Shown: positions 1 to 43,728 of the stretch, piece after piece
Numbering within the stretch: position 1 is the stretch's first letter
Layout: every line of letters begins with the position of its first letter
From: a virus
Lineage: Duplodnaviria > Heunggongvirae > Uroviricota > Caudoviricetes
Length of the DNA: 43,728 bases
Reading direction: 5' to 3' (one strand)
IMG/VR virus record: IMGVR_UViG_3300015181_000003
Span: 1 to 43,728 of that record
The notes under the pieces: generated by a model
What the model was told of the DNA's origin: nothing
What the model saw: the letters and a program-made list of their open reading frames with translations, nothing else
Database searches by the model: none
Program-made: the position numbers and the translations under genes

Positions 1-341
1 AATTTGTTAAACGCTTCCTTAGAGAAAGGCTCGTCGTCAAAGCTCCAGCCGTTTACGACTTCTGCCGCAAGTTGCCGGTTGAGGTCTTCCGCCAGTTCGT
101 TAACCGCCAGGTTATATTCAGTATAGTCACCAGATTCTTTGGCGGCTTTTTCCAGTTCTTCAAAACGCGCCAACCCGCGACGGTACGCAATAATGAAAGC
201 ACGCCCCGCTTTAACGGCGACATCCGCATCGGGACTTACAACGTTAAGCCACTCACCGGAGTCTTCGCCGTTTGGCAGCAGAATAGGCATCTTCTTGCCT
301 ACCAGTGCTTTCTCTTCGAAATAAAAATCAGAAAGTTTCAT
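1..341 (-). CDS. tail assembly chaperone (gpG-like), 5' portion; gene crosses the window junction
   Basis: Minus-strand ORF from ATG at 341..339 (AAGGA 7 nt upstream) runs off the window start. Because 1..141 repeats 43588..43728, it continues to a TAG at 43509..43511 (420 nt, 139 aa, in frame). Sits immediately upstream of the tape measure gene. Confidence 0.5.
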   Translation of the reverse strand, partial: MKLSDFYFEEKALVGKKMPILLPNGEDSGEWLNVVSPDADVAVKAGRAFIIAYRRGLARFEELEKAAKESGDYTEYNLAVNELAEDLNRQLAAEVVNGWSFDDEPFSKEAFNK

Positions 342-449
342 TCTTTAATCCTTTGGTTAAGAGGTTACAGGTTAATGGTAAATGCGCCAGACGGGAACCA
401 CCCGCTTTTCGTGTGCGACACTAGGCGCAAAATTATTCTATCACATTAC

Positions 450-481
450 TTGCACACCCCAATATAATAGGGTACTATTCA
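450..481 (+). promoter_or_regulatory. conserved promoter/operator element (TTGCAC-N7-TATAAT-AGGGTACTATTCA) driving the 510..2097 module
   Basis: Perfect TATAAT at 463..468 about 40 nt upstream of ATG 510. Near-identical copies lie upstream of minus-strand operons at 22094..22125 and 20629..20660. Contains inverted repeat TAATAG-N4-CTATTC overlapping the -10. Confidence 0.45.
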
Positions 482-509
482 CTTACACCAACAATGAAGG
501 GGGTTTAAA

Positions 510-701
510 ATGTCCAGTTTACCAGTTTCCTTAATTCTGTTTGCACTGCTCGCTTATTTCGCGCCTTTCCTGGTCGCGTACTTCCGTAACCATAAAGCGA
601 AGTTAGCGATATTCATGGCTAATCTGTTTCTTGGTTGGATTCTGCTGCCGTGGGTCTTTATTTTAATCTGGGCGTGCAACTCGAATGTCAAAGAGAAGTG
701 A
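510..701 (+). CDS. small membrane protein, superinfection-immunity (Imm)-like
   Basis: 63 aa, two hydrophobic helices, motif NLFLGWILLPWVFILIWA resembling the Imm family signature (recalled, not searched). Strong SD GAAGGGGG before ATG 510. Confidence 0.55.
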   Translation: MSSLPVSLILFALLAYFAPFLVAYFRNHKAKLAIFMANLFLGWILLPWVFILIWACNSNVKEK

Positions 702-739
702 GCTAGTATAGGACAAATCCTAAACACGAGGAAGTAAGC

Positions 740-1870
740 ATGGCCCAGAAGAAAATAACCGACGAGCAGTTACAGGAAGAATTGAACGCCGGAACAAAGA
801 TTATCGACATATCCCGTAAATACGGCATCTCAGACCGCGTTATTCGTATCCGTAAAGCGAAGCTGGCGAAGAAAGGCGTAGGTCATGGTCGTGATGTTAG
901 TCACCTTGTGCCAGACGGCTACAAGATTAAAGGAACGTCATCACTGGTGGACGAGTTCGGCAACACTAAGCTGCAATGGGTTAAGACCGACACCGATGCG
1001 GAACGTCAGGTCGAGTTAATGAAGGCCATAATCGAGGGCATGAAGTCGGAGATTACCCCCGTTGCTCCTGTTAAAGCCGTTCGCGCCAAACGGGACGACA
1101 AGCTACTCAACCTTTACACTGTGTCTGATTTCCATCTCGGTATGCTGGCCTGGGCCGACGAGAGTGGCGACGACTGGGATATGAAGATTGCAGAAGACCT
1201 GTTCTCCCGTTGGTTCGATGCGGCATTCCAGAAAGCACCGGATGCGGGGACTGGGGTTATTAACCTGCTGGGCGACTTCGCGCACTTCGATAGTCTGGTT
1301 GCCGTTACACCTGCAAGCGGTCACGCCCTTGACGCTGACACCCGTTACCAGAAACTTGTCCGCTACATGATTCGCATGCTCCGCCGTGTTGTCGATATGG
1401 CGCTGGTTAAGCATAAAAATGTTCGCTTGCTTATCGTGCAAGGGAATCACGACGAAAGTGGCATGATTTGGTTGGCTGAGATGTTCAGTACGCTGTATGA
1501 CAATGAGCCGCGTGTGTTCGTCGATACGTCACCGGATGTTTACAAGATGGTGCAACACGGCAAAACGACGCTGTTCTTCCATCACGGGCATAAAGCACGA
1601 TTCGACGCTATTGAACCTGTTATGATTGCCAAGTTCCGTAAAGCGTTCGGCGAGAGTGTTTACAGCTACGCCCACGTAGGCCATCTGCACCACCAGAAGA
1701 TTGTAGAAAGCCGTAACATGATTGTTGAGCAACACCGCACCTTAGCGGCTAAAGACGCCTACGCCTCTCGCGGCGGATGGATGTCAGGCCGTAGTGCGAA
1801 TGTAATTACTTATAGCGCCGAATATGGCGAGGTAGCACGTTTAACTATTTCACCGGAGATGCTTGGATGA
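740..1870 (+). CDS. HTH-domain protein fused to calcineurin-like metallophosphoesterase (Mre11/SbcD-like or phosphodiesterase-like)
   Basis: 376 aa. N-terminal HTH-like segment (KIIDISRKYGISDRVIRIRKAKL). Metallophosphoesterase motifs in order: SDFHLG (DxH), GDFAHFD, GNHDE, HHGH, GHLHH. SD GAGGAAG before ATG 740. Confidence 0.7.
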   Translation: MAQKKITDEQLQEELNAGTKIIDISRKYGISDRVIRIRKAKLAKKGVGHGRDVSHLVPDGYKIKGTSSLVDEFGNTKLQWVKTDTDAERQVELMKAIIEGMKSEITPVAPVKAVRAKRDDKLLNLYTVSDFHLGMLAWADESGDDWDMKIAEDLFSRWFDAAFQKAPDAGTGVINLLGDFAHFDSLVAVTPASGHALDADTRYQKLVRYMIRMLRRVVDMALVKHKNVRLLIVQGNHDESGMIWLAEMFSTLYDNEPRVFVDTSPDVYKMVQHGKTTLFFHHGHKARFDAIEPVMIAKFRKAFGESVYSYAHVGHLHHQKIVESRNMIVEQHRTLAAKDAYASRGGWMSGRSANVITYSAEYGEVARLTISPEMLG

Positions 1871-2097
1871 CTTCAAAATACAACCGCACAATGACAAACA
1901 CTCACGGCAGCACTATGGCAGTAGACGTTTATGACGTGCTACGCGCTTTCGACATCCGCGACCCTGCGTTGCAACACGCATTGAAGAAGCTACTGTGCAT
2001 GGGCCTTCGCGGGCACAAAGACACCGGAACCGACTTAGCGGAAGCAATTGAAAGTCTGGAGAAGTTACGGGAGTACCGGAGTAATATTGATGAGTGA
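1867..2097 (+). CDS. hypothetical protein (76 aa), coupled to upstream gene
   Basis: ATG overlaps the stop of 740..1870 (ATGA); followed directly by a terminator hairpin. Confidence 0.45.
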   Translation: MTSKYNRTMTNTHGSTMAVDVYDVLRAFDIRDPALQHALKKLLCMGLRGHKDTGTDLAEAIESLEKLREYRSNIDE

Positions 2098-2100
2098 GAA

Positions 2101-2124
2101 AAAGGCCCCTTTCGGGGCCTTAGT
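2101..2124. terminator. rho-independent terminator hairpin (bidirectional)
   Basis: Stem AGGCCCC / GGGGCCT with loop TTTC, T-rich on both sides; lies between convergent genes ending at 2097 (+) and 2126 (-). Confidence 0.6.
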
Positions 2125-2125
2125 T

Positions 2126-2758
2126 TTATCGTTGCGACTTAATTACAGAAACGACTCTTGGATATATCCTCCCGTCTACGGAATCCATAAGCGGCTTAAG
2201 TTCTTCTGCTATTTCCAATTTCCGCAACGTTCTGGCCTTGATGGCTTCGTCCAAGTCAATAAAATCGCCTAAGTTTTCTCGCACCCCGGTTATGGGGTTA
2301 TTAACACGGCATCGTATCTTGCCGTTTGTTCTTCTATAAGTAAGGCCTATTGGTAGGTTTCCTCTGGCCGCTGCGCTGTCGGTCAGGAAGTTGTTTAAAA
2401 CTCTTGGGACGAAGATGCACGTCTCTGGCGAGTATTCTTTGGCGTCTGTAAGCAAATCCTTGTCTACATGCCAACCATCTACGTAATTATCTTTATACCA
2501 TTTAAAGTAGTTGGAGAAATACAGCCAGTCTTCGCATACTACCACACCCGCGTATGTTGGGTGCTTAGTGGCCCCGTGGTAGCACCTGAATATCATCGCA
2601 TACCAAATATCGTACACTGGGTGGTTAACAGACTTTTTGCCGTTGAAAATACTAGTGGTAAAATCAGCGTCGTTGATGCCGACGCCACAGATTGTTTTAC
2701 GGCATGATACCGCCCGTTTTGATGCAGGTATCTTTTCAAATTCTTCATACAGAAACAT
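2126..2758 (-). CDS. HNH-family homing endonuclease-like protein with C-terminal AP2 domain (free-standing)
   Basis: 210 aa. N-terminal motif YDIWYAMIFRC...YAGVVVCEDW...GWHVDKDLL...CIFVP typical of phage HNH endonucleases; C-terminal GLTYRRTNGKIRCRVNNPITGVRENLGDFIDLDEAIKA resembles an AP2 domain. Flanked by terminators on both sides. Confidence 0.55.
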   Translation of the reverse strand: MFLYEEFEKIPASKRAVSCRKTICGVGINDADFTTSIFNGKKSVNHPVYDIWYAMIFRCYHGATKHPTYAGVVVCEDWLYFSNYFKWYKDNYVDGWHVDKDLLTDAKEYSPETCIFVPRVLNNFLTDSAAARGNLPIGLTYRRTNGKIRCRVNNPITGVRENLGDFIDLDEAIKARTLRKLEIAEELKPLMDSVDGRIYPRVVSVIKSQR

Positions 2759-2797
2759 TATTCACCTCGTCAGGCTCGTGTATTTATCAGATAAAGG

Positions 2798-2826
2798 AAA
2801 GAGAGGGCACGACCCCTCTCTTTTTC
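2798..2826. terminator. rho-independent terminator (bidirectional)
   Basis: Stem GAGAGGG / CCCTCTC with loop CACGAC followed by TTTTT; lies just downstream of the major tail protein gene end. Confidence 0.6.
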
Positions 2827-2865
2827 GCCCGCTAAAGCTATCCTTTACACTTCTTATACCACAAG

Positions 2866-4032
2866 TTATGCGTAACTAATACGTTGAATTACGATAGACG
2901 ACTGATATTGGTTGCCCGTGGACTGCCCTTCTATACTTTGGGTAATTGATTCCGGGCCAGATATTTCTGGTGTAACCGCCGTAAGCTCGGCACGTTTCAG
3001 GCTGAAAGACATAGCCCCGTTTACCCCCGCCAGAATAGAGTTAATCTCCACCTGCTGCTCGTTGATAAACTTCTGAATCATAGCCATGTCGTACAGCTTG
3101 CCGGAGATGGAGAATGTGTTAGCTGCGCGGCCACGTTCCACGAACGCCACGCTACTGTTGCCGAGTTCGAACTGCGCGGAAGCACCGTTGTCGTTGGTGA
3201 TGGTCAGAGTATCGCAACGTAACGGCGTAGAACCGTCGAACACGGACACATCTACGGATGAGAACGGCTCGTCAGTGAATGTGACCTGAGAGAAGTCGGA
3301 ACCCGCTGGCGGGCCGGAAAGAATCTCCTGACTCAGACCGATGAACGGGAAGCTGCCAGTTACCATCGCGTTTACGGCCTGCTCGATGGTGAAACCGGAG
3401 ATTTCTACTCCTTTGGTCAACATGTACGCGTCGGGGTTCCCGCACTGTCCTTTGAACCATGTCAGGATGGAGAACGTCTTACATGCGTTACCGGTTTCCA
3501 ATTTATCGCCTGTTTTAGCGTCGGTGGTTACAGTCTCTGCTGTCAGCGTGTGCTGGATACCCGCACCCGTAACTACAAGAGCAGAAACCTCAGTCACGAT
3601 AAACGGTTTTGCGTTGTCGCCGGTTAAGTCGGTGAACGCAATCAGGTCGCCAACTTCTACACCGTCAGTAATGAAGCTACCGGCAGCGCGGGTGAATGTT
3701 TTACCTGCTGGAGCGACCGTAATTTCAGCACCCGTAATCTCTACCCCATCCTGCCACGTAGAAGTCATAGCACCCGCAAGGAAATCATCCTGGCTACGTG
3801 AGCTAAGTTCGATGGCGTACTCCCCGCTGACCTGTTTGTTACCGGTGCGGATGGATGTGGTTTCTCTGCTGCCGTCGAGTTCGTTGGAAGTCAGCGCATC
3901 ACGGGTTACCGCGGGAACACCGCCCGTATTGCGCAACGGCGACCATACCGGGTTACTTGGTGTTACGCCCGGGGTAACTTCCGCCACATAGAATTGCGCG
4001 GTATTCGCGCCCTTAAAAGGAGTTGTAGCCAT
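2866..4032 (-). CDS. major tail protein (putative)
   Basis: About 388 aa. Positioned after neck/tail-completion genes and before the chaperone and tape measure genes. Track start 4038 is GTG; the ATG at 4032 follows a GAGG SD. Confidence 0.5.
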   Translation of the reverse strand: MATTPFKGANTAQFYVAEVTPGVTPSNPVWSPLRNTGGVPAVTRDALTSNELDGSRETTSIRTGNKQVSGEYAIELSSRSQDDFLAGAMTSTWQDGVEITGAEITVAPAGKTFTRAAGSFITDGVEVGDLIAFTDLTGDNAKPFIVTEVSALVVTGAGIQHTLTAETVTTDAKTGDKLETGNACKTFSILTWFKGQCGNPDAYMLTKGVEISGFTIEQAVNAMVTGSFPFIGLSQEILSGPPAGSDFSQVTFTDEPFSSVDVSVFDGSTPLRCDTLTITNDNGASAQFELGNSSVAFVERGRAANTFSISGKLYDMAMIQKFINEQQVEINSILAGVNGAMSFSLKRAELTAVTPEISGPESITQSIEGQSTGNQYQSSIVIQRISYA

Positions 4033-4034
4033 AT

Positions 4035-4493
4035 TCACAGCCTCTTGGTGAATGCAATAAAGTTAATTGACAATGGTCTTTTGGCCCATCCGTTTTCTAC
4101 AATCAGCGGCCCCAGGCTAACCGATTGAACCTCGGCGCAGATGTCGTTACGTGAAAATGACTTACCTGCTTTAAACGCCGTGTTAAGTAAGTCTGCCATT
4201 TTATTGACTGGCGCGCTACCTTTCACCGATGCGTAGTTAATGTCTACCTGATAGATGCCAGAGCGTTGTTCCGTGAAGAACAAATCCGCCTGTTCCGTAT
4301 CAGCGAGTAGCATGTAACTCGCCAGATACGGCGTATCTGTTGACGTCGGCGCGTCGATGTTTTCAAGCACAACCTTGATGCCGTTGGCGGTTCCGAATGT
4401 TACCAGCGGCACGTCAAACGCTTTTGTTAAGTCCTCAAAGTAGCCCATCATAGACCCCACATTTAGCTTCTTCCGAGGTAAGACGGCGGTCAT
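4035..4493 (-). CDS. tail terminator/completion-like protein
   Basis: ORF immediately upstream of the major tail protein gene with overlapping stop/start; the real start may be the ATG pair near 4451. Confidence 0.4.
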   Translation of the reverse strand: MTAVLPRKKLNVGSMMGYFEDLTKAFDVPLVTFGTANGIKVVLENIDAPTSTDTPYLASYMLLADTEQADLFFTEQRSGIYQVDINYASVKGSAPVNKMADLLNTAFKAGKSFSRNDICAEVQSVSLGPLIVENGWAKRPLSINFIAFTKRL

Positions 4494-4632
4494 AAGCTAC
4501 CACAGCGCGCGCCTTCGTAGCCTGGGTCCGGGACTTTCCAAAATTAAGATGAAGCATGACGAAATCGTACCTACTTCCGGCTAGCCAATGGCATGCTCGT
4601 ATGTAATATTGACGACGTGACTTATCCATCAT
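4435..4632 (-). CDS. small hypothetical protein (65 aa)
   Basis: ATG overlaps the stop of the upstream gene (ATGA) with AAGGTG SD, suggesting translational coupling; composition is atypical, so uncertain. Confidence 0.3.
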   Translation of the reverse strand: MMDKSRRQYYIRACHWLAGSRYDFVMLHLNFGKSRTQATKARAVVAYDRRLTSEEAKCGVYDGLL

Positions 4633-5024
4633 TTCACCTTGTTGGCTTCTTCGTTAATGAGTTGCTGGAAGCGGGACACGTTAGTCCTGACAACACCGGC
4701 GGGGGCCTGTTGCGACCAGCCATACTCCAGCCGTTGTGCATACGGCAGATTATTTGTCAGCGTGAACTCGTGCCAGTCTGTAGCTTTCAGAACGAAACTC
4801 GTAGCGTTTCCGATAGCTATGTTTCCTGATTTATCCGTAGCGCCCGTAATCCCGGAAGCAGGAGTACCACTAGACGCCATCCAGTTCATACGAAAGCGAC
4901 CAGTATCTACAGGGCTCGCCTTTATGATAGCGGAAAACAGTTTGATAGACACCTGACGCATCACCTTCTCAGGGTTCTTTTTCGCCTTTTCTACGAACTT
5001 AGAGACATCAAGCGCGAAACTCAT
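4629..5024 (-). CDS. HK97 gp10-like neck/tail component
   Basis: 131 aa with PVDTGRFRMNW motif reminiscent of the HK97 gp10 family; located in the neck gene block. Confidence 0.45.
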   Translation of the reverse strand: MSFALDVSKFVEKAKKNPEKVMRQVSIKLFSAIIKASPVDTGRFRMNWMASSGTPASGITGATDKSGNIAIGNATSFVLKATDWHEFTLTNNLPYAQRLEYGWSQQAPAGVVRTNVSRFQQLINEEANKVK

Positions 5025-5380
5025 TTTCTCACCTGAATAAAATACGCCACAACATCATCGTTAACCATCTTCTTCTCAATGGCTACGACAGACCATTGCT
5101 CGCCGCCGAATTGTACCTTGTCTTCCATCTTCAGAACGACACTGCAATCCGCTTTAACAATCATGTCACCGGCCTGAATCGTCGTACCGTTTACCAGTCC
5201 TGCGTTTACCGGAACAGGAACAGCTTTCAACGGCAACACTTCATCCGCAGACCAGACGTACTCACCGAGGGCTTCATCCCACACTTTCGAGCCAGCGCGA
5301 ATCAGAGATACCGTGCTACCGAATTTGGTTAGCAGGCGTGTACCAACGCCTTGCATACGTTTACTGAAAGCGGTGCTCAT
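5021..5380 (-). CDS. head-tail joining (head closure)-like protein
   Basis: 119 aa from the internal ATG (track ORF extends to 5434 with a non-ATG start); stop/start overlap with neighbours; position between connector and tail completion genes. Confidence 0.4.
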   Translation of the reverse strand: MSTAFSKRMQGVGTRLLTKFGSTVSLIRAGSKVWDEALGEYVWSADEVLPLKAVPVPVNAGLVNGTTIQAGDMIVKADCSVVLKMEDKVQFGGEQWSVVAIEKKMVNDDVVAYFIQVRK

Positions 5381-5994
5381 CACGCGGCCTCCAGTCTCGA
5401 AATAACCAGTAATGCGGAAGGCGCAGTGCCCCATGCAGTTACGGTAGCCGCTTGCGGGTATACGCCTCCGAAGTTGCTTCCGGCGCTATCGCGCATAATC
5501 TGAACGGCGAACGTCTGGCCTGCTGTCGGGTTAATAACGACGCGAGACTCAATTGGGATTGTAATATCGGCGCTTACCAGTTTAGTAGCTGCGGGTGACC
5601 CGTACTGAGAACCGTTAAGAAGAATGCGCGATAAAAGGATTGATGTACCACTAGCACCCGTGCGCCCTGCCTGTAACTTGATGCGAACGGCGTAGTTACC
5701 CGCAGTGTTGAACGTAACAAGCCCTGCGGCATTAATCATTACCGGGTCAGATGCGCTTCCCTGAGCAGAGCCGAAAGTTAATTGCAATGCCGTATCTACT
5801 GCGGAAGGCGCTTGTGTTACGGTCGACGCGGCACGGAGAACTTCAACCTCTTTAACGCCCGGAGTAGCGTAAATAGGAGAGTCTGCCATCTGCGTCATTA
5901 CCTCGCGCAATGCGGCTGGGGTAATAAGTCCGGTGGTGTTATCGGGGAGGTTCGCACCGATAAGAGTAAACATCTCTGTTTTAGTCTTCGCCAT
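5380..5994 (-). CDS. virion structural protein, unknown function
   Basis: 204 aa, Ala/Thr/Gly-rich, inside the head-neck block. Confidence 0.4.
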   Translation of the reverse strand: MAKTKTEMFTLIGANLPDNTTGLITPAALREVMTQMADSPIYATPGVKEVEVLRAASTVTQAPSAVDTALQLTFGSAQGSASDPVMINAAGLVTFNTAGNYAVRIKLQAGRTGASGTSILLSRILLNGSQYGSPAATKLVSADITIPIESRVVINPTAGQTFAVQIMRDSAGSNFGGVYPQAATVTAWGTAPSALLVISRLEAA

Positions 5995-5996
5995 TT

Positions 5997-6509
5997 TTAG
6001 CCCCGGTACACGTTAAACGAGAAGCCATTGTTAAGACCGCCACACAGTAACGGGCGTAAGGCGTCGTCAGCAGCGGTAATCGCGGTTGTAGCTCCACTGC
6101 TGCCGTTGTTGAAGTACGTCACAGTCACCGCCCCCTCAACACGCTCGGTCTGCACGGAACGACCGTCCGAGTTGGCCCGCACTTCTGTACCCGCACCATA
6201 TGTAGCAGCGGCGATTACCTGCGCGAGAATTACCTGTTTCGGAATGACATTGTTAGCTACTGGGAAACCATTCAACGTTACCCCAGTGCGAGGGTAGGCA
6301 AGAGACTGTTCGGCGGATACGCGGCGGCCGCACATCTGCGGTTCTGCAAGCCCGACATAAGTAGCGCCGTTGCGCAAGGCTACTTCAGCCGCGGTATCGT
6401 CTTCCGGTAGATCAAGGCCATAATTAGCCGCTAACGTGCGGGCGTCAGCCAGACTAACGTAACTGTCAGCATTCGGGACGATTGCCCCCGTTTCCACGAT
6501 TAGCGGCAT
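5997..6509 (-). CDS. head-tail connector (gp6-like adaptor)
   Basis: 170 aa; N-terminal segment YVSLADARTLAANYGLDLPEDDTAAEVAL resembles phage head-tail connector proteins; GAGGAA SD. Confidence 0.5.
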   Translation of the reverse strand: MPLIVETGAIVPNADSYVSLADARTLAANYGLDLPEDDTAAEVALRNGATYVGLAEPQMCGRRVSAEQSLAYPRTGVTLNGFPVANNVIPKQVILAQVIAAATYGAGTEVRANSDGRSVQTERVEGAVTVTYFNNGSSGATTAITAADDALRPLLCGGLNNGFSFNVYRG

Positions 6510-6512
6510 AAA

Positions 6513-6692
6513 TTATTCCTCTGACTTACGGCGACGACGCTTAGTACCACCGCCGTTGTTGTGCGCTTCTTCGTTGTCTGGTTGAGTAGCGACCAGTTCA
6601 TCCGCTTCTACAACACCGCGGACAGGCATTACCTGGCCATCGACAATATCGACGTGGGTGTACTTTTCACGGATTACATAATTATCTGCCAT
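6513..6692 (-). CDS. small protein with basic C-terminal tail (59 aa)
   Basis: Not in the ORF track (under 60 aa). ATG with GGAAAGG SD; stop lies 4 nt before the next gene start; ends in GGGTKRRRRKSEE. Confidence 0.35.
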   Translation of the reverse strand: MADNYVIREKYTHVDIVDGQVMPVRGVVEADELVATQPDNEEAHNNGGGTKRRRRKSEE

Positions 6693-6728
6693 GACCTTTC
6701 CTTATTACGGCCCCGAAGGGCCGTTGTA

Positions 6729-7079
6729 TTAAGACACAGTTGCTACAGTGCTGCTGGAGATAATATTACCATACACATCGTGAACAACCACTTTATACGT
6801 GCCTGAATCTGCGGTAGTAGTGGACGCTTTAGCGTAGCTAGCCGCGGTAGCCCCCGCGATAGCGTTGTTATCCTTGTACCACTGGTAAGAATACGGTTCC
6901 AGACCACCAGTAACAACTACGGTCAGTGTCATAGTCTGCCCGGCGGTTACTGTCGTTGCGGCGTTCAGTGGGGTGGAAAAAGATGCTGGCGAGATGTTTG
7001 CCATATCGATTTCAACCTGACCATCGGCAGGAGAATCGTCAGAAACACCAGTAATACGACGTTTAATTACATCAACCAT
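6729..7079 (-). CDS. Ig-like domain protein (possible capsid decoration)
   Basis: 116 aa with YQWYKDN...DSGTYKVVVHD Ig-like signature; AAGGAG SD. Confidence 0.5.
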   Translation of the reverse strand: MVDVIKRRITGVSDDSPADGQVEIDMANISPASFSTPLNAATTVTAGQTMTLTVVVTGGLEPYSYQWYKDNNAIAGATAASYAKASTTTADSGTYKVVVHDVYGNIISSSTVATVS

Positions 7080-7091
7080 TTTTAAGCTCCT

Positions 7092-7391
7092 TTAGCTTAC
7101 AGTTCCTGCGTTTTTAAGCGCGGTTAACAGATTCGCTACCGTAGTGCGCAGCGCGGTAACATCGGTTCGGAGTTTATTGTACTCCGCTACAAGCGCATCA
7201 AACTCTGCCTTAGTCGGGTCTGCGGCGGCCTGAACTCCGGCAGCGGCAGTAATGGCCGCGGGAGCAGCTACAGTAGCTGACTTTTTAACCCCACCAACTA
7301 CGCTGGTAGTAGCAGGCGTCACTGGGATATCTAGGTCGCTAAAGTCAACGTTCTGAAGGCTGCGCGGTAAGCCTTTTCCGGTCTTAGCCAT
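7092..7391 (-). CDS. hypothetical structural protein (99 aa)
   Basis: ATG with AAGAGGT SD directly after the terminator that follows the capsid gene; Ala-rich with a coiled-coil-like C-terminus. Confidence 0.4.
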   Translation of the reverse strand: MAKTGKGLPRSLQNVDFSDLDIPVTPATTSVVGGVKKSATVAAPAAITAAAGVQAAADPTKAEFDALVAEYNKLRTDVTALRTTVANLLTALKNAGTVS

Positions 7392-7407
7392 AATTTACCT
7401 CTTAGTA

Positions 7408-7435
7408 AATGAAAAGAGGGACCGAAGTCCCTCTC
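7408..7435 (-). terminator. rho-independent terminator after major capsid gene
   Basis: Stem GAGGGAC / GTCCCTC with loop CGAA followed by a U-rich tract on the minus strand. Confidence 0.6.
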
Positions 7436-7450
7436 GATTATAGCTTAACC

Positions 7451-8500
7451 TTAAGCCCCGACACCAGTTACCAGGAAGGCAATCGGCACGTGCTTGCGGT
7501 CAACCACACGGTTCCAGTTGGAGGCGTTCGCCAGGTCCTGCCATGAAGCAGAGCGGGCGATAGTCTCAGTACCGTTACCGGTGATTACCGCGCTGGTGAA
7601 GCTGTAACCAAACGGATGCAGCAACCAGGTTTTACGGGTCCACAGGGTTTCAACTCCGCCGCCGTTGCCGCGAGACTCTTCACGCTCATAGGCCAGCGGA
7701 TTGGTTGGGTTACCTTCACCGTAGCCGATAGCACCGTTGCCAAAGATGATGGAGATGAACTTACGGTCGCCACCTGTACCGACTACGGTCATGCTGTCGT
7801 CGACAATCACACGGTAGCCCTGGTAGGTGGCGAACATGGTGTTGTTGTCGGCGTCGCGGATGAAGTCGATAAGCTGCTGCTTACGGGCCTGCGCATAAAC
7901 GAAGCTATGCATCGCGATAGCTCCCAACACTTCACCGCCGTTGCCCATCAGGGCATCACCCATAGTCTGAGTAGCGTCGATGAACGCACCTGAGTCGAAG
8001 CCCATAGTAGCGGACACGTCGATTACCATGTCATTCTGCTTGTGGTAGTCGTCGTCAGCGGTTACGTTGTCGTTGTACAGGCCGAGCGCAGTAGCAATCA
8101 GACGGCGTTGTGCCTGGCGCTGCCAGAAGTTATCCAGGCGAGAAGCCACAGATTGCAGCGGGTTCTGGCTGGTCAGTTCAACGGTCAAATCCGCCTGACC
8201 GAAACCTTCGTTCAGGTACGCAACGCGCGCCATCATCTCACCGGTCTGCACGTTACGCGGGGTAGCGACGTCCTGGTACACATCGTTCGAGTAGTTAGGC
8301 TCGATAGAAGTATCAATCGCTTTCCAGAACGGAATATTAGCGACGTTGGACGGGCCGCGGGCAATCTCGGCAGCGTATGGAGTCGGGGTAAGAATACCGG
8401 ACTGGAAGAACGCGGTTTTTTCTACCGGGTCTTCTGTCATGTAAGACGCCAGGACCGGGATGTTGCCAGTTACGATATCGCCGATAGTGGTAATTGCCAT
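7451..8500 (-). CDS. major capsid protein
   Basis: 349 aa ORF directly after the scaffold gene, followed by a terminator; GAGGAAA SD; size and position typical of an HK97-fold capsid protein. Confidence 0.75.
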   Translation of the reverse strand: MAITTIGDIVTGNIPVLASYMTEDPVEKTAFFQSGILTPTPYAAEIARGPSNVANIPFWKAIDTSIEPNYSNDVYQDVATPRNVQTGEMMARVAYLNEGFGQADLTVELTSQNPLQSVASRLDNFWQRQAQRRLIATALGLYNDNVTADDDYHKQNDMVIDVSATMGFDSGAFIDATQTMGDALMGNGGEVLGAIAMHSFVYAQARKQQLIDFIRDADNNTMFATYQGYRVIVDDSMTVVGTGGDRKFISIIFGNGAIGYGEGNPTNPLAYEREESRGNGGGVETLWTRKTWLLHPFGYSFTSAVITGNGTETIARSASWQDLANASNWNRVVDRKHVPIAFLVTGVGA

Positions 8501-8502
8501 TA

Positions 8503-9204
8503 TTATTTCCTCAGGGCTTTAAGTTGCCGTTCAAATTCGGCAGGGTTCGATTTATACAGGACTAAACGCTCTGCTTCACTCATGTCTTTAAACGCTGGTG
8601 CGGCCCCGCCGCCTTTGCTACCGGAAGCCCCGCCGCCGGAAGCTGCATTTGCTTTAATCAAATGCGAAAACGCTTTGTGTTCACGCAGATATTTACGGAA
8701 CTGTTCCGGGTCAGTCGTGATTACGTTTCCGTCTGCGCCAACAAACTTAGTAACCACATCATCACCTTCGAACTCAGTCTTAACGAACGGCGCAAGAATG
8801 TCTACTGCTTCCGGGGTGATAAAGTCGCCCGCGAAAGAGCCTAACACCGCTTTACGTTCGCTGCCGAGGATACGCTCTGCCATTTTGGAGATGCGACCAT
8901 CTTTCTCGGCTAACACCGGGTCATACTGGCTACGAATCGTTTTTTCGAACTCGTCCATCTTACCAGCGGCTTTTAATGCCTCCTGGTGCGCGCGCTGCCG
9001 TTCTTCTTCTGCCTCTTTTGCTTTACGGGCGGCTTCTTTCTTCTCCGCCAGCAGTGCTTCCTGATTAGCCTTAAGCCCGGCAACTTCTTTCTCAATCAGC
9101 GCCTGAACTTCTTCAGCGGTGAACATTTTCAGCGCGTCACCGCCACCAGATTTATCTTCTGCTCCAGCTTCTTCCTGGAACGGATAACGTAAAAAACGAT
9201 TCAT
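8503..9204 (-). CDS. scaffolding protein
   Basis: About 233 aa from ATG 9204 (track start 9258 is TTG); highly charged Ala/Glu/Lys-rich coiled-coil; immediately upstream of the capsid gene. Confidence 0.55.
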   Translation of the reverse strand: MNRFLRYPFQEEAGAEDKSGGGDALKMFTAEEVQALIEKEVAGLKANQEALLAEKKEAARKAKEAEEERQRAHQEALKAAGKMDEFEKTIRSQYDPVLAEKDGRISKMAERILGSERKAVLGSFAGDFITPEAVDILAPFVKTEFEGDDVVTKFVGADGNVITTDPEQFRKYLREHKAFSHLIKANAASGGGASGSKGGGAAPAFKDMSEAERLVLYKSNPAEFERQLKALRK

Positions 9205-9286
9205 AGTCAGTATGTCCCCTGGACGTTGGAATCCGGGCCACCCGGATTTACATGTCAAGAATAAATTATTCCAACATGCAAGGCAA

Positions 9287-9550
9287 CTATTCCAGAATAT
9301 TCCTCACGTAATCCTGCAACATGAACACTTTCAGTCTCAGTTGCCGTACACATTCGGCGTTCTGAACGTCGATAGCCAAATCCTCGTCGGCGTCGCTACT
9401 TGGCAGCGCCAGTTTGCACGGCGGCTGCATCATCGTCGTATCCGGGGATGGAATTGGCGTTGGCGACGGCGCGGGACTTGAACTGCACGCGCTCAGGGTC
9501 AAAAGTGCACACGCTGCGACCAGGCGTTTTAATGTACTTAACGACTTCAC
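9287..9550 (-). CDS. Rz1: o-spanin (Rz1-like lipoprotein)
   Basis: 87 aa with signal peptide and lipobox LTLSAC, Pro-rich mature part; ORF starts inside the Rz frame and extends past it. Confidence 0.55.
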   Translation of the reverse strand: MKSLSTLKRLVAACALLTLSACSSSPAPSPTPIPSPDTTMMQPPCKLALPSSDADEDLAIDVQNAECVRQLRLKVFMLQDYVRNILE

Positions 9551-9782
9551 GGGTAATCACCTCTGATTTCGTCTTGCCTTCGTTGTCAGCAGCGGCGGCC
9601 TTCGATTCATCCTGCTGCTGCCGTTGTGTTTTCTTCGCTAACTCAGCCTGTGCTTTCTGCTGTTGCTGCGAAACGAGATTCGCCCGGCCTTCGTTCCAGC
9701 CGCTGCGGTACTGATAGATGCCGTGTGCGTAAGCCAGGATGATGAAACATGCTCCCGCTACGACAGTTGCTTTAAGATTCAT
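9396..9782 (-). CDS. Rz: i-spanin (Rz-like)
   Basis: 128 aa with N-terminal TM helix and Gln/Lys/Ala-rich periplasmic coiled-coil; AAGGAG SD; overlapped by the Rz1-like frame. Confidence 0.6.
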   Translation of the reverse strand: MNLKATVVAGACFIILAYAHGIYQYRSGWNEGRANLVSQQQQKAQAELAKKTQRQQQDESKAAAADNEGKTKSEVITREVVKYIKTPGRSVCTFDPERVQFKSRAVANANSIPGYDDDAAAVQTGAAK

Positions 9783-10100
9783 GTTTCTCCTTTCTCGATA
9801 AGTAAAGCCCCGCCTTAAAGCGGGGTGCTAGTCCTTATCATTTAAACATAGAAACGGCGTAATCTCAGTAAACCAGTTACTTTTTACACAAGCAATAGAC
9901 TATGGCCCTTCCGAACGCGTCAGCGTAACTACACTCAGGACTTACGTCCCGCTCCGTTACCTGCCCGCGCCGCGGTCGCTTGTTCATACTTCACAAGCTC
10001 AGGTGGAGCTTAGCATATTTTTAGTGAAAAGTCAACTATTCGAATAGTTTATTCCAACATTTACAATTCGGTGGAATAACTGGAATAATCACAGGCACTA

Positions 10101-10122
10101 AAAAGCCCCTTTCGGGGCTTCA
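10101..10122 (-). terminator. rho-independent terminator
   Basis: Stem AGCCCC / GGGGCT with loop TTTC, followed by a T5 run on the minus strand; directly after the gene ending at 10125. Confidence 0.6.
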
Positions 10123-10124
10123 GT

Positions 10125-10586
10125 TTATTCTGGTTTAGTGACCTTCGCCGCTTTACTGACGGCATCTACACCATTGGCATCGGTAACTTTAACGAAGTAT
10201 TCACCAGCCGCGTTAACCGTCAGAGACAAAGCCTCTTCCGGGGCGTTTACGACTTCCTTACCGTCTTTGTACCAGGTCAGTGTATATGGTGCTTTGCCCG
10301 CCTTAACTTCGACAGTGATAGTTGCGCTGTTGTCTGTCAGTTCAGTGTCCTGAGGTTGTACAGAGAAATACACATCTCCAGCATCCGCCAGATACGGAAT
10401 TTCATAAAGCATGCCCGCCGCCGGCAGCGCAATACCCGTCTTGTCCGCAAACGGCATATCGTCTACTGGTGTACCTAGTACACTTTCGTCCTCAATAAAT
10501 ACCACGTTCTCGCCAGAGCCGGACACGCGGGCGTACTGGACTACACGACGCGACGGCACATCAGTTACTTTGAAAAAGCCCATCAT
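10125..10586 (-). CDS. Ig-like domain protein (153 aa)
   Basis: Contains TLTWYKDGKEV Ig-like signature; start overlaps the stop of the head morphogenesis gene. Confidence 0.45.
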   Translation of the reverse strand: MMGFFKVTDVPSRRVVQYARVSGSGENVVFIEDESVLGTPVDDMPFADKTGIALPAAGMLYEIPYLADAGDVYFSVQPQDTELTDNSATITVEVKAGKAPYTLTWYKDGKEVVNAPEEALSLTVNAAGEYFVKVTDANGVDAVSKAAKVTKPE

Positions 10587-11662
10587 TATTCCCCTTTCAG
10601 ATAATCAGCAACACGTTTATCTAGTTCCGCCATCTGCTTAAGCGTAAGCGGATTCCCGAAACCATCTACAGATATTACGCGAAACTCTTCCGGCGATATA
10701 CCGCTGTTACGGAAAATCTTACCCCGCACCGGGCCGAGCGCCTGGTCCTGAAACCATGCCGGTTGTTGTTTAAGGAACTCATAATAGGTGGTATCTGCGC
10801 TTACCTGGGTACCTCCGTCCGCGCCCTTAGCCACACGTTTTGCGCCTTTATCGAGGAAGTCGAACTCTGAACTTATCACCGGTGCCGTGGTACTTCGGCA
10901 ATTCGGATGGGCGGGTGGCATTGGCCCTTTACCAATTTCCCACGTCATTCCGTCCCTGGCTCTGCAAATCGTACTGGTACGGCTATCGAGCGTTGACACC
11001 CACTCGTATTTCTCGATGATGTCGTCGTTCTGGTGGTACGTCTCGTTACGGGCTTCGTTGGATACGTGAGACAGCGCGGTGCGGATTACGGTAGCTGCGT
11101 TTCGTTCAGAGATGTCAGCCAGCCCGCCGGCACCAACAACATTCTTAACAATCTGCCGTGTAGTCTGGCCTTGGACAAAGCCCATCTTAACGCCGGTTAC
11201 GAGGCGCGCGACTTCCGTTTCACCCCAGCCCGACATCAGCTTAGTGAAGTCAACCGGCTTATCACTTAGTGACAGAGGCTGAAACTCGGCGGCGGCCCAC
11301 ACCTGTTCGGCGGTAGGCGTAACAAATTCCGCGTTAACGTTGGCGGTCAGGGTCTTCGCGTTCCACTCAGCTTCATACGCCGCCAGTTCCTTAAGGTCTT
11401 CTGTCAGCTTTGTCTGCCAGTCACCTGTAAGTCCGGTCAGTGCTTCTTCCAGGTCGCGTAATAGTTTATTCAGCCGCGCAGTGCTTCGCCCGTCGTCACC
11501 GAACAACAGCACCTGCCGTTTGATTTCGTCTCGCATTTCCTGAATGAACGGTGCGAGGTCTTTCACCTCGCCTGATGCGGTGCGTTGCAGCCAAATCTGG
11601 TGGCTGATTAGGGATGTAAGTAAGCTCATAGATAAACCCTGTGGCGCTAAAGTTAATAGCAT
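10586..11662 (-). CDS. head morphogenesis protein (Mu gpF / SPP1 gp7-like)
   Basis: 358 aa with STLDSRTSTICRARDG motif typical of this family; follows portal. The start may be the internal ATG at 11629 because a hairpin sits 9 nt upstream of 11662. Confidence 0.7.
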   Translation of the reverse strand: MLLTLAPQGLSMSLLTSLISHQIWLQRTASGEVKDLAPFIQEMRDEIKRQVLLFGDDGRSTARLNKLLRDLEEALTGLTGDWQTKLTEDLKELAAYEAEWNAKTLTANVNAEFVTPTAEQVWAAAEFQPLSLSDKPVDFTKLMSGWGETEVARLVTGVKMGFVQGQTTRQIVKNVVGAGGLADISERNAATVIRTALSHVSNEARNETYHQNDDIIEKYEWVSTLDSRTSTICRARDGMTWEIGKGPMPPAHPNCRSTTAPVISSEFDFLDKGAKRVAKGADGGTQVSADTTYYEFLKQQPAWFQDQALGPVRGKIFRNSGISPEEFRVISVDGFGNPLTLKQMAELDKRVADYLKGE

Positions 11663-11670
11663 ACTATAAG

Positions 11671-11690
11671 AAAGCCCCTTTCGGGGCTAT
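11671..11690 (-). terminator. hairpin / possible terminator between portal and morphogenesis genes
   Basis: Stem AGCCCC / GGGGCT with loop TTTC. Confidence 0.45.
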
Positions 11691-11698
11691 AGGTGAAC

Positions 11699-13180
11699 TT
11701 ACTGCTGAGTGGTGACCTGTTGCTGCGCCGACTGCGGAATCTCTCCCGCCACCTGAGTAACAGCACCTAATGGCAGCGGCGCATCTTCGATAGCGTTCTG
11801 AATGTCCTCATCGGTCCAGTCAGTTACACCCGCCTTGCGCAACGCAGCATAGTAAGCGGTGGCGGGTAACAGGCCGGCGTTAATATCCGCCATCCACTGA
11901 GCACGGTCCTGCGCGGTCATTGGCTGCAGGAAGAACTCCATATTCAGTTTGAATTCAACCTCTGTGCCTTCACGCAGCCCAAGCATCGCAGCTACCCAGC
12001 GCAACGCATCGGTATACGCCATGCTTACATTACGCGCGATTGTTGCCATAACGGACGTATCCGCACCACGTTGCAGGCGGGCCGATTCTGCGGTGATTTG
12101 CTGAGTCGGGGTAATAAGCTGTGCGCCAATCTGGATTGCCTGATTCTCTTTATCCAGCATGTTTTGTTTGGCGAGGTTGTTCTCTCCTGCCTGAACCAGA
12201 AACGCGTTGCCGCCCTCACCGATGTTATGGCCTGAACGCGACCCCATGCGTACCCCGTGTGGGTTGGCTTCTTTCCACTGCTCCATGCTCATATTCCCGC
12301 CCGGGGCGATGAACAGAGTAGGCTGACCAACAACGAAGCTTGATTCCTCGTTATCCGCGCTGTTGCGGAAGTGGCCAATGTTCAGCTCAGCCAACGGCAG
12401 TAAAGGCGCATCGTCGATGGTTGCATCATTGTTGCTTGCTCCAATGAACGTGAACGGTATTTTACCGCGTAACTGTTCACCGAGTTCCGGGAAGATTTCG
12501 ATTACTTCACCCTGAGCGCCACCTTCTGCATCGAAGCGGTAAATGCGCTGGCGGTAGCGCCCGTCAATCAGGTCGAGGACGCGGTATTGCTCACCGAATT
12601 TGGTTTCAAACTCTGCACCCGGTTCTGAGTATTCCCACACCTCGCGCAGCACGACCATTGTCACGCGGTTAACTGAACCGACACGAGTCAATCGCCAGTT
12701 GATGATGTTCTCTGCGGTGTAGAATGCGATGACCGGGTTTAATAATCCCGCGTTCTGCTCTGCCGCCGTTGCTGCGGCTGTCTCCGGGGCATCAACCAGC
12801 AACCCACCACGGCCAACCGAGTCAATCTCCATTAGCGTATCCTGCGCGTGCTGCCACAACCCGACACCGGAACCGTCGGCATTGCGTAACAGGTACTCAA
12901 GCTCAGGCGGGATAATCTGCTCAGGGTCTTTGCGCATCACTGACCCCACCATCCCCGCCAGGGTACGTTTAGTGAAGTTGTAGCAGATAGCGCCGTTCTC
13001 GTATTCTTCCTGGCGCTGGGCCGCGTAGGTCGGGTCAGGCTCATTCTTCCCGACGTTGCGAAGATAGCGGATAAGGTCGCCTTCCAGTGCGTGGCGCACC
13101 TTCTGCCATTTATCGAAGTGATGTAGCCATTCCCGGTGTTTAGTCTTAACACCCTGATTCTGACCGTTCATAGTTAACAT
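11699..13180 (-). CDS. portal protein
   Basis: 493 aa ORF immediately downstream of the terminase large subunit gene; size and position typical. Confidence 0.7.
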   Translation of the reverse strand: MLTMNGQNQGVKTKHREWLHHFDKWQKVRHALEGDLIRYLRNVGKNEPDPTYAAQRQEEYENGAICYNFTKRTLAGMVGSVMRKDPEQIIPPELEYLLRNADGSGVGLWQHAQDTLMEIDSVGRGGLLVDAPETAAATAAEQNAGLLNPVIAFYTAENIINWRLTRVGSVNRVTMVVLREVWEYSEPGAEFETKFGEQYRVLDLIDGRYRQRIYRFDAEGGAQGEVIEIFPELGEQLRGKIPFTFIGASNNDATIDDAPLLPLAELNIGHFRNSADNEESSFVVGQPTLFIAPGGNMSMEQWKEANPHGVRMGSRSGHNIGEGGNAFLVQAGENNLAKQNMLDKENQAIQIGAQLITPTQQITAESARLQRGADTSVMATIARNVSMAYTDALRWVAAMLGLREGTEVEFKLNMEFFLQPMTAQDRAQWMADINAGLLPATAYYAALRKAGVTDWTDEDIQNAIEDAPLPLGAVTQVAGEIPQSAQQQVTTQQ

Positions 13181-13192
13181 TGAATAATCCTC

Positions 13193-14443
13193 TTAAAGTG
13201 CGAAAGTCACCGGGATGTTGATTACTGGTTTAACCACCGGCATCTCGTAAACTACAGGATAGCCGAGAGCATCCGCCATATGGTCAATGATGCCGTCTTT
13301 AGCTGGCTCTCCGTTATCGTCGTATGCCTGCTGCTCCAACGTCTTCGCTATCTCAGGGCATAAGTGGTCGTTAACCCACAGCTTACCTTTTTCCAGCGCG
13401 GTATTCACGGCTAAAACGCGGTCTTTAACCGGTGGGTTGGCTGATTTAGCACGAACATCAAACCCAGCCTGCTGTAGTAAGGCGATGTCGGAGATTGACG
13501 CCGAGTTTGTCTTGCGGTTCTTGCCGCTGGCGTCCGGGTAAACGACGATGCGGTGGCCTTGTGACTTCCACTTCTCCGTAATCACTCTCACGGTGTCCGG
13601 CGTATCGAACAGGCCTTTCAGTTCTGCTACCGCGTGCCAGCCGTCTTTGCGCTGTACGTATACGGCGCTGGCGTTCTTCGTAACGTTGAAGTCCTGCCCG
13701 ATGTACAGCGTGTCTCCGGGTTGAATTGTCTCTTTGCTGCGATGCTTGTGTCGGTCATACGCGTAATACACGCTGCCGGATGTCAGGTTGACGAACTCGC
13801 CGTTCAGATACGCGTTAATCAGTTGCGCCGGGTAAGTCTCCGTCAGCGAGCTAATGTAATCCGGTGGCAGGAATCGCGCGTTCTCATGTGTGGAAGCCTG
13901 CACCATCGAGTAACTTGGCGTCGGGTTATCTTTAAACTTGGCGAAGACGAACTTGAACCCTTCTGGCGTCGTGGTAACAGAAATGTGGTTGGTTACACCG
14001 GGGATAACCAGGCGCATACGGGCTACTATTTTGTTCCATGCCAGTTCAGCTTTCTCGCGACTCAATACGTCCAGCTCATCCACGACCGCCGCGGCGATTT
14101 TGAAGCCGACTATCGAGCCAGGGTTATCCATCGAGCGGCAGATAACTGTTCCGAGCACCGTCTTACCGCGAGTAACCACAACCTCTTTGTCACCGGATTT
14201 AACCAGCACATCAAGGCCGAGCAGGTTAGCCGCTTCCTCAAATGTCGGGTAGAAGATGTCACGGATAGCGGGGTATGTTGGGCCGAAGTAGCCCAGGCGA
14301 GTACCCGGGTGCTTGAGCATGAAGGTAAGCAGGTCAAGGCAGCCGACGAATGTCTTGCCGCTGCCGAATCCGCCAACATAGGCCTTGTATTTGTTATCAC
14401 AATTCAGGAACAGTGCCTGTGGCGCGGATAGCTGAATGCTCAT
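13193..14443 (-). CDS. terL: terminase large subunit
   Basis: 416 aa with Walker A GGFGSGKT near the N-terminus; start overlaps the stop of the upstream small-subunit ORF. Confidence 0.85.
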   Translation of the reverse strand: MSIQLSAPQALFLNCDNKYKAYVGGFGSGKTFVGCLDLLTFMLKHPGTRLGYFGPTYPAIRDIFYPTFEEAANLLGLDVLVKSGDKEVVVTRGKTVLGTVICRSMDNPGSIVGFKIAAAVVDELDVLSREKAELAWNKIVARMRLVIPGVTNHISVTTTPEGFKFVFAKFKDNPTPSYSMVQASTHENARFLPPDYISSLTETYPAQLINAYLNGEFVNLTSGSVYYAYDRHKHRSKETIQPGDTLYIGQDFNVTKNASAVYVQRKDGWHAVAELKGLFDTPDTVRVITEKWKSQGHRIVVYPDASGKNRKTNSASISDIALLQQAGFDVRAKSANPPVKDRVLAVNTALEKGKLWVNDHLCPEIAKTLEQQAYDDNGEPAKDGIIDHMADALGYPVVYEMPVVKPVINIPVTFAL

Positions 14444-14985
14444 TCCTCCACCTCGCCCATGTTCGTTGTTACGATTTTACCTACAGGCTCTGCAACACTG
14501 AAAACAATCTCAGTCGGTGCTGTTTCTTCGGTGGATTCAACCGGTTTCTCTTTGCCGAGGCCCAGCTTAGCTGCGGCAAACGTAGCCGAGATCCCGGCGG
14601 CCCCAGTCTCAGTGAAATACGCCTCTTCCAGCGCCTGTGCCGTCTCCCAGGCTTCTGCAAATGCGGGAATCTCGCGCAGCCACAGCTTAATAATCGGGAT
14701 AGTGACGCCGATGTGTAAGGCGAAGCGGGCCAGTGATGGCGGTTTATCCTGAATCAGCGGGCGTTCGTCACCCTTGGACGTAGGTACGAGTTCCCACGAC
14801 GTGCGGTCGAAGAAACGAATCAATTCGTCGCAATAGTCCGGGTCCCACAACGCGGCGGAATTACGTGATGATTGGTAAAGGCTCTGTTTGCCGCGCGGTC
14901 GTTTACGGCGACGGTTTGCGCTAACAGCTTCTTCATGTGCAGCTTGCACCACCTCTGGCGATGGCTGCTTGAGTTTCAGCTTCAT
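14440..14985 (-). CDS. terminase small subunit (putative)
   Basis: About 181 aa from ATG 14985 (AAGGGG SD; track start 15024 is GTG); Arg-rich segment RRRKRPRGK; coupled to terL. Confidence 0.5.
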   Translation of the reverse strand: MKLKLKQPSPEVVQAAHEEAVSANRRRKRPRGKQSLYQSSRNSAALWDPDYCDELIRFFDRTSWELVPTSKGDERPLIQDKPPSLARFALHIGVTIPIIKLWLREIPAFAEAWETAQALEEAYFTETGAAGISATFAAAKLGLGKEKPVESTEETAPTEIVFSVAEPVGKIVTTNMGEVEE

Positions 14986-15083
14986 AGAATCCCCTTGCAT
15001 ATGCGTCTGACCATCAGAGCGCACCAGACGCGCCCTACGCGTCTAAAGGGATTATATAAGGGGATTGGTCTGGATGTACAGAA

Positions 15084-15103
15084 AAGCCCTCCGTAGAGGG
15101 CTT
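15084..15103 (-). terminator. terminator hairpin at the end of the leftward early operon
   Basis: Stem AAGCCCTC / GAGGGCTT with loop CGTA. Confidence 0.45.
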
Positions 15104-15204
15104 GTATCAGTTGTATAGGCCGTGTCGTGGTGCTCTTTTACCATCACCGCCGTAATGGTCGTTAGCTACGGCGATAGCCCAAGCGTTCGGGACGATTAAC
15201 AGTT

Positions 15205-15384
15205 TCATTTTAAGAATCTCAGCGCGGCGTCCGCGATACCGGACACCACTAGCCCGAAAAACATAGGCCACCAGATATATCGTGGTAGATTGGTAAATGT
15301 TTTAGGATTGACCCAGAAAGCCATTAAAAACGCGAACCAAAACACCATGAAACCGATGTTGCTAAGTAATTCTAAGATAATCAC
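15205..15384 (-). CDS. small membrane protein (59 aa, GTG start)
   Basis: Not in the track. GTG overlapping the upstream stop with AAGGAGAAGGAAGA SD; two hydrophobic helices. Confidence 0.3.
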   Translation of the reverse strand: MIILELLSNIGFMVFWFAFLMAFWVNPKTFTNLPRYIWWPMFFGLVVSGIADAALRFLK

Positions 15385-15617
15385 TCTTCCTTCTCCTTTT
15401 TAGCAATGCGTTGCTCTGTTTTAGTGATACCCCGGCGCGTGAATAGCACCGGGCTTGTCTTAACGTGAGTCATCAGACGATTGTTATAAATTACGTGGCG
15501 CTCGCAATAGACGTCTTTGCTGTACTTCGCAATCGTCATTTCGTTGATGCCGGTTTGTCGGCATGTCTCCGCCATCGTACCAAATTCTTTAATCAGGTTC
15601 GGAATGCTGGTGATCAT
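15381..15617 (-). CDS. hypothetical early protein (78 aa)
   Basis: ATG overlaps the upstream stop (ATGA); track ORF extends to 15641 with a non-ATG start. Confidence 0.4.
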   Translation of the reverse strand: MITSIPNLIKEFGTMAETCRQTGINEMTIAKYSKDVYCERHVIYNNRLMTHVKTSPVLFTRRGITKTEQRIAKKEKEE

Positions 15618-15811
15618 TCTGGTGCAATCTCCGTTATGCACATGATTATAGCCTTTGCGCCGTGTGGTGTATTTTCTGTTGCCTCGCGTTCAATTACCCT
15701 AAGCTCATCCAGCGTGAACTTTTCCCCGTTTTTAGGTGACGCGGTGCAATTGCCAAACCCGGAGCAACTCACGCCATCAGACCAGTTATAGCTAATAAAG
15801 AACTGTTTCAT
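15614..15811 (-). CDS. hypothetical early protein (65 aa)
   Basis: ATG with AGGA SD overlapping the upstream stop; track ORF extends to 15835. Confidence 0.4.
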   Translation of the reverse strand: MKQFFISYNWSDGVSCSGFGNCTASPKNGEKFTLDELRVIEREATENTPHGAKAIIMCITEIAPE

Positions 15812-15978
15812 CCTAAGAAATTCCTCGTTGTCCACATCGCATTCGGATATTTGTTATCGCGGTCCTGCACTACGGCAATCATGTTTCCACGTTGCACCAG
15901 GCAGAAGTGCCGTTGTTGCTCGCCGTTGTAGCGACGCCAGATTGCTTCTTCGATTGCTGCGTTGATGTCACTAAACAT
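15808..15978 (-). CDS. hypothetical early protein (56 aa)
   Basis: Not in the track; ATG overlaps the stop of 15971..16228 and its stop overlaps the next ATG, consistent with a coupled operon. Confidence 0.3.
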   Translation of the reverse strand: MFSDINAAIEEAIWRRYNGEQQRHFCLVQRGNMIAVVQDRDNKYPNAMWTTRNFLG

Positions 15979-16228
15979 ACCCAGCACCCAGCATAACTAG
16001 CATTCCGACCCCGACACCAATCAGAACTGATGCTGCAAAATTAGCCCGCGCTTGGTTGCGTACAATACAAAGTTCAGCTTTGAGAAGTTTGTACTCACGG
16101 GTCAAGTTATCAATCTCCAGTTTCGCGGTGGTCAGTTCCTGAGTCGCTTTTGAATATTTACCGTTAACCTTATCCAGTGCTTTCTTAAGGTCTTTGTTGT
16201 TCTTCTTGAGTTGATCAATCTGTTCCAT
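15971..16228 (-). CDS. coiled-coil protein with C-terminal TM anchor (85 aa)
   Basis: Lys/Leu-rich coiled-coil followed by a hydrophobic C-terminal helix. Confidence 0.45.
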   Translation of the reverse strand: MEQIDQLKKNNKDLKKALDKVNGKYSKATQELTTAKLEIDNLTREYKLLKAELCIVRNQARANFAASVLIGVGVGMLVMLGAGYV

Positions 16229-16230
16229 AA

Positions 16231-16413
16231 CTACCCTACTATCTCATCACCAAGCCACGCCGTTTCCCGTATATCGTCGACCACACAGGCGGCGTGGTCA
16301 CGGCTAATTGCAAAAATGTAGAAGCTAAACTTCTTCCCGTCGGCGTCGATGTGATTAACCGAGTAAGGTTTCCACAGGACGCCATCGATAACTACTGGTT
16401 CAGGCGATTTCAT
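16231..16413 (-). CDS. hypothetical protein (60 aa)
   Basis: Track ORF in the minus-strand early operon; start overlaps the upstream stop. Confidence 0.4.
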   Translation of the reverse strand: MKSPEPVVIDGVLWKPYSVNHIDADGKKFSFYIFAISRDHAACVVDDIRETAWLGDEIVG

Positions 16414-16679
16414 CTTGTGTCGCCAAAAATGTAGTTTTGCAACTCAGTTATCTCTGCCTCAAGCCGTTGGCCTAACTCAGACTTAGTGCAATGCTCTGAC
16501 CATTCTCCAGATTCCAGTAAAGCGAGCATGTTTTCCATATCAGAAGTTATAGATAACAGTCGTTTAAACGCCTCCAGTTGAAACTCACCGTTAATTGACA
16601 GTTGCCCACCTAACGTCTGTTTCTCTGACTCAAGTACCAGGATACGGCGCTCGAGTGAGGCAATTGTGATTTTAGGCAT
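16410..16679 (-). CDS. hypothetical protein (89 aa)
   Basis: ATG at 16679 overlaps the upstream gene end; track start 16688 is GTG. Confidence 0.4.
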   Translation of the reverse strand: MPKITIASLERRILVLESEKQTLGGQLSINGEFQLEAFKRLLSITSDMENMLALLESGEWSEHCTKSELGQRLEAEITELQNYIFGDTR

Positions 16680-16857
16680 TGGCGTCACCTTTGTTCAGGT
16701 TGAAGCGGTTGATAAGTTCACGGCGTGTCTCGTAAAGCGACTCTACCATTTGTTCAGCTACAGCGATTTTAGTATTCAGGACGTGCATCACATGGCTAAT
16801 GTCTACGCCGCTGTTAACGGCCTCAACCATCATCTTTTCGTATTCACGGTCAGTCAT
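16672..16857 (-). CDS. hypothetical protein (61 aa)
   Basis: Track ORF; ATG overlaps the stop of the upstream small ORF. Confidence 0.4.
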   Translation of the reverse strand: MTDREYEKMMVEAVNSGVDISHVMHVLNTKIAVAEQMVESLYETRRELINRFNLNKGDANA

Positions 16858-17011
16858 TTTTACGCTCTCCCCACATGCGATTGAGATACTTGTTCTTGTC
16901 CGGCCCCGGGAAACTGTTGCGTTTCATCAGTTCCTCGCGTGATGGGAACGGGGTGTGATTGACTTTACGGCCAACTCGTAATGGCTGGCTTACCTGGCCT
17001 TGTTCGCTCAT
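16850..17011 (-). CDS. hypothetical protein (53 aa)
   Basis: Not in the track; ATG with GGAGAG SD; stop/start overlaps on both sides. Confidence 0.3.
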   Translation of the reverse strand: MSEQGQVSQPLRVGRKVNHTPFPSREELMKRNSFPGPDKNKYLNRMWGERKND

Positions 17012-17157
17012 TTCTTCTCTCCTGCATAAGCTGCTTTCAGTGCCTTCATCGCCGCAGCCCAGAACGAGTCCGCAGGAATGCTTCCACCAAGGTTGCTAAC
17101 GGCAATGCGCGCCATCAGTTGCGCGTCTTCGAATGCTTCGGTATCTGTGATTTTCAT
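17008..17157 (-). CDS. hypothetical protein (49 aa)
   Basis: Not in the track; ATG with AAAGGAG SD; first well-supported gene downstream of the promoter at about 17265..17293. Confidence 0.3.
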
Positions 17158-17264
17158 TTTCCAAACACTCCTTTAGTTTTCAGATTATTGCGGTAGAACT
17201 GCATCACATGTTCGTTATGGAAGTTACTCATCTTCTCTACTCCGTTCTCGTTGTCGATGAAGTA

Positions 17265-17293
17265 AATATAATAGGGTCTAAGGTAATAGTCAA
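17265..17293 (-). promoter_or_regulatory. sigma70-like promoter (TTGACT-17-TATATT) for the small-gene operon
   Basis: Minus strand reads TTGACT, 17-nt spacer, TATATT; lies between a strong terminator and the first small ORFs. Confidence 0.45.
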
Positions 17294-17313
17294 CTAGTCA
17301 TTACAGAAAATAG

Positions 17314-17347
17314 ATAAAAAAAATCCCGGCTGGGTCAGGGCCGGGAT
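17314..17347 (-). terminator. strong rho-independent terminator
   Basis: Stem TCCCGGC / GCCGGGA with 9-nt loop followed by U8 on the minus strand. Confidence 0.7.
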
Positions 17348-17379
17348 AAAACTGGAGAGCAGAGGGATGGAACAGGAGG

Positions 17380-17481
17380 TGTTAGGCGAGTAGTCAACTA
17401 GGGTCTGCCGGGCGAGCCGGAAAGTCACCGTGTGAGTCGCGTACTCACTCCCGCTAATTTAACGGTTCACTACTCGCCTAA
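17380..17481. repeat. perfect 14-bp inverted repeat enclosing two internal hairpins (candidate structured RNA or protein site)
   Basis: GTTAGGCGAGTAGT at about 17380..17393 is the exact reverse complement of ACTACTCGCCTAAC at about 17468..17481; inside are a CCGG / CCGG stem and a GTGAGT / ACTCAC stem. Confidence 0.5.
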
Positions 17482-17518
17482 CTAAGTATCGTCGGATTAG
17501 TCTCAGGTGTCAATTGGT

Positions 17519-17552
17519 AAAATAAAACCCGGATTAGCGGTCCGGGTTTTGA
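17519..17552. terminator. rho-independent terminator (bidirectional) downstream of endolysin
   Basis: Stem AACCCGGA / TCCGGGTT with loop TTAGCGG; T/A-rich runs on both sides. Confidence 0.6.
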
Positions 17553-17678
17553 TCATAAGCCCCTGAACCCTACGCAGTCTCCACCGCTTGGGCTGCTGCT
17601 TCTGGTTTACCAGGGCTTAGTATGCAAATACGAAAAACTTGGCCTAACGATAATACTAAACGCCTTCGTATTCGTCCA

Positions 17679-18164
17679 TCATTTAACTGCCCTCCCAATA
17701 GCCTCCGCCTCCTGCCACGGTTTGCCGTCGAATAGCGCCAGACGACCGGCGGTACGACGACGCAGGCCAAGTAACGGTTTGCCGTTCTGGTTGATGAACA
17801 GCGCCAGCTTAGCCCGCAGTGTCACAATATCCCCAGAACGCAGCGCCTTGCCCGTGCCAGTAGTAGCCGCAATCACACCAGCACCCGCGTTATACACCAG
17901 GTCACACACTGCATCAAACTGTTCCTGTGTAAGTGAATGGTGCGCTGCTGCGTCAACCGCAGCTACTGCCTTAGCCATATCACGATTCAGTAGCAGGAGT
18001 CCCTGCCCTGGCGTGATGGTCTTGCCTGGTGTTACGTCCGGCCCGTAGTGCCCGTACCCAATAGTCAGGTACTTCTCGTTCGACGTAGCGCGATATGCAG
18101 TGCCGCGGAATCCCTCGAATGCAGCGGTAAAATGCAGCCCATTATCTGAAATGTTTCGAGACAC
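17679..18164 (-). CDS. endolysin (phage lysozyme, GH24-like)
   Basis: 161 aa with FEGFRGTAYRATSNEKYLTIGYGH lysozyme signature. Confidence 0.85.
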   Translation of the reverse strand: MSRNISDNGLHFTAAFEGFRGTAYRATSNEKYLTIGYGHYGPDVTPGKTITPGQGLLLLNRDMAKAVAAVDAAAHHSLTQEQFDAVCDLVYNAGAGVIAATTGTGKALRSGDIVTLRAKLALFINQNGKPLLGLRRRTAGRLALFDGKPWQEAEAIGRAVK

Positions 18165-18414
18165 GCTTATGTCCTCCGTATGCCAGCCACGCCTGACGAA
18201 TCTGGCGCAGCGCGACTAATGTGATTAATGTCTCAGGCAACGTCGGGGACATGCTGCCCTGTAACAGGTGGATGCATCCGGCAGCGCAGACGATAGCTGT
18301 CAGGATATAAAGAACCCGACCAAATAATCCGTCGTCAACGCTGGGGTGATACACATTAAACAGCGATGTGCCTCCGATTGCCAGCATACCGCCGAACCAG
18401 AATAGCTCATTCAT
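18142..18414 (-). CDS. holin/antiholin-like membrane protein (90 aa)
   Basis: Internal ATG with GAGGAGG SD; two predicted TM helices; between the holin-like gene and endolysin. Track ORF extends to 18567 in a frame overlapping the holin. Confidence 0.4.
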   Translation of the reverse strand: MNELFWFGGMLAIGGTSLFNVYHPSVDDGLFGRVLYILTAIVCAAGCIHLLQGSMSPTLPETLITLVALRQIRQAWLAYGGHKRVSKHFR

Positions 18415-18715
18415 CTGGGCCTCCTCGACGTGCAATGTATTCTCCGGCGACGATGCCAGAAAGACGGGAATAGATAGGCATCCAGAGAATGGCGATGATG
18501 AAGCCCAGGCCCGCGATTTCACGGTCGCCCGTGATACCAAACCATTGAGCGGCAAGAGGTGCGCCAAATACGGCGCAGGTGAAGCCGGTTACAATAAAGA
18601 ATAAGCCGTCGATGGGACCAGAAATAACGGACTTATGTTGTCGTAGTCCGATTACCCCTCCGGCTAGTGCGGCAGCGAGAAGCCAGCCTGTCACTGTTTC
18701 AGTAAATTTATCCAA
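18407..18715 (-). CDS. holin-like membrane protein (102 aa)
   Basis: Multiple hydrophobic helices and a charged C-terminus; immediately upstream of the endolysin block. Confidence 0.45.
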   Translation of the reverse strand: MDKFTETVTGWLLAAALAGGVIGLRQHKSVISGPIDGLFFIVTGFTCAVFGAPLAAQWFGITGDREIAGLGFIIAILWMPIYSRLSGIVAGEYIARRGGPDE

Positions 18716-18790
18716 GATGAATCCTCCAGGTGCGTATTAAGTATGCAGTAACTGGAGGATAGCACGGTTAGGAATTATCTTAATAACGGT

Positions 18791-19084
18791 TTATTTATGC
18801 CTCCAGATGTATTGTCGTCTCTGTGGTTTCGTCGGGATATCTTCATAACCCAGCGATTTCCAGTAATTAAATAACCGATTAGCGATTGCTGCTCGTTCCT
18901 TTGTTTTAAACTCACCTAGATTCACAGCTTTCCCGTTCTGGAACCCACAGGCGCGGATAGCTTTACGCCGTTCTTGTATCTCGGGGTACAGCGCATTACG
19001 GCGGCGCTTATGTATTCTGGTGTTCGCTCTCGGTGACAGCGGCGTAAGGCCGCTTCGTTTCAGGATGTCAGTTGCGAGGCTCAT
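18791..19084 (-). CDS. hypothetical basic protein (97 aa)
   Basis: ATG at 19084 overlaps the upstream stop; Arg/Lys-rich; track ORF extends to 19135 with a GTG start. Confidence 0.4.
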   Translation of the reverse strand: MSLATDILKRSGLTPLSPRANTRIHKRRRNALYPEIQERRKAIRACGFQNGKAVNLGEFKTKERAAIANRLFNYWKSLGYEDIPTKPQRRQYIWRHK

Positions 19085-19278
19085 AATAACCCCAAAGTTT
19101 CGAGTTTCTCGCATAGAGAATCTGGTAATTCGCACAGATTAACCTGGTCGGTTAGTAGGCATAGAACGGCGTATAGGTCCTCATAGTCTTCGTAACTTAC
19201 CCAGCCGCCGTCCGTATCTTCCTCTAAGTCAATATGGCCAGTAACACAGTCTTCTTTTAACTCATATCTCTGCAGCAT
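19081..19278 (-). CDS. hypothetical acidic protein (65 aa), paralog of 19278..19532
   Basis: Starts MLQRYELKED...GGWVSYEDYEDL, similar to the neighbouring protein; ATG overlaps the upstream stop. Confidence 0.4.
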   Translation of the reverse strand: MLQRYELKEDCVTGHIDLEEDTDGGWVSYEDYEDLYAVLCLLTDQVNLCELPDSLCEKLETLGLL

Positions 19279-19532
19279 CACTCTACCCCTTCCACATGTG
19301 TGACCGACCCACAGTTCGCGCACTCGACGTAATCAGGGAACTGGTCCTTGTATTTCTGTAACTCGGCGTTTACTTCTGCCAGTCTTGCCACAAGCCCTTC
19401 TATCTCCATGTCCGTAGTTGTTATGTAGTCCTGGAAACTGTTGTCCAGCTCCGCGTAGTCTTCGTAACCTACCCAATCACCTTCATCGTGCGGCCCTATT
19501 AAACCACCTTGTAATAAGTATCTCTGTACCAT
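19278..19532 (-). CDS. hypothetical acidic protein (84 aa), paralog of 19081..19278
   Basis: Starts MVQRYLLQGG...GDWVGYEDYAEL; AGGAGA SD; C-terminal CxxC. Confidence 0.4.
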   Translation of the reverse strand: MVQRYLLQGGLIGPHDEGDWVGYEDYAELDNSFQDYITTTDMEIEGLVARLAEVNAELQKYKDQFPDYVECANCGSVTHVEGVE

Positions 19533-19533
19533 G

Positions 19534-19737
19534 TTATTTCTCCTGTTTACCAAGTCGCTTAGGTGAGCAGATAGCACGTACCTCTGAGTCGTTGGGCTTG
19601 TCGCCCTGAAACAGGAAGTGCGCGTTCTCTGCGGCGCGTGCCGCTGACTGGCACGCCCCCATAGAGTAAAACGTTTCTGCTGTCGCGAGGTGCATCTGGC
19701 CTGCGGACAGTACCCATATAAAGAGGATGCTGGTCAT
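19534..19737 (-). CDS. small secreted protein with signal peptide (67 aa)
   Basis: N-terminal hydrophobic signal-like segment MTSILFIWVLSAGQMHLATA; ATG overlaps the upstream stop. Confidence 0.4.
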   Translation of the reverse strand: MTSILFIWVLSAGQMHLATAETFYSMGACQSAARAAENAHFLFQGDKPNDSEVRAICSPKRLGKQEK

Positions 19738-20156
19738 CAGAAGTATTCCCCGCACGTTTTACATACTTTCGTACCGAACGGTGCGGAGCCATCTGTTACT
19801 ACATAATAGAAACTGTAGGGCCATCTCTGAGTATCGTCCTTACGGCAACCAGATTGTTCCGGCGTTACGGGCGTCGGGGTGCACCGACAATTTACCGTCG
19901 CCCCGGGCACATGTTCACCCACTACATAGCGCTGACCTGCGGGGATGTACCCACCTTTGCGGATAAGTTTGTACGCCTCCACGTCACCCGTAGCTTGGGC
20001 CAATGCCAGATGCAACTCCTTAATCTGCGCCGACGCGTCACGTAACTGATTCTTAAGTGACTGCACCTCATGCGCCAGGTCTTCGCACTGGTTGTTATTT
20101 ACCTGCTGCCGTAACTGGTCAATCAGGTACTCGAATACTTCGTTTTTATTACTCAT
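19737..20156 (-). CDS. coiled-coil protein with C-terminal Cys-rich domain (139 aa)
   Basis: ATG at 20156 with GGAGGAG SD (track start 20258 lies inside the upstream gene); CxC...C...CxxC cluster at the C-terminus. Confidence 0.45.
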   Translation of the reverse strand: MSNKNEVFEYLIDQLRQQVNNNQCEDLAHEVQSLKNQLRDASAQIKELHLALAQATGDVEAYKLIRKGGYIPAGQRYVVGEHVPGATVNCRCTPTPVTPEQSGCRKDDTQRWPYSFYYVVTDGSAPFGTKVCKTCGEYF

Positions 20157-20367
20157 CTTCTGTCTCCTCCCCGTTATATTCTTCGAACACAATGTCATCA
20201 TCTGCGGATAGCGCCCATCGGCCGTAACCAGTGTAATAGACCTCAAGTTCAGTGCCATTGCCGTCTATTATGTAGCAGCGGCTCTCGTCGCCGTCTTCTT
20301 TGAGGTGATACAAGTCGTTTTTAGTCAGCACCCAATAGCCATTGTAAGATTTGCATTCCAGGAACAT
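20149..20367 (-). CDS. hypothetical acidic protein (72 aa)
   Basis: Track ORF in the early operon; acidic C-terminus. Confidence 0.4.
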   Translation of the reverse strand: MFLECKSYNGYWVLTKNDLYHLKEDGDESRCYIIDGNGTELEVYYTGYGRWALSADDDIVFEEYNGEETEDE

Positions 20368-20389
20368 CTTCTGCCTCTCCTCTCGTTAG

Positions 20390-20599
20390 TTAAGCAACAA
20401 CCGCGACAATCACCGATACGCACAAGAAAACGGTTATTGCGAAAAATAGCATGAACGACCACTCAGATAACTTACCAATAGCTGTGCGGTATGTGACGTT
20501 TGTGCAATTACGTGTCATGTGCATATCCACAACACCGAAACCTACGCCTGCGGCGAACGCCAGCACTCCAACCAAGGCAACCGCGATAAAAATAATCAT
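20390..20599 (-). CDS. small membrane protein (69 aa)
   Basis: ATG at 20599 with GGATAAGGAA SD; two hydrophobic helices; directly downstream of a conserved promoter element. Confidence 0.45.
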   Translation of the reverse strand: MIIFIAVALVGVLAFAAGVGFGVVDMHMTRNCTNVTYRTAIGKLSEWSFMLFFAITVFLCVSVIVAVVA

Positions 20600-20628
20600 C
20601 TTCAAATTCCTTATCCCGTTTGTGTAAA

Positions 20629-20660
20629 TGAATAGTAGCCTATTCTATCTTAGCGTGCAA
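20629..20660 (-). promoter_or_regulatory. conserved promoter/operator element (minus strand: TTGCAC-N7-TAGAAT-AGGCTACTATTCA)
   Basis: Third copy of the element found at 450..481 and 22094..22125; contains perfect inverted repeat GAATAG-N4-CTATTC; about 40 nt upstream of ATG 20599. Confidence 0.45.
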
Positions 20661-20667
20661 GTAAATT

Positions 20668-20952
20668 TTATTGGTGTTTGTATTGTTGCATCTCCTGCAG
20701 CGCGGAGAATGCTTCAATAACTCCGTTAGCCTTTAGCCAGTGGTACACGAACACATCGCTCGGAGACGGCGCTCCAAGAATCCCGACGATATTTAGGTGT
20801 GACACTAACCCTTCAATTTCGCGCATGGAATAAATATCATGCGAACGACCGCTTTCAAGGGTTAGTGTCGCGTCACTGAATGGCGTGCCGTCGGTATGAC
20901 CTACGCCTGTCATGAAGCCGCGTAAGAATTCTATCTTCTCTCTGTCTGTCAT
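20668..20952 (-). CDS. hypothetical protein (94 aa)
   Basis: Track ORF; ATG preceded by a GGAGA SD. Confidence 0.45.
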   Translation of the reverse strand: MTDREKIEFLRGFMTGVGHTDGTPFSDATLTLESGRSHDIYSMREIEGLVSHLNIVGILGAPSPSDVFVYHWLKANGVIEAFSALQEMQQYKHQ

Positions 20953-21008
20953 TGTTGCGTCTCCTGCAATAGTCGCTTCGATTGTTGCGTTTTGTGAAAT
21001 AGAACAAA

Positions 21009-21043
21009 AATGAGAAAAATGATACGCTGCTGTGTAGCAGCGT
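21009..21043 (-). terminator. rho-independent terminator after DUF551-like gene
   Basis: Stem ACGCTGCT / AGCAGCGT with loop GTGT followed by a U-rich tract on the minus strand. Confidence 0.5.
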
Positions 21044-21085
21044 AAGTCACTCAGTAAAAGCCCAAACTATTGTTACAATATAACA

Positions 21086-21280
21086 TCACACTTCCGGCGG
21101 CTCTGGTAACGGCATCCAGTGAGTTACATCGTCAATATCGATGTTTGAGCTACGCGGCGCCCAACAATCCCAGAAACCGTCGCAATCCCACCACATCACC
21201 TCAACGTTACCACCATCCGAAACCAGCACATATTCAAAATCATCCGGCATCCGCTCGCTACACTTAATCCACCCACCCAT
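21086..21280 (-). CDS. DUF551-like phage protein
   Basis: 64 aa with CSERMP...W...W...VTHWMPLPEPPE pattern recalled from the DUF551 family. Confidence 0.55.
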   Translation of the reverse strand: MGGWIKCSERMPDDFEYVLVSDGGNVEVMWWDCDGFWDCWAPRSSNIDIDDVTHWMPLPEPPEV

Positions 21281-21283
21281 AAA

Positions 21284-21427
21284 TCACCTCTGATTCGCGA
21301 TAAACAACACACCAGCTTTCCACGCCCGCCACGCGAGACGGGTCTTAACATTTAGGTACTCTTTCTTTGAACCCTTGTTAACCGGCAGACCCTCGACGAC
21401 GGCCCACCGTTCGAATGCTTCTCTCAT
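21284..21427 (-). CDS. hypothetical protein (47 aa)
   Basis: Not in the track; ATG with GGAGG SD at 7-nt spacing; tightly packed between neighbours. Confidence 0.3.
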   Translation of the reverse strand: MREAFERWAVVEGLPVNKGSKKEYLNVKTRLAWRAWKAGVLFIANQR

Positions 21428-21430
21428 AAC

Positions 21431-21622
21431 TCAGTCCTCCAGAACTTCACATTCACGGTTACGTACGTACAGTTCCTCGCCGCGGTGTTCGACGAAGTGG
21501 CCAAAATCATTACTCGACGTAACCTCGAACTCATCCCCGACTGAGATACCAAAGTATCGCAGTGGGCGGTCGCCATAACCTGACGGCAACACATAATCAA
21601 CATCAGTTATACGTATTTTCAT
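21431..21622 (-). CDS. hypothetical protein (63 aa)
   Basis: ATG at 21622 with GAGGGAGG SD (track start 21631 is TTG). Confidence 0.4.
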   Translation of the reverse strand: MKIRITDVDYVLPSGYGDRPLRYFGISVGDEFEVTSSNDFGHFVEHRGEELYVRNRECEVLED

Positions 21623-21658
21623 TAACGGCAACCTCCCTCAGAGTCGTTGGCACGAGCA

Positions 21659-21877
21659 TCATGATTCGATGCCGTTGTGAATGATGCGGAAACAACATTG
21701 AAGAAAACTAACGGTTAAAGTCTCGTCCACAGTGTCCTCTAAATCCCATTCATCACCGTCTTCATCTAAAACGTATCGACGGCCGTCGTAATATACTCCT
21801 GACGAATATTTGTTACCTTTCACAAACCAATCCTGCACATCCTGGCTGGATCCAATACAAATTAATTCTTCCATCAC
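21659..21877 (-). CDS. hypothetical acidic protein (72 aa)
   Basis: Track ORF; start overlaps the upstream stop. Confidence 0.4.
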   Translation of the reverse strand: MMEELICIGSSQDVQDWFVKGNKYSSGVYYDGRRYVLDEDGDEWDLEDTVDETLTVSFLQCCFRIIHNGIES

Positions 21878-22062
21878 TTCGCCCCTTTGAATTTAAAATT
21901 GTTGCCGATGAGTTCTAAATATTCCGCGCTTACAGTTGCATGACCGCCAGTAAATACATTGCGAAGTTTACAAATAGAGGAACTGCCTCTGTTGTTGGTG
22001 GAAAATACGGAGTACAAACATCCCGACTTTTTACTACGGACCAACTGACCCTTCTTAAACAT
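21874..22062 (-). CDS. hypothetical protein (62 aa), first gene of the leftward early operon
   Basis: ATG at 22062 with GAGGG SD (track start 22071 is GTG); about 45 nt downstream of the conserved promoter element. Confidence 0.4.
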   Translation of the reverse strand: MFKKGQLVRSKKSGCLYSVFSTNNRGSSSICKLRNVFTGGHATVSAEYLELIGNNFKFKGAK

Positions 22063-22093
22063 AACCCTCACTCCTCTGTCCCGTTTCGATAAG

Positions 22094-22125
22094 TGAATAG
22101 TATCCTATTATATCGGGGTGTGCAA
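22094..22125 (-). promoter_or_regulatory. conserved promoter/operator element (minus strand: TTGCAC-N7-TATAAT-AGGATACTATTCA), leftward early promoter
   Basis: Perfect TATAAT on the minus strand at about 22112..22107; nearly identical to 450..481 (+) and 20629..20660 (-). Confidence 0.5.
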
Positions 22126-22197
22126 GAGAATAGTTACGTTGCCGTTGTGATTCTTCAGGCAGGGTTGTGCCTTTATTCTTATTACTTGGTAACTAAA

Positions 22198-22218
22198 GGG
22201 CAGGCCTTAAGCCTGCCC
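22198..22218. promoter_or_regulatory. perfect GC-rich hairpin/palindrome in the early control region
   Basis: GGGCAGGC-CTTAA-GCCTGCCC, 8-bp perfect stem. Confidence 0.35.
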
Positions 22219-22505
22219 AATAATCGTTACATTTTTACGGTTGCGAATCTACGGCATTTTAAGAAAATCAGATACTTAAGATATATGCTGCCGATGAGAA
22301 TAGAGCTTGCCCAGGGCAACCGGAGATACTTAGGAAGGAAAGTTACGATAATTCTCATGTTCAGTAAACTTTCGCTTAACACTTTGCTTGCGCTGCGCGC
22401 AGCTGCGTTTTAAGCGGTTTTACAAGGTGAACAGGAATCAAAGTAACTAAGATATAGAAGCACCTTAAACGAAGATTTTCATAATGTCAATAGGTGCAAT
22501 TATGT

Positions 22506-22534
22506 TTGATTTCCCATTATTCGCAATGTATACT
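22506..22534 (+). promoter_or_regulatory. candidate rightward early promoter (TTGATT-17-TATACT)
   Basis: -35-like TTGATT, 17-nt spacer, -10-like TATACT about 33 nt upstream of ATG 22567 with GAGGG SD. Confidence 0.4.
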
Positions 22535-22566
22535 TGGTTTCGTTAACTGATAATGAGGGCTTTGGA

Positions 22567-22737
22567 ATGACACAGAATGAAGTGGCAGAGCGTATCGGGG
22601 TTACCCGTCGCACGCTGAATAACTGGTTAAAGAGCGGGAAGTTCCCGGATTGTTGTATTCGCATTATGGGTCGTCGTCAGCCAGGTACATTTGACCCGGA
22701 GAAAGTGGAAGCGTGGATTAAGGAGAACGTAAAATGA
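22567..22737 (+). CDS. HTH DNA-binding protein (AlpA/excisionase-like small regulator)
   Basis: 56 aa from ATG 22567 (track start 22534 is TTG and overlaps the promoter); motif VAERIGVTRRTLNNWLKSGKFP. Confidence 0.55.
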   Translation: MTQNEVAERIGVTRRTLNNWLKSGKFPDCCIRIMGRRQPGTFDPEKVEAWIKENVK

Positions 22738-22967
22738 CCGAGTTCCAGTCACGCGTATTTACGGCGGTCGTTTCGCTAACACGTAAAAAAGGGTCGTGCA
22801 GCGTTATCGACTTGCGCCGTAGTTATTTTAAGTACTATAGTTCCGCCATTATTGAAGGGTCGTTGAAGGTGCTGGTTAAATCCGGTGTCGTGAAAAATGT
22901 TGGTGGGAAATATAGCGCCGTTGCAGAAGTTCGCGGAATGACCGCTACTTTAGAAGACCTGGAATAA
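22734..22967 (+). CDS. hypothetical protein (77 aa)
   Basis: ATG overlaps the upstream stop (ATGA). Confidence 0.45.
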   Translation: MTEFQSRVFTAVVSLTRKKGSCSVIDLRRSYFKYYSSAIIEGSLKVLVKSGVVKNVGGKYSAVAEVRGMTATLEDLE

Positions 22968-23025
22968 AAGAAAGCCCCGACGCGGTGAACGCCGAGGCCA
23001 AATTACTTGCTGAAGGAAATACAAC

Positions 23026-25266
23026 ATGTCCGATGTAATTTTATCCTACTCGTGGTCTCGTCGCAACGCGCGGGCGGAGAAAAAGGATATAAACGTCAGA
23101 ACCACACACACGGCAACACTGGACGACCTGAAAGAGTTAATCCGGCCGCTCGATGCTGTTCGTGACGGGATTAACCCCAAGACCGCGCCGGGGTATATCA
23201 CTGCCGCGTGTGACTCTACACACAGCACCGTAAAAGACCTGGAAACCGGTGACTTTAAGCAAGCGCGCAAAGGCTTCTTCTACCGCTGTGACGCGTCCGT
23301 AAGCAAATCATCGCTGGCGTACCTGGACTTTGACAGCGCAACGCCGGAAGAGTACCAGGAAGCGGTGCGCCTGGTTAAGCGCAGCCGCCTGGCTATGTGC
23401 CTCTACACCACGGCATCACATACTGACGAGTCACCGCGCTTTCGCGTAGTCATGCCGCTGGCCCGCCCGGTCGAAGGCGGTGACATCATTCGAGTTCGTC
23501 ACGGATTGCTGGAGCACTTCTTCAAAGGCATGGGCGCTGACCGCAGCGGGTTTACGCTGTCCCAGCCTATGTACCTGCCGCCGGTTGGCTCTCAGGTTAT
23601 CTGGTCGCGTCGCAACGACCTGATCGACCCGGACGAGTTACTGGAAGGCACCCCCGCCGTTGACGTTAGCAGCGCATCGGATTACCAGATACCTGAAGAA
23701 CTGCGCACCGCGTTTACTGATGCGTTCGAGGCACTGGCGTTTGAGTACGGCGGCATCATGACGCCCCGCGGCCTTAAGATGCCAGCTACACCAGAACACG
23801 CAGAAAACTACAGCGACCCGACGCCTCGCCCGGACGACTTCCTGTTGTGTTTTCCGCGCGAGGGATATGAAGCGCCGAACGTAACCATGATTCACGACAC
23901 CGACATTACGGCAACTGAAGGCATGTCTCCGAAAGAGGTGTGGAAGTATGCGTGCGACGCGACCGGGCTGCCGTTCAGTGAAGTGGCAGAGGCCATAGGT
24001 TGGGGTGCGCGTGAATCCGTTTCATGCAGCCTCGACGACCTGGAAGACGAGGATGACTCAGAGGAGTACGAGCTACCGGAACCTGTAAAGGCTGATTTCG
24101 TCGTAGAAGGGTATATGCCGTCGGATTGTATATGGGATATCGTCGGGGAGTCGGGCACATACAAATCGTTCTATACTCTGGGGATGATGTACCTTAGCGC
24201 CGCCGGATACCGGTTCGCCGGGGCGGACACCCAGCGTTGCCATCACTTCTATATCGACGGTGAGGGGGGTGCTGCTACACGTACACGTATTGACGCACTC
24301 GCGGCTAAATACGGCGAGGAAGGTAAAGATTATGTACACGTCATCGATATGGGCGAAGTCGGCAAACTGAAGAGCCTGATTAAGTTAATGCGCGAAACTG
24401 CTGGCGACGAGCCGATCGGCATGGTTGCGTTCGACACCCTTAACCAGACCCTGGCCCTGACGATTGATAAATTCGACGAGAACAGTTCATCGACGGCGAT
24501 TGGCATGGGTAAAGTTATCGCCATTCTGAAAGAAGTACGCGACGCAACTAAAGCCGCGGTAGGCGTTGTTCACCACACACCGAAAGGTGGAAAGAAAGCC
24601 CGTGGCAGCGGGGCACTGTATGCGGGTGTCGACGTGGAGCTAACAATTGAACGTGCGACCGACCGCCAGATAAACGTATACCACTCTAAATTTAAGCACG
24701 GGCCGCAACAGAAGACGGTTGGTATGGTGCTGGAGTCTGTACAGTTCCGTGAAGCCCCGCCGCCGAAAGAGTACCGTGCGGTTGAGTTCCTGGGTAACAC
24801 AGAGGAATACGGCACAATCATAAACCTCGACCTGCCGGAGCCGCATAAGGCACTTGTACTGATGCCGTGGGGCTTTGAGCCGTTTAAGACTGACGAGGAG
24901 AAAGAGCGGGAAGAAGGGCTGACAAAGGAAGGTAAAGAAAACGTAAAGAACGCTGTAAAACGTGGAAAGGATGAAGGGCGTAAGGAATCAATACTTGCCG
25001 CGCTGGAAGACCTGCAACAGTCAGACGACACCGGACTAGGTTTTACACAACGGCAGATAGTGGCGAATTCGGGCGACCACGCCATAACCAACCATCATCT
25101 CGAGAAGATGCTGAAAGACGGTGAGTTGATGCTTGGATGTGATATTAACGGTGAAGTTATACCTGGTACCTACCGGATACCAGAAAAGATGGGTGACAGA
25201 TTAAGGCCGAAGACAATATACGAACCGAATGAAATGCTAACAGTGACAGAGGAGGATTTGGAATAG
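23026..25266 (+). CDS. putative DNA primase/helicase (N-terminal primase-like region, central P-loop ATPase, Lys/Glu-rich tail)
   Basis: 746 aa. DxD-containing N-terminal region (LAYLDFDSA); Walker A-like GESGTYKS and hhhhD-like MVAFDT. Family assignment is by motif recall only. Confidence 0.5.
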   Translation: MSDVILSYSWSRRNARAEKKDINVRTTHTATLDDLKELIRPLDAVRDGINPKTAPGYITAACDSTHSTVKDLETGDFKQARKGFFYRCDASVSKSSLAYLDFDSATPEEYQEAVRLVKRSRLAMCLYTTASHTDESPRFRVVMPLARPVEGGDIIRVRHGLLEHFFKGMGADRSGFTLSQPMYLPPVGSQVIWSRRNDLIDPDELLEGTPAVDVSSASDYQIPEELRTAFTDAFEALAFEYGGIMTPRGLKMPATPEHAENYSDPTPRPDDFLLCFPREGYEAPNVTMIHDTDITATEGMSPKEVWKYACDATGLPFSEVAEAIGWGARESVSCSLDDLEDEDDSEEYELPEPVKADFVVEGYMPSDCIWDIVGESGTYKSFYTLGMMYLSAAGYRFAGADTQRCHHFYIDGEGGAATRTRIDALAAKYGEEGKDYVHVIDMGEVGKLKSLIKLMRETAGDEPIGMVAFDTLNQTLALTIDKFDENSSSTAIGMGKVIAILKEVRDATKAAVGVVHHTPKGGKKARGSGALYAGVDVELTIERATDRQINVYHSKFKHGPQQKTVGMVLESVQFREAPPPKEYRAVEFLGNTEEYGTIINLDLPEPHKALVLMPWGFEPFKTDEEKEREEGLTKEGKENVKNAVKRGKDEGRKESILAALEDLQQSDDTGLGFTQRQIVANSGDHAITNHHLEKMLKDGELMLGCDINGEVIPGTYRIPEKMGDRLRPKTIYEPNEMLTVTEEDLE

Positions 25267-25269
25267 GTA

Positions 25270-25295
25270 AAAAGAAAGGGGCGTTAAGCCCCTTC
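25270..25295 (-). terminator. terminator hairpin between convergent genes
   Basis: Stem AAGGGGC / GCCCCTT with loop GTTAA; U-rich on the minus-strand side. Confidence 0.45.
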
Positions 25296-25499
25296 ACCTA
25301 ATGCCAGCCACTTGGCGTCTACTTGCAGCACTTCCGCCAGTTTAAACAGCGTCGCCGGGCGGACGTCCTGAGTTACCCCAAGCGCAAGCTGGTTAATTGC
25401 GCCCTGGGAAACGCCAGCCAGGACCGCCAGACGGCGCTGGGAGATGCCGAGTTCTTTACGGCGTTGTTCTACACGGATGCCTAGTTCAGATGGTTGCAT
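25284..25499 (-). CDS. XRE-family (Cro/CI-type) HTH transcriptional regulator
   Basis: 71 aa with HTH ISQRRLAVLAGVSQGAINQL; AAGGAG SD; transcribed divergently from the 25625 operon across an operator-bearing region. Confidence 0.7.
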   Translation of the reverse strand: MQPSELGIRVEQRRKELGISQRRLAVLAGVSQGAINQLALGVTQDVRPATLFKLAEVLQVDAKWLALGEGA

Positions 25500-25563
25500 G
25501 TCAGTTACTCCTTAGTCAGTTGATATGCGAATAGTACCATATTAATTATTTTAGAAAAGCCCA

Positions 25564-25593
25564 TTGACAACATGAATAGCTAGCTATTATAGT
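25564..25593 (+). promoter_or_regulatory. sigma70-like promoter with embedded palindromic operator
   Basis: TTGACA at 25564..25569, TATAGT at 25588..25593 (18-nt spacer); spacer contains perfect palindrome AATAGCTAGCTATT. Confidence 0.5.
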
Positions 25594-25624
25594 TAGCCCA
25601 TACCAAACGGGAGGAGAGAAACAA

Positions 25625-26140
25625 ATGTTAGACCAATTCTTAAAATTACTGGAACGTTTCGTAGTCGCACATGAACTGATTGCTGCGAATAGTTCGAAAC
25701 AAGTTGTCGTCGCCGAAGTAGATGGGTTAACCGCAGAGACTAAAGCAGACGTAGTTCGTTCCGTTGTAAAAGCTGAAGAAACAAAAGAAATCCCAGTCGA
25801 AGGTGAAGACCCAGTCGAAGGTGAAGACCTTGTTGACACTAAACCGGCAGAAGAAGAGAAGCCTAAACGCAAGCCGCGTAAAGCTAAAGCCGAGGAACCG
25901 ACGCCAGAACCGGAAGAAGAGAAAGAAGAAGTCGATTATCAGTCTCTTCGTGACCAGATTCAGGCTATCGACGATGCGATTAACGAAGGTCCGAGCGATG
26001 CCGCATGCGATGACTCCGATGAACTGCTGGAAGAGTTCACTGGTAAGAAGATGAAGATTGCCGCGATTAAAGACGAAGACCTGGCTGAATACCTGGAACG
26101 CCTGACGGCAATCAAGAACAAGTATTTCGAAGAAGAATAA
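25625..26140 (+). CDS. acidic low-complexity protein (171 aa)
   Basis: GGAGGAG SD; Glu/Asp-rich with PVEGED x2 encoded by an 18-bp tandem repeat at 25793..25828. Confidence 0.5.
   Translation: MLDQFLKLLERFVVAHELIAANSSKQVVVAEVDGLTAETKADVVRSVVKAEETKEIPVEGEDPVEGEDLVDTKPAEEEKPKRKPRKAKAEEPTPEPEEEKEEVDYQSLRDQIQAIDDAINEGPSDAACDDSDELLEEFTGKKMKIAAIKDEDLAEYLERLTAIKNKYFEEE
25793..25828 (+). repeat. 18-bp perfect tandem repeat x2 (CCAGTCGAAGGTGAAGAC)
   Basis: Two exact adjacent copies inside the coding region of 25625..26140. Confidence 0.8.
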
Positions 26141-26183
26141 TTATCCCGCGGCCTTCGGGCCGCTTTAACTGAGGGTCGGAAAT

Positions 26184-26393
26184 ATGATTATTAAAGATTT
26201 CTTTGACGATGCTACCGAAGTTTCCGTTAAAGTTCGGGACACGATGCAAGGTAAACAAAAGTTAGTATCTATTGACTTCAACCCGTTTGACTGCGGGTAT
26301 GATTTGAATTTTATGGAGTATACGCCTGATGTGGCGCGAGAACTTGCTAAAGCGCTTATTGCCGCCGCAGATGAAGCGGAGTATATGTCATGA
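26184..26393 (+). CDS. hypothetical acidic protein (69 aa)
   Basis: Track ORF with GAGGG SD; preceded by a GCGGCC / GGCCGC hairpin. Confidence 0.45.
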   Translation: MIIKDFFDDATEVSVKVRDTMQGKQKLVSIDFNPFDCGYDLNFMEYTPDVARELAKALIAAADEAEYMS

Positions 26394-26662
26394 TTTACCA
26401 ACTCTACCGGGCCGTTGACAGGCGGGATAATACGGAGGCGCTATGGTTATTGCGTGCACCGTCCGGCGCGCACCAGATGGAAGAGATGGCGTACTTAGGA
26501 AAAGTACCGCGGCCTAAAGATATAGGCCGCCACGTGTCGCAGATTAAGCGCACGACTTTCGCCAAACCTGACTTTTATGTCTTCGAGTCAATGTATGGGT
26601 GGGCTATGCATTGTCATCACCAAACGCGACATTTAATTGACCAGTGGGAGAACAGGGTATGA
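26390..26662 (+). CDS. hypothetical protein (90 aa)
   Basis: ATG overlaps the upstream stop; its own stop overlaps the next ATG. Confidence 0.45.
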   Translation: MIYQLYRAVDRRDNTEALWLLRAPSGAHQMEEMAYLGKVPRPKDIGRHVSQIKRTTFAKPDFYVFESMYGWAMHCHHQTRHLIDQWENRV

Positions 26663-27924
26663 TTTTAAAGGAACGCGGCGGCAACAACGATGTGCACGCC
26701 TTACTATCACCGTCGGGTGCTAAGAAGTGGCTAACCTGCGCGGCGTCACTGGCCTGTGAAAAAGATATTCCTAACACGTCAGGTAAGGCCGCAGTGTTAG
26801 GCACAGCTATGCACACTATAGCTGAGGTCCATCTAAACCAGTACATCAAAGGCACTGCGTTACCGTTAGAGCGCGAAGTTGGCGCTTACGTGCTGGATGA
26901 GGGTAAAGGCCAGATTAAGGCGCTAATCAGCCAGATGAAATGTGCGGTGCTGATTACGGCGGACATGATTGAACAGGTGCGCAAGTACACAGACTACTGC
27001 AAAGCGATTATCGATGTAGCGACTTACGCCAAACTCGAGATGCGTGTCAATCTTACTGAGGTATTGCATCCGGGGTACATCCATAGCCCTGGCGGACGGC
27101 AAGAAGAACTACAGACGTTCGGAACGGCTGACCTTGTTGCCGTTCAGGAACTGGCTAACACCGACGAGCACATGCTTATCATCGGCGACCTGAAAACTGG
27201 ACGGCATCGTGTCGAAGCGAAAGAAAACAAACAGCTTATGCTCTACGCTCTCGGTGTTTATCGCCGCCTCAAGAGACGATATAACATCACAGTTGTTCGT
27301 CTGGTAATCTTCCAGCCGTACGCTGGCGGCGCGTCGGAGTGGGACATTTCTGTTGAAGGTCTGGAACTGTTCGCCAAGTTTGCGCAGAAACGAGCACTGT
27401 TAGCTCTTGATGCGTATTTCCGTGGTAAAAAGAACCTGAAAGCGTCGGACTTCAGGCCGTCGGTCGATGGTTGCCAGTGGTGTCGGTTCTCTGAACAATG
27501 CGCCGCGCGTACAAAGACGGTTAATTCTGTACTTGCGGAAGAACTGGAAGACGACTTTGCTCTTGAACTTACGCCTGAGCAACTCGTAGTCGAGTATGAG
27601 AAGCTGCCGCTGTTGCGCCAGCACATCGACAAGGTTGAGAAAGCGATGACCGCCGCGTTGCATTCCGGTAAGAAAGTGCCGGGGTACAAGCTGGTTGGAG
27701 GCCGCCCGGGTAATCGTGCGTGGAAAGATTCCGATGCAGTATTCGAGAAGTACGGCACTATGCTGCAAAAGGTAGTTCTCATGACGCCGACCGAAGCTGT
27801 TAAAGTAATACCGGAAGAAGAACTGAAAGACTTTATTACCCGTAAGCCTGGTGCACCATGCGTTGCAACGACAGACGATAAACGGCCTGAGTGGAATCAG
27901 GTTAGCGAAGAAGATTTAGAATAA
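26659..27924 (+). CDS. PD-(D/E)XK Cas4-like exonuclease (DUF2800-type)
   Basis: N-terminal LSPSGAKKWLTC and C-terminal Cys cluster CQWCRFSEQC (Fe-S-like), recalled as the phage Cas4-like nuclease family signature. Confidence 0.6.
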   Translation: MILKERGGNNDVHALLSPSGAKKWLTCAASLACEKDIPNTSGKAAVLGTAMHTIAEVHLNQYIKGTALPLEREVGAYVLDEGKGQIKALISQMKCAVLITADMIEQVRKYTDYCKAIIDVATYAKLEMRVNLTEVLHPGYIHSPGGRQEELQTFGTADLVAVQELANTDEHMLIIGDLKTGRHRVEAKENKQLMLYALGVYRRLKRRYNITVVRLVIFQPYAGGASEWDISVEGLELFAKFAQKRALLALDAYFRGKKNLKASDFRPSVDGCQWCRFSEQCAARTKTVNSVLAEELEDDFALELTPEQLVVEYEKLPLLRQHIDKVEKAMTAALHSGKKVPGYKLVGGRPGNRAWKDSDAVFEKYGTMLQKVVLMTPTEAVKVIPEEELKDFITRKPGAPCVATTDDKRPEWNQVSEEDLE

Positions 27925-27928
27925 AGTG

Positions 27929-27957
27929 TTGACACCTGAATAGTTAGCTATTATAGT
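27929..27957 (+). promoter_or_regulatory. sigma70-like promoter with embedded operator
   Basis: TTGACA at 27929..27934, 17-nt spacer containing GAATAG-N4-CTATTA, TATAGT at 27952..27957. Confidence 0.5.
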
Positions 27958-28013
27958 TCTAATCACTGGCCGGGCAGCTTCCCGGAGTAAACTGAAAACT
28001 GAGGAATCGAGAA

Positions 28014-28652
28014 ATGGGTATCAAAGTTAAACTGAGCAACGTGCGTATCGGATGGGTAGACGTTTATAAGAAAGCCGCGGACCGTGTAAACAGTCAGGGC
28101 CAACAAGTAGAAGGCCAATACCAGCTTACCGCGTATCTTGATAAAGATGACCCGCAAATTGAGAAAATTGAAGACGCGGTAACTGAGGTTATGACGGAAG
28201 CATTAGGTAGCGCTTCTGCCGCCGAAAAATGGATGTCAAAAAACTTCGGCTTCGGAAACCATGCGGATAAATGCGCATTCCGCGACCTAGCACAGCGCGA
28301 CTCACCGATTGAAGGTCTTGAGGAAGGTTTGTACTTCATGGCTAAGAGCCGTAAGCAACCTATGATTGCAACTTCTGAAGGTGAGGTGCAGTGTCAACGC
28401 GGCGGCCGTGTAGTTAAGGGTCTTACCGAAGCAGGGGATGATGTAGAAGGTAAAGAAGTTTATTCTGGTTGCTACGCTAATATTGTAGTTGATGTCTATT
28501 GGTACTCAACTTATAAAAACCTCGGGGTAGAACTACTCGGTGTTCGCTTTAAGGATGACGGTGAAGCGTTCGGCGGGGCCGGTGCTACCGTAGACCTTAA
28601 TGACCTTGAGGATGATGAACCAGCACCGCGCCGTGAACGCCGTCGCCGCTAA
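28014..28652 (+). CDS. ssDNA-binding protein-like (DUF2815-type)
   Basis: 212 aa following the Cas4-like nuclease gene (a recurring pairing in phage replication modules); acidic C-terminal stretch DLNDLEDDEP. Confidence 0.45.
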   Translation: MGIKVKLSNVRIGWVDVYKKAADRVNSQGQQVEGQYQLTAYLDKDDPQIEKIEDAVTEVMTEALGSASAAEKWMSKNFGFGNHADKCAFRDLAQRDSPIEGLEEGLYFMAKSRKQPMIATSEGEVQCQRGGRVVKGLTEAGDDVEGKEVYSGCYANIVVDVYWYSTYKNLGVELLGVRFKDDGEAFGGAGATVDLNDLEDDEPAPRRERRRR

Positions 28653-28671
28653 TATCTGAATCAATTTAACT

Positions 28672-28696
28672 AAGGCCCTTCATTGGGCCTTTTTAC
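28672..28696 (+). terminator. rho-independent terminator
   Basis: Stem AAGGCCC / GGGCCTT with loop TTCATTG followed by T5. Confidence 0.6.
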
Positions 28697-28706
28697 CGGA
28701 GTCAGA

Positions 28707-29181
28707 ATGGAACATATAAAAGATTTTCTAAGCTACGACCGAGAGACAGGGGTATTCACGTGGATACAGCCTACTTACCGTCGAGGGCGACCGGGAGACA
28801 TCGCGGGGTGCATCAATAGTAGTGGATACTGGCGAATTCCGTACATGGGTCGATATTACATGGCGCACAGGCTAGCGTGGTTTTTCGAGTATGGTGAATG
28901 GCCCGAAGGCCCTCTTGACCATATAAACCGTGACAGGTTAGACAATAGGATTTCTAACCTAAGGAAAGCAACAACCGCTGATAATGTGCGAAACGCTAAA
29001 AATAAGGGAGCTAGAACAGGAGTTAAGGGGGGTAGTTAAAAACGGCAACCGATTTTACGGGCGTGTGCATTTTAACTACAAAAGTTATAACGCCGGTAGC
29101 TACGGAACTCTTGAAGAAGCAGAAAGCGCTGTAAAGAAATTAAGAGAAAAACTGCACAAGGAATTTTATTGCCATGACTAG
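28707..29181 (+). pseudogene. HNH-AP2 homing endonuclease, split by a frameshift in a G6 run
   Basis: Frame 1 (28707..29039) carries the HNH motif YMAHRLAWFFEYGEWPEGPLDHINRDRLDNRISNLR. Frame 2 (28984..29181) carries an AP2-like domain GVVKNGNRFYGRVHFNYKSYNAGSYGTLEEAESA. Frames switch at GGGGGG 29027..29032; one extra G would fuse them. Confidence 0.55.
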
Positions 29182-31372
29182 TTTATTATACCTGGATACC
29201 GAGACGTTCTCTGGAGCGGACTTAAAGAAAGTCGGGTCGTATGCGTACGCGGAGCACCCAACGACAGAGGTTATAATTTGCACATATGCCGTTGATGATG
29301 GTCCTGTAGAAGTATGGGATTGCACTTCCGAACCAGTAATGCCAATAAGCCTACGTGTTGCGCTCCGTAATGTTATGCGCGGACGTATGAAAATCGTGGG
29401 CCATAACTTTTTAATGTTCGACCGCCTCATCATGAAACACTGCTGGGGTTTTGATATTCCCGTAAGTAACACCATTGATACGATGATTTGGGCGTTTCGT
29501 CACGCGCTGCCGGGTTCTCTCGATGCCTTGTGCCAAGTGCTGGGCGTATCTGCGGACAACGCGAAAGATAAACGCGGCAAGGCGCTGATTAAGCGTTTTT
29601 CTAAACCTACGCCAAAGAACTACAAAATTCGCCGGTACACCGCCGAGACACACCCTGATGAGTGGGCGCTGTTCATCAAGTACGCCGTGAGTGACATCAC
29701 TGCGATGCGTGAAGTATTCCATAAGCTGCCGCGGTGGGGTAACTCTGAGTTCGAGGACCGTGTACTGGAACTCGACCAGTTAATCAATGACCGCGGGTTT
29801 AAGGTTGACGTGGCACTGGCAGAAGCCGCGATTGAAGCCGTGGAGAAACACAAAGCACAGTTACAGGAAGAAGCCCAACGCAAATACGGCGGCTCGCTTA
29901 CCGGTAAAGACTTCCTTCCGATTCTACGTGAACTGGCTCCTGCGCACCGAATACACAACGCACAGAAATCGACGCTGAATGACCTGTTGGCAGACGATGA
30001 TTTACCTGACGACGCCCGCACGATTATCGAAATGCGACTCGGGGCCGCGTCCACCGCGTCAACGAAATATAACCCGCTGCTGTTGGGCCGCTCGTCGGAC
30101 GACCGCCGTCGTGGTTGCTTGCAGTACGGCGGGGCAAAACGCACTCTGCGATGGGCAGGTAAAGGCTTCCAGCCGCAGAACCTCGCGCGCGGGTACTATC
30201 ACGATGACGAACTGGATAAAGGCATTTCAGCGTTACTTAAGGGTCGCGCTCATCGCCGTTTCGACGTAGCCAAGCTAACGGCATCGACGGTTCGTAGCTG
30301 CATTATCCCGGAAGCAGGACATAAGTTTGTCGTCGCCGATTACTCGAACGTTGAAGGCCGGGGGCTTGCGTGGCTGGCTGGCGAAGAAACCGCGCTCGAT
30401 ACGTTCCGCGCTGGACTGGATATTTACTGCGTAACAGCAGGTAAGATGTTCGACATGGACCCCGACGATATTAAGAAAAACTTCAAGGAAATCAGACAGA
30501 TAGGCAAGGCTTGCGAGCTTGGCCTCGGCTATGAGGGCGGCGTCGGAGCGTTCGTTACATTCGCCAAAAACTTAGGTCTTGACCTTATTGAGATGGCAAA
30601 AACAATGGACGGTACATTCCCCGACCACATCTGGGCCGCTACCTCACGTGGGTATGAGTGGGCGCGAATTCAGGAAGCAAAGCGACCACCGCATCCGGGT
30701 GAAAAGGATGACAGACCATCGTATATTCTTGATAAGAAAGTGTGGCGCACATGTGACGCAATCAAGCGTATGTGGCGCGAGTCACACCCCGAAACAGTAG
30801 CGTTCTGGCGCGACCTTAAAGATGGAATCTTGGCCGCTGTTCGTAATCCTGGTCGTGAATTTTGGGCGGGAGCACACTTACGCAGGAATGGGGAAAGGGC
30901 CATCCGCATATGGCGTACTGTTGAATTTGATTCGTCCGGTAGGAAGGTTCCTGGTTGGTGGTTGTGTATGGAGTTGCCGTCAGGTCGCATCCTCTCGTAT
31001 CCGGGAATCGGGGTTAGTGTGACAAAGGAAACAGATGAAGACGGACGGGTGAACACAAATGTGCGAATCAAGTATCAAGGCGAAAACCAGTTAACCCGCC
31101 AATGGACTACCCTGTATACCCACGGCGGCAAAGCCTGTGAAAACATTGTTCAAGCGTTGTGCCGTGATTTACTCGCATATGCGATGATTAATGTTGAGGG
31201 TGGCGGGTACCCCATCGTGCTTTCGGTACACGATGAACTGGTGTGCGAAACTCCAGATGCGCCGGAATACAATGTCGCTGAACTCGAGCGGTTGATGTGC
31301 GAATTACCGGAATGGGCGGAGGGGTTCCCTCTTGTGGCGGAAGGACAGGAGTTAAAACGTTATGCTAAGTAA
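29174..31372 (+). CDS. DNA polymerase, family A, with 3'-5' exonuclease domain
   Basis: 732 aa; N-terminal exonuclease-like motif LYLDTETFS; long polymerase body. Confidence 0.85.
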   Translation: MTSLLYLDTETFSGADLKKVGSYAYAEHPTTEVIICTYAVDDGPVEVWDCTSEPVMPISLRVALRNVMRGRMKIVGHNFLMFDRLIMKHCWGFDIPVSNTIDTMIWAFRHALPGSLDALCQVLGVSADNAKDKRGKALIKRFSKPTPKNYKIRRYTAETHPDEWALFIKYAVSDITAMREVFHKLPRWGNSEFEDRVLELDQLINDRGFKVDVALAEAAIEAVEKHKAQLQEEAQRKYGGSLTGKDFLPILRELAPAHRIHNAQKSTLNDLLADDDLPDDARTIIEMRLGAASTASTKYNPLLLGRSSDDRRRGCLQYGGAKRTLRWAGKGFQPQNLARGYYHDDELDKGISALLKGRAHRRFDVAKLTASTVRSCIIPEAGHKFVVADYSNVEGRGLAWLAGEETALDTFRAGLDIYCVTAGKMFDMDPDDIKKNFKEIRQIGKACELGLGYEGGVGAFVTFAKNLGLDLIEMAKTMDGTFPDHIWAATSRGYEWARIQEAKRPPHPGEKDDRPSYILDKKVWRTCDAIKRMWRESHPETVAFWRDLKDGILAAVRNPGREFWAGAHLRRNGERAIRIWRTVEFDSSGRKVPGWWLCMELPSGRILSYPGIGVSVTKETDEDGRVNTNVRIKYQGENQLTRQWTTLYTHGGKACENIVQALCRDLLAYAMINVEGGGYPIVLSVHDELVCETPDAPEYNVAELERLMCELPEWAEGFPLVAEGQELKRYAK

Positions 31373-31493
31373 ACTGATTATCGCGGTACTGGCGGGATTT
31401 GCTGCCGGTGTCTACTGTCACGAGGGTCAATACGGCATGATGGTCGCCGTATTGTGTATGTTGGTAGCAATTTATCTGTGGGTGCTGGAATGA
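31362..31493 (+). CDS. small membrane protein (43 aa)
   Basis: Not in the track; ATG overlapping the end of the polymerase gene with AGGAG SD; two hydrophobic helices. Confidence 0.3.
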   Translation: MLSKLIIAVLAGFAAGVYCHEGQYGMMVAVLCMLVAIYLWVLE

Positions 31494-31579
31494 AAATCTA
31501 CTGGTTTTATGAAGAAGACTGCCGAATCTGTCCGCGCTGCGGGATTGAGCATACGAAACGTGAGGGGTGTGTAATATGA
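31490..31579 (+). CDS. Cys-rich micro-protein (29 aa)
   Basis: ATGA overlaps at both ends; contains CRICPRC. Very short, speculative. Confidence 0.2.
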   Translation: MKIYWFYEEDCRICPRCGIEHTKREGCVI

Positions 31580-31770
31580 GTAACAAACCATTTAGTAAGA
31601 AACTAGCTGCGTTGGTGGATATGCCAGAATGGGAATTTATCATGGTAATGGGTGACGGGTTCTTCAGTGACGTTTGCGCCGGTTGTACGCACAAAGGCGT
31701 TTACTATTCGGAACACGACATCTATCAAGCGTACTTCCTGCGTAATCCAGATGCGGAGCCTTTGCTGTGA
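31576..31770 (+). CDS. hypothetical protein (64 aa)
   Basis: ATG at 31576 with GAGGGG SD (track start 31567 is GTG). Confidence 0.4.
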   Translation: MSNKPFSKKLAALVDMPEWEFIMVMGDGFFSDVCAGCTHKGVYYSEHDIYQAYFLRNPDAEPLL

Positions 31771-32069
31771 CACCGGAAGGCAAGATTCAGAAATACGCAA
31801 AAGAGCGATTCGAGGCCATTGGTGGCCTCGTCCGTAAGCTGTCATACGAAAACAGACGCGCGGCAATGGACCTGTTAGTGGTTCTCCCCCGCGGCGTCAT
31901 CTGGTTCGTCGAGGTCAAGAAAGACGGGAACACGAAGCCAGACCCGCACCAGCTACGGGAACATGAGAGATTCCGAAAACGTGGAGCTAATGTTTTTGTC
32001 GTTGGTTCGTTCAAACAGGTTGACGACCTAATAGCAGACTATTATAGTAGTCATACACCAACAATATAA
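31767..32069 (+). CDS. VRR-NUC domain nuclease
   Basis: 100 aa with DLLVVLPRGVIWFVEVKKDG...FRKRGANVFVV pattern recalled from the VRR-NUC family. Confidence 0.6.
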   Translation: MTPEGKIQKYAKERFEAIGGLVRKLSYENRRAAMDLLVVLPRGVIWFVEVKKDGNTKPDPHQLREHERFRKRGANVFVVGSFKQVDDLIADYYSSHTPTI

Positions 32070-32080
32070 GGAATTGAGAA

Positions 32081-32272
32081 ATGAAATACGAATATGACCG
32101 CAAACCAGCACGTGACATCGTACCTGGCGACATGATTTTCAACGTTAAAACACGTCGTCCTGTTGCCGTTGATACGGTGTTCGTCGAGTCGAACTGTAAA
32201 CTGGTTATCGAAGATGTAACTGGTAACGTTACGGCGTTCGGGCGTAAAGAGCTGGTTTTGGTGGCGAAATGA
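32081..32272 (+). CDS. hypothetical protein (63 aa)
   Basis: AAGGAA SD; its stop overlaps the methyltransferase start. Confidence 0.4.
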   Translation: MKYEYDRKPARDIVPGDMIFNVKTRRPVAVDTVFVESNCKLVIEDVTGNVTAFGRKELVLVAK

Positions 32273-33072
32273 ACTATTACAACGAATGGGATAAAGGTGC
32301 AGCCGCGTGGCTACGTGAATTAATAAAACAGGGCCACATACCTTTTGGGGTTGTAGATGAAAGAAGCATTACCGAAGTTAAGCCAGAAGACCTTGACGGG
32401 TTCACCCAGTGTCATTTTTTCGCTGGTATCGGCGGCTGGCCTCTCGCGCTCAGACTTGCGGGAGTTTCGGAAGATACGCCTTGCTGGACGGGAAGCCCGC
32501 CTTGCCAACCGTTTAGCGCGGCGGGAAAGCAACTCGGACAGTTCGACCCGAGACACCTCGCGCCAGTCTTCCTCGACCTCATCAGCGAGTGCCGCCCTCC
32601 AGTCCTCTTTGGGGAGCAGGTTGCGCCAGCAATTGCAAAATCGTGGATGTGCGATTTACAAAATCGCCTGGAAGGAGAAGACTACGCCGTCGGGTTTGCC
32701 GTACTCCCAGCTTGTGGCGTCGGTGCCCCGCACAAACGCGACAGACTGTTCTTCGGCGCGTACAACCTGGCCGAGTCCTTGTGCGCAGAACGGGGCCGTG
32801 AACGGCTACACGGATTGGGAAAAAGTAATCAAACGCAAGGAAGCAGGACGGCAGCAGAACCTACAGGACGTTGTGATTCTGGCGGTTTCTGGTCAGATGC
32901 TGATTGGCTCGGATGCAGGGACGGAAAATTCAGGCCAGTTAAACCCGGCACATTCCCGCTGGCTAATGGGATACCCGCCAGAGTGGGACGATTGCGCGGT
33001 TATGGCAATGCCATCGTCCCGCAAGTAGCCGCTGAATTTATAAAGGCATTCATGGGGGCGGTCAATGAGTAA
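32269..33072 (+). CDS. DNA (cytosine-5)-methyltransferase
   Basis: 267 aa with motif I FAGIGG, motif IV PPCQPFSAAG and C-terminal GNAIVPQV. Confidence 0.7.
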   Translation: MNYYNEWDKGAAAWLRELIKQGHIPFGVVDERSITEVKPEDLDGFTQCHFFAGIGGWPLALRLAGVSEDTPCWTGSPPCQPFSAAGKQLGQFDPRHLAPVFLDLISECRPPVLFGEQVAPAIAKSWMCDLQNRLEGEDYAVGFAVLPACGVGAPHKRDRLFFGAYNLAESLCAERGRERLHGLGKSNQTQGSRTAAEPTGRCDSGGFWSDADWLGCRDGKFRPVKPGTFPLANGIPARVGRLRGYGNAIVPQVAAEFIKAFMGAVNE

Positions 33073-34489
33073 GTTTCAAAGGCGCGAGTACCAGAAACTC
33101 ATGACCTCGTTCATGTTGCGGCACCATCGCTGTAACATATGGGCGAGCATGGGCGCTGGGAAGACTGGCAGCGTACTGTGGGCATTAAACCGACTGTTCC
33201 GCAACGGCCAACTTAATGACGACGACCGAGTGTTAATCCTCGCCCCGTTGCGCGTTGCATCAGGTACATGGCCCGCAGAACAAGATAAATGGAAATTTCC
33301 ATGTCTTCGTGTCGTCGATGCAACTGGTTCGGAGAAGCGCCGCATAGCGGCGCTGGAATCAGACGCTAACGTGGTGTGCACAAACTACGAAGTTATCGAG
33401 TGGCTTATTGACTACTACGGCAAAGACGACTGGCCTTTTACGGTTATCGTCGCCGACGAAAGCACGAAGCTGAAATCGTTTCGCAGCCGTTCAGGCGGTA
33501 GCAAGAGGGCCAAGGCGCTAAGCAAAGTGGCATTCGGTAGGGTTAAGCGTTTCATTAACCTGACTGGCACACCATCCCCAAACGGCCTCAAAGACTTGTG
33601 GGGCCAGAACTGGTTTATCGACGCTGGTGAGCGCCTCGGTTCTTCATACACAGCATTCACCGACCGATGGTTTAACTCAGTACAGAAAGGCAAATCCGCG
33701 ATGGCGCGTGAGTATCATGCGCGCCCGGGTGCGGATAATGAAATTCACCAGAAGATGAAGGACATTAGTCTCACGATTGACGCCGCCGAGTGGTTTGGTT
33801 GCGAAGCGCCTGTTATCGTGCCGGTTGAAATCGACCTGCCTAAGAAAGCGCGTCAGGCGTACGTAGATATGGAAGAGAAGTTATTTGCGGAACTGGAGAG
33901 CGGAGAAGTTGAAGCGGCTAACGCGGCGGCGAAGACGTCGAAGTGCTTGCAGATTGCATCCGGTGCCGTGTATGTATCAGGGCCAGACGGCGAAGCAACG
34001 AAAGACTGGGAGAAAGTGCACGACACTAAACTTGATGCGCTGGAGTCCATTGTTGAGGAGTTACAGGGTGCACCGTTACTGGTGGCCTATCAGTTCAAGC
34101 ATGAACTGGAGCGCATTCTTAAGCGATTCCCGCAGGCGCAGGCGTTTGCAAAAGGCGCTAATGGTAATAAGCAGATGGAAGCGTGGAACCGTGGCGAAAT
34201 AGAAATCTTATGCGTACACCCCGCGTCAGCAGGGCATGGTTTGAATTTACAGGACGGCGGGCATCATCTGGCGTTTATTTCTCAAGGGTGGAACCTTGAG
34301 CACTATTTGCAGGTTGTAGAGCGCATAGGCCCAGTCCGACAGAAACAGGCAGGCCACGAGCGCCCGGTGTTCCTGTATCACATCGTTGCTAAAGACACGC
34401 TTGACGAGGTTGTTGCCGCACGTACGGACGAGAAGAAATCGGTACAGGAAGAATTGCTTAACTATATGAAGAGACGAGGTAAGAAATGA
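33065..34489 (+). CDS. SNF2-family (DExx-box) helicase
   Basis: 474 aa; Walker A GAGKTG, DExx-like VIVADEST, C-terminal helicase-like region. Confidence 0.7.
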   Translation: MSKFQRREYQKLMTSFMLRHHRCNIWASMGAGKTGSVLWALNRLFRNGQLNDDDRVLILAPLRVASGTWPAEQDKWKFPCLRVVDATGSEKRRIAALESDANVVCTNYEVIEWLIDYYGKDDWPFTVIVADESTKLKSFRSRSGGSKRAKALSKVAFGRVKRFINLTGTPSPNGLKDLWGQNWFIDAGERLGSSYTAFTDRWFNSVQKGKSAMAREYHARPGADNEIHQKMKDISLTIDAAEWFGCEAPVIVPVEIDLPKKARQAYVDMEEKLFAELESGEVEAANAAAKTSKCLQIASGAVYVSGPDGEATKDWEKVHDTKLDALESIVEELQGAPLLVAYQFKHELERILKRFPQAQAFAKGANGNKQMEAWNRGEIEILCVHPASAGHGLNLQDGGHHLAFISQGWNLEHYLQVVERIGPVRQKQAGHERPVFLYHIVAKDTLDEVVAARTDEKKSVQEELLNYMKRRGKK

Positions 34490-34689
34490 ACAATGAATTT
34501 GATATTGACGCTTGCAACGAATTGATAAAATCTGCCCTTAATGCCCGCGAGCAACTTCTTGCTATGCAGCTAAAGCGAGAGATAAAACGTATCAAGGAAC
34601 TCGAAGAAGAGGTTATACGCCTGCGGCAGCAAAGAGATGCCGCTAATGCGCAATTGGCGTTTGTACTGGAGAAGTTATCAGAAGAGTAG
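34486..34689 (+). CDS. hypothetical coiled-coil protein (67 aa)
   Basis: Track ORF overlapping the helicase stop; last gene before a bidirectional terminator. Confidence 0.45.
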   Translation: MNNEFDIDACNELIKSALNAREQLLAMQLKREIKRIKELEEEVIRLRQQRDAANAQLAFVLEKLSEE

Positions 34690-34690
34690 A

Positions 34691-34722
34691 GAAAAGGCCC
34701 CGAAAGGGGCCTTAGTTTTATT
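34691..34722. terminator. bidirectional rho-independent terminator between the replication operon and the tailspike gene
   Basis: Stem AGGCCCC / GGGGCCT with loop GAAA; T-rich on both sides. Confidence 0.65.
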
Positions 34723-34724
34723 AT

Positions 34725-36947
34725 TTAAAAGGAGGATACACAGTCCAGAACGCCATTTAGCATATGTACAAACTGGAATAGTTGCGTTCGAGTAGTAGTT
34801 TTACTTGTACCGTCCGCAAAACGGAACCTTACACCATCACTACCAACCAGGTTACCTATCGTAATACCTGACGGTACGCGTAGTGTTACTGTAGCCCCTA
34901 CCGGAACATTATATATACCATTTATCTGCGTAGTCCCCGATACGTTTATAATCATGGCATCCGATATCCATAGTGGCGTCATTGTGTTCGCGGCGGTGAT
35001 ATTTTGTTCTGTAAACACCGACCCTGACCCTGCGCTATCCGCGGTGTTGTTCTTAAAGTACCCTGTTGATATAGCGGTGATACTCTGACCGGTACTGGCT
35101 CCATTAACCTGGTTGCCCATTACGCGGGCACTTGCAGTGCAACGTATGCCGTAACCGGCGGACATAGTAACTTTGTTATTGATAACGTCAGTGTCGTAGC
35201 TTGCACTACCAGATACGCTTATACCCGTACCACTTGCAGCAGTCGACGAATCAATAACGTTACCCTGTATAAGTGAATTTTGAAGCCCTACTGCGGATAT
35301 ACCCGCAACAGAAGCATAAATAGAATTACCTGTAACCCTAAGGTACTTATGTGCACCTGATGATGCGGAGTCTTCCAATAACACCCCCTGTGTACCTGTC
35401 AGGCTGCAATCTATACTATTGTTAATTATAGCAACACGCGTAGAGGTTCTAGCTCTCACCCCGGCTCTGGAGCATCCACTTATACGGTTGCTGTCAACAA
35501 TAGAGTCAGTCCCATCAAGGATAATCCCATTAGAGCCACTGGTAGAAATAACGTTGTTAGCTATGATAAAACCCGTTACCGACCCGAAACCAATGCCAGC
35601 GGGCGACAATGTGCCAAAGTTATTAGTGTTTACACAAACGTTGTCTATGATATTCCCACTTATAACATGCGACCTGACATTTTGACCGTATATCCCCGAC
35701 CCATGAGTATACGGCGTCGATGGAGTTGCTGAGTTATAAAAGGTCCCATACACATCCTTGATTGTGTTGTTGCTTATCACCACATTATACAAGGACGCAC
35801 TAGACCGGTAACTTATAATTCCGTAGGAACTGCACCCTTTTATATCGTTCTCGGTGACGGTTATGTTAAAGGAGTCGGTATCACCAGAAACATTCTGAAG
35901 CATAACCCCATGCCCTACATTTCGGCAGGTATTACCCTTAACCAGCACATCATGCGCAAAGTCTACAAAAATAGCATTAGGACTCGCTACTGTAGATGAG
36001 GTCTGCGCCGTACTGGCATCGTAGCTTCCGTCGGTAGAGTAGTAACCATTAACAACCTTCACATCTGAAGATTCTGCCGTAACCAGTACAGAAGTTCCGA
36101 TACTTGACGTGTAACTTTTAATACCATCAATTACCACTCTGGTACTGTTACTGATAAGAACATTACAAGACAAGGTGCTAGACCCAGGGTTGCTAGCCAA
36201 ACTACGAGAAACTTGAATCCCTTTAATGGTTACATTATCTACACCATGTACCTTTAAAACCGCGTCTGTTTGGTTGGTGGATGTAATTTTACCCGGGCCG
36301 AAAATGTACGTATCTGATAGTACTATAAGCGGGTTTTGTACGGTATAAACACCATCTGGTACGTATATATAGCCTTTATTGTTCAGAGCACTTTGGATAT
36401 ATGCCGTCTGGTCCCCGGAAGCCCCAGCGGTGGCCCCGAAGTCAGTGATACTAATAGCCTCCTGGAATTTTTCGTGAGCCGTCCTTCCCACCGCACCATC
36501 TGCCACTATCTTGACACCTATTAAGTTGTCCCCCAGTAGTGCGTCTGATGTGCTGGCCAGGTCCTCACGCAAATCAGGGTCTGTCTGAGGCCCCCAGTCC
36601 GCATTACCGACAGGGTTAAACCCCGCCGGAACTATCACCGGCAGCGAGCCAGTGTACGAGTACCACGTTTTACTTACGGGGTCGTAAACAACTTTGTCGC
36701 GGTCGTTAACTGTTAGCGTCCCGCCGGTAGAGAAATCCCACGATACAGGAGAAAAGCCGGAGTCACGCAACACGGCGGGAAGTGTCTTCTGAGTCTGCCC
36801 GGTAACCTGGTTGGTGGCGTAATCAATATCCGCGCCACTGGCAACACCACCGGACTTGCCCGTGATAACCTCGGCTTCGAAAATCTGGTGTTTCTTGGCG
36901 GTTTGTAAATCCGCCAGACTTAAAACGTCACCGCATCCGCTTGACAT
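34725..36947 (-). CDS. tailspike protein with right-handed beta-helix (pectate-lyase-like depolymerase) region
   Basis: 740 aa, last gene of the tail operon; ITDFGATAGASGDQTAYIQSAL motif and many Asn/Gly/Ser/Thr-rich beta-helix-like repeats. Confidence 0.65.
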   Translation of the reverse strand: MSSGCGDVLSLADLQTAKKHQIFEAEVITGKSGGVASGADIDYATNQVTGQTQKTLPAVLRDSGFSPVSWDFSTGGTLTVNDRDKVVYDPVSKTWYSYTGSLPVIVPAGFNPVGNADWGPQTDPDLREDLASTSDALLGDNLIGVKIVADGAVGRTAHEKFQEAISITDFGATAGASGDQTAYIQSALNNKGYIYVPDGVYTVQNPLIVLSDTYIFGPGKITSTNQTDAVLKVHGVDNVTIKGIQVSRSLASNPGSSTLSCNVLISNSTRVVIDGIKSYTSSIGTSVLVTAESSDVKVVNGYYSTDGSYDASTAQTSSTVASPNAIFVDFAHDVLVKGNTCRNVGHGVMLQNVSGDTDSFNITVTENDIKGCSSYGIISYRSSASLYNVVISNNTIKDVYGTFYNSATPSTPYTHGSGIYGQNVRSHVISGNIIDNVCVNTNNFGTLSPAGIGFGSVTGFIIANNVISTSGSNGIILDGTDSIVDSNRISGCSRAGVRARTSTRVAIINNSIDCSLTGTQGVLLEDSASSGAHKYLRVTGNSIYASVAGISAVGLQNSLIQGNVIDSSTAASGTGISVSGSASYDTDVINNKVTMSAGYGIRCTASARVMGNQVNGASTGQSITAISTGYFKNNTADSAGSGSVFTEQNITAANTMTPLWISDAMIINVSGTTQINGIYNVPVGATVTLRVPSGITIGNLVGSDGVRFRFADGTSKTTTRTQLFQFVHMLNGVLDCVSSF

Positions 36948-36959
36948 ATAGAGTCCTCT

Positions 36960-39509
36960 TTAACTAAAACCGTTGCTGAATCCGTCGGAGAAACCGCTGC
37001 CGTATGGCGCGACGCCGTCGTATTTATAGAAATCTGCTTCGTAGTTAATACCGGTAATCTTAACTGTTCTGTCATCTCCCGGGTCAACTGTAGAAACAAG
37101 AATCATCTGGGCATTATGCCTTGCTTCGTTGCCGAATGAAAACTCAGTTTTTAGTGCACTATTCCCTGTGTAAATTGCCTCCTGCGGCGCGGATAACATA
37201 ATCACTTCACGGTCGTGGCTTCCAGGCACAACGGCAACACTTTGAACTCCGCCGTCTCGCTTCTTAAGGATGAGTGAATGGTCGTCTCCTGGTGTGAACT
37301 TAACCGGTTGTGATAACGTCAGAGTAAGGCCATTAACGGCGATTACATAGCCGTCTTGAGGGGCCATGCGCGGACCTTTTACCACACTTACCGCACGCCC
37401 AGGCATTGCAAAAATCCCTTCTTCTGTCGCCGTGAATGATACTGTTACCTTCTTCAACAGGTTTTTCTGGTAACGGCGGTATGCGGCCCAGTACGCCTGT
37501 CGATAATTGCGGATACCTTTAGAGTCGTACGTTTCAGTATTAACCCCGCCTTCGGCTGGAATACTAATAGTCTCTTTGACGTTAGTATCTGGGTCGATGT
37601 ATGAAAACTTGAGACTATCGTATACCTGGGCGTCGTTAAACGTGCGCGTCCACTTCTCCGTAGCGGTAGTTTTGCTGCGGTGGGTGAATACCATCTCGGG
37701 GCCAATCCGCGGGCGTTCAAAGTCCAGAAGAATATCCGCGCCTCTACGATATGGAGTGCAGAAAATTGCTTCCGCTATCGTAGTTACTATGTCCTGCATC
37801 GTAGTTTTATAGTCATCAAACGTGTAGCAAAACTCCCCCGCAGATGCGCTACCGAAATAACTCTCAATTTCGCTCTGTACCGCTAACAGTTTATCCATAT
37901 TTGCCGTTGTCAGATTCAAGTCCCCGACATCCTGGTCACGAGCAAGACGAATCAGCGACTGTACTGCTTGCGTGTTTGGCGTTCTTACGGAGTCAAAAAC
38001 ACCGTTACCGCGATACTTGTACACCATCTCAGTTACTACCATTCGTAGTTGTGGCTGTTTAACCTCTGCGGCCCTTGGTGTCTGTTTACGTGCGGAATGT
38101 ACGGTTGTTCTGTTGCCGTAGTTAGGTGTAGTATCGCGTATTTGCCCGTACAGGTTTATGTACGAAACCTCGTCCACTACCGTACCCTCGAAAGCAAGGT
38201 CCAGGTTTGTTACCCTGCGCGCCCGTACACGAACATTAGACGCCGATGGCAGGTCAGCATAGATTGTCACGCCAGTATAATCCGAGGAGCGCCCGGAGAT
38301 AGTGCCTTGCTTACTATATACAGGTCCGTAAGGCGTTCCTGTGTCGTCAAGTAACTGATACTGCAACTCGACGGTGACAGAGGCCCTTAGTTTACTGCCA
38401 TTGTCTTTATACATGCCATTGGCGGCGGCGATATTAGCAACGATGCGCTCTACTGGCAGACGGTTAAGCGTTGTCCAGTCGGTTAATGATTTATCATATG
38501 TGTTTGAGGGTGAAATCCACGCCTCATTGCCCTGTGTCAGCCGGGTAAAACCAGACGGCAACTTCTGCCATTCGGTGAGCATACCCCCTACAGCGACCCT
38601 AACCTCGAAATCATCGACGTAAGTAACTGTATAATTGCCGCTTACGTTGGCAACATCTTTTACCAGAATGAGATTGAAAACGGCTACATCACCAACTGAC
38701 AGAATTTCTGTAAACGCAGAATCCCCTGTTGCATCACGTACAATACCCGTCGCCCCTTGCAGCGATATCTCGCCGGTATCGCTTGGGTTTACTCTTATGC
38801 CATTTTGAGCTTTCAGTACCGCACCGTCTACTTCATTAGATGCGATGGTGATATACAACTTTTGGTCGATAGGTTCGCCGACAAGAAGTTGCGGAGAGCT
38901 TGTGTTATTGGGTGATGTGTACGGAGCGTACACAGCGACAGAGGTTCCGGTTATCTCCTGGACTTTGGTGTCACCGTCGGTGATGTTTTCCGCTCTAACG
39001 TCCAGATACCCGCGACCGGCATCATAGTAGCCGTACTCGATGATGCGGCCCGCGTTATCGAAAACCTTATAAGTGGTCATAAGGTTATTGGGTATCGTCT
39101 GCACGCGACCGCAGATGTCATAAGTTCGCTCGTATGGGCGGGCCTTGTTATTCCGGTCTGTCAGGCTGTTGTTCGGAGAGTCTGCTTGCTGGTTAGCGAG
39201 ATTGTTAGACGCACCCTTTGTTGACGGTGTGAGTAATTTAGCCAGCGGTTTAAGGATTATGCTGAACACTTTCATCACACCCTTGATAGCACCGCCGCCA
39301 GCGCCCTCGAGGATGTGGAAAACGGCATCCTGTTTTAACGCGTCGAAATTTTCTGTTACGTCGTTATCCTCTCCTATCTCTTCGAGGAAAACGCGAAACG
39401 GCACACCATCAGGGATATGGTTTACGACGAAATTCAGCGGCGAGTCGTTATGCCGTTTTTGTGAGAACGTCCCGTCTTCGTTGCGGGTGTAGTGGATGAC
39501 TATCGCCAA
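36960..39509 (-). CDS. central tail fiber / host-specificity protein (gpJ-like), TTG start
   Basis: 849 aa. The only in-frame start after the upstream stop is TTG at 39509, with AGGAG 8 nt upstream; overlaps the end of the K-like gene. Confidence 0.6.
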   Translation of the reverse strand: MAIVIHYTRNEDGTFSQKRHNDSPLNFVVNHIPDGVPFRVFLEEIGEDNDVTENFDALKQDAVFHILEGAGGGAIKGVMKVFSIILKPLAKLLTPSTKGASNNLANQQADSPNNSLTDRNNKARPYERTYDICGRVQTIPNNLMTTYKVFDNAGRIIEYGYYDAGRGYLDVRAENITDGDTKVQEITGTSVAVYAPYTSPNNTSSPQLLVGEPIDQKLYITIASNEVDGAVLKAQNGIRVNPSDTGEISLQGATGIVRDATGDSAFTEILSVGDVAVFNLILVKDVANVSGNYTVTYVDDFEVRVAVGGMLTEWQKLPSGFTRLTQGNEAWISPSNTYDKSLTDWTTLNRLPVERIVANIAAANGMYKDNGSKLRASVTVELQYQLLDDTGTPYGPVYSKQGTISGRSSDYTGVTIYADLPSASNVRVRARRVTNLDLAFEGTVVDEVSYINLYGQIRDTTPNYGNRTTVHSARKQTPRAAEVKQPQLRMVVTEMVYKYRGNGVFDSVRTPNTQAVQSLIRLARDQDVGDLNLTTANMDKLLAVQSEIESYFGSASAGEFCYTFDDYKTTMQDIVTTIAEAIFCTPYRRGADILLDFERPRIGPEMVFTHRSKTTATEKWTRTFNDAQVYDSLKFSYIDPDTNVKETISIPAEGGVNTETYDSKGIRNYRQAYWAAYRRYQKNLLKKVTVSFTATEEGIFAMPGRAVSVVKGPRMAPQDGYVIAVNGLTLTLSQPVKFTPGDDHSLILKKRDGGVQSVAVVPGSHDREVIMLSAPQEAIYTGNSALKTEFSFGNEARHNAQMILVSTVDPGDDRTVKITGINYEADFYKYDGVAPYGSGFSDGFSNGFS

Positions 39510-39865
39510 AATTCAATCTCCTGATATGTGTCGCGTAAATCGTCCAGGCGGTCAAGGCGCACTTGTCTGGACGCTAACTCGCAGTGGCTCACCATTCCAT
39601 CATAATACACGCCCGCATGCCACACTACACGCCCCCTGTGATAAGTGCCAAGCAACACCGCATCATAATTCTGCGGACTGGCGGCGCGTTCCAGACCTTT
39701 CGGGTTGGAGTGCCCTGCATCAAACGCCGAGGGTATCGCAGTTGGTGATGTTACATCGAAAGATGGTGTTTATAGGCCAACATCACCGCGCACCCTGCGC
39801 ACGTGATGCCAACAATTGTAGCGACGGAAGTCATAAGGGAGCCCCGTATAGTCAGTGATATTCAT
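39500..39865 (-). pseudogene. tail K-like NlpC/P60-type protein interrupted by an in-frame TAA
   Basis: ATG at 39865 overlaps the upstream stop (ATGA). Frame reads 31 aa (MNITDYTGLPYDFRRYNCWHHVRRVRGDVGL), then TAA at 39770..39772, then 89 further codons in the same frame with NlpC/P60-like His region VVWHAGVYYDGMVSHCE, ending TAG 39500..39502. Confidence 0.5.
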
Positions 39866-40377
39866 GACAAAAGTACCCCACGCAGCAGCGGAATTTCTTC
39901 CGGTGTCATCAGGATTCCGGTCTGCCGTTGGTTGAGCATAGGTGTTCCTGTCTCTGCGGTGAACACGCCTTTTTCTTGCGTCAACGTCTGCAACTCGTAT
40001 ACCACCGGGCCGTCGCACGGGTACGACAGGTCTGTGCTTACATAACGGCGGAATATGAATTTTGGTAACTCTGTATTGCTGTACGGGATGCGGTCCATCT
40101 CTTCATCGAGAATGTTAAGAACATCCGGCAGCGAGAACGAGGCTGTCTGGTCCATGTCATTATTGTTTGCTGCGTTCTTGGCGTCCATGGGCGTGGCCTC
40201 GAACGTAACAGTTTCGCCAGTTTCAAGAGTAGCGGTAAGGTCAGAAGTACCGCGCACAAGTAACCACCGCTTCGAGAGAAGCGGGTGTGTTATTTCGAGC
40301 GTAATGTAGTCCAGTTCGCCGTCTGGGTTAGATGCCAGTTTACGGCGATAGGCGGCTTCTACTGATTCCTGACTCAT
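39862..40377 (-). CDS. minor tail protein
   Basis: About 171 aa from ATG 40377 overlapping the upstream stop; located between tape measure and tip genes. Confidence 0.45.
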   Translation of the reverse strand: MSQESVEAAYRRKLASNPDGELDYITLEITHPLLSKRWLLVRGTSDLTATLETGETVTFEATPMDAKNAANNNDMDQTASFSLPDVLNILDEEMDRIPYSNTELPKFIFRRYVSTDLSYPCDGPVVYELQTLTQEKGVFTAETGTPMLNQRQTGILMTPEEIPLLRGVLLS

Positions 40378-40868
40378 TGCATTGGGTCCCAAATTCGTGG
40401 AAACGTTGATTGCGCGGCTCCGTATGCCTTAAGGAAACCGCCTAAGCAATCCCCATAGCAGCCGAACAAATCCGGTAGATTCTTCGTAAGACATGTGTCT
40501 TCCTGAATCGCTGTGCGTTCTGCTGTTGCTGTGAACGTAATCACCCAGTTCTTGCCATCGTCGGTGCTGTCGCTAATAGTTGATGTGATGAGTACCTGGT
40601 GGTCCTCGATGCCCATACCCGTATCGTGTGGCATGATGAAAGACGATGCGCCGCCGTCGATGTTGTTCAGGAAGCTATAGAAAGCCTGACGCCCGAGAGA
40701 AGACACGACGAGCGTAACGCTAATCGGCACCGGTTCAAAGTACGTGTCTCGCCCCTGACGGGGTAGGCCACCCTGAACCTCGGTGCGCCAGATATTACTC
40801 CCCCTTGTCTGAGAGTAGCCCTTCGACACTATAGGGCGAAGGGACATAGGGAATCTCAAATCGCTCAT
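40374..40868 (-). CDS. minor tail protein
   Basis: 164 aa ORF starting 4 nt after the tape measure stop. Confidence 0.45.
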   Translation of the reverse strand: MSDLRFPMSLRPIVSKGYSQTRGSNIWRTEVQGGLPRQGRDTYFEPVPISVTLVVSSLGRQAFYSFLNNIDGGASSFIMPHDTGMGIEDHQVLITSTISDSTDDGKNWVITFTATAERTAIQEDTCLTKNLPDLFGCYGDCLGGFLKAYGAAQSTFPRIWDPMQ

Positions 40869-40871
40869 TAA

Positions 40872-43151
40872 TTAGTACCCCGGCTGACCGCGAGTAGAGC
40901 GGCGAGCTTTAGAAATCGGTGAGTTGTTGTCCTGTAACTGCGACGCTACTGTTTCACTGATTATAATACGTAACCGCCCTTCGTCATCACGTTCTGTTAC
41001 AGCGGAATCAACGCGTCCGGTGGTGTTGTTGACGATTGTCACGTTATCGCCGCCGGACGGGCCGCCGTTTTGCCCCATAATCTCTTTCATCTGCTGCGCT
41101 GTGCGGACACGCGATGCGCCCGCCGGCATGATAACTTCTGGTTTACCGCGTTCCGCTATAGTTGACATCTGGCCCGCTGATAACTGACCACCCTGCTCGC
41201 GTGCCGAGCGGATTTTGGCGATATTAGCCAGCCCCGCAGCAACGGCGGTAGCCGCGGCAACCGGTGCCAGGAAGGGGCCGACAACAGGGATAGCAGCCGT
41301 TGACTTATACGCCTCGATAGCCGATGTGTATGTTGCGATAGTGGCCTGGGCAATAGCGAACGCCTTGTATGCGGAGGACGCCTCGCCAAATGCCGTTTTA
41401 GCATTAGCTGCCATGTCACCGAAAGAACTACCTAAAGCATCGGCGCGCTTCGCGGCATACTGCTCATTGATAGCGTTAAGCGCCGCCTGATACTGTTCCT
41501 CGTTAATCAGCCCCTGTTCGCGGTATTTATCTGCGACCGCCAGCTTCTGCTGTTCCTGGATGTCGAGAAGCTCAAGCTCAGCGGCGTTCTGACCCATAAT
41601 CTGAGCCATGAAGTCGTCGCCTTTCTGTTGCTTTTCCTGGGCTTCTTTCTGGCGTTTATCCAGTTCATCTTGTCGGTTTTGCCCGGCTTCGAGGACAATA
41701 GCCGTTTTTGCTTGCTCGTATTCTTTCAGAGACAACGCGCCCTGGCTGTAGAACTCTTTTGCTTTAGCCAGTTTCTGCTGTTCCTGCGCATCGATAGCTT
41801 TTAACTCGTCGTTATTCTGGCGGGCCAGAGTATCGAGATAATCTTGCGCCTGTTTACGCAATTGCTCCGCTTTCTTGGCGGCGGCTTTCGCGTCTTTGTC
41901 GTTGGTGTTTCCTGTTCCACCGGCCCCGCCAGTTCCCCCCTTTCCGTCAACAAGGCTGGCCAGGTCAATTTCTTGCTTCTTGCGCTCGTTGTACTGCTTG
42001 CGCTGTTCCTCAATTTCTTTCTTACGCTGCTTAGACCTGTTGGTAATGGCCTGGGATTCTGCTTCTGCACGTTTTATGCTGGCGTCGTATGCGGCGTCAG
42101 CCTCCGCGGTCAGGTTTTTAAATGTGAGCGCTGCCGTTTTGCTAGGGTCGAACACGTCGGCAAGGGTCTGTCCTAACGCTACGGCGTAATCGTCAATGCG
42201 CTGGAACCACGCAATAACCTCGTGGAATGTCTGCTGAATGTCGGGCAACCACTCTCTGATAGCGTCAGGGATAGCTCCCAGCGAGTCTGACATGTCCGCG
42301 GATTTGTCCTCGGTGTCGTATGCCAGGTCATTCAAGGCGTCAGAAATAAACTTGAACGACTCATTGAACAGCGTCGCCCAGTCCTGGAGTGTGGAGGCTA
42401 TCTCATTAGACGCGATGGCGTCGGTGAGTGCGGTGATAGCGTCTTCCGCTGTTGCTGCTTGTTCACCTACCGCGTCACCAAAACCAGACTGTGCTACGGC
42501 AAGAACAAGGCCGTCGAAGGAGTCGGCGAGGCTCGACAACTGACCATCTAAGGTCTTCGAACGCGTCTCCATCGCTCCGGCGAAATCAGTGTTGCCGATG
42601 TTTAGCAGGTATTTCTGAATCTCTTCGGAGTTCTTCTTAACCGTGGTCGTTACGCCACGGAACGTAAACGAAACTGTATCTGCCTGCTGTGACGATTTAA
42701 TGCCAAACTCTTTTAAGCGCTCAAATTCAAATGTACTGGCGTCCGCCACGGCCTCAATCATCTGATTAAGGTCTTTACCCATCGCCGCGGCGGTGTTGCC
42801 GTAGGAAATTAATGCTTCTTTGCTGGGGTTTAGGCCGAGAGCTACAAGTTTTGTGAAACCCTCTACCGCCTGATTGAGACCGTACGGGGTTTCTTTTGCG
42901 AACTGTTGCAGGACGCTGAAAGCCTTAGCCGCGTTCTCAGCACTCCCGGTCATTGTGATGAGGCCGGAGTTCAGCTTATCGAAATTGCGCTGAGAGTCCA
43001 CCAGCGCACTGAACACCTGCTTAGCGGTTTCCAGGCTGACAACGGCGGCAGCCGCAGCACCTGCGGCTTTAGTAAGCCCGTTCAGTTGTGATGTGACTTT
43101 ATCGACGCCGGTTGCGGATACTCGTACTATCAAGCTAGCGATATCAGCCAT
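40872..43151 (-). CDS. tape measure protein
   Basis: About 759 aa from ATG 43151 (track start 43166 is TTG); long Ala/Gln/Glu/Lys-rich coiled-coil; follows the chaperone genes. Confidence 0.8.
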   Translation of the reverse strand: MADIASLIVRVSATGVDKVTSQLNGLTKAAGAAAAAVVSLETAKQVFSALVDSQRNFDKLNSGLITMTGSAENAAKAFSVLQQFAKETPYGLNQAVEGFTKLVALGLNPSKEALISYGNTAAAMGKDLNQMIEAVADASTFEFERLKEFGIKSSQQADTVSFTFRGVTTTVKKNSEEIQKYLLNIGNTDFAGAMETRSKTLDGQLSSLADSFDGLVLAVAQSGFGDAVGEQAATAEDAITALTDAIASNEIASTLQDWATLFNESFKFISDALNDLAYDTEDKSADMSDSLGAIPDAIREWLPDIQQTFHEVIAWFQRIDDYAVALGQTLADVFDPSKTAALTFKNLTAEADAAYDASIKRAEAESQAITNRSKQRKKEIEEQRKQYNERKKQEIDLASLVDGKGGTGGAGGTGNTNDKDAKAAAKKAEQLRKQAQDYLDTLARQNNDELKAIDAQEQQKLAKAKEFYSQGALSLKEYEQAKTAIVLEAGQNRQDELDKRQKEAQEKQQKGDDFMAQIMGQNAAELELLDIQEQQKLAVADKYREQGLINEEQYQAALNAINEQYAAKRADALGSSFGDMAANAKTAFGEASSAYKAFAIAQATIATYTSAIEAYKSTAAIPVVGPFLAPVAAATAVAAGLANIAKIRSAREQGGQLSAGQMSTIAERGKPEVIMPAGASRVRTAQQMKEIMGQNGGPSGGDNVTIVNNTTGRVDSAVTERDDEGRLRIIISETVASQLQDNNSPISKARRSTRGQPGY

Positions 43152-43476
43152 GGTTTCTACCTTCAAAGATTGCTTCTAAGCCCATGATAATGTCTATCTC
43201 GAACAGGCTAAGCTGTTTTTGCGTAACATCGAGATAGGCTTTCAGGTCTTGCCACGTAACAGATTCTCTTGCGAACAATACTACAGCGTCCTCGCGCACG
43301 TGTCGCGTAAACTTAATGTCGCAATACGTCTCAAAGGTGGATATAAAAAGGGGCGGGCATTCTGGCCCACCCCGTCGCGCTGCACGTTTTTTCTTATCGA
43401 TTACACCCATCGCGATAAGCGCCTGTTCGTGACCGTCAGCTATAGAATCAAACTCTCTGATTTTATGCTTATCCAC
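43144..43476 (-). CDS. tail assembly chaperone T segment (probably expressed as a G-T fusion by -1 frameshift)
   Basis: No ATG start (track start is GTG). This frame stays open upstream to about 43533 and overlaps the last 22 nt of the gpG-like ORF in the -1 frame; its stop overlaps the tape measure start. Confidence 0.5.
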   Translation of the reverse strand: MDKHKIREFDSIADGHEQALIAMGVIDKKKRAARRGGPECPPLFISTFETYCDIKFTRHVREDAVVLFARESVTWQDLKAYLDVTQKQLSLFEIDIIMGLEAIFEGRNHG

Positions 43477-43508
43477 AAACTCGTAGGTGGCGAACCTGTA
43501 CAGCGCGT

Positions 43509-43728
43509 CTACTTTTCCTGTAATGCCTTGCGCTCAGCGTTATGGAACGCCGCCACCTGGGTTCCAAGCCCTTTGAACTGGTCTAGCAATTTGTTAAACG
43601 CTTCCTTAGAGAAAGGCTCGTCGTCAAAGCTCCAGCCGTTTACGACTTCTGCCGCAAGTTGCCGGTTGAGGTCTTCCGCCAGTTCGTTAACCGCCAGGTT
43701 ATATTCAGTATAGTCACCAGATTCTTTG
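43509..43728 (-). CDS. tail assembly chaperone (gpG-like), 3' portion
   Basis: Continuation of the ORF starting at 341 across the junction; 43588..43728 duplicates 1..141; stop TAG at 43509..43511. Confidence 0.5.
   Translation of the reverse strand, partial: KESGDYTEYNLAVNELAEDLNRQLAAEVVNGWSFDDEPFSKEAFNKLLDQFKGLGTQVAAFHNAERKALQEK

What the first reader, a model, noticed from the sequence alone, without database searches (positions are those of the whole stretch)
22126..22533. Long structured leader in the divergent early control region
About 400 nt between the leftward promoter element and the first rightward gene contain no convincing ORF but several exact palindromes: GGGCAGGC-CTTAA-GCCTGCCC (22198..22218), TTGCCC-A-GGGCAA (about 22308..22320), GCTGCGCGCAGC (about 22391..22402) nested in a longer imperfect hairpin followed by U-rich sequence, and a direct repeat GATACTTA(A/G)G. 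This suggests attenuation or antitermination control, or a small RNA.
Basis: seen in the sequence. Interest (0 to 1): 0.4.

Follow-up and report, generated by a model that had tools for sequence, protein, structure and literature searches.

The report
Conserved leftward noncoding RNA cassette

Summary
The palindromes, the direct repeat and the lack of a real ORF are all confirmed, within one base of the stated coordinates. The window is a Kagunavirus (Guernseyvirinae). The region is homologous in about 300 Kagunavirus and Jerseyvirus genomes. Parts of it are 84-92% identical between the two genera, against 64-70% for flanking genes.

It is not a leader of the first rightward gene. The invariant promoter P_R (22506-22534) lies downstream of the region, and no plus-strand promoter in it scores above background.

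The best promoter and the best terminator are both on the minus strand:
- TTGACA-17-TAAGGT (22490..22462) sits back-to-back with P_R.
- Hairpin 22218..22198 followed by TTTAGTT is the best terminator.

Between them lie a 108-nt extended stem-loop (22448..22341) and a sequence-conserved unpaired core. The stem-loop keeps its pairing through compensatory changes and at least five apex replacements.

I read this as a leftward non-coding transcription unit of about 263 nt: a small RNA and/or a terminated upstream leader of the leftward early operon (confidence 0.45). The main rival is a DNA-level replication-origin or control element (0.25).

Other phages carry unrelated cassettes with the same layout at this position. 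One of those has a paralog at window 9893-10035.

No expression data exist. Interest is moderate.

The parts
22097..22125 (-). P_L, promoter of the leftward early operon: TTGCAC (22125..22120), 17-nt spacer, TACTAT (22102..22097). It sits inside a roughly 37-nt conserved motif.
   Evidence: The same extended motif, CTTGCAC..ATA.AATAGG.TACTATTCA.TTA, precedes an RBS and start codon at three sites in the window (464, 20629, 22094). It matches the repeated 'phage promoter' consensus reported for fBC-Eco01 (PMC9825357).
22126..22197 (.). Highly conserved block between P_L and hairpin A. Its function is unknown. It may be a DNA site controlling P_L, a recombination linker, or read-through RNA.
   Evidence: The block 22126-22260 is 84-92% identical between Kagunavirus and Jerseyvirus. 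All module types share 22063-22155.
22191..22218 (-). Hairpin A plus U-tract. On the minus strand it reads GGGCAGGCU-UAA-GGCCUGCCC then UUUAGUU. It is the candidate intrinsic terminator of the non-coding unit.
   Evidence: Flagged by the terminator scan. Stem energy is -17.1 kcal/mol and d = +14.4, the highest of the 11 hairpin/strand cases compared; on the plus strand d = -33. Variants are compensatory: C-G to U-A, and whole-stem replacements GGGTGGGC/GCCCACCC and GGTGCC/GGCACC.
22219..22340 (-). Sequence-conserved, mostly unpaired core. It contains the direct repeat (22271-22280 and 22325-22334), the small palindrome 22307-22319, a CU-rich stretch (UUUCCUUCCU on the minus strand) and one IHF-consensus match (22266-22278).
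   Evidence: The sub-block 22261-22346 is 85-87% identical between genera, with indels that break any reading frame. The small palindrome is not kept as a helix in Jerseyvirus.
22341..22448 (-). 108-nt extended stem-loop. The base is AGUUAC/GUAACU, followed by four further helices. The apex is 22373-22416 and includes the palindrome 22392-22403.
   Evidence: The same architecture is the minimum-free-energy fold of the minus strand in all 30 variants. All 449 stem cells counted are paired, with covarying pairs AU/GU/GC and GC/AU/UA. There is a compensatory indel: UGUUCA/UGAACA against UGUUUCA/UGAAAC. Five unrelated apex classes all fold at -15 to -26 kcal/mol.
22462..22490 (-). P_nc, the candidate sigma-70 promoter of the non-coding unit: TTGACA (22490..22485), 17-nt spacer, TAAGGT (22467..22462). 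The predicted start is near 22455.
   Evidence: It is the best minus-strand site in 22040-22600 (12.05 bits), about 5th-6th among the per-tile best scores of 156 genome tiles. The hexamers and the 17-nt spacer length are invariant in 31 sequences, while about half of the spacer bases differ. Equivalent minus-strand promoters occur in the unrelated modules: TTGACT-17-TAAGCT and TTGAAA-18-TATAAT. The fBC-Eco01 record annotates a host promoter, then a terminator, then the P_L motif on this strand.
22506..22534 (+). P_R, promoter of the rightward operon (HTH regulator, 77-aa protein, helicase-primase): TTGATT-17-TATACT.
   Evidence: It is the top plus-strand site (12.4 bits) and is invariant in the alignments. 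It falls where the PVP-SE2 record annotates a promoter, 22-70 nt upstream of the HTH gene.
22567..22737 (+). First rightward gene, a 56-aa HTH_17 / excisionase-like DNA-binding protein. Included for context.
   Evidence: Pfam HTH_17 at 2e-7 and phrog_66.

Best explanation
The region is a self-contained, non-coding transcription unit read leftward, on the minus strand.

Proposed sequence of events:
1. Host sigma-70 RNA polymerase starts at P_nc (TTGACA-17-TAAGGT, 22490..22462; start near 22455). P_nc sits back-to-back with the rightward promoter P_R.
2. The first roughly 110 nt of the transcript fold into one long imperfect stem-loop (22448..22341).
3. A sequence-conserved, largely unpaired core follows (22340..22219).
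4. Most transcripts stop at the GC-rich hairpin 22218..22198 with its UUUAGUU tail, giving an RNA of about 263 nt.
5. Transcripts that read through enter P_L and the leftward early genes, so the same RNA also acts as a terminated upstream leader of that operon.

I infer that the conserved core is the working part. It would bind a protein or pair with a host RNA. The long hairpin would give stability or a processing site.

What is shown in silico: the promoter and terminator signals, the non-coding status, and conservation of structure. What is inferred: that the RNA is expressed, where its ends lie, and what it does.
For: 1. P_R is fixed at 22506-22534, so the region is not its leader.
2. The strongest promoter-like site on the minus strand lies exactly at the right edge. 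Its hexamers and 17-nt spacing are invariant while the spacer sequence is free to vary, which is the signature of a promoter.
3. The best intrinsic-terminator score among the 11 hairpin/strand cases compared is hairpin A on the minus strand (d = +14.4, against -33 on the plus strand).
4. The long hairpin begins about 7 nt after the predicted start. It is maintained by covariation, a compensatory indel and at least five apex replacements.
5. The shared architecture is 1-5 kcal/mol more stable on the minus strand than its mirror on the plus strand in all 30 variants. About six G.U sites are seen against one A.C mismatch on the minus strand.
6. There is no conserved ORF.
7. The conserved blocks 22126-22346 are more conserved between genera than the neighbouring genes, while the long hairpin and promoter segments are not.
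8. Unrelated modules at the same position in other Kagunaviruses share parts of this layout. All have a minus-strand promoter, GC-rich hairpins and P_L downstream. However, the type III/L027 hairpins lack a U-tract on either strand.
9. One of those modules has an 80%-identical paralog in this window at 9893-10035. That copy has its own minus-strand promoter, and a terminator at 9825..9808, ahead of the scaffold and major-head genes.
10. The deposited fBC-Eco01 annotation independently predicts host promoter, then terminator, then P_L on this strand.
Against: - There are no transcript data of any kind, and no literature on this region.
- The -10 hexamer matches the consensus at only 3 of 6 positions.
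- The U-tract is interrupted (UUUAGUU).
- The equivalent hairpins in the type III/L027 modules have no U-tract on either strand.
- The 72 nt beyond the terminator (22126-22197) are as conserved as the RNA itself. A simple small-RNA model does not explain this.
- The base of the long hairpin (AGTTAC/GTAACT) never varies, so it could equally be a pair of protein-binding sites.
- No complementary target beyond chance was found in the phage genome.
- There is no Rfam match.
- The strand-asymmetry evidence is modest and partly biased by the folding procedure.
Confidence: 0.45

Rival explanations
1. DNA-level element: the replication origin and/or a nucleoprotein control region. The hairpins would act as single-stranded DNA structures that serve as priming or loading signals for the adjacent helicase-primase, as with the ssiA/ssiB hairpins of RSF1010. 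The repeats would be protein-binding sites, and flanking transcription would activate the origin, as at the T7 primary origin or T4 oriF.
For: - The region lies directly upstream of the replication module: an AAA_25 helicase-primase, a Gp2.5-like SSB and an exonuclease.
- The cumulative GC skew reaches its minimum near 22000.
- GC content is lowest (32-36%) at 22400-22550.
- AGTWAC occurs four times in 320 bp, against about 0.6 expected from the genome-wide density.
- There are imperfect direct repeats and one IHF-consensus match.
- Sequence-level conservation exceeds that of the genes and extends outside the putative RNA.
- Compensatory hairpin changes fit single-stranded DNA as well as RNA.
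- In Jerseyvirus an extra hairpin has the opposite strand polarity.
Against: - There is no array of three or more iterons and no cluster of DnaA boxes.
- The GC-skew switch coincides with the switch in transcription direction, so it is uninformative.
- AGTWAC is over-represented genome-wide (79 against 43 expected).
- The alternative module at this position has a paralog in the head-gene region. That is odd for an origin and natural for a promoter/RNA cassette.
- The promoter and terminator signals are oriented coherently on one strand.
Confidence: 0.25
2. No dedicated function. The region would be a patchwork of promoters, insulating terminators and conserved 'linker' sequences that serve as recombination joints between exchangeable modules. 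The hairpins would be ordinary terminators or stabilisers.
For: - Modules are clearly swapped at fixed joints: all types share 22063-22155 and the P_R/HTH side.
- Hairpin apexes are replaced freely.
- The small downstream gene is swapped along with the module.
Against: - Blocks that are 85-92% identical across genera whose genes are 64-70% identical indicate purifying selection on long stretches, not only at joints.
- The long hairpin keeps five stacked helices through covariation. That is more than a terminator needs, and it is not followed by a U-tract.
Confidence: 0.15
3. One reading: a long plus-strand leader of the rightward HTH/replication operon, controlled by attenuation or antitermination at the palindromes.
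For: - The hairpin at 22373-22416 is followed by GTTTTAC on the plus strand.
- The palindromic P_L motif contains a plus-strand TATTAT hexamer (6.2 bits).
Against: - P_R is a far better promoter, is invariant, and lies downstream of all the palindromes.
- No plus-strand promoter upstream scores above background.
- Plus-strand terminator scores are negative (-33 and -44).
- The shared hairpin architecture is more stable on the minus strand in all 30 variants; whole-hairpin plus-strand folds are equal or better in many Jerseyvirus variants but use a different, non-shared structure.
Confidence: 0.05
4. It encodes a small protein: the 106-aa GTG ORF annotated in Bas73, the 51-aa minus-strand ORF, or the 18-aa peptide starting at 22357.
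For: An ORF is annotated in Bas73 and in Kenya-K2.
Against: - The frames are broken by stops and indels even within Kagunavirus.
- One relative has no open stretch of 30 codons or more.
- There is no family match.
- The ATG at 22357 is absent in Jerseyvirus.
Confidence: 0.02

Closest known systems
Lambda late leader: P_R' promoter, 6S RNA, t_R' terminator (from my own knowledge of lambda)
   Same: A sigma-70 promoter makes a roughly 200-nt non-coding RNA that ends at an intrinsic terminator immediately upstream of co-oriented genes. Read-through of that terminator would feed the operon. The second cassette in this window (10043..9808) sits ahead of the head genes in the same way.
   Different: No Q-like antiterminator or qut-type element was found. 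Here a second promoter (P_L) lies between the terminator and the genes. The region is early, not late.
HK022 putL/putR RNAs, cis-acting and factor-independent antitermination elements (from my own knowledge)
   Same: A structured RNA begins a few nucleotides after the promoter and is followed by a terminator. Paralogous copies serve two operons in some relatives: the type III control-region module and the 9.9-kb copy.
   Different: put consists of two short stem-loops of about 70 nt in total. Here there is one 108-nt hairpin plus a long unpaired core. There is no sequence similarity and no experimental link to RNA polymerase. A structural comparison with put was not tested.
Phage control-region small RNAs: lambda oop, P22 sar, P1 c4, P4 CI RNA (from my own knowledge)
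   Same: A short non-coding RNA is made from the early control region, with its own promoter and terminator.
   Different: Those RNAs are antisense to, or complementary with, phage transcripts. No complementarity beyond chance was found here, and nothing is encoded on the opposite strand. This phage is virulent. There is no Rfam hit, even at E <= 10.
Plasmid and phage origins with priming hairpins or transcript priming: RSF1010 oriV ssiA/ssiB, ColE1 RNA II, T7 primary origin (from my own knowledge)
   Same: A non-coding region next to a helicase-primase gene, with GC-rich hairpins, flanking promoters and an AT-rich stretch.
   Different: No iteron array or DnaA boxes were found. All signals are coherent on one strand. 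A paralog of the sister module lies among the head genes.
T7 early-mRNA RNase III sites and the RNase III hairpin of the lambda N leader (from my own knowledge)
   Same: A long imperfect hairpin with internal loops lies in an early transcript upstream of the first gene.
   Different: Cleavage is untested. At 108 nt this hairpin is about twice as long, and its apex is hypervariable.

Membership tests
Any curated RNA family (Rfam 15) | Covariance-model score at or above the family's gathering threshold | tested here: not met
   There are no hits in the whole window at gathering thresholds. The best sub-threshold hit in 22000-22650 is Hrs12 at 21.7 bits against a threshold of 70, E = 0.52.
Stand-alone bacterial/phage small RNA gene | Own promoter on the RNA strand | tested here: met
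   TTGACA-17-TAAGGT scores 12.05 bits. The hexamers and spacing are invariant in 31 sequences. This is in silico only; promoter activity cannot be tested here.
Stand-alone bacterial/phage small RNA gene | Intrinsic terminator at the 3' end on the same strand | tested here: met
   A 9-bp GC stem (-17.1 kcal/mol) followed by UUUAGUU gives d = +14.4. The U-tract is interrupted. The equivalents in the type III/L027 modules lack a U-tract.
Stand-alone bacterial/phage small RNA gene | No conserved reading frame | tested here: met
   The frames are not conserved and there are no family hits.
Stand-alone bacterial/phage small RNA gene | A detectable transcript with defined ends | not testable with these tools
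   No RNA data are available and no publication was found.
Structured RNA (conserved secondary structure) | Base pairs maintained by compensatory change | tested here: met
   The lower stems are 100% paired. Two pairs show three pair types each, and the covariation score is 0.101 against 0.055 in shuffles. There is a compensatory indel. Five apex classes all form stems. Hairpin A has variants. Eleven of the 15 lower-stem pairs counted never vary, so they are uninformative.
   The best plus-strand candidate inside the region scores 6.9 bits, below the genome tile median of 7.3. P_R, at 12.4 bits, lies downstream of the structures.
   d = -33 for hairpin A and -44 for the 22373-22416 hairpin on the plus strand.
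Iteron-type replication origin | An array of three or more direct repeats of about 17-22 bp, an AT-rich unwinding element, and DnaA/IHF sites | tested here: inconclusive
   Only two-copy repeats of 8-14 nt were found. AGTWAC occurs four times. There is no DnaA-box cluster. There is one IHF-consensus match. A 32-36% GC stretch overlaps the promoters.
Iteron-type replication origin | Replication initiates here | not testable with these tools
   The GC-skew minimum at about 22000 is confounded by the switch in transcription direction.
Lambda-type Q/qut or N/nut antitermination | A phage antiterminator protein and its RNA or DNA site | tested here: not met
   No Q/N-like family was found among 26 early and neighbouring proteins scanned. 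A boxA-like GCUCUAUU is not conserved in Jerseyvirus. Many of the early proteins have unknown function, so absence is not proven.

The most novel reading that the evidence does not exclude
Guernseyvirinae would carry exchangeable 'promoter + structured RNA + terminator' cassettes that act in cis on RNA polymerase or on replication, without a dedicated protein. One possibility is put-like RNAs that make host polymerase read through the terminator into the early-left and head operons. The other is a ColE1 RNA II / T7-style primer transcript that fires the origin for the phage's T7-like replisome. In some relatives the control-region cassette is a paralog of the head-operon cassette, which would mean one RNA mechanism is reused at two operons.
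Probability: 0.12. Interest if true: 0.7.

Novelty: new member of a known kind. Interest (0 to 1): 0.45.

Why it matters
Jerseyvirus and Kagunavirus phages are among the most frequently isolated Salmonella and E. coli phages used for biocontrol and therapy, yet I found nothing published on how their gene expression or replication is controlled.

This region is among the best-conserved stretches near the early genes. Annotation pipelines mislabel it as a hypothetical protein or leave it blank.

If it makes an RNA, that would be a new phage non-coding RNA with a clear experimental handle: a defined promoter, a hairpin, a core and a terminator, plus natural module swaps. If it is the origin, that would define where a T7-like replisome starts in a phage that lacks its own RNA polymerase.

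Either result also corrects the map of the early control region. It has three promoters (P_L, P_nc, P_R), not two.

Tried and rejected
- Rfam, at gathering thresholds and at E <= 10: nothing meaningful.
- Coding potential: the annotated 106-aa ORF, the 51-aa minus-strand ORF and the 18-aa hydrophobic peptide at 22357 are all rejected, because none is conserved.
- boxA/boxB (nut-like) reading of UUGCCCUGGGCAA-GCUCUAUU: rejected, because neither the helix nor GCUCU is kept in Jerseyvirus.
- GATACTTA(A/G)G as -10 elements of plus-strand promoters: no -35 at usable spacing.
- P4 alpha-type iteron: GGTGAACA matches TGTTCACC, but it is a single copy and is not conserved. Treated as coincidence.
- Base-pairing targets of the minus-strand RNA in the phage genome: the longest run is 16 including G.U, within the shuffle range of 13-19. 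A slower duplex-energy scan timed out.
- Host or plasmid origin of the sequence: no match in 5,426 E. coli genomes. The only plasmid-collection hit is a 44-kb record matching just the first 30 nt.
- Coupling between module type and the downstream small protein: type I always comes with the phrog_5169 protein. However, the HTH allele and the P_R type co-segregate too, and type III occurs with two different proteins. Plain linkage therefore explains the pattern.
- Sequence search of the helicase-primase against PDB for a RepB'-like primase: no hit.
A longer pattern in viral contigs returned only contigs already held.
- Literature: four of the six searches targeted transcription or origin mapping in this subfamily and found nothing; one returned only an in-silico promoter/terminator prediction (fBC-Eco01) and one (phage blauehaus) was unrelated.

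Full report
**What the window is.** Region 21800-23100 is 92-96% identical to Kagunavirus genomes such as Bas73, K1ind1 and EF2-1. The finding lies in the 504-nt gap between two sets of genes. On one side is the first leftward early gene (ATG at 22062; a GTG ORF reaches 22071). On the other is a 56-aa HTH_17/excisionase-like gene (ATG 22567). That gene is followed by a 77-aa protein (phrog_5169) and a 746-aa AAA_25 helicase-primase.

**Checking the observation.**
- All three palindromes and the direct repeat are present, at or within one base of the stated coordinates.
- The third palindrome is the tip of a hairpin at 22373-22416. That hairpin is itself the apex of a 108-nt imperfect inverted repeat, 22341-22448.
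- Hairpin density is above chance: 7 terminator-like sites against 1.7 expected.
- Both strands fold better than shuffled sequence: z = -4.2 for the minus strand and -2.9 for the plus strand.
- The 106-codon frame that Bas73 annotates as a gene is broken in close relatives and has no family match.

**Conservation.**
- The intergenic sequence has homologs in 448 phage records. Of these, 299 cover at least 80% of it, all in Kagunavirus and Jerseyvirus.
- Against Jerseyviruses, 22126-22260 is 84-92% identical and 22261-22346 is 85-87% identical.
- For comparison, the 77-aa gene is 70% identical and the helicase-primase gene 64%.
- The long hairpin (64-70%) and the promoter stretch (74-76%) are less conserved in sequence.
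- The sequence does not occur in E. coli chromosomes or plasmids.
- It matches no Rfam family.

**Where the promoters are.**
- *P_R.* TTGATT-17-TATACT at 22506-22534 is the top plus-strand site (12.4 bits). It is invariant even in phages whose intergenic module is otherwise unrelated. The PVP-SE2 record annotates a promoter at the equivalent position, 22-70 nt upstream of its HTH gene.
- *P_L.* On the minus strand, TTGCAC-17-TACTAT (22125..22097) is embedded in a roughly 37-nt motif. That motif recurs ahead of genes at 464 and 20629. It matches the repeated 'phage promoter' consensus described for fBC-Eco01 (PMC9825357).
- *Consequence.* The finding's interval lies between these two divergent promoters. 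It is not downstream of either.
- *Plus strand.* No plus-strand site inside the interval scores above the genomic background.
- *P_nc.* The best minus-strand site is TTGACA-17-TAAGGT at 22490..22462, at 12.05 bits. It ranks about 5th-6th among the per-tile best scores of 156 tiles of the genome. Across 31 distinct sequences from both genera, the -35 hexamer, T1/A2/A3/G4/T6 of the -10 hexamer, and the 17-nt spacing are all invariant. About half of the spacer bases differ. I call this promoter P_nc. It sits back-to-back with P_R, with 15 bp between the two -35 hexamers.

**Structure.**
- *Position and shape.* The long hairpin begins about 7 nt after the predicted start (near 22455). On the minus strand the same five-helix architecture is the minimum-free-energy fold in every variant.
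- *Lower helices.* All 449 cells counted are paired. Two pairs covary: AU/GU/GC and GC/AU/UA. The covariation score exceeds all 500 shuffles. Eleven of the 15 pairs counted never vary, so they carry no information.
- *Compensatory insertion.* Helix 3 reads UGUUCA/UGAACA in Kagunavirus and UGUUUCA/UGAAAC in Jerseyvirus.
- *Apex.* It exists in five unrelated sequence classes, all folding at -15 to -26 kcal/mol.
- *Hairpin A (22198-22218).* It shows a C-G to U-A exchange. In other modules it is replaced by GGGTGGGC/GCCCACCC or GGTGCC/GGCACC.
- *Small palindrome 22307-22319.* It is conserved as sequence but not as a helix.

**Which strand.**
- The shared architecture is 1-5 kcal/mol more stable on the minus strand than its mirror image in all 30 variants.
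- The apex is more stable on the minus strand in 14 of 18 variants.
- About six G.U sites are seen on the minus strand against one A.C mismatch.
- This is suggestive, not decisive.
- Hairpin A is a terminator only on the minus strand: d = +14.4, the best of the 11 hairpin/strand cases compared in this window, against -33 on the plus strand. Its interrupted U-tract resembles those of the phage's other terminators.
- The deposited fBC-Eco01 annotation independently lists a host promoter, a terminator and the P_L motif in this order on this strand.

**Modules.**
- About two thirds of Kagunaviruses carry other sequences between 22155 or 22280 and P_R.
- These unrelated modules also contain a minus-strand promoter (TTGACT-17-TAAGCT or TTGAAA-18-TATAAT) and GC-rich hairpins with compensatory variation, ahead of P_L. 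In the type III/L027 modules those hairpins lack a U-tract on either strand.
- One of them (type III) is 80% identical to window 9893-10035. That is an intergenic element with its own TTGACT-17-TAAGCT promoter.
- On the minus strand this element is followed by the terminator at 9825..9808 and then by a 128-aa gene, the scaffold gene and the major-head gene.
- The element is 95-99% identical in 179 records of both genera.
- Portable promoter-plus-structured-RNA cassettes fit this pattern better than origins do.

**Interpretation.**
- I favour a leftward non-coding unit of about 263 nt (P_nc, long hairpin, conserved core, terminator). It would act as a small RNA and/or as a terminated upstream leader of the early-left operon. 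My confidence is 0.45.
- What is shown: the sequence signals, the non-coding status and the conservation of structure.
- What is inferred: expression, transcript ends and function.

**Weak points.**
- The -10 hexamer matches the consensus at only 3 of 6 positions.
- 22126-22197, which would lie outside the RNA, is just as conserved as the RNA itself.
- The hairpin base never varies.
- No target was found in the phage genome.
- The hairpins equivalent to hairpin A in the type III/L027 modules have no U-tract on either strand.

**Rivals.**
- *Origin or nucleoprotein element (0.25).* In its favour: it adjoins a T7-like replication module; it sits at the GC-skew minimum; AGTWAC is enriched locally; and there is an IHF-consensus match. 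Against it: there is no iteron array and no DnaA boxes, and the skew signal is confounded by the switch in transcription direction.
- *No dedicated function*, just a patchwork of promoters, terminators and recombination linkers (0.15).
- *A coding explanation* (0.02).

**Novelty.** I found no publication on transcription, small RNAs or the origin in this subfamily. If real, this would be a new member of the class of phage control-region non-coding RNAs or terminated leader RNAs.

Noticed in passing
window 9783-10124: A second non-coding element lies between the Hoc-like head-decoration gene and a 128-aa gene followed by the scaffold and major-head genes. On the minus strand it has a promoter TTGACT-17-TAAGCT (about 10043..10015), GC-rich hairpins and the terminator at 9825..9808. 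It is 95-99% identical in 179 phage records of both genera. Its stretch 9893-10035 is 80% identical to the alternative control-region module of SCS44-type Kagunaviruses.
   Followed up: partly
window 449-485, 20610-20650, 22090-22126, 27937-27954: A long conserved promoter motif, CTTGCAC..ATA.AATAGG.TACTATTCA.TTA, occurs at three sites followed by an RBS and start codon. A fourth, weaker match at 27937 lacks the -35 hexamer. The core AATAG-N5-CTATT is palindromic, which suggests that a regulator binds these promoters.
   Followed up: partly
window 22973-22999 (minus strand): A strong minus-strand terminator-like hairpin (d = +10.4) lies inside the rightward operon, between the 77-aa gene and the helicase-primase gene. 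It would stop leftward (antisense) transcription before it reaches P_R.
   Followed up: no
window 25284-25499 (minus strand): A lone leftward 71-aa Cro/CI-type HTH gene sits immediately after the rightward helicase-primase gene. This is unexpected in a virulent phage.
   Followed up: no
L004 530-565, L005, L009 (Jerseyvirus loci): Jerseyviruses have an extra block between P_L and block 1. It contains the hairpin GCGCTTGCC-G(T/C)AA-GGCAAGTGC. The GNRA-type loop and the G.U pair exist only on the plus strand, which is the opposite polarity to the long hairpin.
   Followed up: no
L011 and L031, about 1290-1330 (SCS44-type module): A (GAGT)n microsatellite of variable length, 3 to 6 or more units, lies next to the GGTGCC-GAA-GGCACC hairpin in the alternative module.
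   Followed up: no
L002 2259-2401 (phage EF2-1): EF2-1 has about 140 nt inserted between P_R and the HTH gene. The insert starts with ATG and may be an unannotated small gene.
   Followed up: no
window 22734-22967 and L010, L011: The gene after the HTH regulator is replaced by unrelated proteins (77, 77 or 96 aa) in step with the intergenic module and the P_R type. The HTH protein itself stays 79-100% identical.
   Followed up: yes
plasmid collection record CP088689.1: A 44-kb 'plasmid' from an E. coli blood isolate matches the first 30 nt of the region. It is the only hit in the plasmid collection.
   Followed up: no

What the first reader, a model, noticed from the sequence alone, without database searches (positions are those of the whole stretch)
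25284..25624. Divergently transcribed XRE-family regulator next to operator-bearing promoters in a genome with no integrase
A 71-aa Cro/CI-type HTH gene (25284..25499, minus) is the only minus-strand gene in the 12-kb plus-strand replication block. The 125-bp region between it and the 25625 operon holds back-to-back promoter-like hexamers and two copies of the GAATAG / CTATT operator (one a perfect 14-bp palindrome). This resembles a repressor switch, yet no integrase, excisionase partner or long repressor was found. It may be the regulator that binds the operator family across the genome.
Basis: partly seen in the sequence, partly recalled or inferred. Interest (0 to 1): 0.55.

Follow-up and report, generated by a model that had tools for sequence, protein, structure and literature searches.

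The report
Cro-like repressor with promoter-embedded operators
A strictly lytic E. coli phage (genus Kagunavirus) encodes a 71-residue relative of phage 434 Cro, and a 14-bp palindrome it probably binds sits inside most of the phage's best host-type promoters, so this looks like a repressor-only timing circuit rather than a lysogeny switch; the parts are ordinary but the operator set appears undescribed.

Summary
ORF 25284..25499(-) is an HTH_3/XRE protein whose closest solved relative by sequence and by predicted fold is phage 434 Cro, also 71 aa. The 125-bp gap to the 25625 operon holds a near-consensus rightward promoter with the perfect palindrome AATAGCTAGCTATT in its spacer. A second, imperfect copy lies over the -10 of the regulator's own leftward promoter.

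The motif AATAG-N4-CTATT is the commonest palindrome in the window: 10 hits with at most one mismatch against 1.1 expected. The good copies sit in sigma-70-like promoters in three different registers. Across 34 related phage loci the half-sites vary about 3-fold less than the 4-bp centre.

The window is a Kagunavirus genome. I found no integrase, no long repressor and no prophage copies.

Best reading (about 0.6): a dimeric Cro-type repressor that autoregulates and damps early and replication transcription units. Binding was not shown. The binder's identity is inferred: one relative that lacks the other small HTH protein keeps the operators, but the Jerseyvirus orthologue has a different recognition helix and the same motif.

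This is a new member of a known kind, of modest interest.

The parts
25284..25499 (-). Gene for a 71-aa XRE/HTH_3 regulator resembling 434 Cro
   Evidence: Translation. Pfam HTH_3 E=1.2e-12. PHROG families annotated as transcriptional repressor or regulator. Best PDB sequence hit is 434 Cro, E=1.8e-6. AF2 model has five helices, pLDDT 85. Top Foldseek PDB hit is 2cro.
25275..25295 (-). Terminator-like stem-loop with T-run on the minus strand, overlapping the stop codon of the regulator gene
   Evidence: 8 pairs, 5 of them G-C, tail CTTTTTACCT. There is no T-run on the + strand, so read-through from the helicase-primase gene into the antisense of the regulator gene is possible. That is inference.
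25508..25513 (-). Shine-Dalgarno AAGGAG of the regulator gene
   Evidence: Read from the sequence. Nearly invariant in 33 distinct relatives (one has AAGGAA).
25530..25543 (.). Operator O_L, AATAGTACCATATT, covering the -10 (TACTAT, 25536->25531) and the TGn of the regulator's own promoter
   Evidence: Invariant in 33 of 34 relatives' loci. Matches the 'class B' operators at 14 of 16 positions.
25564..25593 (+). Rightward promoter P_R, TTGACA-N18-TATAGT, driving the 25625 operon
   Evidence: 11 of 12 consensus matches. The -35 and -10 are conserved in nearly all relatives.
25575..25588 (.). Operator O_R, the perfect palindrome AATAGCTAGCTATT, in the spacer of P_R and overlapping the first base of the -10
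   Evidence: In 34 related loci the half-sites are invariant while three of the four centre positions vary.
27939..27952 (.). Operator in the spacer of TTGACA-N17-TATAGT (27929-27957), upstream of the ssDNA-binding protein and DNA polymerase genes
   Evidence: The orthologous promoter and operator are present in Jersey (32925-32953) and, with an altered motif, in Shemara.
32030..32043 (.). Operator in the spacer of TTGACG-N17-TATAGT (32020-32048), inside the 3' end of the resolvase gene and upstream of the methylase and helicase genes
   Evidence: Jersey carries the equivalent promoter, annotated at 29238-29266.
22096..22109 (.). Operator over the -10 of a leftward TTGCAC-N17-TACTAT promoter (22125->22097) that drives the small early genes from 22071 downward
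   Evidence: The half-sites and TTGCAC are conserved while the centre varies in 30 loci.
20631..20644 (.). Operator over the -10 of a leftward TTGCAC-N17-TACTAT promoter (20660->20632), upstream of the gene starting at 20605
466..479 (.). Operator over the -10 of a rightward TTGCAC-N17-TACTAT promoter (450-478), in a divergent intergenic region upstream of the phosphoesterase block
   Evidence: The Jersey equivalent is AATAGGCCACTATT at 16957.
17285..17298 (.). Imperfect operator (AATAGTCAACTAGT) overlapping the -35 of a leftward TTGACT-N17-TATATT promoter (17293->17265), upstream of the small genes and terminase/structural block
   Evidence: Conserved in 24 loci. Present in Jersey at 42338 with the mismatch in the other half-site. 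Membership in the operator set is less certain.
22568..22737 (+). Small HTH_17/Xis-like DNA-binding protein; a rival candidate binder and not part of the core unit
   Evidence: Pfam HTH_17 E=3.8e-7. PHROG 'excisionase and transcriptional regulator'. 78% identical in Jersey and absent from Shemara. Absent from L006, which keeps the operators.

Best explanation
The 71-aa protein is a single-domain repressor of the 434-Cro type.

Inferred mechanism:
- It binds as a dimer to 14-bp operators AATAG-N4-CTATT, with contacted half-sites and an uncontacted, variable centre.
- The operators overlap the core of sigma-70-type phage promoters and would block host RNA polymerase.
- One operator (O_L) covers the -10 of its own promoter, giving negative autoregulation.
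- One operator (O_R) sits in the spacer of the divergent promoter of the 25625 operon.
- Further copies sit in the promoters of the ssDNA-binding/DNA polymerase operon, the methylase/helicase operon, two leftward small-gene operons and the phosphoesterase block. A weaker copy lies on the -35 of the promoter ahead of the terminase/structural block.
- The protein is made from incoming DNA. As it accumulates it would turn down early and replication transcription units and hold its own level steady.
- This is the lytic-phase role of Cro, used alone in a phage that has no CI, no integrase and no known lysogens.

What is shown: the gene, the fold family, the promoters as consensus matches, the enrichment and placement of the motif, and its evolutionary constraint.

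What is inferred: that this protein is the binder, that it dimerises, that binding represses, and the timing.
For: Protein:
- HTH_3 match.
- Best PDB match by sequence is 434 Cro, and by predicted fold also. The two proteins have the same 71-aa length and are 43% identical. The Gln that aligns with residue 28 of 434 Cro is invariant across the aligned proteins.

Operator:
- It has the 5-N4-5, 14-bp geometry of 434 and P22 operators. That geometry is from my own knowledge of those systems.
- 10 hits against 1.08 expected. It is the top palindrome in an unbiased census of both the window and phage Jersey. Jersey has 7 hits against 1.19 expected.
- The three best promoter-like sites in 20-40 kb all contain it.
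- It occurs in three registers relative to the hexamers, centred at about -18.5, -12.5 and -33.5. That argues for an independent protein site and against an RNA polymerase contact element.
- In 34 Kagunavirus loci the half-sites carry 0.24 extra alleles per position, against 0.82 in the centre and 0.65 in the flanks.

Link between protein and operator:
- Both divergent promoters next to the regulator gene carry a site in Kagunavirus, Jerseyvirus and Cornellvirus.
- Cornellvirus has a 39%-identical orthologue and no HTH_17 protein. It shows an altered motif (ATTAG-N4-GTATT, 9 hits against 2.0 expected) at the equivalent promoter positions.
- Locus L006 lacks the HTH_17 gene but keeps an identical XRE protein and 8 operator copies.
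- Xis-type proteins such as 186 Apl bind direct repeats, not palindromes (PMC7498355, abstract seen).
Against: - No binding or expression data exist for this protein.
- Kagunavirus and Jerseyvirus share the same operator although their XRE proteins are only 49% identical. Their recognition-helix positions differ (SQGAINQ against SQSLITH). The Jersey helix is closer to that of Cornellvirus (TQSAISH), which has a different motif.
- The Cornellvirus motif is only weakly palindromic, and part of it could be -10 sequence.
- The leftward promoter is weak by consensus, and no transcription start site is mapped.
- If every transcription unit carries an operator, it is unclear how late genes escape repression.
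- The K1B4 transcriptome paper calls an HTH gene 'early' (PMC12645636). I could not verify that it is this orthologue.
Confidence: 0.6

Rival explanations
1. The operator family is real but is bound by a different factor. Candidates are the small HTH_17/Xis-like phage protein (about 22568..22737), another small phage protein, or a host regulator. The XRE protein would then do something else or act only locally.
For: The HTH_17 protein is 78% identical between Kagunavirus and Jerseyvirus, which share the motif. It is absent from Cornellvirus, which has a different motif. The XRE recognition helices do not track the operator across genera.
Against: L006 lacks HTH_17; a 47-aa Cys-rich ORF sits in its place. 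It still has 8 operator copies and an identical XRE protein. Cornellvirus keeps operator-like elements at the same promoter positions without HTH_17. Xis-type proteins bind direct repeats (PMC7498355). A host factor is unlikely because Jerseyvirus and Cornellvirus share the host Salmonella but differ in motif. Resemblances to the TrpR, ArgR and FNR sites, recalled from memory, fail at key positions.
Confidence: 0.2
2. The palindrome is an intrinsic promoter feature and not a repressor site. It could be symmetric -10-like sequence of bidirectional promoters, or a spacer element read by RNA polymerase or a phage-modified polymerase.
For: The right half CTATT runs into TATTAT/TATAGT -10-like sequence. 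Two sites (466, 22096) lie in divergent intergenic regions. The Cornellvirus motif's right half looks like a -10 (TATTAT or TAATAT).
Against: The same palindrome occurs in three different registers relative to the -35 and -10. The left half-site lies in the spacer, where sigma-70 promoters are usually unconstrained, yet it is invariant. At 22096 the putative opposite-strand -35 is not conserved.
Confidence: 0.08
3. The gene is the remnant or working core of a maintenance switch. By shutting all promoters it would allow a non-integrated carrier or plasmid-like state, or immunity to superinfection by related phages.
For: Operators lie on the promoters of most recognisable transcription units. 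One complete Kagunavirus genome is deposited as a circular 44-kb 'plasmid' of an E. coli blood isolate.
Against: There is no integrase, partition system or long cleavable repressor. No prophage copies were found. The genus is described as lytic (bioRxiv 10.1101/2024.09.12.612763; PMC13216507). A single 'plasmid' record may be contamination or an ongoing infection in the sequenced culture.
Confidence: 0.07

Closest known systems
Phage 434 Cro (PDB 2cro, 3cro, 1zug)
   Same: Same 71-aa length and single five-helix HTH domain. It is the best PDB hit by sequence (E=1.8e-6, 39-43% identity) and by predicted fold. Its operators are 14 bp with conserved outer bases and a variable 4-bp centre, and they overlap promoter cores. 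The gene is transcribed divergently from a neighbouring promoter.
   Different: There is no CI partner, no tripartite OR1-OR3 array and no lysogeny. The half-site is AATAG rather than ACAAG. The operators are spread over at least seven promoters around the genome rather than two control regions. The phage is not lambdoid.
DicA / CI-type prophage repressors (the label used in relatives' annotations)
   Same: An HTH_3 DNA-binding domain. tblastn finds 42% identity to dicA in a record titled Escherichia phage Rac.
   Different: Those proteins carry an extra C-terminal oligomerisation or cleavage domain and maintain prophage repression. This protein is the bare HTH domain in a phage with no prophage form.
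Restriction-modification controller (C) proteins (C.AhdI, C.BclI, C.Esp1396I)
   Same: Small XRE-fold dimers that appear among the fold hits. They bind palindromic boxes in their own promoter and act as a timing device on DNA that has just entered a cell.
   Different: There is no adjacent restriction endonuclease. The phage methyltransferase lies 7 kb away. The motif is unlike the C-box, and the sites lie in many promoters.
Phage 186 Apl and other Xis/HTH_17 regulators (relevant to the rival binder)
   Same: A small phage DNA-binding protein encoded at the head of an early operon that can repress early promoters.
   Different: They bind direct repeats one helical turn apart (PMC7498355). The motif here is an inverted repeat. 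The HTH_17 gene is dispensable for keeping the motif.

Membership tests
XRE / HTH_3 (Pfam PF01381) DNA-binding domain | Profile match above Pfam's gathering score | tested here: met
   48.1 bits against a cut-off of 23, E=1.2e-12, covering residues 11-65.
XRE / HTH_3 (Pfam PF01381) DNA-binding domain | Compact five-helix fold with helix 2-turn-helix 3 | tested here: met
   The AF2 model has helices at 5-17, 21-28, 32-39, 48-58 and 62-67, with pLDDT 85. Foldseek returns 2cro, the 434 repressor, SinR and P22 c2.
434-type Cro (lytic repressor of lambdoid phages) | Single-domain protein of about 70 aa with detectable sequence similarity to 434 Cro | tested here: met
   71 aa. phmmer E=1.8e-6 against 1zug/2cro/3cro. 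43% identity in the alignment.
434-type Cro (lytic repressor of lambdoid phages) | 14-bp pseudo-palindromic operators with conserved half-sites and a variable centre, overlapping promoters | tested here: met
   AATAG-N4-CTATT is enriched, lies inside promoters, and has constrained half-sites with a free centre. This is shown in silico only.
434-type Cro (lytic repressor of lambdoid phages) | Paired with a divergently transcribed CI repressor that shares a three-operator region | tested here: not met
   The divergent gene is phrog_3127 of unknown function, and it is mosaic among relatives. There is one operator per promoter. Relatives have no CI-like gene.
434-type Cro (lytic repressor of lambdoid phages) | Sequence-specific dimer binding to the operators | not testable with these tools
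   This needs EMSA or footprinting, or at least a protein-DNA complex model.
Temperate lysis-lysogeny module | Integrase (or another maintenance function) and a long cleavable repressor; prophage copies in host genomes | tested here: not met
   No integrase or CI appears in the annotated relatives. There are 0 prophage matches in 5,426 E. coli genomes. The only close match among GTDB species representatives is one Jersey-like contig. An Xis-like HTH_17 domain is present but has no partner integrase.
Restriction-modification controller protein | Gene adjacent to and co-regulating a restriction endonuclease gene, with C-boxes upstream | tested here: not met
   The neighbours are the helicase-primase gene and phrog_3127. 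No REase domain was found in the proteins scanned, which is not an exhaustive scan of the window.
Toxin-antitoxin antitoxin (HigA/HipB type) | Co-transcribed with a toxin gene | tested here: not met
   The gene is monocistronic with its own terminator. The neighbouring genes are convergent or divergent.

The most novel reading that the evidence does not exclude
The one small repressor and its promoter-embedded operators form a genome-wide off-switch. That switch would let a supposedly strictly virulent phage enter a non-integrated, plasmid-like carrier state, or make infected cells immune to related phages. This would explain a complete Kagunavirus genome deposited as a circular 'plasmid' of a clinical E. 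coli isolate.
Probability: 0.07. Interest if true: 0.65.

Novelty: new member of a known kind. Interest (0 to 1): 0.35.

Why it matters
Kagunavirus and Jerseyvirus phages are widely isolated as therapy and biocontrol candidates. Their genome records routinely label this gene 'transcriptional repressor (DicA)', which can be read as a sign of a temperate lifestyle.

Showing that it is a Cro-only regulator with a defined operator set would clarify that safety question. At least seven sites sit in the promoters of early, replication and possibly late units. That would also give a simple, testable model of how a small virulent siphovirus that relies on host RNA polymerase programmes its transcription. 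The compact repressor/operator/promoter parts could be used to engineer these phages.

Conceptually it is not surprising. It extends the well-known Cro/operator logic to a lytic lineage.

Tried and rejected
- Cornellvirus (Shemara) palindrome census: no over-represented perfect palindrome. The motif there (ATTAG-N4-GTATT) was found only by comparing orthologous promoters, and it is weakly symmetric.
- Serratia phage Scapp: it has the same replication module and the same XRE position. It is GC-rich and shows no repeated palindrome family, so it gave no independent test.
- K1B4 transcriptome paper: the text says an HTH gene is early. The supplementary files that are held list only host genes, so I could not confirm the orthologue.
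- Rfam scan of the whole window: nothing.
- GTDB scan for prophage relatives: only unrelated XRE proteins plus one Jersey-like contig.
- Host-factor look-alikes recalled from memory (TrpR CTAG operator, ARG box, FNR 5-N4-5 site): considered and rejected on sequence and on the difference between genera that share one host.
- A second, opposite-strand promoter at the 'class B' sites: the -35 candidates are poorly conserved, so I do not claim bidirectional promoters.
- Covariation between the XRE recognition helix and the operator across three genera: no clean pattern.
- Literature searches for a described operator family or a functional study of this protein in Guernseyvirinae: none found.

Full report
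**What the window is.** The region around the finding is 85-93% identical to many Escherichia phages of the genus Kagunavirus (subfamily Guernseyvirinae), and more distantly to Salmonella Jerseyvirus phages. In the annotated relative Ro145clw the gene order is the same:
- a leftward structural/lysis/small-gene block;
- a rightward replication block, containing the helicase-primase, a DUF2800 nuclease, an Enc34-type ssDNA-binding protein, DNA polymerase A, a resolvase, a methylase and a helicase;
- a leftward tail block.

Pfam and PHROG scans of the window's own ORFs agree with this layout. GC skew matches the strand blocks.

**Check of the observation.**
- ORF 25284..25499(-) encodes MQPSELGIRVEQRRKELGISQRRLAVLAGVSQGAINQLALGVTQDVRPATLFKLAEVLQVDAKWLALGEGA. 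It is an HTH_3 protein (48.1 bits against a cut-off of 23).
- It is the only opposite-strand gene in the + block, both here and in the annotated relatives.
- The gap to the next + gene is 25500-25624, which is 125 bp.
- The rightward promoter TTGACA-N18-TATAGT (25564-25593) matches 11 of 12 consensus positions. The perfect palindrome AATAGCTAGCTATT (25575-25588) fills its spacer and touches the -10.
- On the other strand the second copy, read as AATATGGTACTATT (25543->25530), contains TACTAT preceded by TGn, an extended -10. It lies about 25 nt upstream of an AAGGAG ribosome-binding site and the ATG. Its -35 is poor.
- The 'mismatch' in this copy (T for G) is the base that creates the TG.
- A minus-strand terminator-like hairpin (25295->25275) follows the gene.

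**The motif is not chance.**
- AATAG-N4-CTATT with at most one mismatch occurs 10 times against 1.08 expected; none of 100 shuffles reached 10.
- In a census of every 5-N(0-8)-5 perfect palindrome it ranks first in the window (6 copies, ahead of terminator stems) and first in phage Jersey.
- By a rough gene map, five of the six perfect copies fall in the roughly 9% of the genome that is intergenic. The sixth lies at the 3' end of the resolvase gene, just upstream of the next gene.

**Where the copies sit.**
- Class A (25575, 27939, 32030; all rightward): TTGAC(A/G)-N4/5-AATAG-N4-CTATT-ATAGT. The operator lies in the spacer, centred near -18.5. These are the three best promoter-like sites in 20-40 kb.
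- Class B (466 rightward; 20631 and 22096 leftward; and O_L at 25530): TTGCAC-N10-AATAGGnTACTATT. The -10 (TACTAT) lies inside the operator, centred near -12.5. An alternative upstream -10 (TATAAT/TAGAAT/TAATAT) would also be covered. O_L has the operator and -10 of this class but lacks the TTGCAC -35.
- Class C (17285 leftward): the -35 TTGACT lies inside an imperfect copy. This promoter precedes the small genes, the terminase and the structural genes.
- Two further one-mismatch hits (10027, 11655) are of uncertain status.

The same palindrome in three registers argues for an independent protein-binding site and against an element contacted by RNA polymerase.

**Evolutionary constraint.**
- I fetched 61 loci from IMG/VR with the protein. 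The 33 Kagunavirus loci, plus Ro145clw, were used for comparison.
- The 125-bp control region is strongly conserved. The first gene to the right of P_R is mosaic, with at least four different genes.
- At O_R the half-sites are invariant in 34 loci. Three of the four centre positions vary (CTAG here; CGAA, TGAA, CTAA, CAAA and others elsewhere).
- I located orthologous positions for seven sites by their flanks alone. Half-site positions carry 0.24 extra alleles per position, against 0.82 in the centre and 0.65 in the flanks.
- This is the pattern expected of a dimeric HTH operator with uncontacted central base pairs.

**Other genera.**
- Jerseyvirus (phage Jersey) has the same motif: 7 hits against 1.19 expected, again in promoters, including the orthologues of 27939, 32030, 466 and 17285. 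Degenerate copies lie at both promoters flanking its XRE gene.
- Cornellvirus (Shemara) has no copy. It shows ATTAG-N4-GTATT or GTAAT, 9 hits against 2.0 expected, at the equivalent places: the ssDNA-binding protein promoter spacer and two sites flanking its XRE gene. That motif is only weakly symmetric (half-sites AwTAs), and its right half overlaps -10-like sequence.
- In Cornellvirus and in Serratia phage Scapp the XRE gene heads the primase/helicase operon, still divergent from the replication operon.

**What the protein is.**
- The best solved relative by sequence is phage 434 Cro (E=1.8e-6), followed by the 434 repressor, HipB, HigA and P22 c2.
- A single-sequence AF2 model (pLDDT 85) has five helices. 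Its top Foldseek PDB hit is 2cro, with TM 0.70-0.76.
- It is 43% identical to 434 Cro and has the same length, 71 aa.
- From my own knowledge of the system, 434 operators are 14 bp (ACAAG-N4-CTTGT-like), with contacted outer bases and a non-contacted centre. Gln28 at the start of helix 3 reads the outer adenine.
- The residue aligned with Gln28 is invariant across the aligned proteins. The next residue (Gln29 in 434) is Gly here, and operator positions 2-3 differ (AT against CA). This is consistent with the model but is inference only.

**Who binds the operators?**
- The window encodes a second small DNA-binding protein, an HTH_17/Xis-like protein at about 22568..22737.
- That protein is 78% identical in Jersey and absent from Shemara. 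Taken alone, this would fit it being the binder.
- Three points argue against it:
  - Locus L006 has an XRE protein identical to the window's and 8 operator copies within +/-10 kb, but no HTH_17 gene. A 47-aa Cys-rich ORF and a 149-aa ORF sit there instead.
  - Cornellvirus keeps operator-like elements at the same promoter positions without HTH_17.
  - Xis-type regulators such as 186 Apl bind direct repeats (PMC7498355).
- A host factor is unlikely because Jerseyvirus and Cornellvirus share Salmonella as host yet differ in motif.
- One point counts against the XRE protein. The Kagunavirus and Jerseyvirus orthologues are only 49% identical, with different helix-3 residues (SQGAINQ against SQSLITH), yet they share the operator. 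Jersey's helix resembles Shemara's (TQSAISH).
- On balance I put about 0.6 on the XRE protein as the binder and repressor.

**Lifestyle.**
- No integrase or CI-like gene is annotated in the relatives.
- The 1.4-kb region has no prophage copy in 5,426 complete E. coli genomes.
- A scan of one genome per GTDB species found only unrelated XRE proteins and one Jersey-like contig.
- Published descriptions treat the group as lytic.
- I found no paper describing the operator family or testing this protein.
- A transcriptome study of Kagunavirus K1B4 lists an HTH gene among four early genes. I could not confirm that it is this orthologue.

**Mechanism proposed.**
- Shown: the anatomy, the enrichment, the placement and the constraint.
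- Inferred:
  - The protein is made early from an extended -10 promoter.
  - As a dimer it occupies O_L, giving autoregulation.
  - It also occupies O_R and the other promoter-embedded operators, occluding host RNA polymerase.
  - This turns down early and replication operons as infection proceeds.
  - Imperfect sites (its own promoter, and the class C site ahead of the structural genes) may bind more weakly and so be shut off later or not at all.
  - Because the minus-strand hairpin has no T-run on the + strand, read-through from the helicase-primase gene could run antisense to the regulator gene. This is speculative.

**Verdict.** This is a Cro-only regulatory circuit in a virulent phage, not a lysis-lysogeny switch. 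I rate it a new member of a known kind, with an operator set that appears undescribed.

Noticed in passing
window 25536-25567, 25304-25335, 26489-26520, 9718-9747; locus L095 (E. coli NZ_AP025214.2, type I-E CRISPR array next to iap/cas2e): Four of the nine spacers in one natural E. coli type I-E CRISPR array match this phage genus. One matches the XRE/P_R control region at 32/32. The adjacent spacer matches the XRE gene (31/32 here, 32/32 in L037). One matches the 26390 gene (31/32) and one a structural-region gene (28/30).
   Followed up: partly
locus L096 = CP088689.1 (pC16EC0033-2, 44,086 bp, circular): A near-complete Kagunavirus genome, including the XRE gene, a RepA-type helicase and the DUF2800 nuclease, is deposited as a non-mobilizable 'plasmid' of an E. 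coli blood isolate. This could be a carrier state, an ongoing infection in the culture, or contamination.
   Followed up: partly
window 22110-22560: A stretch of about 460 bp with no convincing ORF lies between the divergent early operons. It holds a strong hairpin (22198-22218), two copies of GAGAATAG (22126 and 22297), and a promoter-like site (22506-22534) just upstream of the HTH_17 gene that has no operator. There is no Rfam match. It could be an origin or a leader; I did not study it.
   Followed up: no
loci L005-L037 compared with window 22534-26140: There is strong mosaicism around a conserved control region. The first gene downstream of P_R differs among relatives (at least four alternatives). 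The helicase-primase is replaced by a 30-32%-identical type in seven loci. In L006 the HTH_17 gene is replaced by a 47-aa CxxC...CxxC ORF.
   Followed up: partly
window 10027-10120: A one-mismatch operator copy (10027-10040) overlaps a perfect 16-bp 'everted' palindrome AACTATTCGAATAGTT (10034-10049). It is followed by a +-strand extended -10 promoter-like site (10060-10089) and, within 15 nt, a terminator hairpin (10103-10120). The promoter-like site is conserved in Jersey (7250-7221).
   Followed up: no
L003 (Shemara) 35330-38169; L066 (Scapp) 19992-22737: In Cornellvirus and Scappvirus the XRE gene is the first gene of the primase/helicase operon. In Kagunavirus and Jerseyvirus the helicase-primase is inverted so that it converges on the XRE gene. 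The XRE gene's position divergent from the DUF2800 nuclease / DUF2815 ssDNA-binding protein / DNA polymerase A replication operon is conserved beyond the subfamily.
   Followed up: partly
window 2126-2758 (-) and 28683-29039 (+): Two HNH homing-endonuclease-like genes (phrog_953, phrog_99) are inserted in the structural and replication blocks.
   Followed up: no

What the first reader, a model, noticed from the sequence alone, without database searches (positions are those of the whole stretch)
25625..26140. Highly acidic early protein with tandem PVEGED repeat
The first gene under the operator-controlled promoter at 25564..25593 encodes a strongly acidic, low-complexity protein with an 18-bp perfect tandem duplication (25793..25828). 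Acidic early proteins in phages are sometimes DNA mimics (anti-restriction); equally it could be a disordered replication accessory factor.
Basis: inference. Interest (0 to 1): 0.4.

Follow-up and report, generated by a model that had tools for sequence, protein, structure and literature searches.

The report
Conserved acidic phage protein, private repeat
This is a real, very acidic, largely disordered protein that heads the DNA-replication and recombination operon of a Kagunavirus-type phage. Its six-residue repeat is a one-off duplication in a floppy linker, and phages carrying the gene are still fully cut by restriction enzymes, so it is probably a replication helper rather than an anti-restriction DNA mimic.

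Summary
ORF 25625..26140 (+) encodes a 171-aa protein (pI 4.4, net charge -24), the most acidic ORF of at least 100 aa in the window. It carries a perfect in-frame 18-bp tandem duplication at 25793..25828 (PVEGED x2).

The window is a Kagunavirus-like siphophage. The protein belongs to PHROG 3127, function unknown, labelled "13.88 kDa late protein" in GenBank. It is found in essentially all Guernseyvirinae and also in Dhillonvirus, always in the operon that continues to a DUF2800 exonuclease, a gp2.5-like SSB and PolA, and usually as its first gene.

The architecture is a very conserved N-terminal helix, a variable disordered linker and a conserved acidic C-terminal three-helix bundle. The duplication lies in the linker and was found in no relative.

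There is no sequence or fold similarity to Ocr, Gam or gp5.9. Kagunavirus Bas70, which carries a 77%-identical homologue, plates at about 1e-5 on EcoKI. An Ocr-like anti-restriction role is therefore not supported.

My best guess, with modest confidence, is a replisome or recombination adaptor. Its linker shares an acidic-run/P-K/R motif with the tail of the phage's own SSB. It is an ordinary member of an uncharacterised family.

The parts
25284..25499 (-). Divergent 71-aa HTH_3 (Cro/CI-type) regulator gene. It is the presumed repressor acting on the intergenic operators.
   Evidence: Pfam HTH_3 at E 1e-12 and PHROG transcriptional repressor families. An HTH gene sits divergent from the acidic gene in Jersey-type, TS6-type and metagenomic relatives.
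25529..25542 (.). Second, imperfect operator-like inverted repeat, AATAGTACCATATT.
   Evidence: Read from the sequence. Conserved in EC3-1 and Bas74. Operator function is inferred.
25564..25593 (+). Sigma-70-type promoter TTGACA-N18-TATAGT driving the acidic gene.
   Evidence: 11 of 12 consensus matches. The equivalent promoter is kept in six relatives.
25575..25588 (.). Perfect 14-bp palindrome AATAGCTAGCTATT (half-sites AATAG/CTATT) in the promoter spacer, overlapping the first base of the -10 hexamer.
   Evidence: Palindrome scan. The half-sites are kept in Bas74 and EC3-1 with a different centre. Repressor binding is inferred.
25609..25616 (+). Shine-Dalgarno sequence GGGAGGAG, 8 nt upstream of the ATG.
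   Evidence: Sequence.
25625..26140 (+). CDS of the 171-aa acidic protein, a member of PHROG 3127 (the '13.88 kDa late protein' family).
   Evidence: ORF list. phrog_3127 at E 1.3e-66 over the full length. 1906 homologues in the protein collection. 484 phage records. dN/dS below 1.
25625..25696 (+). Residues 1-24, MLDQFLKLLERFVVAHELIAANSS. This is the N-terminal amphipathic helix and the most conserved segment of the protein.
   Evidence: AF2 helix 2-23, pLDDT about 80. R11, A15, E17 and A20 are invariant. It is 87.5% identical in relatives whose helicase-primase is 27% identical. Synonymous sites vary, so the constraint is on the peptide.
25697..25930 (+). Residues 25-102: a variable, predicted-disordered, E/K/P-rich linker.
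   Evidence: pLDDT below 50 for most of residues 49-100. All indels among relatives fall here. dN/dS is 0.27-0.33. Linker length ranges from about 30 to about 100 aa in the family.
25793..25828 (+). Perfect 18-bp tandem duplication encoding PVEGED-PVEGED (residues 57-68).
   Evidence: TRF score 76. One copy in 105 of the 120 nearest homologues and two copies in none. All best phage-DNA matches are 18 nt shorter. The exact protein is absent from about 15 billion proteins.
25850..25888 (+). Residues 76-88, EEEKPKRKPRKAK. An acidic run followed by a P-K/R basic patch, the conserved linear motif of the linker.
   Evidence: Conserved as EEKPKRKPR in Guernseyvirinae. A motif of this form occurs elsewhere in the genome only in the SSB tail. 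The motif was defined post hoc.
25931..26137 (+). Residues 103-171: an acidic C-terminal three-helix bundle, net charge -12.
   Evidence: AF2 helices 105-121, 125-139 and 150-169, pLDDT 80-90. Reproduced on a 123-aa family member. dN/dS is 0.02-0.06. Conserved acidic positions GDSD..D.FDDLL.EY...DEDV.
26148..26163 (+). Hairpin GCGGCC-TTCG-GGCCGC, followed by TTTAAC, in a 43-nt spacer after the stop codon. Possibly a weak terminator or an RNA stabiliser.
   Evidence: The hairpin (26148..26163) and the downstream spacer through the SD are invariant in the window, Bas74, EC3-1 and Jersey, although the next gene differs; three spacer positions vary. The fold z-score is only -1.5. Function is inferred.
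26390..26662 (+). Downstream 90-aa ORF of the same operon (phrog_4965), homologue of HK578 gp43.
   Evidence: phrog_4965 at E 4e-45. blastp to HK578 gp43 gives 32% identity, E 8e-10. A gp43 frameshift lets HK578 escape P2 OLD (bioRxiv 10.64898/2026.07.10.737580).
26644..27924 (+). DUF2800 / PD-(D/E)XK exonuclease of the same operon.
   Evidence: Pfam DUF2800 at E 5e-64; phrog_69 exonuclease.
28014..28652 (+). Gp2.5/Enc34-type SSB and annealing protein. Its C-terminal tail, EDDEPAPRRERRRR, shares the linker motif.
   Evidence: Pfam Enc34_ssDNA-bd; phrog_112. Motif scan. Tail comparison across seven phages.

Best explanation
The gene encodes a core, modular accessory protein of the phage's replication and recombination operon. 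It is not an anti-restriction factor.

It has three parts.
- A 24-residue amphipathic N-terminal helix under very strong peptide-level constraint, probably a docking or oligomerisation element.
- A long, intrinsically disordered, charge-patterned linker. It evolves by indels and tandem duplications and carries an acidic-run/P-K/R linear motif.
- A small acidic three-helix bundle.

I infer that it works as a tether or hub in the replisome and recombination machinery. It would act in the manner of the acidic C-terminal tails of T7-type SSBs. Its acidic segments would occupy basic DNA-binding surfaces of the cognate gp2.5-like SSB/annealase, the polymerase or the exonuclease. The N-terminal helix would anchor it to a conserved partner.

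The PVEGED duplication is a recent, private, in-frame slippage event in the flexible linker. It adds six residues and three negative charges and most likely has little functional effect.

What is shown: the architecture, conservation, synteny, uniqueness of the duplication, lack of similarity to known DNA mimics, and the restriction sensitivity of phages that carry homologues.

What is inferred: the partners and the hub mechanism.
For: Core gene and synteny:
- 484 phage records carry the gene, against 421 that carry a helicase-primase at least 60% identical.
- In Kagunavirus, Jerseyvirus, TS6/GRNsp27-type phages, metagenomic relatives and Dhillonvirus it follows the divergent HTH gene and precedes small ORFs, the DUF2800 exonuclease, the gp2.5-like SSB and PolA. 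It is usually the first gene of that operon.

Architecture:
- AF2 gives helix 2-23, a disordered stretch of roughly 24-104, and a three-helix bundle at 105-169. This was reproduced on a 123-aa family member.
- dN/dS is 0.06-0.24 for the N-terminal helix, 0.27-0.33 for the linker and 0.02-0.06 for the C-terminal domain.
- The N-terminal helix is 87.5% identical where other module proteins are 27-66% identical. Synonymous sites vary there.

Linker plasticity across the family:
- Indels.
- A longer internal duplication in P0064.
- A duplicated C-terminal domain in P0132 and P0143.
- EAPAK[TS]KKAPAKGK[AG]KK repeats in Dhillonvirus 'rolling' gp21, against one copy in HK578 gp44.

Link to the SSB:
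- The motif (three acidic residues, then P[AKRH][KR], then at least two more K/R) occurs in only two of 144-165 six-frame ORFs in each of three genomes. Those two are this protein and the tail of the gp2.5-like SSB.
- Acidic tails of T7-type SSBs bind the OB-fold groove in trans and contact the polymerase and helicase (PMC5686142).

All family members are acidic, with pI 4.4-5.2.
Against: - There is no direct functional evidence and no homology to any characterised replication protein. Pfam, NCBIfam, PDB sequence and profile searches, and Foldseek all gave nothing.
- The shared-motif test was defined after I had seen the sequences, and both regions are low-complexity charged segments, so chance resemblance is plausible.
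- N-terminal helix divergence does not track the divergence of any one module protein, so no partner can be named.
- Strong conservation together with a strong promoter and SD would also fit a stoichiometric inhibitor of a host protein.
- AF2 confidence is moderate overall (pTM 0.38-0.42).
Confidence: 0.42

Rival explanations
1. An Ocr/ArdA-like DNA mimic that blocks type I (or other) restriction-modification enzymes early in infection.
For: Extreme acidity. Expression from a strong sigma-70 promoter as the first gene of its operon. An acidic helical C-terminal domain with conserved carboxylates.
Against: - Kagunavirus Bas70 carries a full-length homologue at 77% identity (H44). Its efficiency of plating is 1.3e-5 and 5e-6 on EcoKI (5 sites), 1e-3 and 4e-4 on EcoCFT_I, and 1e-5 to 1e-6 on EcoRI, EcoRV, EcoCFT_II and EcoP1. 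The authors describe the genus as highly sensitive to RM systems.
- hhalign probability to Ocr is 0.5%.
- Foldseek finds no DNA-mimic fold.
- About half of the protein is disordered rather than a rigid charge array.
- Core, syntenic conservation is atypical for anti-restriction accessory genes.
Confidence: 0.04
2. An acidic competitor or decoy for another host DNA-binding protein. Candidates are RecBCD (functionally like lambda Gam or T7 gp5.9, which also sit next to the phage exonuclease and annealase genes), a nucleoid protein such as H-NS, or a non-RM defence system. The conserved N-terminal helix would bind the host target.
For: - Its position upstream of the exonuclease and annealase parallels gam-bet-exo and T7 5.9-6 (established knowledge; annotations).
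- The N-terminal helix is far more conserved than any phage replication protein in the module. That fits a slowly evolving host target.
- Kagunavirus and Dhillonvirus phages are OLD-sensitive, and OLD can be triggered by RecBCD inhibitors.
- The window has only one Chi site.
Against: - No similarity to Gam or gp5.9.
- OLD escape mutations in Dhillonvirus HK578 map to gp43 (the neighbouring orf90 homologue), to the helicase-primase and to the gp45 promoter. None maps to the homologue gp44.
- OLD can also fire without RecBCD inhibition.
- No plating or binding data exist for this protein.
Confidence: 0.25
3. A transcription factor or modulator of host RNA polymerase (an appropriator or anti-sigma-like protein) that helps switch from early to middle or late phage transcription.
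For: - The phage has no RNA polymerase of its own in the annotated relatives, so it must redirect the host enzyme.
- Small acidic helical proteins such as T4 AsiA and sigma region 1.1 do this (established knowledge).
- The historic label is 'late protein' in MB78.
Against: No similarity to any known RNAP-binding phage protein. Its location inside the replication and recombination operon does not point to transcription. There is no expression or binding evidence.
Confidence: 0.08
4. The repeat is functionally selected, with copy number tuning activity, or the duplication is a sequencing or assembly artefact.
For: - The duplicated unit overlaps a conserved linear motif, (I/L)PVEGED(I/V/L)(I/V)D(T/A)KP, seen even in members about 40% identical.
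- Linkers of relatives carry other repeats.
Against: - Two copies are seen in none of the 120 nearest homologues, in no phage-database genome among the best matches, and nowhere among about 15 billion proteins.
- A single genome cannot show selection.
- The PVEGED motif is absent from many family members.
- An artefact cannot be tested without reads.
Confidence: 0.05

Closest known systems
PHROG 3127, the '13.88 kDa late protein' of Salmonella phage MB78 (UniProt Q9T1Z8), and its homologues in Guernseyvirinae and Dhillonvirus (e.g. HK578 gp44, Jersey gp49, Bas74_0047)
   Same: Full-length HMM match at E 1.3e-66. Same architecture and same genomic position. 75-93% identity to the nearest members.
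   Different: Only this allele has two PVEGED units. The family has no assigned function. The MB78 entry is an N-terminally truncated 123-aa ORF call, and I could not trace any evidence behind its 'late' label.
T7 Ocr (gp0.3), the archetypal acidic DNA-mimic anti-restriction protein
   Same: Small, very acidic, helical in part, and expressed from a host-RNAP promoter.
   Different: No homology (hhalign probability 0.5%). No structural match. Half of this protein is disordered. Phages carrying it are strongly restricted by type I systems, unlike T7.
Lambda Gam and T7 gp5.9, the RecBCD inhibitors encoded next to the phage exonuclease and annealase
   Same: Acidic, helical and possibly oligomeric through a helix. 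Located upstream of the phage recombination nuclease and annealing protein.
   Different: No sequence similarity. Different size and architecture. The OLD-escape mutation in HK578 lies in the neighbouring gene, not in this family.
Acidic C-terminal tails of T7 gp2.5 / Enc34 ORF6-type SSBs (and the E. coli SSB C-terminal tail)
   Same: Disordered acidic segments that bind basic DNA-binding grooves and replisome partners (PMC5686142). The linker motif here resembles the tail of the phage's own gp2.5-like SSB.
   Different: Here the acidic segment is a separate polypeptide with its own two folded modules, not an appendage of an OB fold. Binding to SSB, polymerase or nuclease is hypothetical.

Membership tests
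PHROG 3127 (uncharacterised phage protein family) | Full-length match to the family HMM | tested here: met
   E 1.3e-66, residues 1-171 on profile positions 1-177 of 178. Dhillonvirus 'rolling' gp21 also matches at E 1.2e-49.
PHROG 3127 (uncharacterised phage protein family) | Conserved position: downstream of the divergent HTH gene, at or near the head of the operon leading to the DUF2800 exonuclease, gp2.5-like SSB and PolA | tested here: met
   Window gene order. Same order in L001-L006, L012, L017 and L018.
Ocr-type DNA-mimic anti-restriction proteins | Sequence or profile homology to Ocr | tested here: not met
   hhalign probability 0.5%, E 0.11. No Pfam or PADLOC hit.
Ocr-type DNA-mimic anti-restriction proteins | A rigid folded surface that mimics B-DNA, i.e. 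structural similarity to Ocr, ArdA or other solved mimics | tested here: not met
   Foldseek against the PDB on two models found no hit with E below 0.9, only generic three-helix bundles. Roughly residues 24-104 are predicted disordered.
Ocr-type DNA-mimic anti-restriction proteins | Protects the phage from type I restriction | tested here: not met
   Indirect, from the literature. Bas70, which carries a 77%-identical homologue, has EOP about 1e-5 on EcoKI and about 1e-3 on EcoCFT_I. No knockout or in vitro test exists.
Lambda Gam / T7 gp5.9 RecBCD inhibitors | Homology to Gam or gp5.9 | tested here: not met
   hhalign probability 0.1-0.2%.
Lambda Gam / T7 gp5.9 RecBCD inhibitors | Inhibits RecBCD, or triggers RecBCD-guard systems such as OLD or retron Ec48 | not testable with these tools
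   Only circumstantial. HK578 OLD escapers map to gp43, gp46 and the gp45 promoter, not to the homologue gp44.
Replisome accessory proteins acting like SSB acidic tails (a functional class, not a homology family) | Physical interaction with the cognate SSB, polymerase, helicase or exonuclease | not testable with these tools
   Supported only by synteny and a post-hoc shared motif.
Tandem-repeat (copy-number-variable) proteins | Repeat copy number varies among relatives at this site | tested here: not met
   105 of the 120 nearest homologues have one PVEGED unit, 15 have none and none has two. The DNA of the best phage matches is 18 nt shorter. Other linker repeats do vary in Dhillonvirus.

The most novel reading that the evidence does not exclude
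PHROG 3127 proteins may be a new class of free-standing 'SSB-tail-like' hub or decoy.

In this reading a near-invariant N-terminal helix locks onto a conserved partner, either host or phage. A charge-patterned disordered linker and an acidic three-helix bundle then compete with DNA for a basic groove. That groove could belong to the phage's own gp2.5-like SSB/annealase or to a host enzyme such as RecBCD.

The protein would thereby control when phage recombination-dependent replication starts. This would be a previously undescribed regulator, core to Guernseyvirinae and Dhillonvirus, two groups widely used as therapeutic phages.
Probability: 0.2. Interest if true: 0.55.

Novelty: new member of a known kind. 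Interest (0 to 1): 0.3.

Why it matters
Guernseyvirinae (Kagunavirus, Jerseyvirus) and Dhillonvirus phages are among the most frequently isolated E. coli and Salmonella phages and are used in therapy and biocontrol. Their replication and recombination operon opens with this abundant-looking, strictly conserved protein, whose function is unknown.

Knowing what it binds would clarify how these host-RNAP-dependent siphophages start replication or deal with host nucleases. For this specific finding the practical message is negative:
- The repeat is a private duplication in a disordered linker.
- The attractive 'DNA-mimic anti-restriction' idea is contradicted by published restriction phenotypes.

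Tried and rejected
- **Family and structure databases.** Pfam, NCBIfam and PADLOC scans, and PDB sequence and profile searches, gave no meaningful hit.
- **Fold search.** Foldseek of two AF2 models against the PDB gave only generic three-helix bundles at E about 1. Against BFVD it found only family members.
- **Known mimics.** Profile comparisons with Ocr, gp5.9 and Gam were negative.
- **Domain fusions.** A profile search with the C-terminal domain alone returned only family members and fragments, with no fusion to a known domain. An exhaustive HMMER search of 1.84 billion representatives found just 30 clusters.
- **Repeat in other genomes.** An IMG/VR scan for a doubled PVEGED motif hit only an unrelated protein with P[AV][ED]GED repeats.
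- **Literature.** Nothing is published on phrog_3127. MB78 papers are not in the library. Papers that mention both Guernseyvirinae and 'DNA mimic' refer to T7-like Ocr, not to this gene. The vB_Eco_K1B4 transcriptome paper does not state the temporal class of the homologue, gene 003.
- **RNA or DNA element.** I tested whether N-terminal helix conservation reflects an RNA or DNA element. It does not, because synonymous sites vary.
- **Partner by co-variation.** I tried to infer the N-terminal helix's partner from co-variation with module proteins. No pattern emerged.
- **'Nuclease inhibitor gamma' label.** This label on Dhillonvirus 'rolling' gp22 looked like a lead, but the protein is an HTH protein, not Gam.
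Full report
**Observation**

The ORF at 25625..26140 (+) is real. It encodes 171 aa with pI 4.38, 48 acidic against 24 basic residues, and net charge -24. Its charge density is twice that of the next most acidic ORF of at least 100 aa in the window.

The 18-bp unit CCAGTCGAAGGTGAAGAC is repeated in perfect tandem at 25793..25828. TRF scores it 76, the best array in the window. About 6e-7 such events are expected by chance. The repeat is in frame and gives PVEGED-PVEGED at residues 57-68.

Upstream lie three regulatory elements:
- an 11-of-12 sigma-70 promoter, TTGACA-N18-TATAGT, at 25564..25593;
- a perfect 14-bp palindrome, AATAGCTAGCTATT, at 25575..25588 in the promoter spacer, reaching the first base of the -10 hexamer;
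- a strong Shine-Dalgarno sequence, GGGAGGAG, at 25609..25616.

A 71-aa HTH_3 regulator gene is transcribed divergently at 25284..25499. Only the word 'early' is an inference.

**Identity of the window and the family**

The window is a Kagunavirus-like siphophage genome of the Guernseyvirinae, about 90% identical to known Escherichia phages.

The protein is a full-length member of PHROG 3127, function unknown (E 1.3e-66). It has no Pfam, NCBIfam, PADLOC or PDB sequence match.

In GenBank, relatives are 'hypothetical protein' or '13.88 kDa late protein'. That label propagated from an N-terminally truncated 123-aa ORF call in Salmonella phage MB78, UniProt Q9T1Z8. I could not find the evidence behind 'late'. 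From memory only, and unverified, the MB78 laboratory published on late proteins and frameshifting around 2000. That is a lead, not evidence.

The family is narrow but abundant:
- 1906 proteins in the 5.8-billion-cluster collection;
- only 30 clusters at 50% identity among 1.84 billion representatives;
- 484 phage records.

By comparison, 421 records carry a helicase-primase at least 60% identical, so this is a core gene of the subfamily.

The family also occurs in Dhillonvirus. 'Rolling' gp21 matches phrog_3127 at E 1e-49 with hhalign probability 99.6%. HK578 gp44 is another member.

Wherever I looked, the gene follows the divergent HTH gene in the operon that continues through small variable ORFs to a DUF2800 PD-(D/E)XK exonuclease, a gp2.5/Enc34-type SSB-annealase and PolA. 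It is the first gene of that operon in most of these phages. EC3-1 and TS6 have one small ORF inserted ahead of it.

**Anatomy**

Alignment of diverse members (A1) and AF2 (repeated on a 123-aa member) agree on three parts.

1. *Residues 1-24, an amphipathic helix, MLxKFLxLLERFVVAHELIAANS.*
   - pLDDT is about 80, and R11, A15, E17 and A20 are invariant.
   - It is 87.5% identical in relatives whose helicase-primase is 27%, exonuclease 50%, SSB 41-63% and PolA 64-66% identical, and whose own C-terminal domain is 33-37% identical.
   - Synonymous sites vary, so the constraint is on the peptide, not on an RNA or DNA element.
2. *Residues 25-102, a linker.*
   - It is predicted to be disordered, with pLDDT below 50.
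   - It contains all the indels and shows relaxed dN/dS of 0.27-0.33.
   - Its length ranges from about 30 aa in P0151 to about 100 aa.
   - It carries a conserved acidic-run/basic patch, EEEKPKRKPRKAK (residues 76-88).
   - In many members it also carries the motif (I/L)PVEGED(I/V/L)(I/V)D(T/A)KP, which the duplicated unit overlaps.
3. *Residues 103-171, an acidic three-helix bundle.*
   - Net charge is -12, pLDDT is 80-90 and dN/dS is 0.02-0.06.
   - Acidic positions are conserved.

All family members are acidic, with pI 4.4-5.2.

**The repeat**

The duplication is private to this genome.
- Of the 120 nearest homologues, 105 have one PVEGED unit and none has two.
- The nearest proteins are 165 aa and 92-93% identical, that is, the window protein minus six residues.
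- Every best DNA match in the phage collection spans 58 nt for 76 query nt.
- The exact protein is absent from about 15 billion proteins.
- IMG/VR hits to a doubled motif are an unrelated protein.

The linker is nonetheless generally prone to duplication:
- P0064 has a longer internal duplication;
- P0132 and P0143 duplicate the C-terminal domain;
- 'rolling' gp21 has two to three EAPAK[TS]KKAPAKGK[AG]KK units, where HK578 gp44 has one.

So the PVEGED doubling is best read as a recent slippage event in a tolerant disordered segment. An assembly artefact cannot be excluded without reads.

**Is it a DNA-mimic anti-restriction protein?**

The evidence says no, at least not in the Ocr sense.
- There is no profile similarity to Ocr, gp5.9 or Gam.
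- There is no fold match to any solved mimic.
- About half of the chain is disordered.
- Most tellingly, the BASEL extension paper (PMC11990801) reports that Kagunavirus isolates show 'a high sensitivity to RM systems'.

The raw data of that paper cover Bas70, which encodes a full-length homologue at 77% identity (H44). They give the following efficiencies of plating:

| System | EOP |
|---|---|
| EcoKI (5 sites) | 1.3e-5 and 5e-6 |
| EcoCFT_I | 1e-3 and 4e-4 |
| EcoRI | 1.5e-5 |
| EcoRV | 8e-6 |
| EcoCFT_II | 1.5e-6 |
| EcoP1 | 5e-5 |

The window itself also has 5 EcoKI sites. A phage with an effective Ocr-like protein would plate at about 1.

**What it more likely does**

Three things point to a role inside the replication and recombination machinery: the gene is core, it is strictly syntenic with the exonuclease/SSB/polymerase genes, and it is built as two small constrained modules on a flexible tether.

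One further hint supports this. A motif of three acidic residues, then P[AKRH][KR], then at least two more K/R occurs in only two of 144-165 six-frame ORFs in each of the window, Bas74 and HK578. Those two are this protein's linker and the C-terminal tail of the gp2.5-like SSB (tails compared). I defined the motif after seeing the sequences, and both regions are low-complexity, so I treat this as suggestive only.

In T7-type SSBs the acidic tail binds the OB-fold groove in trans and contacts the polymerase and helicase (PMC5686142). I therefore propose, with confidence about 0.4, that the protein is a free-standing hub or decoy that works like such tails.

The main rival, at about 0.25, is an inhibitor of a host DNA-binding protein such as RecBCD.
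- For it: the gene's position parallels gam-bet-exo and T7 5.9-6. The N-terminal helix is more conserved than any phage partner. These phage groups are OLD-sensitive.
- Against it: in Dhillonvirus HK578 the OLD-escape mutations map to gp43 (homologue of the window's orf90 at 26390..26662), to the helicase-primase and to the gp45 promoter region. None maps to gp44, the homologue of this protein.

**Comparison and verdict**

This is an ordinary new member of an already catalogued but uncharacterised phage family. It carries a private six-residue duplication.

Interest is modest. The repeat is trivial. The family itself is a worthwhile experimental target because it is core, looks abundantly expressed, and has a near-invariant N-terminal helix in widely used phages.

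Noticed in passing
window 26390..26662 (+): The 90-aa ORF two genes downstream (phrog_4965) is homologous to HK578 gp43 (32% identity, E 8e-10). It is mislabelled 'phosphoheptose isomerase' in EC3-1. A 2026 preprint reports that a frameshift in gp43 lets HK578 escape P2 OLD. That makes this ORF a candidate OLD trigger or recombination/RecBCD-related factor in Kagunavirus too.
   Followed up: partly
window 26141..26183: The 43-nt spacer after the acidic gene contains the hairpin GCGGCC-TTCG-GGCCGC, then TTTAAC and the next gene's SD. The hairpin and the spacer downstream of it through the SD are invariant in the window, Bas74, EC3-1 and Jersey, even though the following gene differs (orf69, the orf90 homologue, or NinX); three spacer positions vary. 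It may be a weak terminator or RNA stabiliser and a junction for gene insertion. The fold z-score is only -1.5.
   Followed up: partly
window 25529..25542 and 25575..25588: There are two operator-like inverted repeats of the form AATAG-N4-(C/A)TATT between the divergent HTH gene and the acidic gene. The second is a perfect 14-bp palindrome in the promoter spacer, overlapping the first base of the -10 hexamer. In Bas74 and EC3-1 the half-sites are kept but the centre differs.
   Followed up: partly
window 28014..28652 (+); L017 784..1563; L018 32007..32744: The gp2.5-like SSB ends in an acidic-then-basic tail, EDDEPAPRRERRRR. In Dhillonvirus and TS6-type relatives the tail is expanded to 2-4 repeats of an acidic run plus (A/K/R/S)PRK plus a basic run. 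This is unlike the purely acidic tail of T7 gp2.5.
   Followed up: partly
window 25625..27924 compared with L004 (Jersey): There is a mosaic boundary inside the acidic gene's linker. Against Jersey, dS is 1.38 in the linker but 0.32 in the C-terminal domain. The block from the C-terminal domain through orf90 to the exonuclease is 90-99% identical at the protein level, whereas the helicase-primase is 64% and the SSB 48% identical. This suggests a recent recombinational exchange between Kagunavirus and Jerseyvirus lineages.
   Followed up: partly
L001 3230..3406 (EC3-1 gp6) and L012 3778..3948 (TS6 gp07): In some relatives a small extra ORF sits between the promoter and SD and the acidic gene. 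The acidic gene is therefore not always the first cistron.
   Followed up: no
L017 4593..4922 ('rolling' gp22); L018 35575..36003 (HK578 gp45): The Dhillonvirus gene at the position of the HTH repressor is annotated 'DNA recombination nuclease inhibitor gamma' or 'transposase'. It is actually an HTH_23 / Sigma70_r4-like DNA-binding protein, so the label appears to be an annotation error.
   Followed up: yes
L008, L009, L010 (IMG/VR contigs): An unrelated long phage protein carries seven tandem P[AV][ED]GED units and KPKGGE repeats. This is convergent low-complexity sequence, not homology.
   Followed up: partly
L002 2567..2925 (Bas74): In the Bas74 GenBank record the divergent HTH repressor gene is not annotated. 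Only a 96-bp ORF on the other strand is listed, although the DNA is about 88% identical to the window there. It is probably a missed gene call.
   Followed up: no

What the first reader, a model, noticed from the sequence alone, without database searches (positions are those of the whole stretch)
28683..29181. HNH-AP2 homing endonuclease split by a frameshift in a G6 homopolymer
The HNH domain (28707..29039) and an AP2 domain (28984..29181) are in adjacent frames that switch within GGGGGG at 29027..29032. One additional G would give a continuous protein of about 158 aa. Either a homopolymer miscall, a decaying selfish gene, or a slippage-regulated gene. It sits between the SSB-like gene and the DNA polymerase gene, a typical homing-endonuclease insertion point.
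Basis: seen in the sequence. Interest (0 to 1): 0.5.

Follow-up and report, generated by a model that had tools for sequence, protein, structure and literature searches.

The report
Frameshifted HNH-AP2 homing endonuclease gene
A small selfish nuclease gene that sits just before the DNA polymerase gene of an E. coli phage carries one extra G, which cuts off its DNA-binding half; this is an ordinary broken copy, or possibly an assembly error, of a gene that is intact in every relative.

Summary
The split is real in the sequence. ORF 28707..29039 encodes 110 aa with an HNH_3 domain, then stops. The rest of the protein runs in the +1 frame to 29181, and the frames switch in GGGGGG at 29027..29032.

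One more G (G7) gives a stop. One fewer (G5) gives 157 aa, and two more (G8) give 158 aa. The G5 product is 100% identical to the HNH endonuclease of Escherichia phage P AB-2017.

The window is a complete, circular MEGAHIT contig of a Kagunavirus. All 15 independent relatives that carry this gene have GGGGG or GGGAG and an intact 157-aa ORF. The truncated product is on record on this contig only.

The C-terminal part is an AP2 domain by family profile and predicted fold, though not by Pfam on the window's own sequence.

The gene behaves like a mobile cassette:
- It is present or absent at one fixed slot.
- It is 98-99.6% conserved between divergent flanks.
- It is linked to a distinct allele of the first ~240 nt of polA.

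I found no sign of programmed frameshifting. Most likely this is a very young G5-to-G6 slippage mutation that inactivates the gene (about 0.5) or an assembly artefact (about 0.4). Only the reads can decide. Interest is low.

The parts
28014..28652 (+). Upstream neighbour: gp2.5-like ssDNA-binding protein gene (212 aa, DUF2815/Enc34_ssDNA-bd).
   Evidence: Pfam PF10991 at E 1.5e-15. The identical protein occurs on 13 contigs, and all the others lack the HNH gene.
28672..28694 (+). Terminator-like hairpin with stem AAGGCCC/GGGCCTT, a 6-nt loop and a T5 tail. It forms the conserved left border of the variable slot. Homology with HNH-less relatives ends at 28696.
   Evidence: Folds at -13 kcal/mol, z -2.4. 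It is 100% conserved in more than 100 Kagunavirus records and annotated as a terminator in fBC-Eco01. The break in homology is at 28696. The simple terminator scan did not call it.
28698..28701 (+). Shine-Dalgarno GGAG, 5 nt before ATG 28707.
   Evidence: Read from the sequence. It is conserved in all aligned relatives.
28707..29039 (+). Frame-0 ORF of the endonuclease gene as it stands: 110 aa holding the HNH_3 (HNN-type) catalytic domain (residues 51-95, nt 28857..28991), then two wrong codons (GGT AGT) and TAA.
   Evidence: All family-invariant catalytic residues (H54, D71, H72, N80, N84, N93, N96) are present.
29027..29032 (+). G6 run, the site of the 1-nt insertion. Relatives have GGGGG (6 loci) or GGGAG (9 loci), read as AAG GGN GTA = K-G-V.
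29032..29181 (+). +1-frame continuation encoding the AP2-type DNA-binding domain (three strands plus a helix, residues 109-153 of the repaired protein). Its stop, TAG 29179..29181, overlaps the polA start in ATGACTAG.
   Evidence: The family HMM matches this frame at E 7e-14. The family profile hits AP2/ERF structures, with 7wq5 at E 4.8e-9. The AlphaFold model has pLDDT 94.8, and Foldseek places it 0.8-1.2 A from the AtERF1 and TEM1 AP2 domains.
29174..29413 (+). First ~80 codons of polA, a discrete allele that travels with the HNH gene. It is the likely co-conversion tract or cleavage-resistant target allele.
   Evidence: 88-100% nt identity to HNH-bearing phages but 37-79% to HNH-less ones. 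Beyond about 29414 both classes are equally similar to the window.
29174..31372 (+). Downstream neighbour: family A DNA polymerase gene (732 aa).
   Evidence: Pfam PF00476 and PF01612.

Best explanation
The locus is a free-standing homing endonuclease gene of the HNH(HNN)-AP2 family. It sits in the variable slot between the SSB-gene terminator and polA of a Kagunavirus.

In relatives it encodes a 157-aa protein: an N-terminal HNH_3 nuclease plus a C-terminal AP2 DNA-binding domain. It spreads between phage genomes together with the first ~240 nt of polA.

In this genome, replication slippage lengthened a G5 run (AAG GGG GTA) to G6. Ribosomes now read GGG GGT AGT TAA and release a 110-aa protein. 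That protein keeps the catalytic motif but lacks the AP2 domain, so the endonuclease has most likely lost site-specific binding and homing activity.

This would be the first step of the usual gain-fixation-decay cycle of selfish nuclease genes. The phage itself is not harmed, because polA has its own unstructured translation start.

Shown: the gene family, the domain content, the insertion relative to all relatives, the mobility signature, and the lack of recoding signals. Inferred: that the extra G is real in the phage population, and that the truncated protein is inactive.
For: Insertion relative to relatives:
- G5 restores a 157-aa protein 100% identical to AQN31995.1 of phage P AB-2017.
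- All 15 independent relatives are intact, with GGGGG or GGGAG.

The whole gene is functional in relatives:
- pN/pS is 0.04 for the HNH part and 0.02 for the AP2 part.

Mobility:
- The slot is empty in K1G and GZMU_E2010 and holds unrelated 51-aa or 92-aa ORFs in other phages.
- The HNH gene is 97.7-99.6% identical across genomes whose SSB genes are about 60% identical and whose distal polA is 58-92% identical.
- The window's exact SSB protein is otherwise found only next to HNH-less slots.
- A polA 5' allele is linked to the HNH gene.

For the extra G being real:
- The contig is named k141 and has a 141-nt terminal overlap, which marks a MEGAHIT short-read assembly.
- No other gene is frameshifted against two reference genomes, although the window holds 95 homopolymer runs of 5 nt or more. 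An indel-prone platform is therefore unlikely.

For polA being unharmed:
- The polA start region folds no better than shuffled sequence, z +1.7.

Precedents:
- ICP1 gp115/gp116 is an HNH + AP2 homing endonuclease gene split by a frameshift (PMC10448857).
- Xanthomonas phages carry truncated HNN-AP2 genes (PMC2248197).
Against: - The allele is unique. The 110-aa and 65-aa products are on record on this one contig only, among about 15 billion proteins.
- Downstream of the shift there are zero nonsynonymous differences from the ten closest relatives. That is what an assembly or base-calling error would also produce.
- The family is under strong purifying selection, so a fixed null allele is somewhat unexpected.
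- Neither the reads nor the coverage could be inspected.
- Loss of activity of the truncated protein is inferred, not tested.
Confidence: 0.5

Rival explanations
1. Assembly or base-calling artefact. The phage really has G5 and an intact 157-aa endonuclease identical to that of P AB-2017. The extra G arose in sequencing, or from a minority or erroneous path chosen by the assembler.
For: - A single-base length change in a homopolymer fully explains the split.
- The repaired protein is 100% identical to a known one found on 21 other contigs.
- There is no decay downstream.
- No independent contig carries G6.
Against: - A MEGAHIT k141 contig implies short, accurate reads, where indels at a 6-nt run are uncommon. 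This is an inference plus general knowledge of the platforms.
- None of the other 94 homopolymer runs of 5 nt or more breaks a gene that is conserved in the two reference genomes.
Confidence: 0.4
2. Leaky or regulated expression. The G run lets a small fraction of ribosomes shift +1 (P-site tRNA-Gly moving from GGG to GGG), or RNA polymerase slip, or the run toggle between G5 and G6 in the population. Low amounts of full-length endonuclease would still be made, as with herpes simplex thymidine kinase G-run mutants.
For: - A +1 shift on G GGG G allows perfect re-pairing and would give exactly the relatives' protein.
- UAAGGGGGGU resembles a Shine-Dalgarno sequence, the stimulator used in prfB (sequence).
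- Low-level net +1 frameshifting on G runs has a precedent in HSV thymidine kinase (PMC5009743).
Against: - The split is not conserved: 0 of 15 relatives share it, and 9 have the interrupted run GGGAG.
- The A-site codon GGU is a common one, and there is no stop or rare codon at the shift site.
- At the AGU-UAA position, re-pairing in the +1 frame is poor.
- There is no stable structure downstream, z -0.19.
- G6 is shorter than the runs known to give useful transcriptional slippage or phase variation (general knowledge).
Confidence: 0.06
3. Two-piece enzyme. The HNH domain (110 aa) and the AP2 domain (65-aa ORF from ATG 28984) are made as separate polypeptides that work together.
For: Both ORFs exist and both were called as genes by one pipeline or another.
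Against: - ATG 28984 has no Shine-Dalgarno sequence and lies inside the HNH coding part.
- The same ATG is present, out of frame, in intact relatives, so it is fortuitous.
- No relative has a two-gene arrangement.
Confidence: 0.02

Closest known systems
HNH endonuclease gp57 (AQN31995.1) of Escherichia phage P AB-2017, with orthologues in fBC-Eco01, vB-Eco-KMB36, vB_VIPECOMC04, vB_VIPECOTPH05A and EM1
   Same: Same slot between the SSB terminator and polA, and the same 8-nt overlap with the polA start. The gene is 90-98% identical in nucleotides. The protein is 100% identical to AQN31995.1 once one G is removed.
   Different: Those copies are intact at 157 aa. The window has one extra G and stops at 110 aa.
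IPA-HNH homing endonuclease genes of Vibrio phage ICP1, in particular gp115/gp116 (PMC10448857)
   Same: N-terminal HNH plus C-terminal AP2 architecture. gp115/gp116 is likewise split into an HNH ORF and an AP2 ORF by a frameshift and was read as an inactivated homing endonuclease gene. Such nuclease genes mark the boundaries of genetic exchange between phages.
   Different: The ICP1 proteins are too divergent for the Pfam HNH_3 model, whereas this one matches it strongly. The phage lineage and the insertion site also differ.
HNN-AP2 endonucleases of Xanthomonas oryzae phages Xp10, OP1 and Xop411 (PMC2248197), and the HNH-AP2 family of Magnani et al. 2004
   Same: The same motif set (HRLAW, WP, DNR, NLR, N...N) followed by AP2. 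Intact and truncated copies coexist, which those authors read as a gain-then-decay series.
   Different: Those truncated copies are old and degenerate. The window's copy has a single lesion and no other decay.
I-HmuI (PDB 1u3e), the HNH homing endonuclease of Bacillus phage SPO1
   Same: The family profile matches its HNH core at E 1.6e-7. It is also associated with a phage DNA polymerase gene.
   Different: I-HmuI is encoded inside an intron and uses a helix-turn-helix DNA-binding module rather than AP2. The window's gene is free-standing.
Herpes simplex virus thymidine kinase G-run frameshift mutants (PMC5009743)
   Same: A one-G length change in a G run, with the possibility of low-level compensating ribosomal frameshifting.
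   Different: That case is eukaryotic translation on a 7-8 G run, and residual activity was shown by experiment. Nothing of that kind is shown here.

Membership tests
HNH_3 (PF13392) HNH/HNN endonucleases | Match to the family model above the curated threshold | tested here: met
   57.2 bits against a cut-off of 24.8, E 1.3e-15, residues 51-95 covering the full model. PHROG 99 'HNH endonuclease' at E 7.6e-59 over residues 2-156 of the repaired protein.
HNH_3 (PF13392) HNH/HNN endonucleases | Catalytic D-H ... N ... N motif retained | tested here: met
   H54, D71, H72, N80, N84, N93 and N96 are invariant in 61 homologues and present in the window. The family profile aligns to the I-HmuI HNH core.
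HNH_3 (PF13392) HNH/HNN endonucleases | Metal-dependent DNA nicking or cleavage | not testable with these tools
   Needs a biochemical assay.
AP2/ERF DNA-binding domain (PF00847) | Match of the protein's own sequence to the Pfam model | tested here: not met
   No AP2 hit at E up to 1 for the repaired protein or for the 65-aa ORF.
AP2/ERF DNA-binding domain (PF00847) | Homology to AP2 domains at the family level | tested here: met
   33 of 61 full-length homologues match PF00847 (best E 2e-10) in the aligned C-terminal region. The family profile hits WRI1 (7wq5, 4.8e-9), TEM1 (7et4, 2.8e-5), ERF096 and AtERF1.
AP2/ERF DNA-binding domain (PF00847) | Three-stranded antiparallel sheet packed on one helix | tested here: met
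   The model (pLDDT 94.8) has strands at 109-112, 115-122 and 125-132 and a helix at 135-153. Foldseek gives rmsd 0.8 A to 1gcc and 0.9-1.2 A to 7et4/7et5, probability 1.00, although E-values are weak (0.016-0.19) for so small a domain.
Free-standing homing endonuclease gene | Presence/absence polymorphism at one fixed site among related genomes | tested here: met
   Same junctions in all carriers. The slot is empty in K1G and GZMU_E2010 and holds other small ORFs in Schulenburg, SHAK7693 and HSE2.
Free-standing homing endonuclease gene | Gene more conserved than its flanks, with a linked flanking tract (co-conversion) | tested here: met
   The HNH gene is 97.7-99.6% identical, against about 60% for the SSB gene and 58-92% for distal polA. 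The polA allele over 29174..29413 is linked to HNH presence.
Free-standing homing endonuclease gene | Site-specific cleavage of the endonuclease-less allele, and transfer in co-infection | not testable with these tools
   Needs cleavage mapping and mixed-infection crosses.
Programmed +1 ribosomal frameshift (prfB type) | Frameshift conserved among homologues | tested here: not met
   0 of 15 relatives are split. The split products are found on this contig only.
Programmed +1 ribosomal frameshift (prfB type) | Shift-prone P-site codon next to a slowly decoded A-site codon, plus a stimulator | tested here: inconclusive
   GGG to GGG re-pairing is possible and a Shine-Dalgarno-like UAAGGGGGG is present. 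However, the A-site codon GGU is common, the stop codon follows AGU, which re-pairs poorly, and there is no downstream structure, z -0.19.
Homopolymer phase-variation (contingency) locus | A long run kept across relatives, with varying length | tested here: not met
   The run is only 5-6 nt. 9 of 15 relatives have GGGAG instead, and no length other than 5 is seen outside the window.

The most novel reading that the evidence does not exclude
The G6 allele is real and not dead. A low level of +1 ribosomal slippage on G GGG G, perhaps helped by the Shine-Dalgarno-like UAAGGGGGG, would still produce a little full-length endonuclease. The extra G would then act as a throttle on a costly selfish nuclease, by analogy with herpes simplex thymidine kinase G-run mutants. 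Alternatively, the run toggles between G5 and G6 in the phage population as an on/off switch.
Probability: 0.05. Interest if true: 0.45.

Novelty: already known. Interest (0 to 1): 0.15.

Why it matters
It matters little beyond correct annotation. The two ORFs should be annotated as one frameshifted HNH-AP2 homing endonuclease gene, a pseudogene or a sequencing error, and not as two genes.

The useful by-product is a cleanly delimited mobile cassette in Kagunavirus: 28697 to about 29413, made of the endonuclease gene plus the first 80 codons of polA. It predicts that the enzyme's target lies in the 5' end of polA of endonuclease-less relatives. This family of small HNH-AP2 nucleases has hardly been characterised biochemically, and that prediction is a testable handle on it.

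Tried and rejected
- Exact-pattern scans of the viral contig collection for the G6 and G5 contexts found nothing.
- One degenerate-pattern scan each of the metagenome and genome collections gave one further intact relative (GGGAG, L023) and two chance matches in unrelated organisms. No second G6 allele was found.
- I looked for the same phage strain in other assemblies through its exact polA protein, to read the G run there. Only this contig carries that protein.
- I scanned the whole window with an HMM of the family for paralogues or remnants. There are none besides the two pieces.
- I screened the window for other frameshifted genes against two complete relatives. Two extra signals came up, at 19174..19532 and 15547..15938. 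They turned out to be tandem small paralogues and an opposite-strand spurious ORF, not frameshifts.
- The simple terminator scan did not report the hairpin at 28672..28694, although it folds well and is annotated as a terminator in a relative.
- I considered that the frameshift might uncouple polA translation and harm the phage. I rejected this as unlikely because the polA start region is unstructured and has its own AAGGA.
- I considered a -2 shift and reinitiation at GTG 29065. Both would need poor re-pairing or would yield a fragment lacking the first AP2 strands, so I did not pursue them.

Full report
**What the sequence shows**

GGGGGG lies at 29027..29032. Starting from ATG 28707, which is preceded by GGAG at 28698..28701, frame 0 reads ...GGA GTT AAG GGG GGT AGT TAA. 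It ends at 29039 after 110 codons.

The +1 frame is open from upstream of the run to TAG 29179..29181. From the run onward it reads GTA GTT AAA AAC... = VVKNGNRFYGRVHF....

I rebuilt the gene with 4 to 8 Gs:
- G5 gives an uninterrupted 157-aa protein.
- G8 gives 158 aa.
- G4, G6 and G7 all terminate at 108-110 aa.

The gene needs one G fewer.

ATG 28984 of the second ORF has no Shine-Dalgarno sequence. It is also present, out of frame, in intact relatives.

**What the genome is**

The window is contig k141_25491 of ENA assembly ERZ27315466. Its first 141 nt equal its last 141 nt. That is the signature of a circular MEGAHIT assembly, so it is a complete genome of 43,587 unique bases.

It is a Kagunavirus (Guernseyvirinae, K1G-like E. 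coli siphophages). The best GenBank relatives are about 91% identical over 88% of the first 20 kb, and the genome itself is not in the phage collection.

**What the gene is**

The 110-aa product matches Pfam HNH_3 at 57 bits, against a cut-off of 24.8. The repaired protein matches PHROG 99 'HNH endonuclease' end to end at E 7.6e-59.

The repaired protein is identical, residue for residue, to AQN31995.1 of phage P AB-2017. That sequence occurs on 21 other contigs.

The AP2 label needed testing, because the window's own sequence gets no Pfam AP2 hit. Three lines of evidence support it:
- In an alignment of 61 full-length homologues, 33 match PF00847 in the aligned C-terminal region.
- The family profile hits plant AP2/ERF structures, with WRI1 at E 4.8e-9 and also TEM1, ERF096 and AtERF1. 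Its N-terminal half hits the homing endonuclease I-HmuI.
- An AlphaFold model (pLDDT 94.8) has three strands and a helix at residues 109-153. These superpose on AtERF1 and TEM1 AP2 domains at 0.8-1.2 A.

The G run encodes the K-G-V junction just before the first AP2 strand.

**Comparison with relatives**

Six GenBank Kagunaviruses and nine metagenomic contigs carry the gene at the same place, which makes 15 independent loci. All have a 157-aa ORF. Six have GGGGG and nine have GGGAG.

The closest locus, L015, differs from the window's gene by one synonymous substitution plus the extra G.

Among relatives, pN/pS is 0.04 for the HNH part and 0.02 for the AP2 part, so the whole protein is under selection. 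Downstream of the shift, the window has no nonsynonymous difference from its ten closest relatives.

The 110-aa and 65-aa products are on record for this contig only. No other G6 context was found in three sequence collections.

**Evidence that the gene is mobile**

Homology between the window and HNH-less relatives stops at 28696, right after a conserved terminator-like hairpin at 28672..28694 (-13 kcal/mol, z -2.4). The slot that follows varies between phages:
- It is empty in K1G and GZMU_E2010.
- It holds a 51-aa ORF in Schulenburg and SHAK7693.
- It holds a 92-aa ORF in HSE2.

Across carriers, the HNH gene is 97.7-99.6% identical to the window's. Their SSB genes are about 60% identical and distal polA is 58-92% identical. 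The window's exact SSB protein is otherwise found only on contigs without the HNH gene.

The first ~240 nt of polA (29174..29413) form a discrete allele:
- It is 88-100% identical to HNH carriers.
- It is only 37-79% identical to non-carriers.
- At the protein level the figures are 98-99% against 70-73%.
- Beyond about 29414 the two classes are equally similar to the window.

This is the pattern expected from homing with co-conversion. It suggests, by inference, that the enzyme's target lies in the polA 5' end of endonuclease-less phages.

**Is the frameshift programmed?**

I found no support for that:
- No relative shares the frameshift, and most lack an uninterrupted run.
- A GGG-to-GGG +1 slip is possible, but the next codon, GGU, is a common one.
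- The stop codon follows AGU, which re-pairs poorly in the +1 frame.
- The 88 nt downstream fold no better than shuffled sequence, z -0.19.

Low-level compensating frameshifting on G runs is known from herpes simplex thymidine kinase mutants (PMC5009743). A trace of full-length protein therefore cannot be excluded, but nothing here points to it.

**Real mutation or artefact?**

Arguments for a real mutation:
- The assembler signature implies short, accurate reads.
- None of the other 94 homopolymer runs of 5 nt or more disrupts a gene conserved in two complete relatives.

Arguments for an artefact:
- The allele is unique.
- There is no downstream decay at all.
- The repaired product is a perfectly known protein.

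A very young mutation predicts the same three things. I put a real G5-to-G6 slippage mutation at about 0.5, an artefact at about 0.4, and leaky or other readings at under 0.1. Only the reads can settle it.

**Consequences if the mutation is real**

The 110-aa protein keeps every invariant catalytic residue but loses the AP2 domain. By analogy with other modular homing endonucleases, that domain supplies target binding. The gene is therefore most likely a null allele at the very start of decay.

In intact relatives the endonuclease stop overlaps the polA start (ATGACTAG). In the window, ribosomes stop 135 nt earlier. The polA start region is unstructured (z +1.7) and has its own AAGGA, so polymerase synthesis is probably unaffected.

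**Comparison with what is known**

The HNH-AP2 architecture is an established family of homing endonuclease genes in phages, cyanobacteria and protists (Magnani et al. 2004, as cited in PMC10448857).

Frameshift-split or truncated copies have been described in Vibrio phage ICP1 (gp115/gp116, PMC10448857) and in Xanthomonas phages (PMC2248197). The intact orthologue is annotated in GenBank.

The finding is therefore ordinary. It is a correct identification with a wrong repair direction, and it has low interest apart from the neatly delimited cassette and the predicted target in polA.

Noticed in passing
window 1..141 and 43588..43728: The first and last 141 nt are identical. This is the terminal overlap of a circular MEGAHIT (k=141) contig, so the window is a complete Kagunavirus genome of 43,587 unique bases.
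   Followed up: yes
window 29174..29413: The first ~80 codons of polA, including the Exo I D-x-E motif region, exist as two discrete alleles in Kagunavirus. One is strictly linked to the presence of the HNH-AP2 gene. The boundary near 29414 is sharp.
   Followed up: yes
window 28697..29173, compared with L006-L009, L021 and L027-L034: The slot between the SSB terminator and polA is a hot spot for gene turnover. It is empty, or holds a 51-aa, 64-aa or 92-aa ORF of unknown function, or holds the HNH-AP2 gene, always with the same left junction at 28696.
   Followed up: partly
window 28014..28652: The window's SSB gene (212 aa) is only about 60% identical in nucleotides to the 208-210-aa SSB genes of the ten metagenomic HNH-bearing relatives compared (the six GenBank carriers were not compared). 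It encodes a protein identical to that of 12 other contigs, all HNH-less. Against the seven of those loci that were aligned, the nucleotide differences are 4-11%, all synonymous. This shows mosaicism with a recombination joint at the terminator.
   Followed up: partly
window 27929..27957: A near-consensus sigma-70 promoter-like site (TTGACA, 17 nt, TATAGT; 11 of 12 matches) lies just upstream of the SSB gene.
   Followed up: no
window 18791..19135 (- strand): A 114-aa ORF (PHROG 9632, unknown function) contains a stretch, KAIRACGFQNGKAVNLGEFKTKERAAIANRL, that looks AP2-like by eye. It has no Pfam hit and no match to the HNH-AP2 family HMM.
   Followed up: partly
window 19081..19323 and 19278..19577 (- strand): Two adjacent small ORFs (80 and 99 aa) are paralogues of each other and of one 122-aa ORF in phage GZMU_E2010. 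This is a tandem duplication rather than a frameshift.
   Followed up: partly
L011 500..994, L016 5662..6177, L017 405..761, L021 4887..5381 and 10580..11077: Related Kagunaviruses carry further HNH endonuclease genes at other fixed slots: before the DUF2800 nuclease gene, after polA, and before the helicase gene. The window has none of these, because the family HMM finds only the split gene.
   Followed up: partly

What the first reader, a model, noticed from the sequence alone, without database searches (positions are those of the whole stretch)
39500..39865. Tail K-like (NlpC/P60-type) gene interrupted by an in-frame TAA
The ORF that starts by ATGA overlap with the upstream minor tail gene reads 31 codons, hits TAA at 39770..39772, then continues in the same frame for 89 codons carrying the His-containing half of an NlpC/P60-like fold. 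This could be a sequencing error, a genuine nonsense mutation in a dispensable tail-tip enzyme, or stop-codon suppression or readthrough.
Basis: seen in the sequence. Interest (0 to 1): 0.55.

Follow-up and report, generated by a model that had tools for sequence, protein, structure and literature searches.

The report
One-base stop in tail peptidase gene
The in-frame TAA really is in this copy of the phage genome, but an otherwise identical public contig reads TCA (serine) there and no relative examined (about 100 read codon by codon) has a stop, so it is an ordinary one-base error or a short-lived knockout, not a recoding signal.

The parts
39500..39865 (-). 121-codon tail-tip gene with an NlpC/P60 fold, at the K-like position, interrupted at codon 32
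39770..39772 (-). In-frame TAA at codon 32
   Evidence: Relatives have TCT/TCA/TCC/TCG (Ser), CCT (Pro), TAT/TAC (Tyr), GAA/GAG/GAT/GAC, GCN, AAA and others at this codon.
39771..39771 (.). The single variant base: T on the + strand in the window, G in public contig ENA ERZ27315466 k141_25491 (coding strand A versus C, TAA versus TCA)
39773..39865 (-). The 31 codons before the stop, carrying the invariant catalytic Cys18 (39812..39814) and most of helix 18-28
39503..39769 (-). The 89 codons after the stop, carrying invariant His83 (39617..39619) and His94 (39584..39586). The first in-frame ATG/GTG/TTG start after the stop is the GTG at codon 69 (39658).
39862..40377 (-). Upstream 171-aa DUF1833 / PHROG 396 minor tail gene (L-like position). 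Its TGA overlaps the ATG of the interrupted gene.
36960..39509 (-). Downstream 849-aa J-like tail-tip gene. Its TTG start lies 10 nt inside the end of the interrupted gene and has its own AGGAG 8 nt upstream (39518..39522).
   Evidence: The exact protein is on record on one public contig only.
25666..25666 (.). The only other difference from the public contig: C in the window, A in the record. It is synonymous (GTC/GTA, Val14 of the 171-aa gene at 25625..26140).

Best explanation
The TAA is an unprogrammed one-base change (coding strand C to A, TCA Ser32 to TAA) private to this copy of the genome. I think the base is most likely wrong in this copy, through a base-call, consensus or later alteration, and the phage really encodes the intact 121-aa protein found in the otherwise identical public contig. 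Shown: the window equals that contig apart from two bases; Ser or another sense codon sits at this position in every relative; the gene is conserved and under selection; there is no recoding machinery. Inferred: the intact protein is a small NlpC/P60-fold cysteine peptidase with a Cys18-His83-His94 triad. It occupies the place of lambda gpK and RcGTA g14 in the tail-tip module, between the DUF1833 L-like gene and the J-like gene. It probably helps tail-tip assembly and/or cuts peptidoglycan at entry. If the TAA is read literally, translation ends after 31 residues, the catalytic Cys is separated from both His, and no functional product is made.
For: The rebuilt public contig and the window differ at 2 of 43,728 bases, and 39771 is the one that makes the stop. 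No exact match to a stop at this codon in IMG/VR, JGI metagenome or GTDB genome contigs. The 31-aa and 52-aa products of the broken allele are on record nowhere. The J-like, DNA polymerase and portal proteins of the window are each on record on that one contig only, so the window is very probably a copy of it. The gene is uninterrupted in the public contig, in all 18 other relatives read at first and in 80 of 80 IMG/VR loci. 494 of 497 phage records match over at least 80% of the protein. Of 106 homologue clusters, 103 are 118-127 aa and 3 are partial. Median dN/dS is 0.067. Both differences from the public contig are transversions, against a natural transition:transversion ratio of 2:1 in this lineage, which is a weak hint only. 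Null alleles of the analogues are assembly-defective: RcGTA g14 deletion gives heads without tails (PMC7296036) and lambda gpK is required for tail assembly (PMC12617516).
Against: No reads are available, so the base cannot be checked directly. The window is not a naive copy of the record. It starts at a different point of the circle and carries its own 141-nt overlap, as an independent MEGAHIT assembly would, and it has a second, synonymous difference. That pattern also fits a real sister genotype. MEGAHIT consensus errors are uncommon at normal coverage (my own knowledge, not tested here).
Confidence: 0.58

Rival explanations
1. Genuine, very recent nonsense allele. A sub-population of this phage carries TCA to TAA, which knocks out the tail peptidase. 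It would persist briefly by complementation from co-infecting wild type, or because the enzyme is only conditionally needed.
For: The different rotation with a regenerated 141-nt overlap, plus an independent synonymous difference, look like a separate assembly of a near-identical genotype. TCA to TAA is a single step. The rest of the gene shows no decay at all, as expected for a very young mutation.
Against: No relative examined is interrupted: 19 distinct gene copies, 80 IMG/VR loci and 103 full-length homologue clusters. dN/dS is 0.067. The analogous genes are needed for tail assembly. The stop separates Cys18 from His83 and His94. No second contig with this genotype is on record.
Confidence: 0.34
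2. Functional readthrough or suppression. The TAA is decoded at a useful rate by a host ochre suppressor or by leaky termination, giving a full-length protein. That could be enough if, like lambda gpK, the protein is needed only in small amounts.
For: Position 32 tolerates almost any residue: S, T, P, D, E, A, K, R, F, Y, Q, I, L and M are seen. It lies in a region the model leaves without regular secondary structure, between helices 18-28 and 41-53. Lambda gpK is not detected in virions (PMC10721106).
Against: No tRNA gene in the window. TAA terminates 30 of 73 genes, and the same TAAA tetranucleotide terminates 12 of them. No significant RNA structure around the stop, z = -1.1. The identical sequence context carries a sense codon in the public contig, and no relative has a stop here, so nothing has evolved around a stop.
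Confidence: 0.03
3. A naturally split gene. Two separate polypeptides (31 aa plus a re-initiated C-terminal piece) reassemble into an active enzyme, or TAA is reassigned in this phage.
For: None beyond the open frame on both sides of the stop.
Against: Relatives have one 121-codon gene, never two. The first in-frame ATG/GTG/TTG start after the stop is codon 69, which would omit helix 41-53. TAA is the ordinary terminator of 30 genes.
Confidence: 0.01

Closest known systems
Lambda tail assembly protein gpK
   Same: Same position in the tail-tip gene order: tape measure, M-like, L-like, this gene, J-like. It is a small non-abundant protein. gpK is required for tail assembly and is not seen in mature virions (PMC12617516, PMC10721106). 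From my own knowledge, gpK contains an NlpC/P60 domain.
   Different: From my own knowledge, gpK is about 199 aa and has an N-terminal MPN/JAB domain. This protein is 121 aa, is only the NlpC/P60 fold, and has no Pfam hit at all. No gpI-like gene lies between it and the J-like gene. No sequence-level link to gpK was tested directly.
RcGTA g14 (Rcc01697) tail peptidoglycan peptidase, and the peptidase of roseophage R4C
   Same: A small (150-aa) cell-wall peptidase encoded just before the large hub/'megatron' or host-specificity gene, in a module that also contains a DUF1833-type protein. It degrades peptidoglycan, probably sits as one copy inside the tail tip, and its deletion gives heads without tails (PMC7296036). 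R4C has an unmodelled peptidase near the tape-measure C-terminus (PMC10276861).
   Different: No sequence similarity was tested here. The hosts and lineages differ (alphaproteobacterial GTA and roseophage versus an enterobacterial Kagunavirus-like phage).
Cellular NlpC/P60 (C40) peptidoglycan endopeptidases: MepS, LytE, CwlO, Acd24020
   Different: Only 18-23% identity to these four. Below detection by Pfam PF00877, NCBIfam and PDB sequence searches. No signal peptide or cell-wall-binding domains were seen. The activity is untested.
Classical ochre (TAA) nonsense mutants of phage tail genes
   Same: A single-base sense-to-TAA change truncating a conserved tail gene.
   Different: Those are laboratory mutants grown on suppressor hosts. 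Here the sequence comes from a metagenome assembly and the allele is unconfirmed.

Membership tests
NlpC/P60 (C40) cysteine peptidase superfamily | Papain-like alpha+beta fold: N-terminal helix carrying the Cys, followed by a beta-sheet carrying the His | tested here: met
NlpC/P60 (C40) cysteine peptidase superfamily | Conserved catalytic Cys at the helix start, a His, and a third polar residue (His, Glu or Gln) | tested here: met
   Cys18 (start of helix 18-28), His83 and His94 are invariant in 40 diverse homologues. Their spatial arrangement in the model was not measured.
NlpC/P60 (C40) cysteine peptidase superfamily | Sequence match to the family profile (Pfam PF00877) | tested here: not met
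   No Pfam, NCBIfam or PDB sequence hit even at lax thresholds. Membership rests on fold and motif only.
NlpC/P60 (C40) cysteine peptidase superfamily | Peptidoglycan-cleaving activity | not testable with these tools
   Needs a biochemical assay.
Lambda gpK-type tail assembly protein | Gene located between the L-like and J-like tail-tip genes, downstream of the tape measure gene | tested here: met
   Order on the minus strand: TMP 40872..43166, PHROG 384 gene 40374..40868, DUF1833 gene 39862..40377, this gene, J-like gene 36960..39509.
Lambda gpK-type tail assembly protein | N-terminal MPN/JAB domain fused to the NlpC/P60 domain | tested here: not met
   The protein is 121 aa, a single domain with no Pfam match. 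All full-length homologues are 118-127 aa.
Lambda gpK-type tail assembly protein | Required for tail assembly | not testable with these tools
   Only indirect: dN/dS 0.067 and universal presence.
Programmed stop-codon readthrough or suppression | Stop codon conserved at the same position in related genomes | tested here: not met
   A sense codon in the public contig, in all 18 other relatives read at first and in the 76 IMG/VR loci censused at codon 32; none of the 80 IMG/VR loci has any internal stop.
Programmed stop-codon readthrough or suppression | Suppressor tRNA, or depletion of that stop as a terminator in the genome | tested here: not met
   No tRNA genes. TAA ends 30 of 73 genes.
Programmed stop-codon readthrough or suppression | Stimulatory RNA structure or leaky context at the stop | tested here: not met
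   Fold z-score -1.1. The TAAA context is the commonest true terminator context in this genome.

The most novel reading that the evidence does not exclude
The TAA allele is real and the phage still makes enough full-length peptidase by low-level ochre readthrough at a residue-tolerant position, because the K-like protein is needed only in trace, sub-stoichiometric amounts. A milder version: a wild phage population carries a null allele of a tail-assembly gene at high frequency through complementation.
Probability: 0.04. Interest if true: 0.4.

Novelty: not a real feature. Interest (0 to 1): 0.07.

Why it matters
It matters little biologically. At most it would be a transient knockout of a conserved tail-tip peptidase in one metagenomic phage genotype. 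The practical value is as a caution: a single in-frame stop in a metagenome-derived phage genome should first be compared with near-identical public copies before recoding is considered. A side result is a fold-level annotation. The ~121-aa protein is found in about 500 deposited phage records (mainly Salmonella and Escherichia phages, including Guernseyvirinae), has no Pfam match, and is often annotated 'hypothetical protein'. It is an NlpC/P60-fold protein with an invariant Cys-His-His triad at the gpK / GTA-g14 position.

Tried and rejected
1. Suppressor tRNA: ARAGORN found none.
2. TAA reassignment: rejected, because TAA ends 30 of 73 genes.
3. Readthrough-stimulating RNA structure: z = -1.1.
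4. Other contigs with a stop at this codon: exact-pattern scans of IMG/VR, JGI metagenomes and GTDB genomes found nothing.
5. Looking up the broken allele's own products (31 aa and 52 aa) in the public gene index: not on record. The window's own variant could therefore not be traced to a sample.
6. Polarising the second difference (25666) with relatives: uninformative, because relatives carry a third allele, GTT.
7. Sequence-profile annotation of the protein: Pfam, NCBIfam and PDB sequence searches gave nothing. Only PHROG 329 and the fold search were informative.
8. A first look-up of the upstream gene from the mechanical TTG start failed. The ATG start used by the annotators worked.
9. A naive rotation of the public record gave 16,887 mismatches, until the 141-nt terminal overlap was taken into account.
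10. A literature search for Kagunavirus together with NlpC found no paper.
11. Translational bypass or frameshift: rejected, because the stop aligns to a sense codon with no insertion or deletion.

Full report
**The observation**

The genes in this part of the window run on the minus strand. Translating 39865..39497 gives MNITDYTGLPYDFRRYNCWHHVRRVRGDVGL*TPSFDV...QEIEFWR*. That is 31 sense codons, TAA at 39770..39772, then 89 further sense codons in the same frame, ending at TAG 39500..39502. The ATG shares the tetranucleotide ATGA with the TGA of the upstream gene.

**Context**

The window is a complete Kagunavirus-like (Guernseyvirinae) siphophage genome. Megablast finds Raoultella phage RP180, Escherichia phages SZH-1, HSE2, 26 and BUCT823, Shigella phage phiSD1 and others at 78-94% identity over this region.

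The local gene order on the minus strand is as follows:
- tape measure gene, 40872..43166;
- a PHROG 384 protein, 40374..40868;
- a DUF1833 / PHROG 396 minor tail protein, 39862..40377;
- the interrupted gene;
- an 849-aa J-like tail-tip protein, 36960..39509, matching PHROG 469 and 31 and weakly the Pfam GpJ FNIII-A domain;
- a beta-helix tailspike, 34725..36947.

Relatives annotate one intact 366-nt gene at this position.

**What relatives have at codon 32**

In nine aligned sequences the window alone has TAA. The others have TCT or TCC (Ser) or CCT (Pro). Among 22 loci holding the gene (19 distinct sequences) the census is TCT 12, TCA 4, CCT 3, TCC 2 and TAT 1. In 80 IMG/VR loci no copy has an internal stop. 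Residue 32 there is E, S, D, A, F, K, P, R or Y. A tblastn search matches 497 phage records, 494 of them over at least 80% of the protein. Of 106 homologue clusters in the 5.8-billion-protein collection, 103 are 118-127 aa and three are partial, 72-84 aa on short contigs. The gene is therefore never split in relatives, and position 32 is a hypervariable residue.

**The decisive result**

The exact 849-aa J-like protein is on record on a single public contig, ENA ERZ27315466 k141_25491. Its length, 43,728, equals that of the window, and a 121-aa product is called there at this position. That contig reads TCA (Ser) at codon 32 and is otherwise identical across the gene.

I rebuilt the whole contig from three further look-ups. 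It is a MEGAHIT-style circular contig of 43,587 unique bases plus a 141-nt end overlap. The window is the same circle started at record position 20756, with its own 141-nt overlap. Over all 43,728 positions the two differ at exactly two bases:
- 25666, C versus A. This is synonymous, GTC/GTA Val14 of a 171-aa gene. Relatives have GTT there.
- 39771, + strand T versus G. This makes TCA into TAA.

The products of the broken allele are on record nowhere. Exact-pattern scans for a stop at this codon found nothing in IMG/VR, JGI metagenomes or GTDB genomes. The TAA is thus private to this copy of the sequence.

**What the gene is**

Pfam, NCBIfam and PDB sequence searches give nothing. PHROG 329 'minor tail protein' matches at 1e-11.

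BFVD hits are also NlpC/P60 proteins. Cys18 at the start of helix 18-28, His83 and His94 are invariant. The 'NlpC/P60-type' label is supported at fold and motif level.

'K-like' holds for gene position only, because the 121-aa protein gave no Pfam match and so shows no MPN domain. Functionally the closest described analogues are these:
- Lambda gpK is required for tail assembly and is not detected in virions (PMC12617516 and PMC10721106).
- RcGTA g14 is a 150-aa peptidoglycan peptidase thought to sit inside the tail tip. Its deletion gives heads without tails (PMC7296036).
- Roseophage R4C has a similar peptidase (PMC10276861).

**Consequence of the stop if read literally**

Termination after residue 31 leaves the catalytic Cys on a 31-aa peptide and both His residues untranslated. 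The first in-frame ATG/GTG/TTG start after the stop is GTG at codon 69, which lies beyond helix 41-53. The allele would therefore be null. The downstream J-like gene has its own AGGAG 8 nt before its TTG, so it need not depend on coupling.

The gene is under strong purifying selection in relatives. Median pairwise dN/dS is 0.067, with 0.10 for codons 1-31 and 0.05 for codons 33-121. Together with the phenotypes of the analogues, this argues that a null allele is costly or lethal.

**Tests for recoding**

- No tRNA or tmRNA gene is present.
- TAA is the terminator of 30 of the 73 genes called on the public contig, and the same TAAA tetranucleotide ends 12 of them.
- The RNA around the stop folds no better than shuffles, z = -1.1.
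- The identical nucleotide context carries a sense codon in the sister contig, so nothing can have evolved around a stop.
- There is no insertion or deletion, so bypass or frameshifting is not at issue.

**Error or real allele?**

This cannot be settled without reads.

For an artefact of this copy:
- The window's large proteins map to only that one public contig, so the window is very probably derived from it.
- The allele occurs nowhere else.
- It would disable a conserved gene.
- Both differences are transversions, whereas natural divergence in this lineage runs 2:1 transitions to transversions, 1396:688. With n = 2 this is a weak hint.

For a real sister genotype:
- The different start point with a regenerated 141-nt overlap is what an independent assembly would give.
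- There is a second, synonymous difference.

My estimates are about 0.58 for an artefact, 0.34 for a genuine very recent null allele, 0.03 for functional readthrough or suppression, and 0.01 for a split gene or reassignment.

**Verdict**

It is not a recoding event or a new gene arrangement. Interest is low. The only lasting product is the fold-level annotation of this widely conserved small tail protein as an NlpC/P60-fold, gpK / GTA-g14-position peptidase.

Noticed in passing
window 1..141 and 43588..43728: The first and last 141 nt are identical. This is the k=141 overlap of a circular MEGAHIT contig, so the unique genome is 43,587 bp. The window starts at position 20756 of the public record ENA ERZ27315466 k141_25491.
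   Followed up: yes
window 25666: The only other difference from the public contig (C versus A). It is synonymous, in Val14 of an acidic 171-aa protein at 25625..26140. Five related phages carry a third allele (GTT) at this codon, so neither copy can be called ancestral.
   Followed up: yes
L001 (RP180, NC_048181.1) 1583..2101: RefSeq annotates the orthologue (HOV38_gp27) as 519 nt, from an upstream start that overlaps ORF26 by 157 nt. All other records annotate the 366-nt gene starting at the ATGA overlap. The 172-aa UniProt/BFVD entry A0A4D6DYC4 has the length this longer call predicts (not checked directly).
   Followed up: partly
L016 1612..2997, L017 1636..2997, L023 5896..6546: In two relatives the ~157-aa gene after the tape measure gene is replaced by a 453-461-aa gene. 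Another relative has an extra 216-aa gene on the opposite strand between the tape measure gene and that gene. These may be insertions or fusions in the tail-tip module.
   Followed up: no
window 34725..36947 (-), and the gene after the J-like gene in L009-L018: The gene after the J-like gene differs in family between near relatives (Tail_spike_N, Pect-lyase/NosD/Beta_helix, Phage_tail_beta). This suggests swapping of tailspike cassettes for host range.
   Followed up: no
window 39496..39858 (+): A 120-codon ATG ORF runs antisense across the whole K-like gene. With the sense gene broken, a gene caller might call it instead. Nothing suggests it is real.
   Followed up: no
BFVD entries A0A1W6DWW3 (41 aa, 85% identity) and A0A0K2FIB9 (100 aa, 56% identity); P0105 (82 aa on a 3,060-nt contig): A few deposited homologues are much shorter than 121 aa. 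They may be mis-called starts, contig-end truncations or interrupted copies in other phages.
   Followed up: no
window about 28707..29039, 32269..33072 and about 510..701: An HNH_3 endonuclease gene lies just upstream of the family-A DNA polymerase gene. There is also a C5 DNA methylase gene and a small Imm_superinfect (PF14373) gene. These come from the precomputed Pfam marks on the public contig.
   Followed up: no

What the first reader, a model, noticed from the sequence alone, without database searches (positions are those of the whole stretch)
43476..43533. Candidate -1 programmed frameshift joining chaperone G and T
The T ORF has no ATG, is open in the -1 frame from about 43533, and overlaps the last 22 nt of the gpG-like gene. 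The overlap contains AGGAAAAG just before the G stop, a non-canonical but plausible slippery site. G-T frameshifting is conserved in long-tailed phages.
Basis: partly seen in the sequence, partly recalled or inferred. Interest (0 to 1): 0.4.

Follow-up and report, generated by a model that had tools for sequence, protein, structure and literature searches.

The report
Phage tail chaperone G-T frameshift site
This is the ordinary, already-annotated -1 ribosomal frameshift that lets a Kagunavirus (K1-type E. coli phage) make a long "G-T" tail assembly chaperone from two overlapping genes, here on the slippery A_AAG that is the last codon before the G stop.

Summary
A gpG-like gene (Pfam Phage_TAC_4) ends at TAG 43511..43509. 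The -1 frame is open from 43533 and encodes a Phage_TAC_18 "T" segment down to 43144, overlapping the tape-measure ATG. The 22-nt overlap holds G_GAA_AAG (43518..43512).

The window is a Kagunavirus (Guernseyvirinae) genome. In 27 non-redundant relatives (T as low as about 40% identical):
- G's last sense codon is always AAG preceded by A.
- A stop follows directly in 26 of 27.
- T-frame protein conservation starts at the very next codon (V-x-A-L-Y).
- No start codon is conserved; some relatives have none for 100-320 nt.

The upstream codon varies (GAA, GCA, TCA, plus canonical G_GGA_AAG and A_AAA_AAG), so the core signal is the A_AAG tetramer, the most shift-prone one in E. coli. I found no conserved downstream RNA structure and no upstream Shine-Dalgarno-like element.

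My predicted fusions (…EK|V…) for four relatives are identical to their deposited joined CDSs, the earliest being K1ind2 ADA82419.1. The call is therefore already known by prediction. I found no experimental proof.

Minor new points: the stop is TAG-rich and never TGA, a GCGCTG block 2 nt after it is frozen at synonymous sites, and published annotations of this locus disagree.

The parts
43509..43728 (-). 3' part of the gpG-like tail assembly chaperone gene, including the stop TAG at 43511..43509. The stretch 43588..43728 is duplicated at 1..141.
   Evidence: Translation. Pfam Phage_TAC_4 scores 22.4 bits against a cut-off of 21.1 on the full 139-aa protein. PHROG 15027 positions 1-138, E 3.5e-72, scored on the K1ind2 G protein, a close relative of the window's G.
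142..341 (-). 5' part of the same G gene, with its ATG at 341..339. It joins 43728 through the circular junction.
   Evidence: The window has an exact 141-nt terminal overlap. The reconstructed G is 139 aa (MKLSDFYFEEK...ALQEK).
43512..43518 (-). Shift site G_GAA_AAG in the G frame. The core A_AAG is 43515..43512, and AAG is the last sense codon of G.
   Evidence: Sequence. A_AAG is invariant in 27/27 non-redundant relatives, while the preceding codon varies. A_AAG is the most shift-prone tetramer in E. coli (PMC4066793; PMC5009743).
43509..43511 (-). G stop codon TAG, immediately 3' of the shift site. It overlaps the first T-frame codon GTA (43512..43510).
   Evidence: A stop directly follows AAG in 26/27 relatives: TAG 19, TAA 7, TGA 0. 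The background in this phage is TAG 6/57 and TGA 20/57.
43501..43506 (-). GCGCTG block (T codons 3-4, Ala-Leu) with frozen synonymous sites. Its role is unknown.
   Evidence: Ala3 is GCG in 27/27 and Leu4 is CTG in 25/27, while synonymous sites vary freely from codon 5 onward. No conserved hairpin was found.
43144..43512 (-). T segment read in the -1 frame after the shift (122 aa, VDALYRF...FEGRNHG, stop TGA 43146..43144). The -1 frame is open from 43533.
   Evidence: Pfam Phage_TAC_18 E 1.1e-18, 67.5 bits. PHROG 15027 positions 139-259. tblastn alignments to relatives begin at residue 1.
40872..43151 (-). Tape measure protein gene. Its ATG at 43151..43149 overlaps the end of T by 8 nt.
   Evidence: ORF list. 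Relatives annotate it as tape measure protein.

Best explanation
Most ribosomes translating gene G terminate at UAG 43511..43509 and release the 139-aa chaperone G. A minority slip back one nucleotide on A_AAG (43515..43512). The single E. coli tRNA-Lys (anticodon mnm5s2UUU) un-pairs from AAG and re-pairs with AAA. The next codon read is then GUA (43512..43510), and translation continues in the -1 frame to 43144. The result is a 261-aa G-T fusion (...ALQEK-VDALYRF...).

In this phage, the tRNA-Glu on GAA can also re-pair near-cognately on GGA (G_GAA_AAG), so a two-tRNA slip is possible. In relatives with GCA or TCA at that position, only the Lys tRNA can re-pair. The stop codon right after the site probably helps by leaving the A site empty for longer (a 'shifty stop'), and it caps G at the shift point.

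By analogy with lambda, G and the G part of G-T would bind the tape measure protein, and the T part would recruit the tail tube protein.

Shown here:
- the gene layout;
- conservation of the site;
- T-frame coding beginning at the site;
- absence of any conserved start codon.

Inferred:
- that slippage actually occurs, and how efficiently;
- whether the P-site or A-site tRNA slips;
- the role of the stop codon;
- the chaperone function.
For: - Layout and frames.
- The two ORFs belong to tail-assembly-chaperone families: Phage_TAC_4 and Phage_TAC_18, and the two halves of one PHROG profile.
- T ends overlapping the tape-measure ATG.
- In 86 related loci the G frame ends ...A_AAG followed by TAR, with one exception where the stop is one codon later. 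The -1 overlap shrinks to 13 nt.
- In 27 representatives below 90% nt identity, AAG is used in 27/27, GAA in 17/17 where Glu is present, and GTA in 26/27.
- T residues V1, A3 and L4 are invariant, and A8 and W10 nearly so, with synonymous variation from codon 5 on.
- The first T-frame start codon lies anywhere from +9 to +324 nt.
- Two relatives carry canonical heptamers at the same position: G_GGA_AAG in L026 and A_AAA_AAG in L062 and L065.
- The predicted fusions are identical to deposited joined CDS proteins.
- A_AAG shiftiness in E. coli, and its dependence on the 5' codon, are documented (PMC4066793; PMC5009743).
- More distant TAC_4-like phages keep a -1 G/T overlap with other slippery motifs (T_TTT_TTC; CGA_AAG).
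Against: - There is no experimental evidence for the fusion in this phage group in the searchable literature.
- The heptamer is not canonical.
- In reporter assays A_AAG alone, without a stimulator, was barely above background (about 0.15% against 0.11%; PMC4066793).
- No conserved downstream structure was found (single sequence z = -0.13; consensus fold -0.68 kcal/mol).
- No upstream SD-like element was found either.
- Efficiency may therefore be low, and the source of any stimulation is unproven.
- One published genome note on a relative with the identical junction states there is 'no canonical slippery sequence'.
Confidence: 0.88

Rival explanations
1. T is made on its own by independent initiation, or by termination-reinitiation after the G stop. 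Candidate starts are GTG 43476 (110 aa) or ATG at about 43410 (88 aa). Many gene callers annotate it this way.
For: GenBank records of relatives annotate stand-alone T ORFs of 119, 110 or 87-88 aa. In the Jerseyvirus group a TTG lies 9 nt after the site, with AGGA upstream, and is annotated as having a ribosome-binding site.
Against: In the window the +9 codon is CTG, and GTG 43476 has no SD. Start positions are not conserved (+9 to +324 nt), and some relatives have none before +102, +171 or +324. The 12 codons upstream of GTG 43476 are conserved as protein in the T frame, with synonymous variation, so they must be translated. T-frame stops lie as close as 13 nt upstream, with no ATG, GTG or TTG in between.
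Confidence: 0.07
2. RNA polymerase slippage on the A run adds a base to a fraction of transcripts, putting T in frame with G. The shift would be transcriptional rather than ribosomal.
For: The site contains a run of A (AAAA in the window, AAAAAA in L062 and L065). The protein product would be the same.
Against: The A run is only 3-4 nt in most relatives (CAAAG in the GCA and TCA variants). From general knowledge, not tested here, that is well below the runs of about 8-9 nt usually needed for productive transcriptional slippage. The conserved G after the A run and the adjacent stop codon fit ribosomal slippage on A_AAG, not polymerase stuttering.
Confidence: 0.02
3. The overlap is a historical leftover. 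T is no longer expressed, or the frame relation is accidental, and only G is functional.
For: There is no experimental evidence for G-T in this group, and no stimulatory RNA element was found.
Against: T is under clear purifying selection across relatives down to about 40% identity. It matches a curated chaperone family at E 1e-18. The arrangement is kept in every related locus whose junction could be located.
Confidence: 0.02

Closest known systems
Phage lambda G / G-T tail assembly chaperones (-1 frameshift at G_GGA_AAG; Levin, Hendrix & Casjens 1993; Xu, Hendrix & Duda 2004, 2013, as cited in PMC5009743)
   Same: - Two overlapping ORFs sit immediately upstream of the tape-measure gene.
- The second ORF is in the -1 frame, without its own start.
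- The shift is on ...A_AAG, with the G re-read as the first base of a Val codon (GTG in lambda, GTA here).
- I found no conserved stimulatory structure here. From memory, untested here, lambda's site does not need one either.
- T ends by overlapping the start of the tape-measure gene.
- One relative (L026) has lambda's exact heptamer.
   Different: - There is no detectable sequence similarity to lambda G or T, and the Pfam families differ (Phage_TAC_4 and Phage_TAC_18).
- The heptamer is G_GAA_AAG, so the P-site tRNA can re-pair only near-cognately.
- The site is the last sense codon of G, whereas lambda has five more sense codons before the stop.
- The tail tube gene is not adjacent. It lies about 2.5 kb upstream, beyond an opposite-strand gene cassette.
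Joined 'tail assembly chaperone frameshift product' CDSs of other Guernseyvirinae (K1ind2 ADA82419.1 / YP_009597354.1, K1ind3 ADA82468.1, Shemara YP_010582519.1, Shelanagig YP_010747304.1, fFiEco02 YP_010749005.1)
   Same: These are the same gene pair with the same junction. My predicted ...K|V... fusions are residue-for-residue identical to these deposited proteins. The window's T part is 100% identical to that of K1G and others.
   Different: There is no biological difference. Many sister records instead annotate T as a separate ORF with varying starts, and one paper (Shashou, PMC6776780) denies that a slippery sequence exists.
A_AAG tetranucleotide and NNA_AAG hexanucleotide -1 shift sites (IS1222 G_CGA_AAG; Bacillus subtilis cdd A_CGA_AAG; synthetic constructs in E. 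coli)
   Same: In relatives with GCA_AAG or TCA_AAG, only the tRNA-Lys can re-pair (AAG to AAA). This is the single-tRNA mechanism described for these sites (PMC5009743; PMC4066793).
   Different: In reporter constructs A_AAG alone was barely above background and reached a few per cent only with a downstream pseudoknot stimulator (PMC4066793). No such stimulator is conserved here. Instead, a stop codon immediately follows the motif.

Membership tests
G/G-T tail assembly chaperone frameshift (lambda paradigm) | Two ORFs lie immediately upstream of the tape measure gene. | tested here: met
   G stops at 43509, T ends at 43144, and the tape-measure ATG is at 43151.
G/G-T tail assembly chaperone frameshift (lambda paradigm) | The second ORF overlaps the 3' end of the first in the -1 frame and lacks a conserved start or ribosome-binding site. 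| tested here: met
   There is a 22-nt overlap in the -1 frame. The first T-frame start codon varies from +9 to +324 nt across 86 loci.
G/G-T tail assembly chaperone frameshift (lambda paradigm) | The overlap contains a canonical X_XXY_YYZ slippery heptamer. | tested here: not met
   The window has G_GAA_AAG, which is non-canonical. The Z_ZZN tetramer A_AAG is present and invariant. Canonical heptamers occur at the same position only in L026, L062 and L065.
G/G-T tail assembly chaperone frameshift (lambda paradigm) | The gene pair lies directly downstream of the major tail (tube) protein gene. | tested here: not met
   The tail tube gene (Phage_tube_2) is at 2866..4038 on the minus strand. The 210-aa minus-strand ORF 2126..2758 and plus-strand genes at 510..2097 lie between it and G. 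Relatives have the same layout.
G/G-T tail assembly chaperone frameshift (lambda paradigm) | A G-T fusion protein is made at a low, fixed ratio to G and is needed for tail assembly. | not testable with these tools
   This needs protein analysis or genetics. I found no published data for Guernseyvirinae.
Pfam Phage_TAC_4 (PF08748), G part | The score is above the curated gathering threshold. | tested here: met
   22.4 bits against a 21.1 cut-off on the full 139-aa G, a marginal pass. The K1ind2 G protein also matches PHROG 15027 and 313, both 'tail assembly chaperone'.
Pfam Phage_TAC_18 (PF23812), T part | The score is above the curated gathering threshold. | tested here: met
   67.5 bits against a 27 cut-off, E 1.1e-18, covering profile positions 2-78 of 79.
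A_AAG single-tRNA -1 shift sites in bacteria with one tRNA-Lys | A zero-frame A_AAG lets tRNA-Lys re-pair on AAA, in a host with a single tRNA-Lys(UUU). | tested here: met
   The motif is in the zero frame at 43515..43512. Relatives' hosts are E. coli, Salmonella and Serratia. E. coli has a single tRNA-Lys according to PMC5009743.
A_AAG single-tRNA -1 shift sites in bacteria with one tRNA-Lys | A flanking stimulator is present (downstream structure or upstream SD-like sequence). | tested here: not met
   No conserved structure and no SD enrichment. Only the adjacent stop codon and the GCGCTG block are conserved.

The most novel reading that the evidence does not exclude
The conserved cassette is A_AAG, then an RF1-read stop (TAG or TAA, never TGA, usually followed by A or C), then NN, then GCGCUG. 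It may be a distinct 'shifty-stop' type of tail-chaperone frameshift signal. In that reading, the G:G-T ratio is set by competition between slow termination and P-site tRNA-Lys slippage rather than by a heptamer plus RNA structure, and the GCGCUG context tunes that competition.
Probability: 0.25. Interest if true: 0.4.

Novelty: already known. Interest (0 to 1): 0.2.

Why it matters
G-T frameshifting is a textbook feature of long-tailed phages, and this instance is already in GenBank for sister phages, so the finding adds no new biology.

Its practical value is for annotation. Records and papers on Guernseyvirinae treat this locus inconsistently, either as a joined CDS or as separate ORFs with four different starts, and one paper states that no slippery sequence exists. 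The comparative data here show that every member examined shares the same A_AAG-plus-stop site. They should all carry a joined -1 CDS.

If the stop-codon bias and the GCGCUG block prove to be functional, this would be a simple natural model of stimulator-free, termination-coupled -1 frameshifting in E. coli.

Tried and rejected
- Downstream stimulatory RNA structure: the single-sequence fold of 43511..43400 gave z = -0.13. The RNAalifold consensus over 27 relatives gave only a 3-bp stem at -0.68 kcal/mol, and the per-sequence mean z was +0.49. Rejected.
- Upstream SD-like stimulator of the dnaX or IS911 type: mean anti-SD duplex energy was -1.68, against a background of -2.15 kcal/mol. Rejected.
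- A hairpin pairing upstream AGCCGC with downstream GCGCTG around the site: rejected on geometry. Both arms cannot be free while the ribosome sits on the site, and the upstream arm encodes a conserved Ser-Arg.
- Independent initiation of T, transcriptional slippage, and a decayed T: see the rival explanations.
- Sequence homology to lambda G and T: none.
- Solved-structure relatives by sequence: none.
- Anany et al. 2015 (PMID 25663216), cited in GenBank notes for a 'predicted secondary structure' at this locus, is not held in the library. I could not check that claim, and my own folds do not support a conserved structure.
- The large protein-database searches and structure prediction were not run, because they would not bear on the frameshift question.

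Full report
**What is in the sequence**

The genes at this end of the window run on the minus strand.
- One frame reads ...AFHNAERKALQEK and stops at TAG 43511..43509.
- The frame one base back (-1) has a TGA at 43536..43534 and is then open from 43533 to a TGA at 43146..43144.
- The two frames overlap by 22 nt before the G stop.
- The end of the -1 ORF overlaps the ATG (43151..43149) of a 764-aa tape measure gene.

The first start-type codon in the -1 frame is GTG 43476, with no Shine-Dalgarno (SD) sequence ahead of it. The first ATG lies 102 nt beyond the site.

**Identity of the genes**

- The upstream ORF matches Pfam Phage_TAC_4 (22.4 bits, cut-off 21.1, on the full protein).
- The -1 ORF matches Phage_TAC_18 (E 1.1e-18).
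- The G protein of the close relative K1ind2 and the window's T segment match positions 1-138 and 139-259 of a single PHROG profile, 'tail assembly chaperone'.
- The DNA is 94-97% identical to Kagunavirus phages (Guernseyvirinae: K1ind2, Ro145clw and others).
- The window's first and last 141 nt are identical, so it is a circular assembly of 43,587 unique bases cut inside G.
- G starts at 341 on the minus strand and is 139 aa. The predicted fusion is 261 aa.

**Comparative test**

I collected the same junction from 12 annotated phage records and 80 IMG/VR contigs. The junction could be located in 86 of them.
- In all 86, the G frame ends in A_AAG. A TAG or TAA follows directly, except in L056, where the stop is one codon later.
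- The -1 frame is open across the site. Its upstream stop comes as close as 13 nt, which leaves A_AAG as the only slip-prone sequence in the shared overlap.

I then reduced the set to 27 representatives with less than 90% nt identity across the junction. Their T proteins fall as low as about 40% identity to the window's T.
- G's last codon is AAG in 27/27, although AAG is only 42% of the other Lys codons in these genes.
- Where the preceding residue is Glu, its codon is GAA in 17/17.
- The first T codon is GTA in 26/27.
- The preceding codon itself is not conserved. The heptamers are G_GAA_AAG (17), C/G/A_GCA_AAG (8), G_TCA_AAG (1) and A_AAA_AAG (1). L026 in the full set has lambda's G_GGA_AAG.

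T-frame conservation starts at the very next codon. V1, A3 and L4 are invariant, and A8 and W10 nearly so. Third positions are the most variable (entropy 0.48, 0.69 and 1.03 for codon positions 1-3). tblastn alignments start at residue 1 even at 40% identity.

Start codons in the T frame are scattered from +9 to +324 nt. This pattern is what a recoding site predicts, and it is incompatible with independent initiation of T.

**Mechanism**

A_AAG is the most shift-prone tetramer in E. coli. The single tRNA-Lys pairs weakly with AAG and re-pairs cognately on AAA (PMC4066793; PMC5009743).
- In the window, the P-site tRNA-Glu could also re-pair on GGA with one G-U pair. The site is therefore a near-canonical heptamer, one base from lambda's.
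- The GCA and TCA variants in relatives show that P-site re-pairing is dispensable.
- I found no conserved downstream structure and no upstream SD-like element.

What is conserved besides A_AAG:
- The adjacent stop is TAG in 19, TAA in 7 and TGA in 0 of 26. The background in this phage's ORFs is 6, 31 and 20 of 57. TGA would still keep Val1 as GTG, so protein constraint on T does not explain its absence.
- The base after the stop is A or C in 25 of 26.
- A GCGCTG block 2 nt after the stop has frozen synonymous sites.

A stop codon next to a slippery run is the classical 'shifty stop' arrangement (Weiss et al. 1987, cited in PMC5009743). I infer, but cannot show, that slow termination at this stop gives the peptidyl-tRNA-Lys time to slip. 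Reporter data show A_AAG alone is barely above background, so efficiency here may be low. For comparison, lambda needs about 30 G to 1 G-T.

**Comparison with what is known**

The architecture is that of lambda G/G-T.
- There is no sequence similarity to lambda G or T.
- The site is at the last codon of G rather than five sense codons before the stop.
- The tail tube gene is 2.5 kb away, beyond an opposite-strand cassette.
- More distant TAC_4-like phages keep the -1 overlap but use other motifs: T_TTT_TTC in Vibrio phage vB_VhaS-tm, and candidate CGA_AAG sites in Serratia phage Opt-155.

The frameshift is already annotated.
- K1ind2 (GU196280 / NC_041898), Shemara, Shelanagig and fFiEco02 carry two-piece joined CDSs.
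- My predicted fusions for these four are identical to the deposited proteins.
- The Shelanagig paper says the phage 'contains the slippery sequence' (PMC6763656). The Shashou paper says there is 'no canonical slippery sequence' (PMC6776780). The Shashou junction is nevertheless the same caG_GAA_AAG_TAG.
- I found no experimental demonstration.

**Verdict**

It is an ordinary, already-annotated feature, so interest is low. The modest additions are:
- the true conserved signal is A_AAG plus an adjacent stop;
- the stop-codon bias and the GCGCTG block remain unexplained;
- the comparative data resolve an annotation disagreement in this subfamily.

Noticed in passing
window 1..141 and 43588..43728: The first and last 141 nt of the window are identical. 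The window is therefore a circular assembly with a k-mer-sized overlap and a unique length of 43,587 bp. The cut falls inside gene G, which only appears truncated.
   Followed up: yes
window 43498..43515 (minus strand); junctions of loci L005-L092: Synonymous sites are frozen around the shift site in 27 diverged relatives: Ala3 is GCG in 27/27 and Leu4 is CTG in 25/27, forming a GCGCTG block 2 nt after the stop. No overlapping ORF or conserved hairpin explains it.
   Followed up: partly
window 43509..43511; same position in 27 representative loci: The stop after A_AAG is TAG (19) or TAA (7) and never TGA, although TGA would keep T's Val1. In this phage's other ORFs, TAG is the rarest stop (6/57) and TGA is common (20/57). 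The next base is A or C in 25/26.
   Followed up: partly
window 510..2758: The G/G-T/tape-measure operon is separated from the tail tube gene (2866..4038, minus strand, Phage_tube_2). The intervening plus-strand cassette holds a superinfection-immunity protein (510..701), a metallophosphatase or exonuclease-like protein (740..1870) and a 76-aa ORF. A 210-aa minus-strand ORF (2126..2758) with no Pfam match also lies between them.
   Followed up: partly
L094 (phage Shashou) 4795..4811; L006 (Snoke); L002, L003, L005, L007, L009, L011: Public annotation of T in this subfamily is inconsistent. It appears as a joined CDS, or as a separate ORF starting at +9 TTG (119 aa), +36 GTG (110 aa) or +102 ATG (87-88 aa). 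One paper denies a slippery sequence for a junction identical to those annotated as frameshifted.
   Followed up: yes
L095 (Vibrio phage vB_VhaS-tm) 1345..1360; L096 (Serratia phage Opt-155) 1318..1435: Distant TAC_4-like chaperone genes annotated as two separate hypothetical proteins also have a -1 overlap with slippery motifs: T_TTT_TTC two codons before the stop, and CGA_AAG candidates. These are probably unannotated G-T frameshifts.
   Followed up: partly
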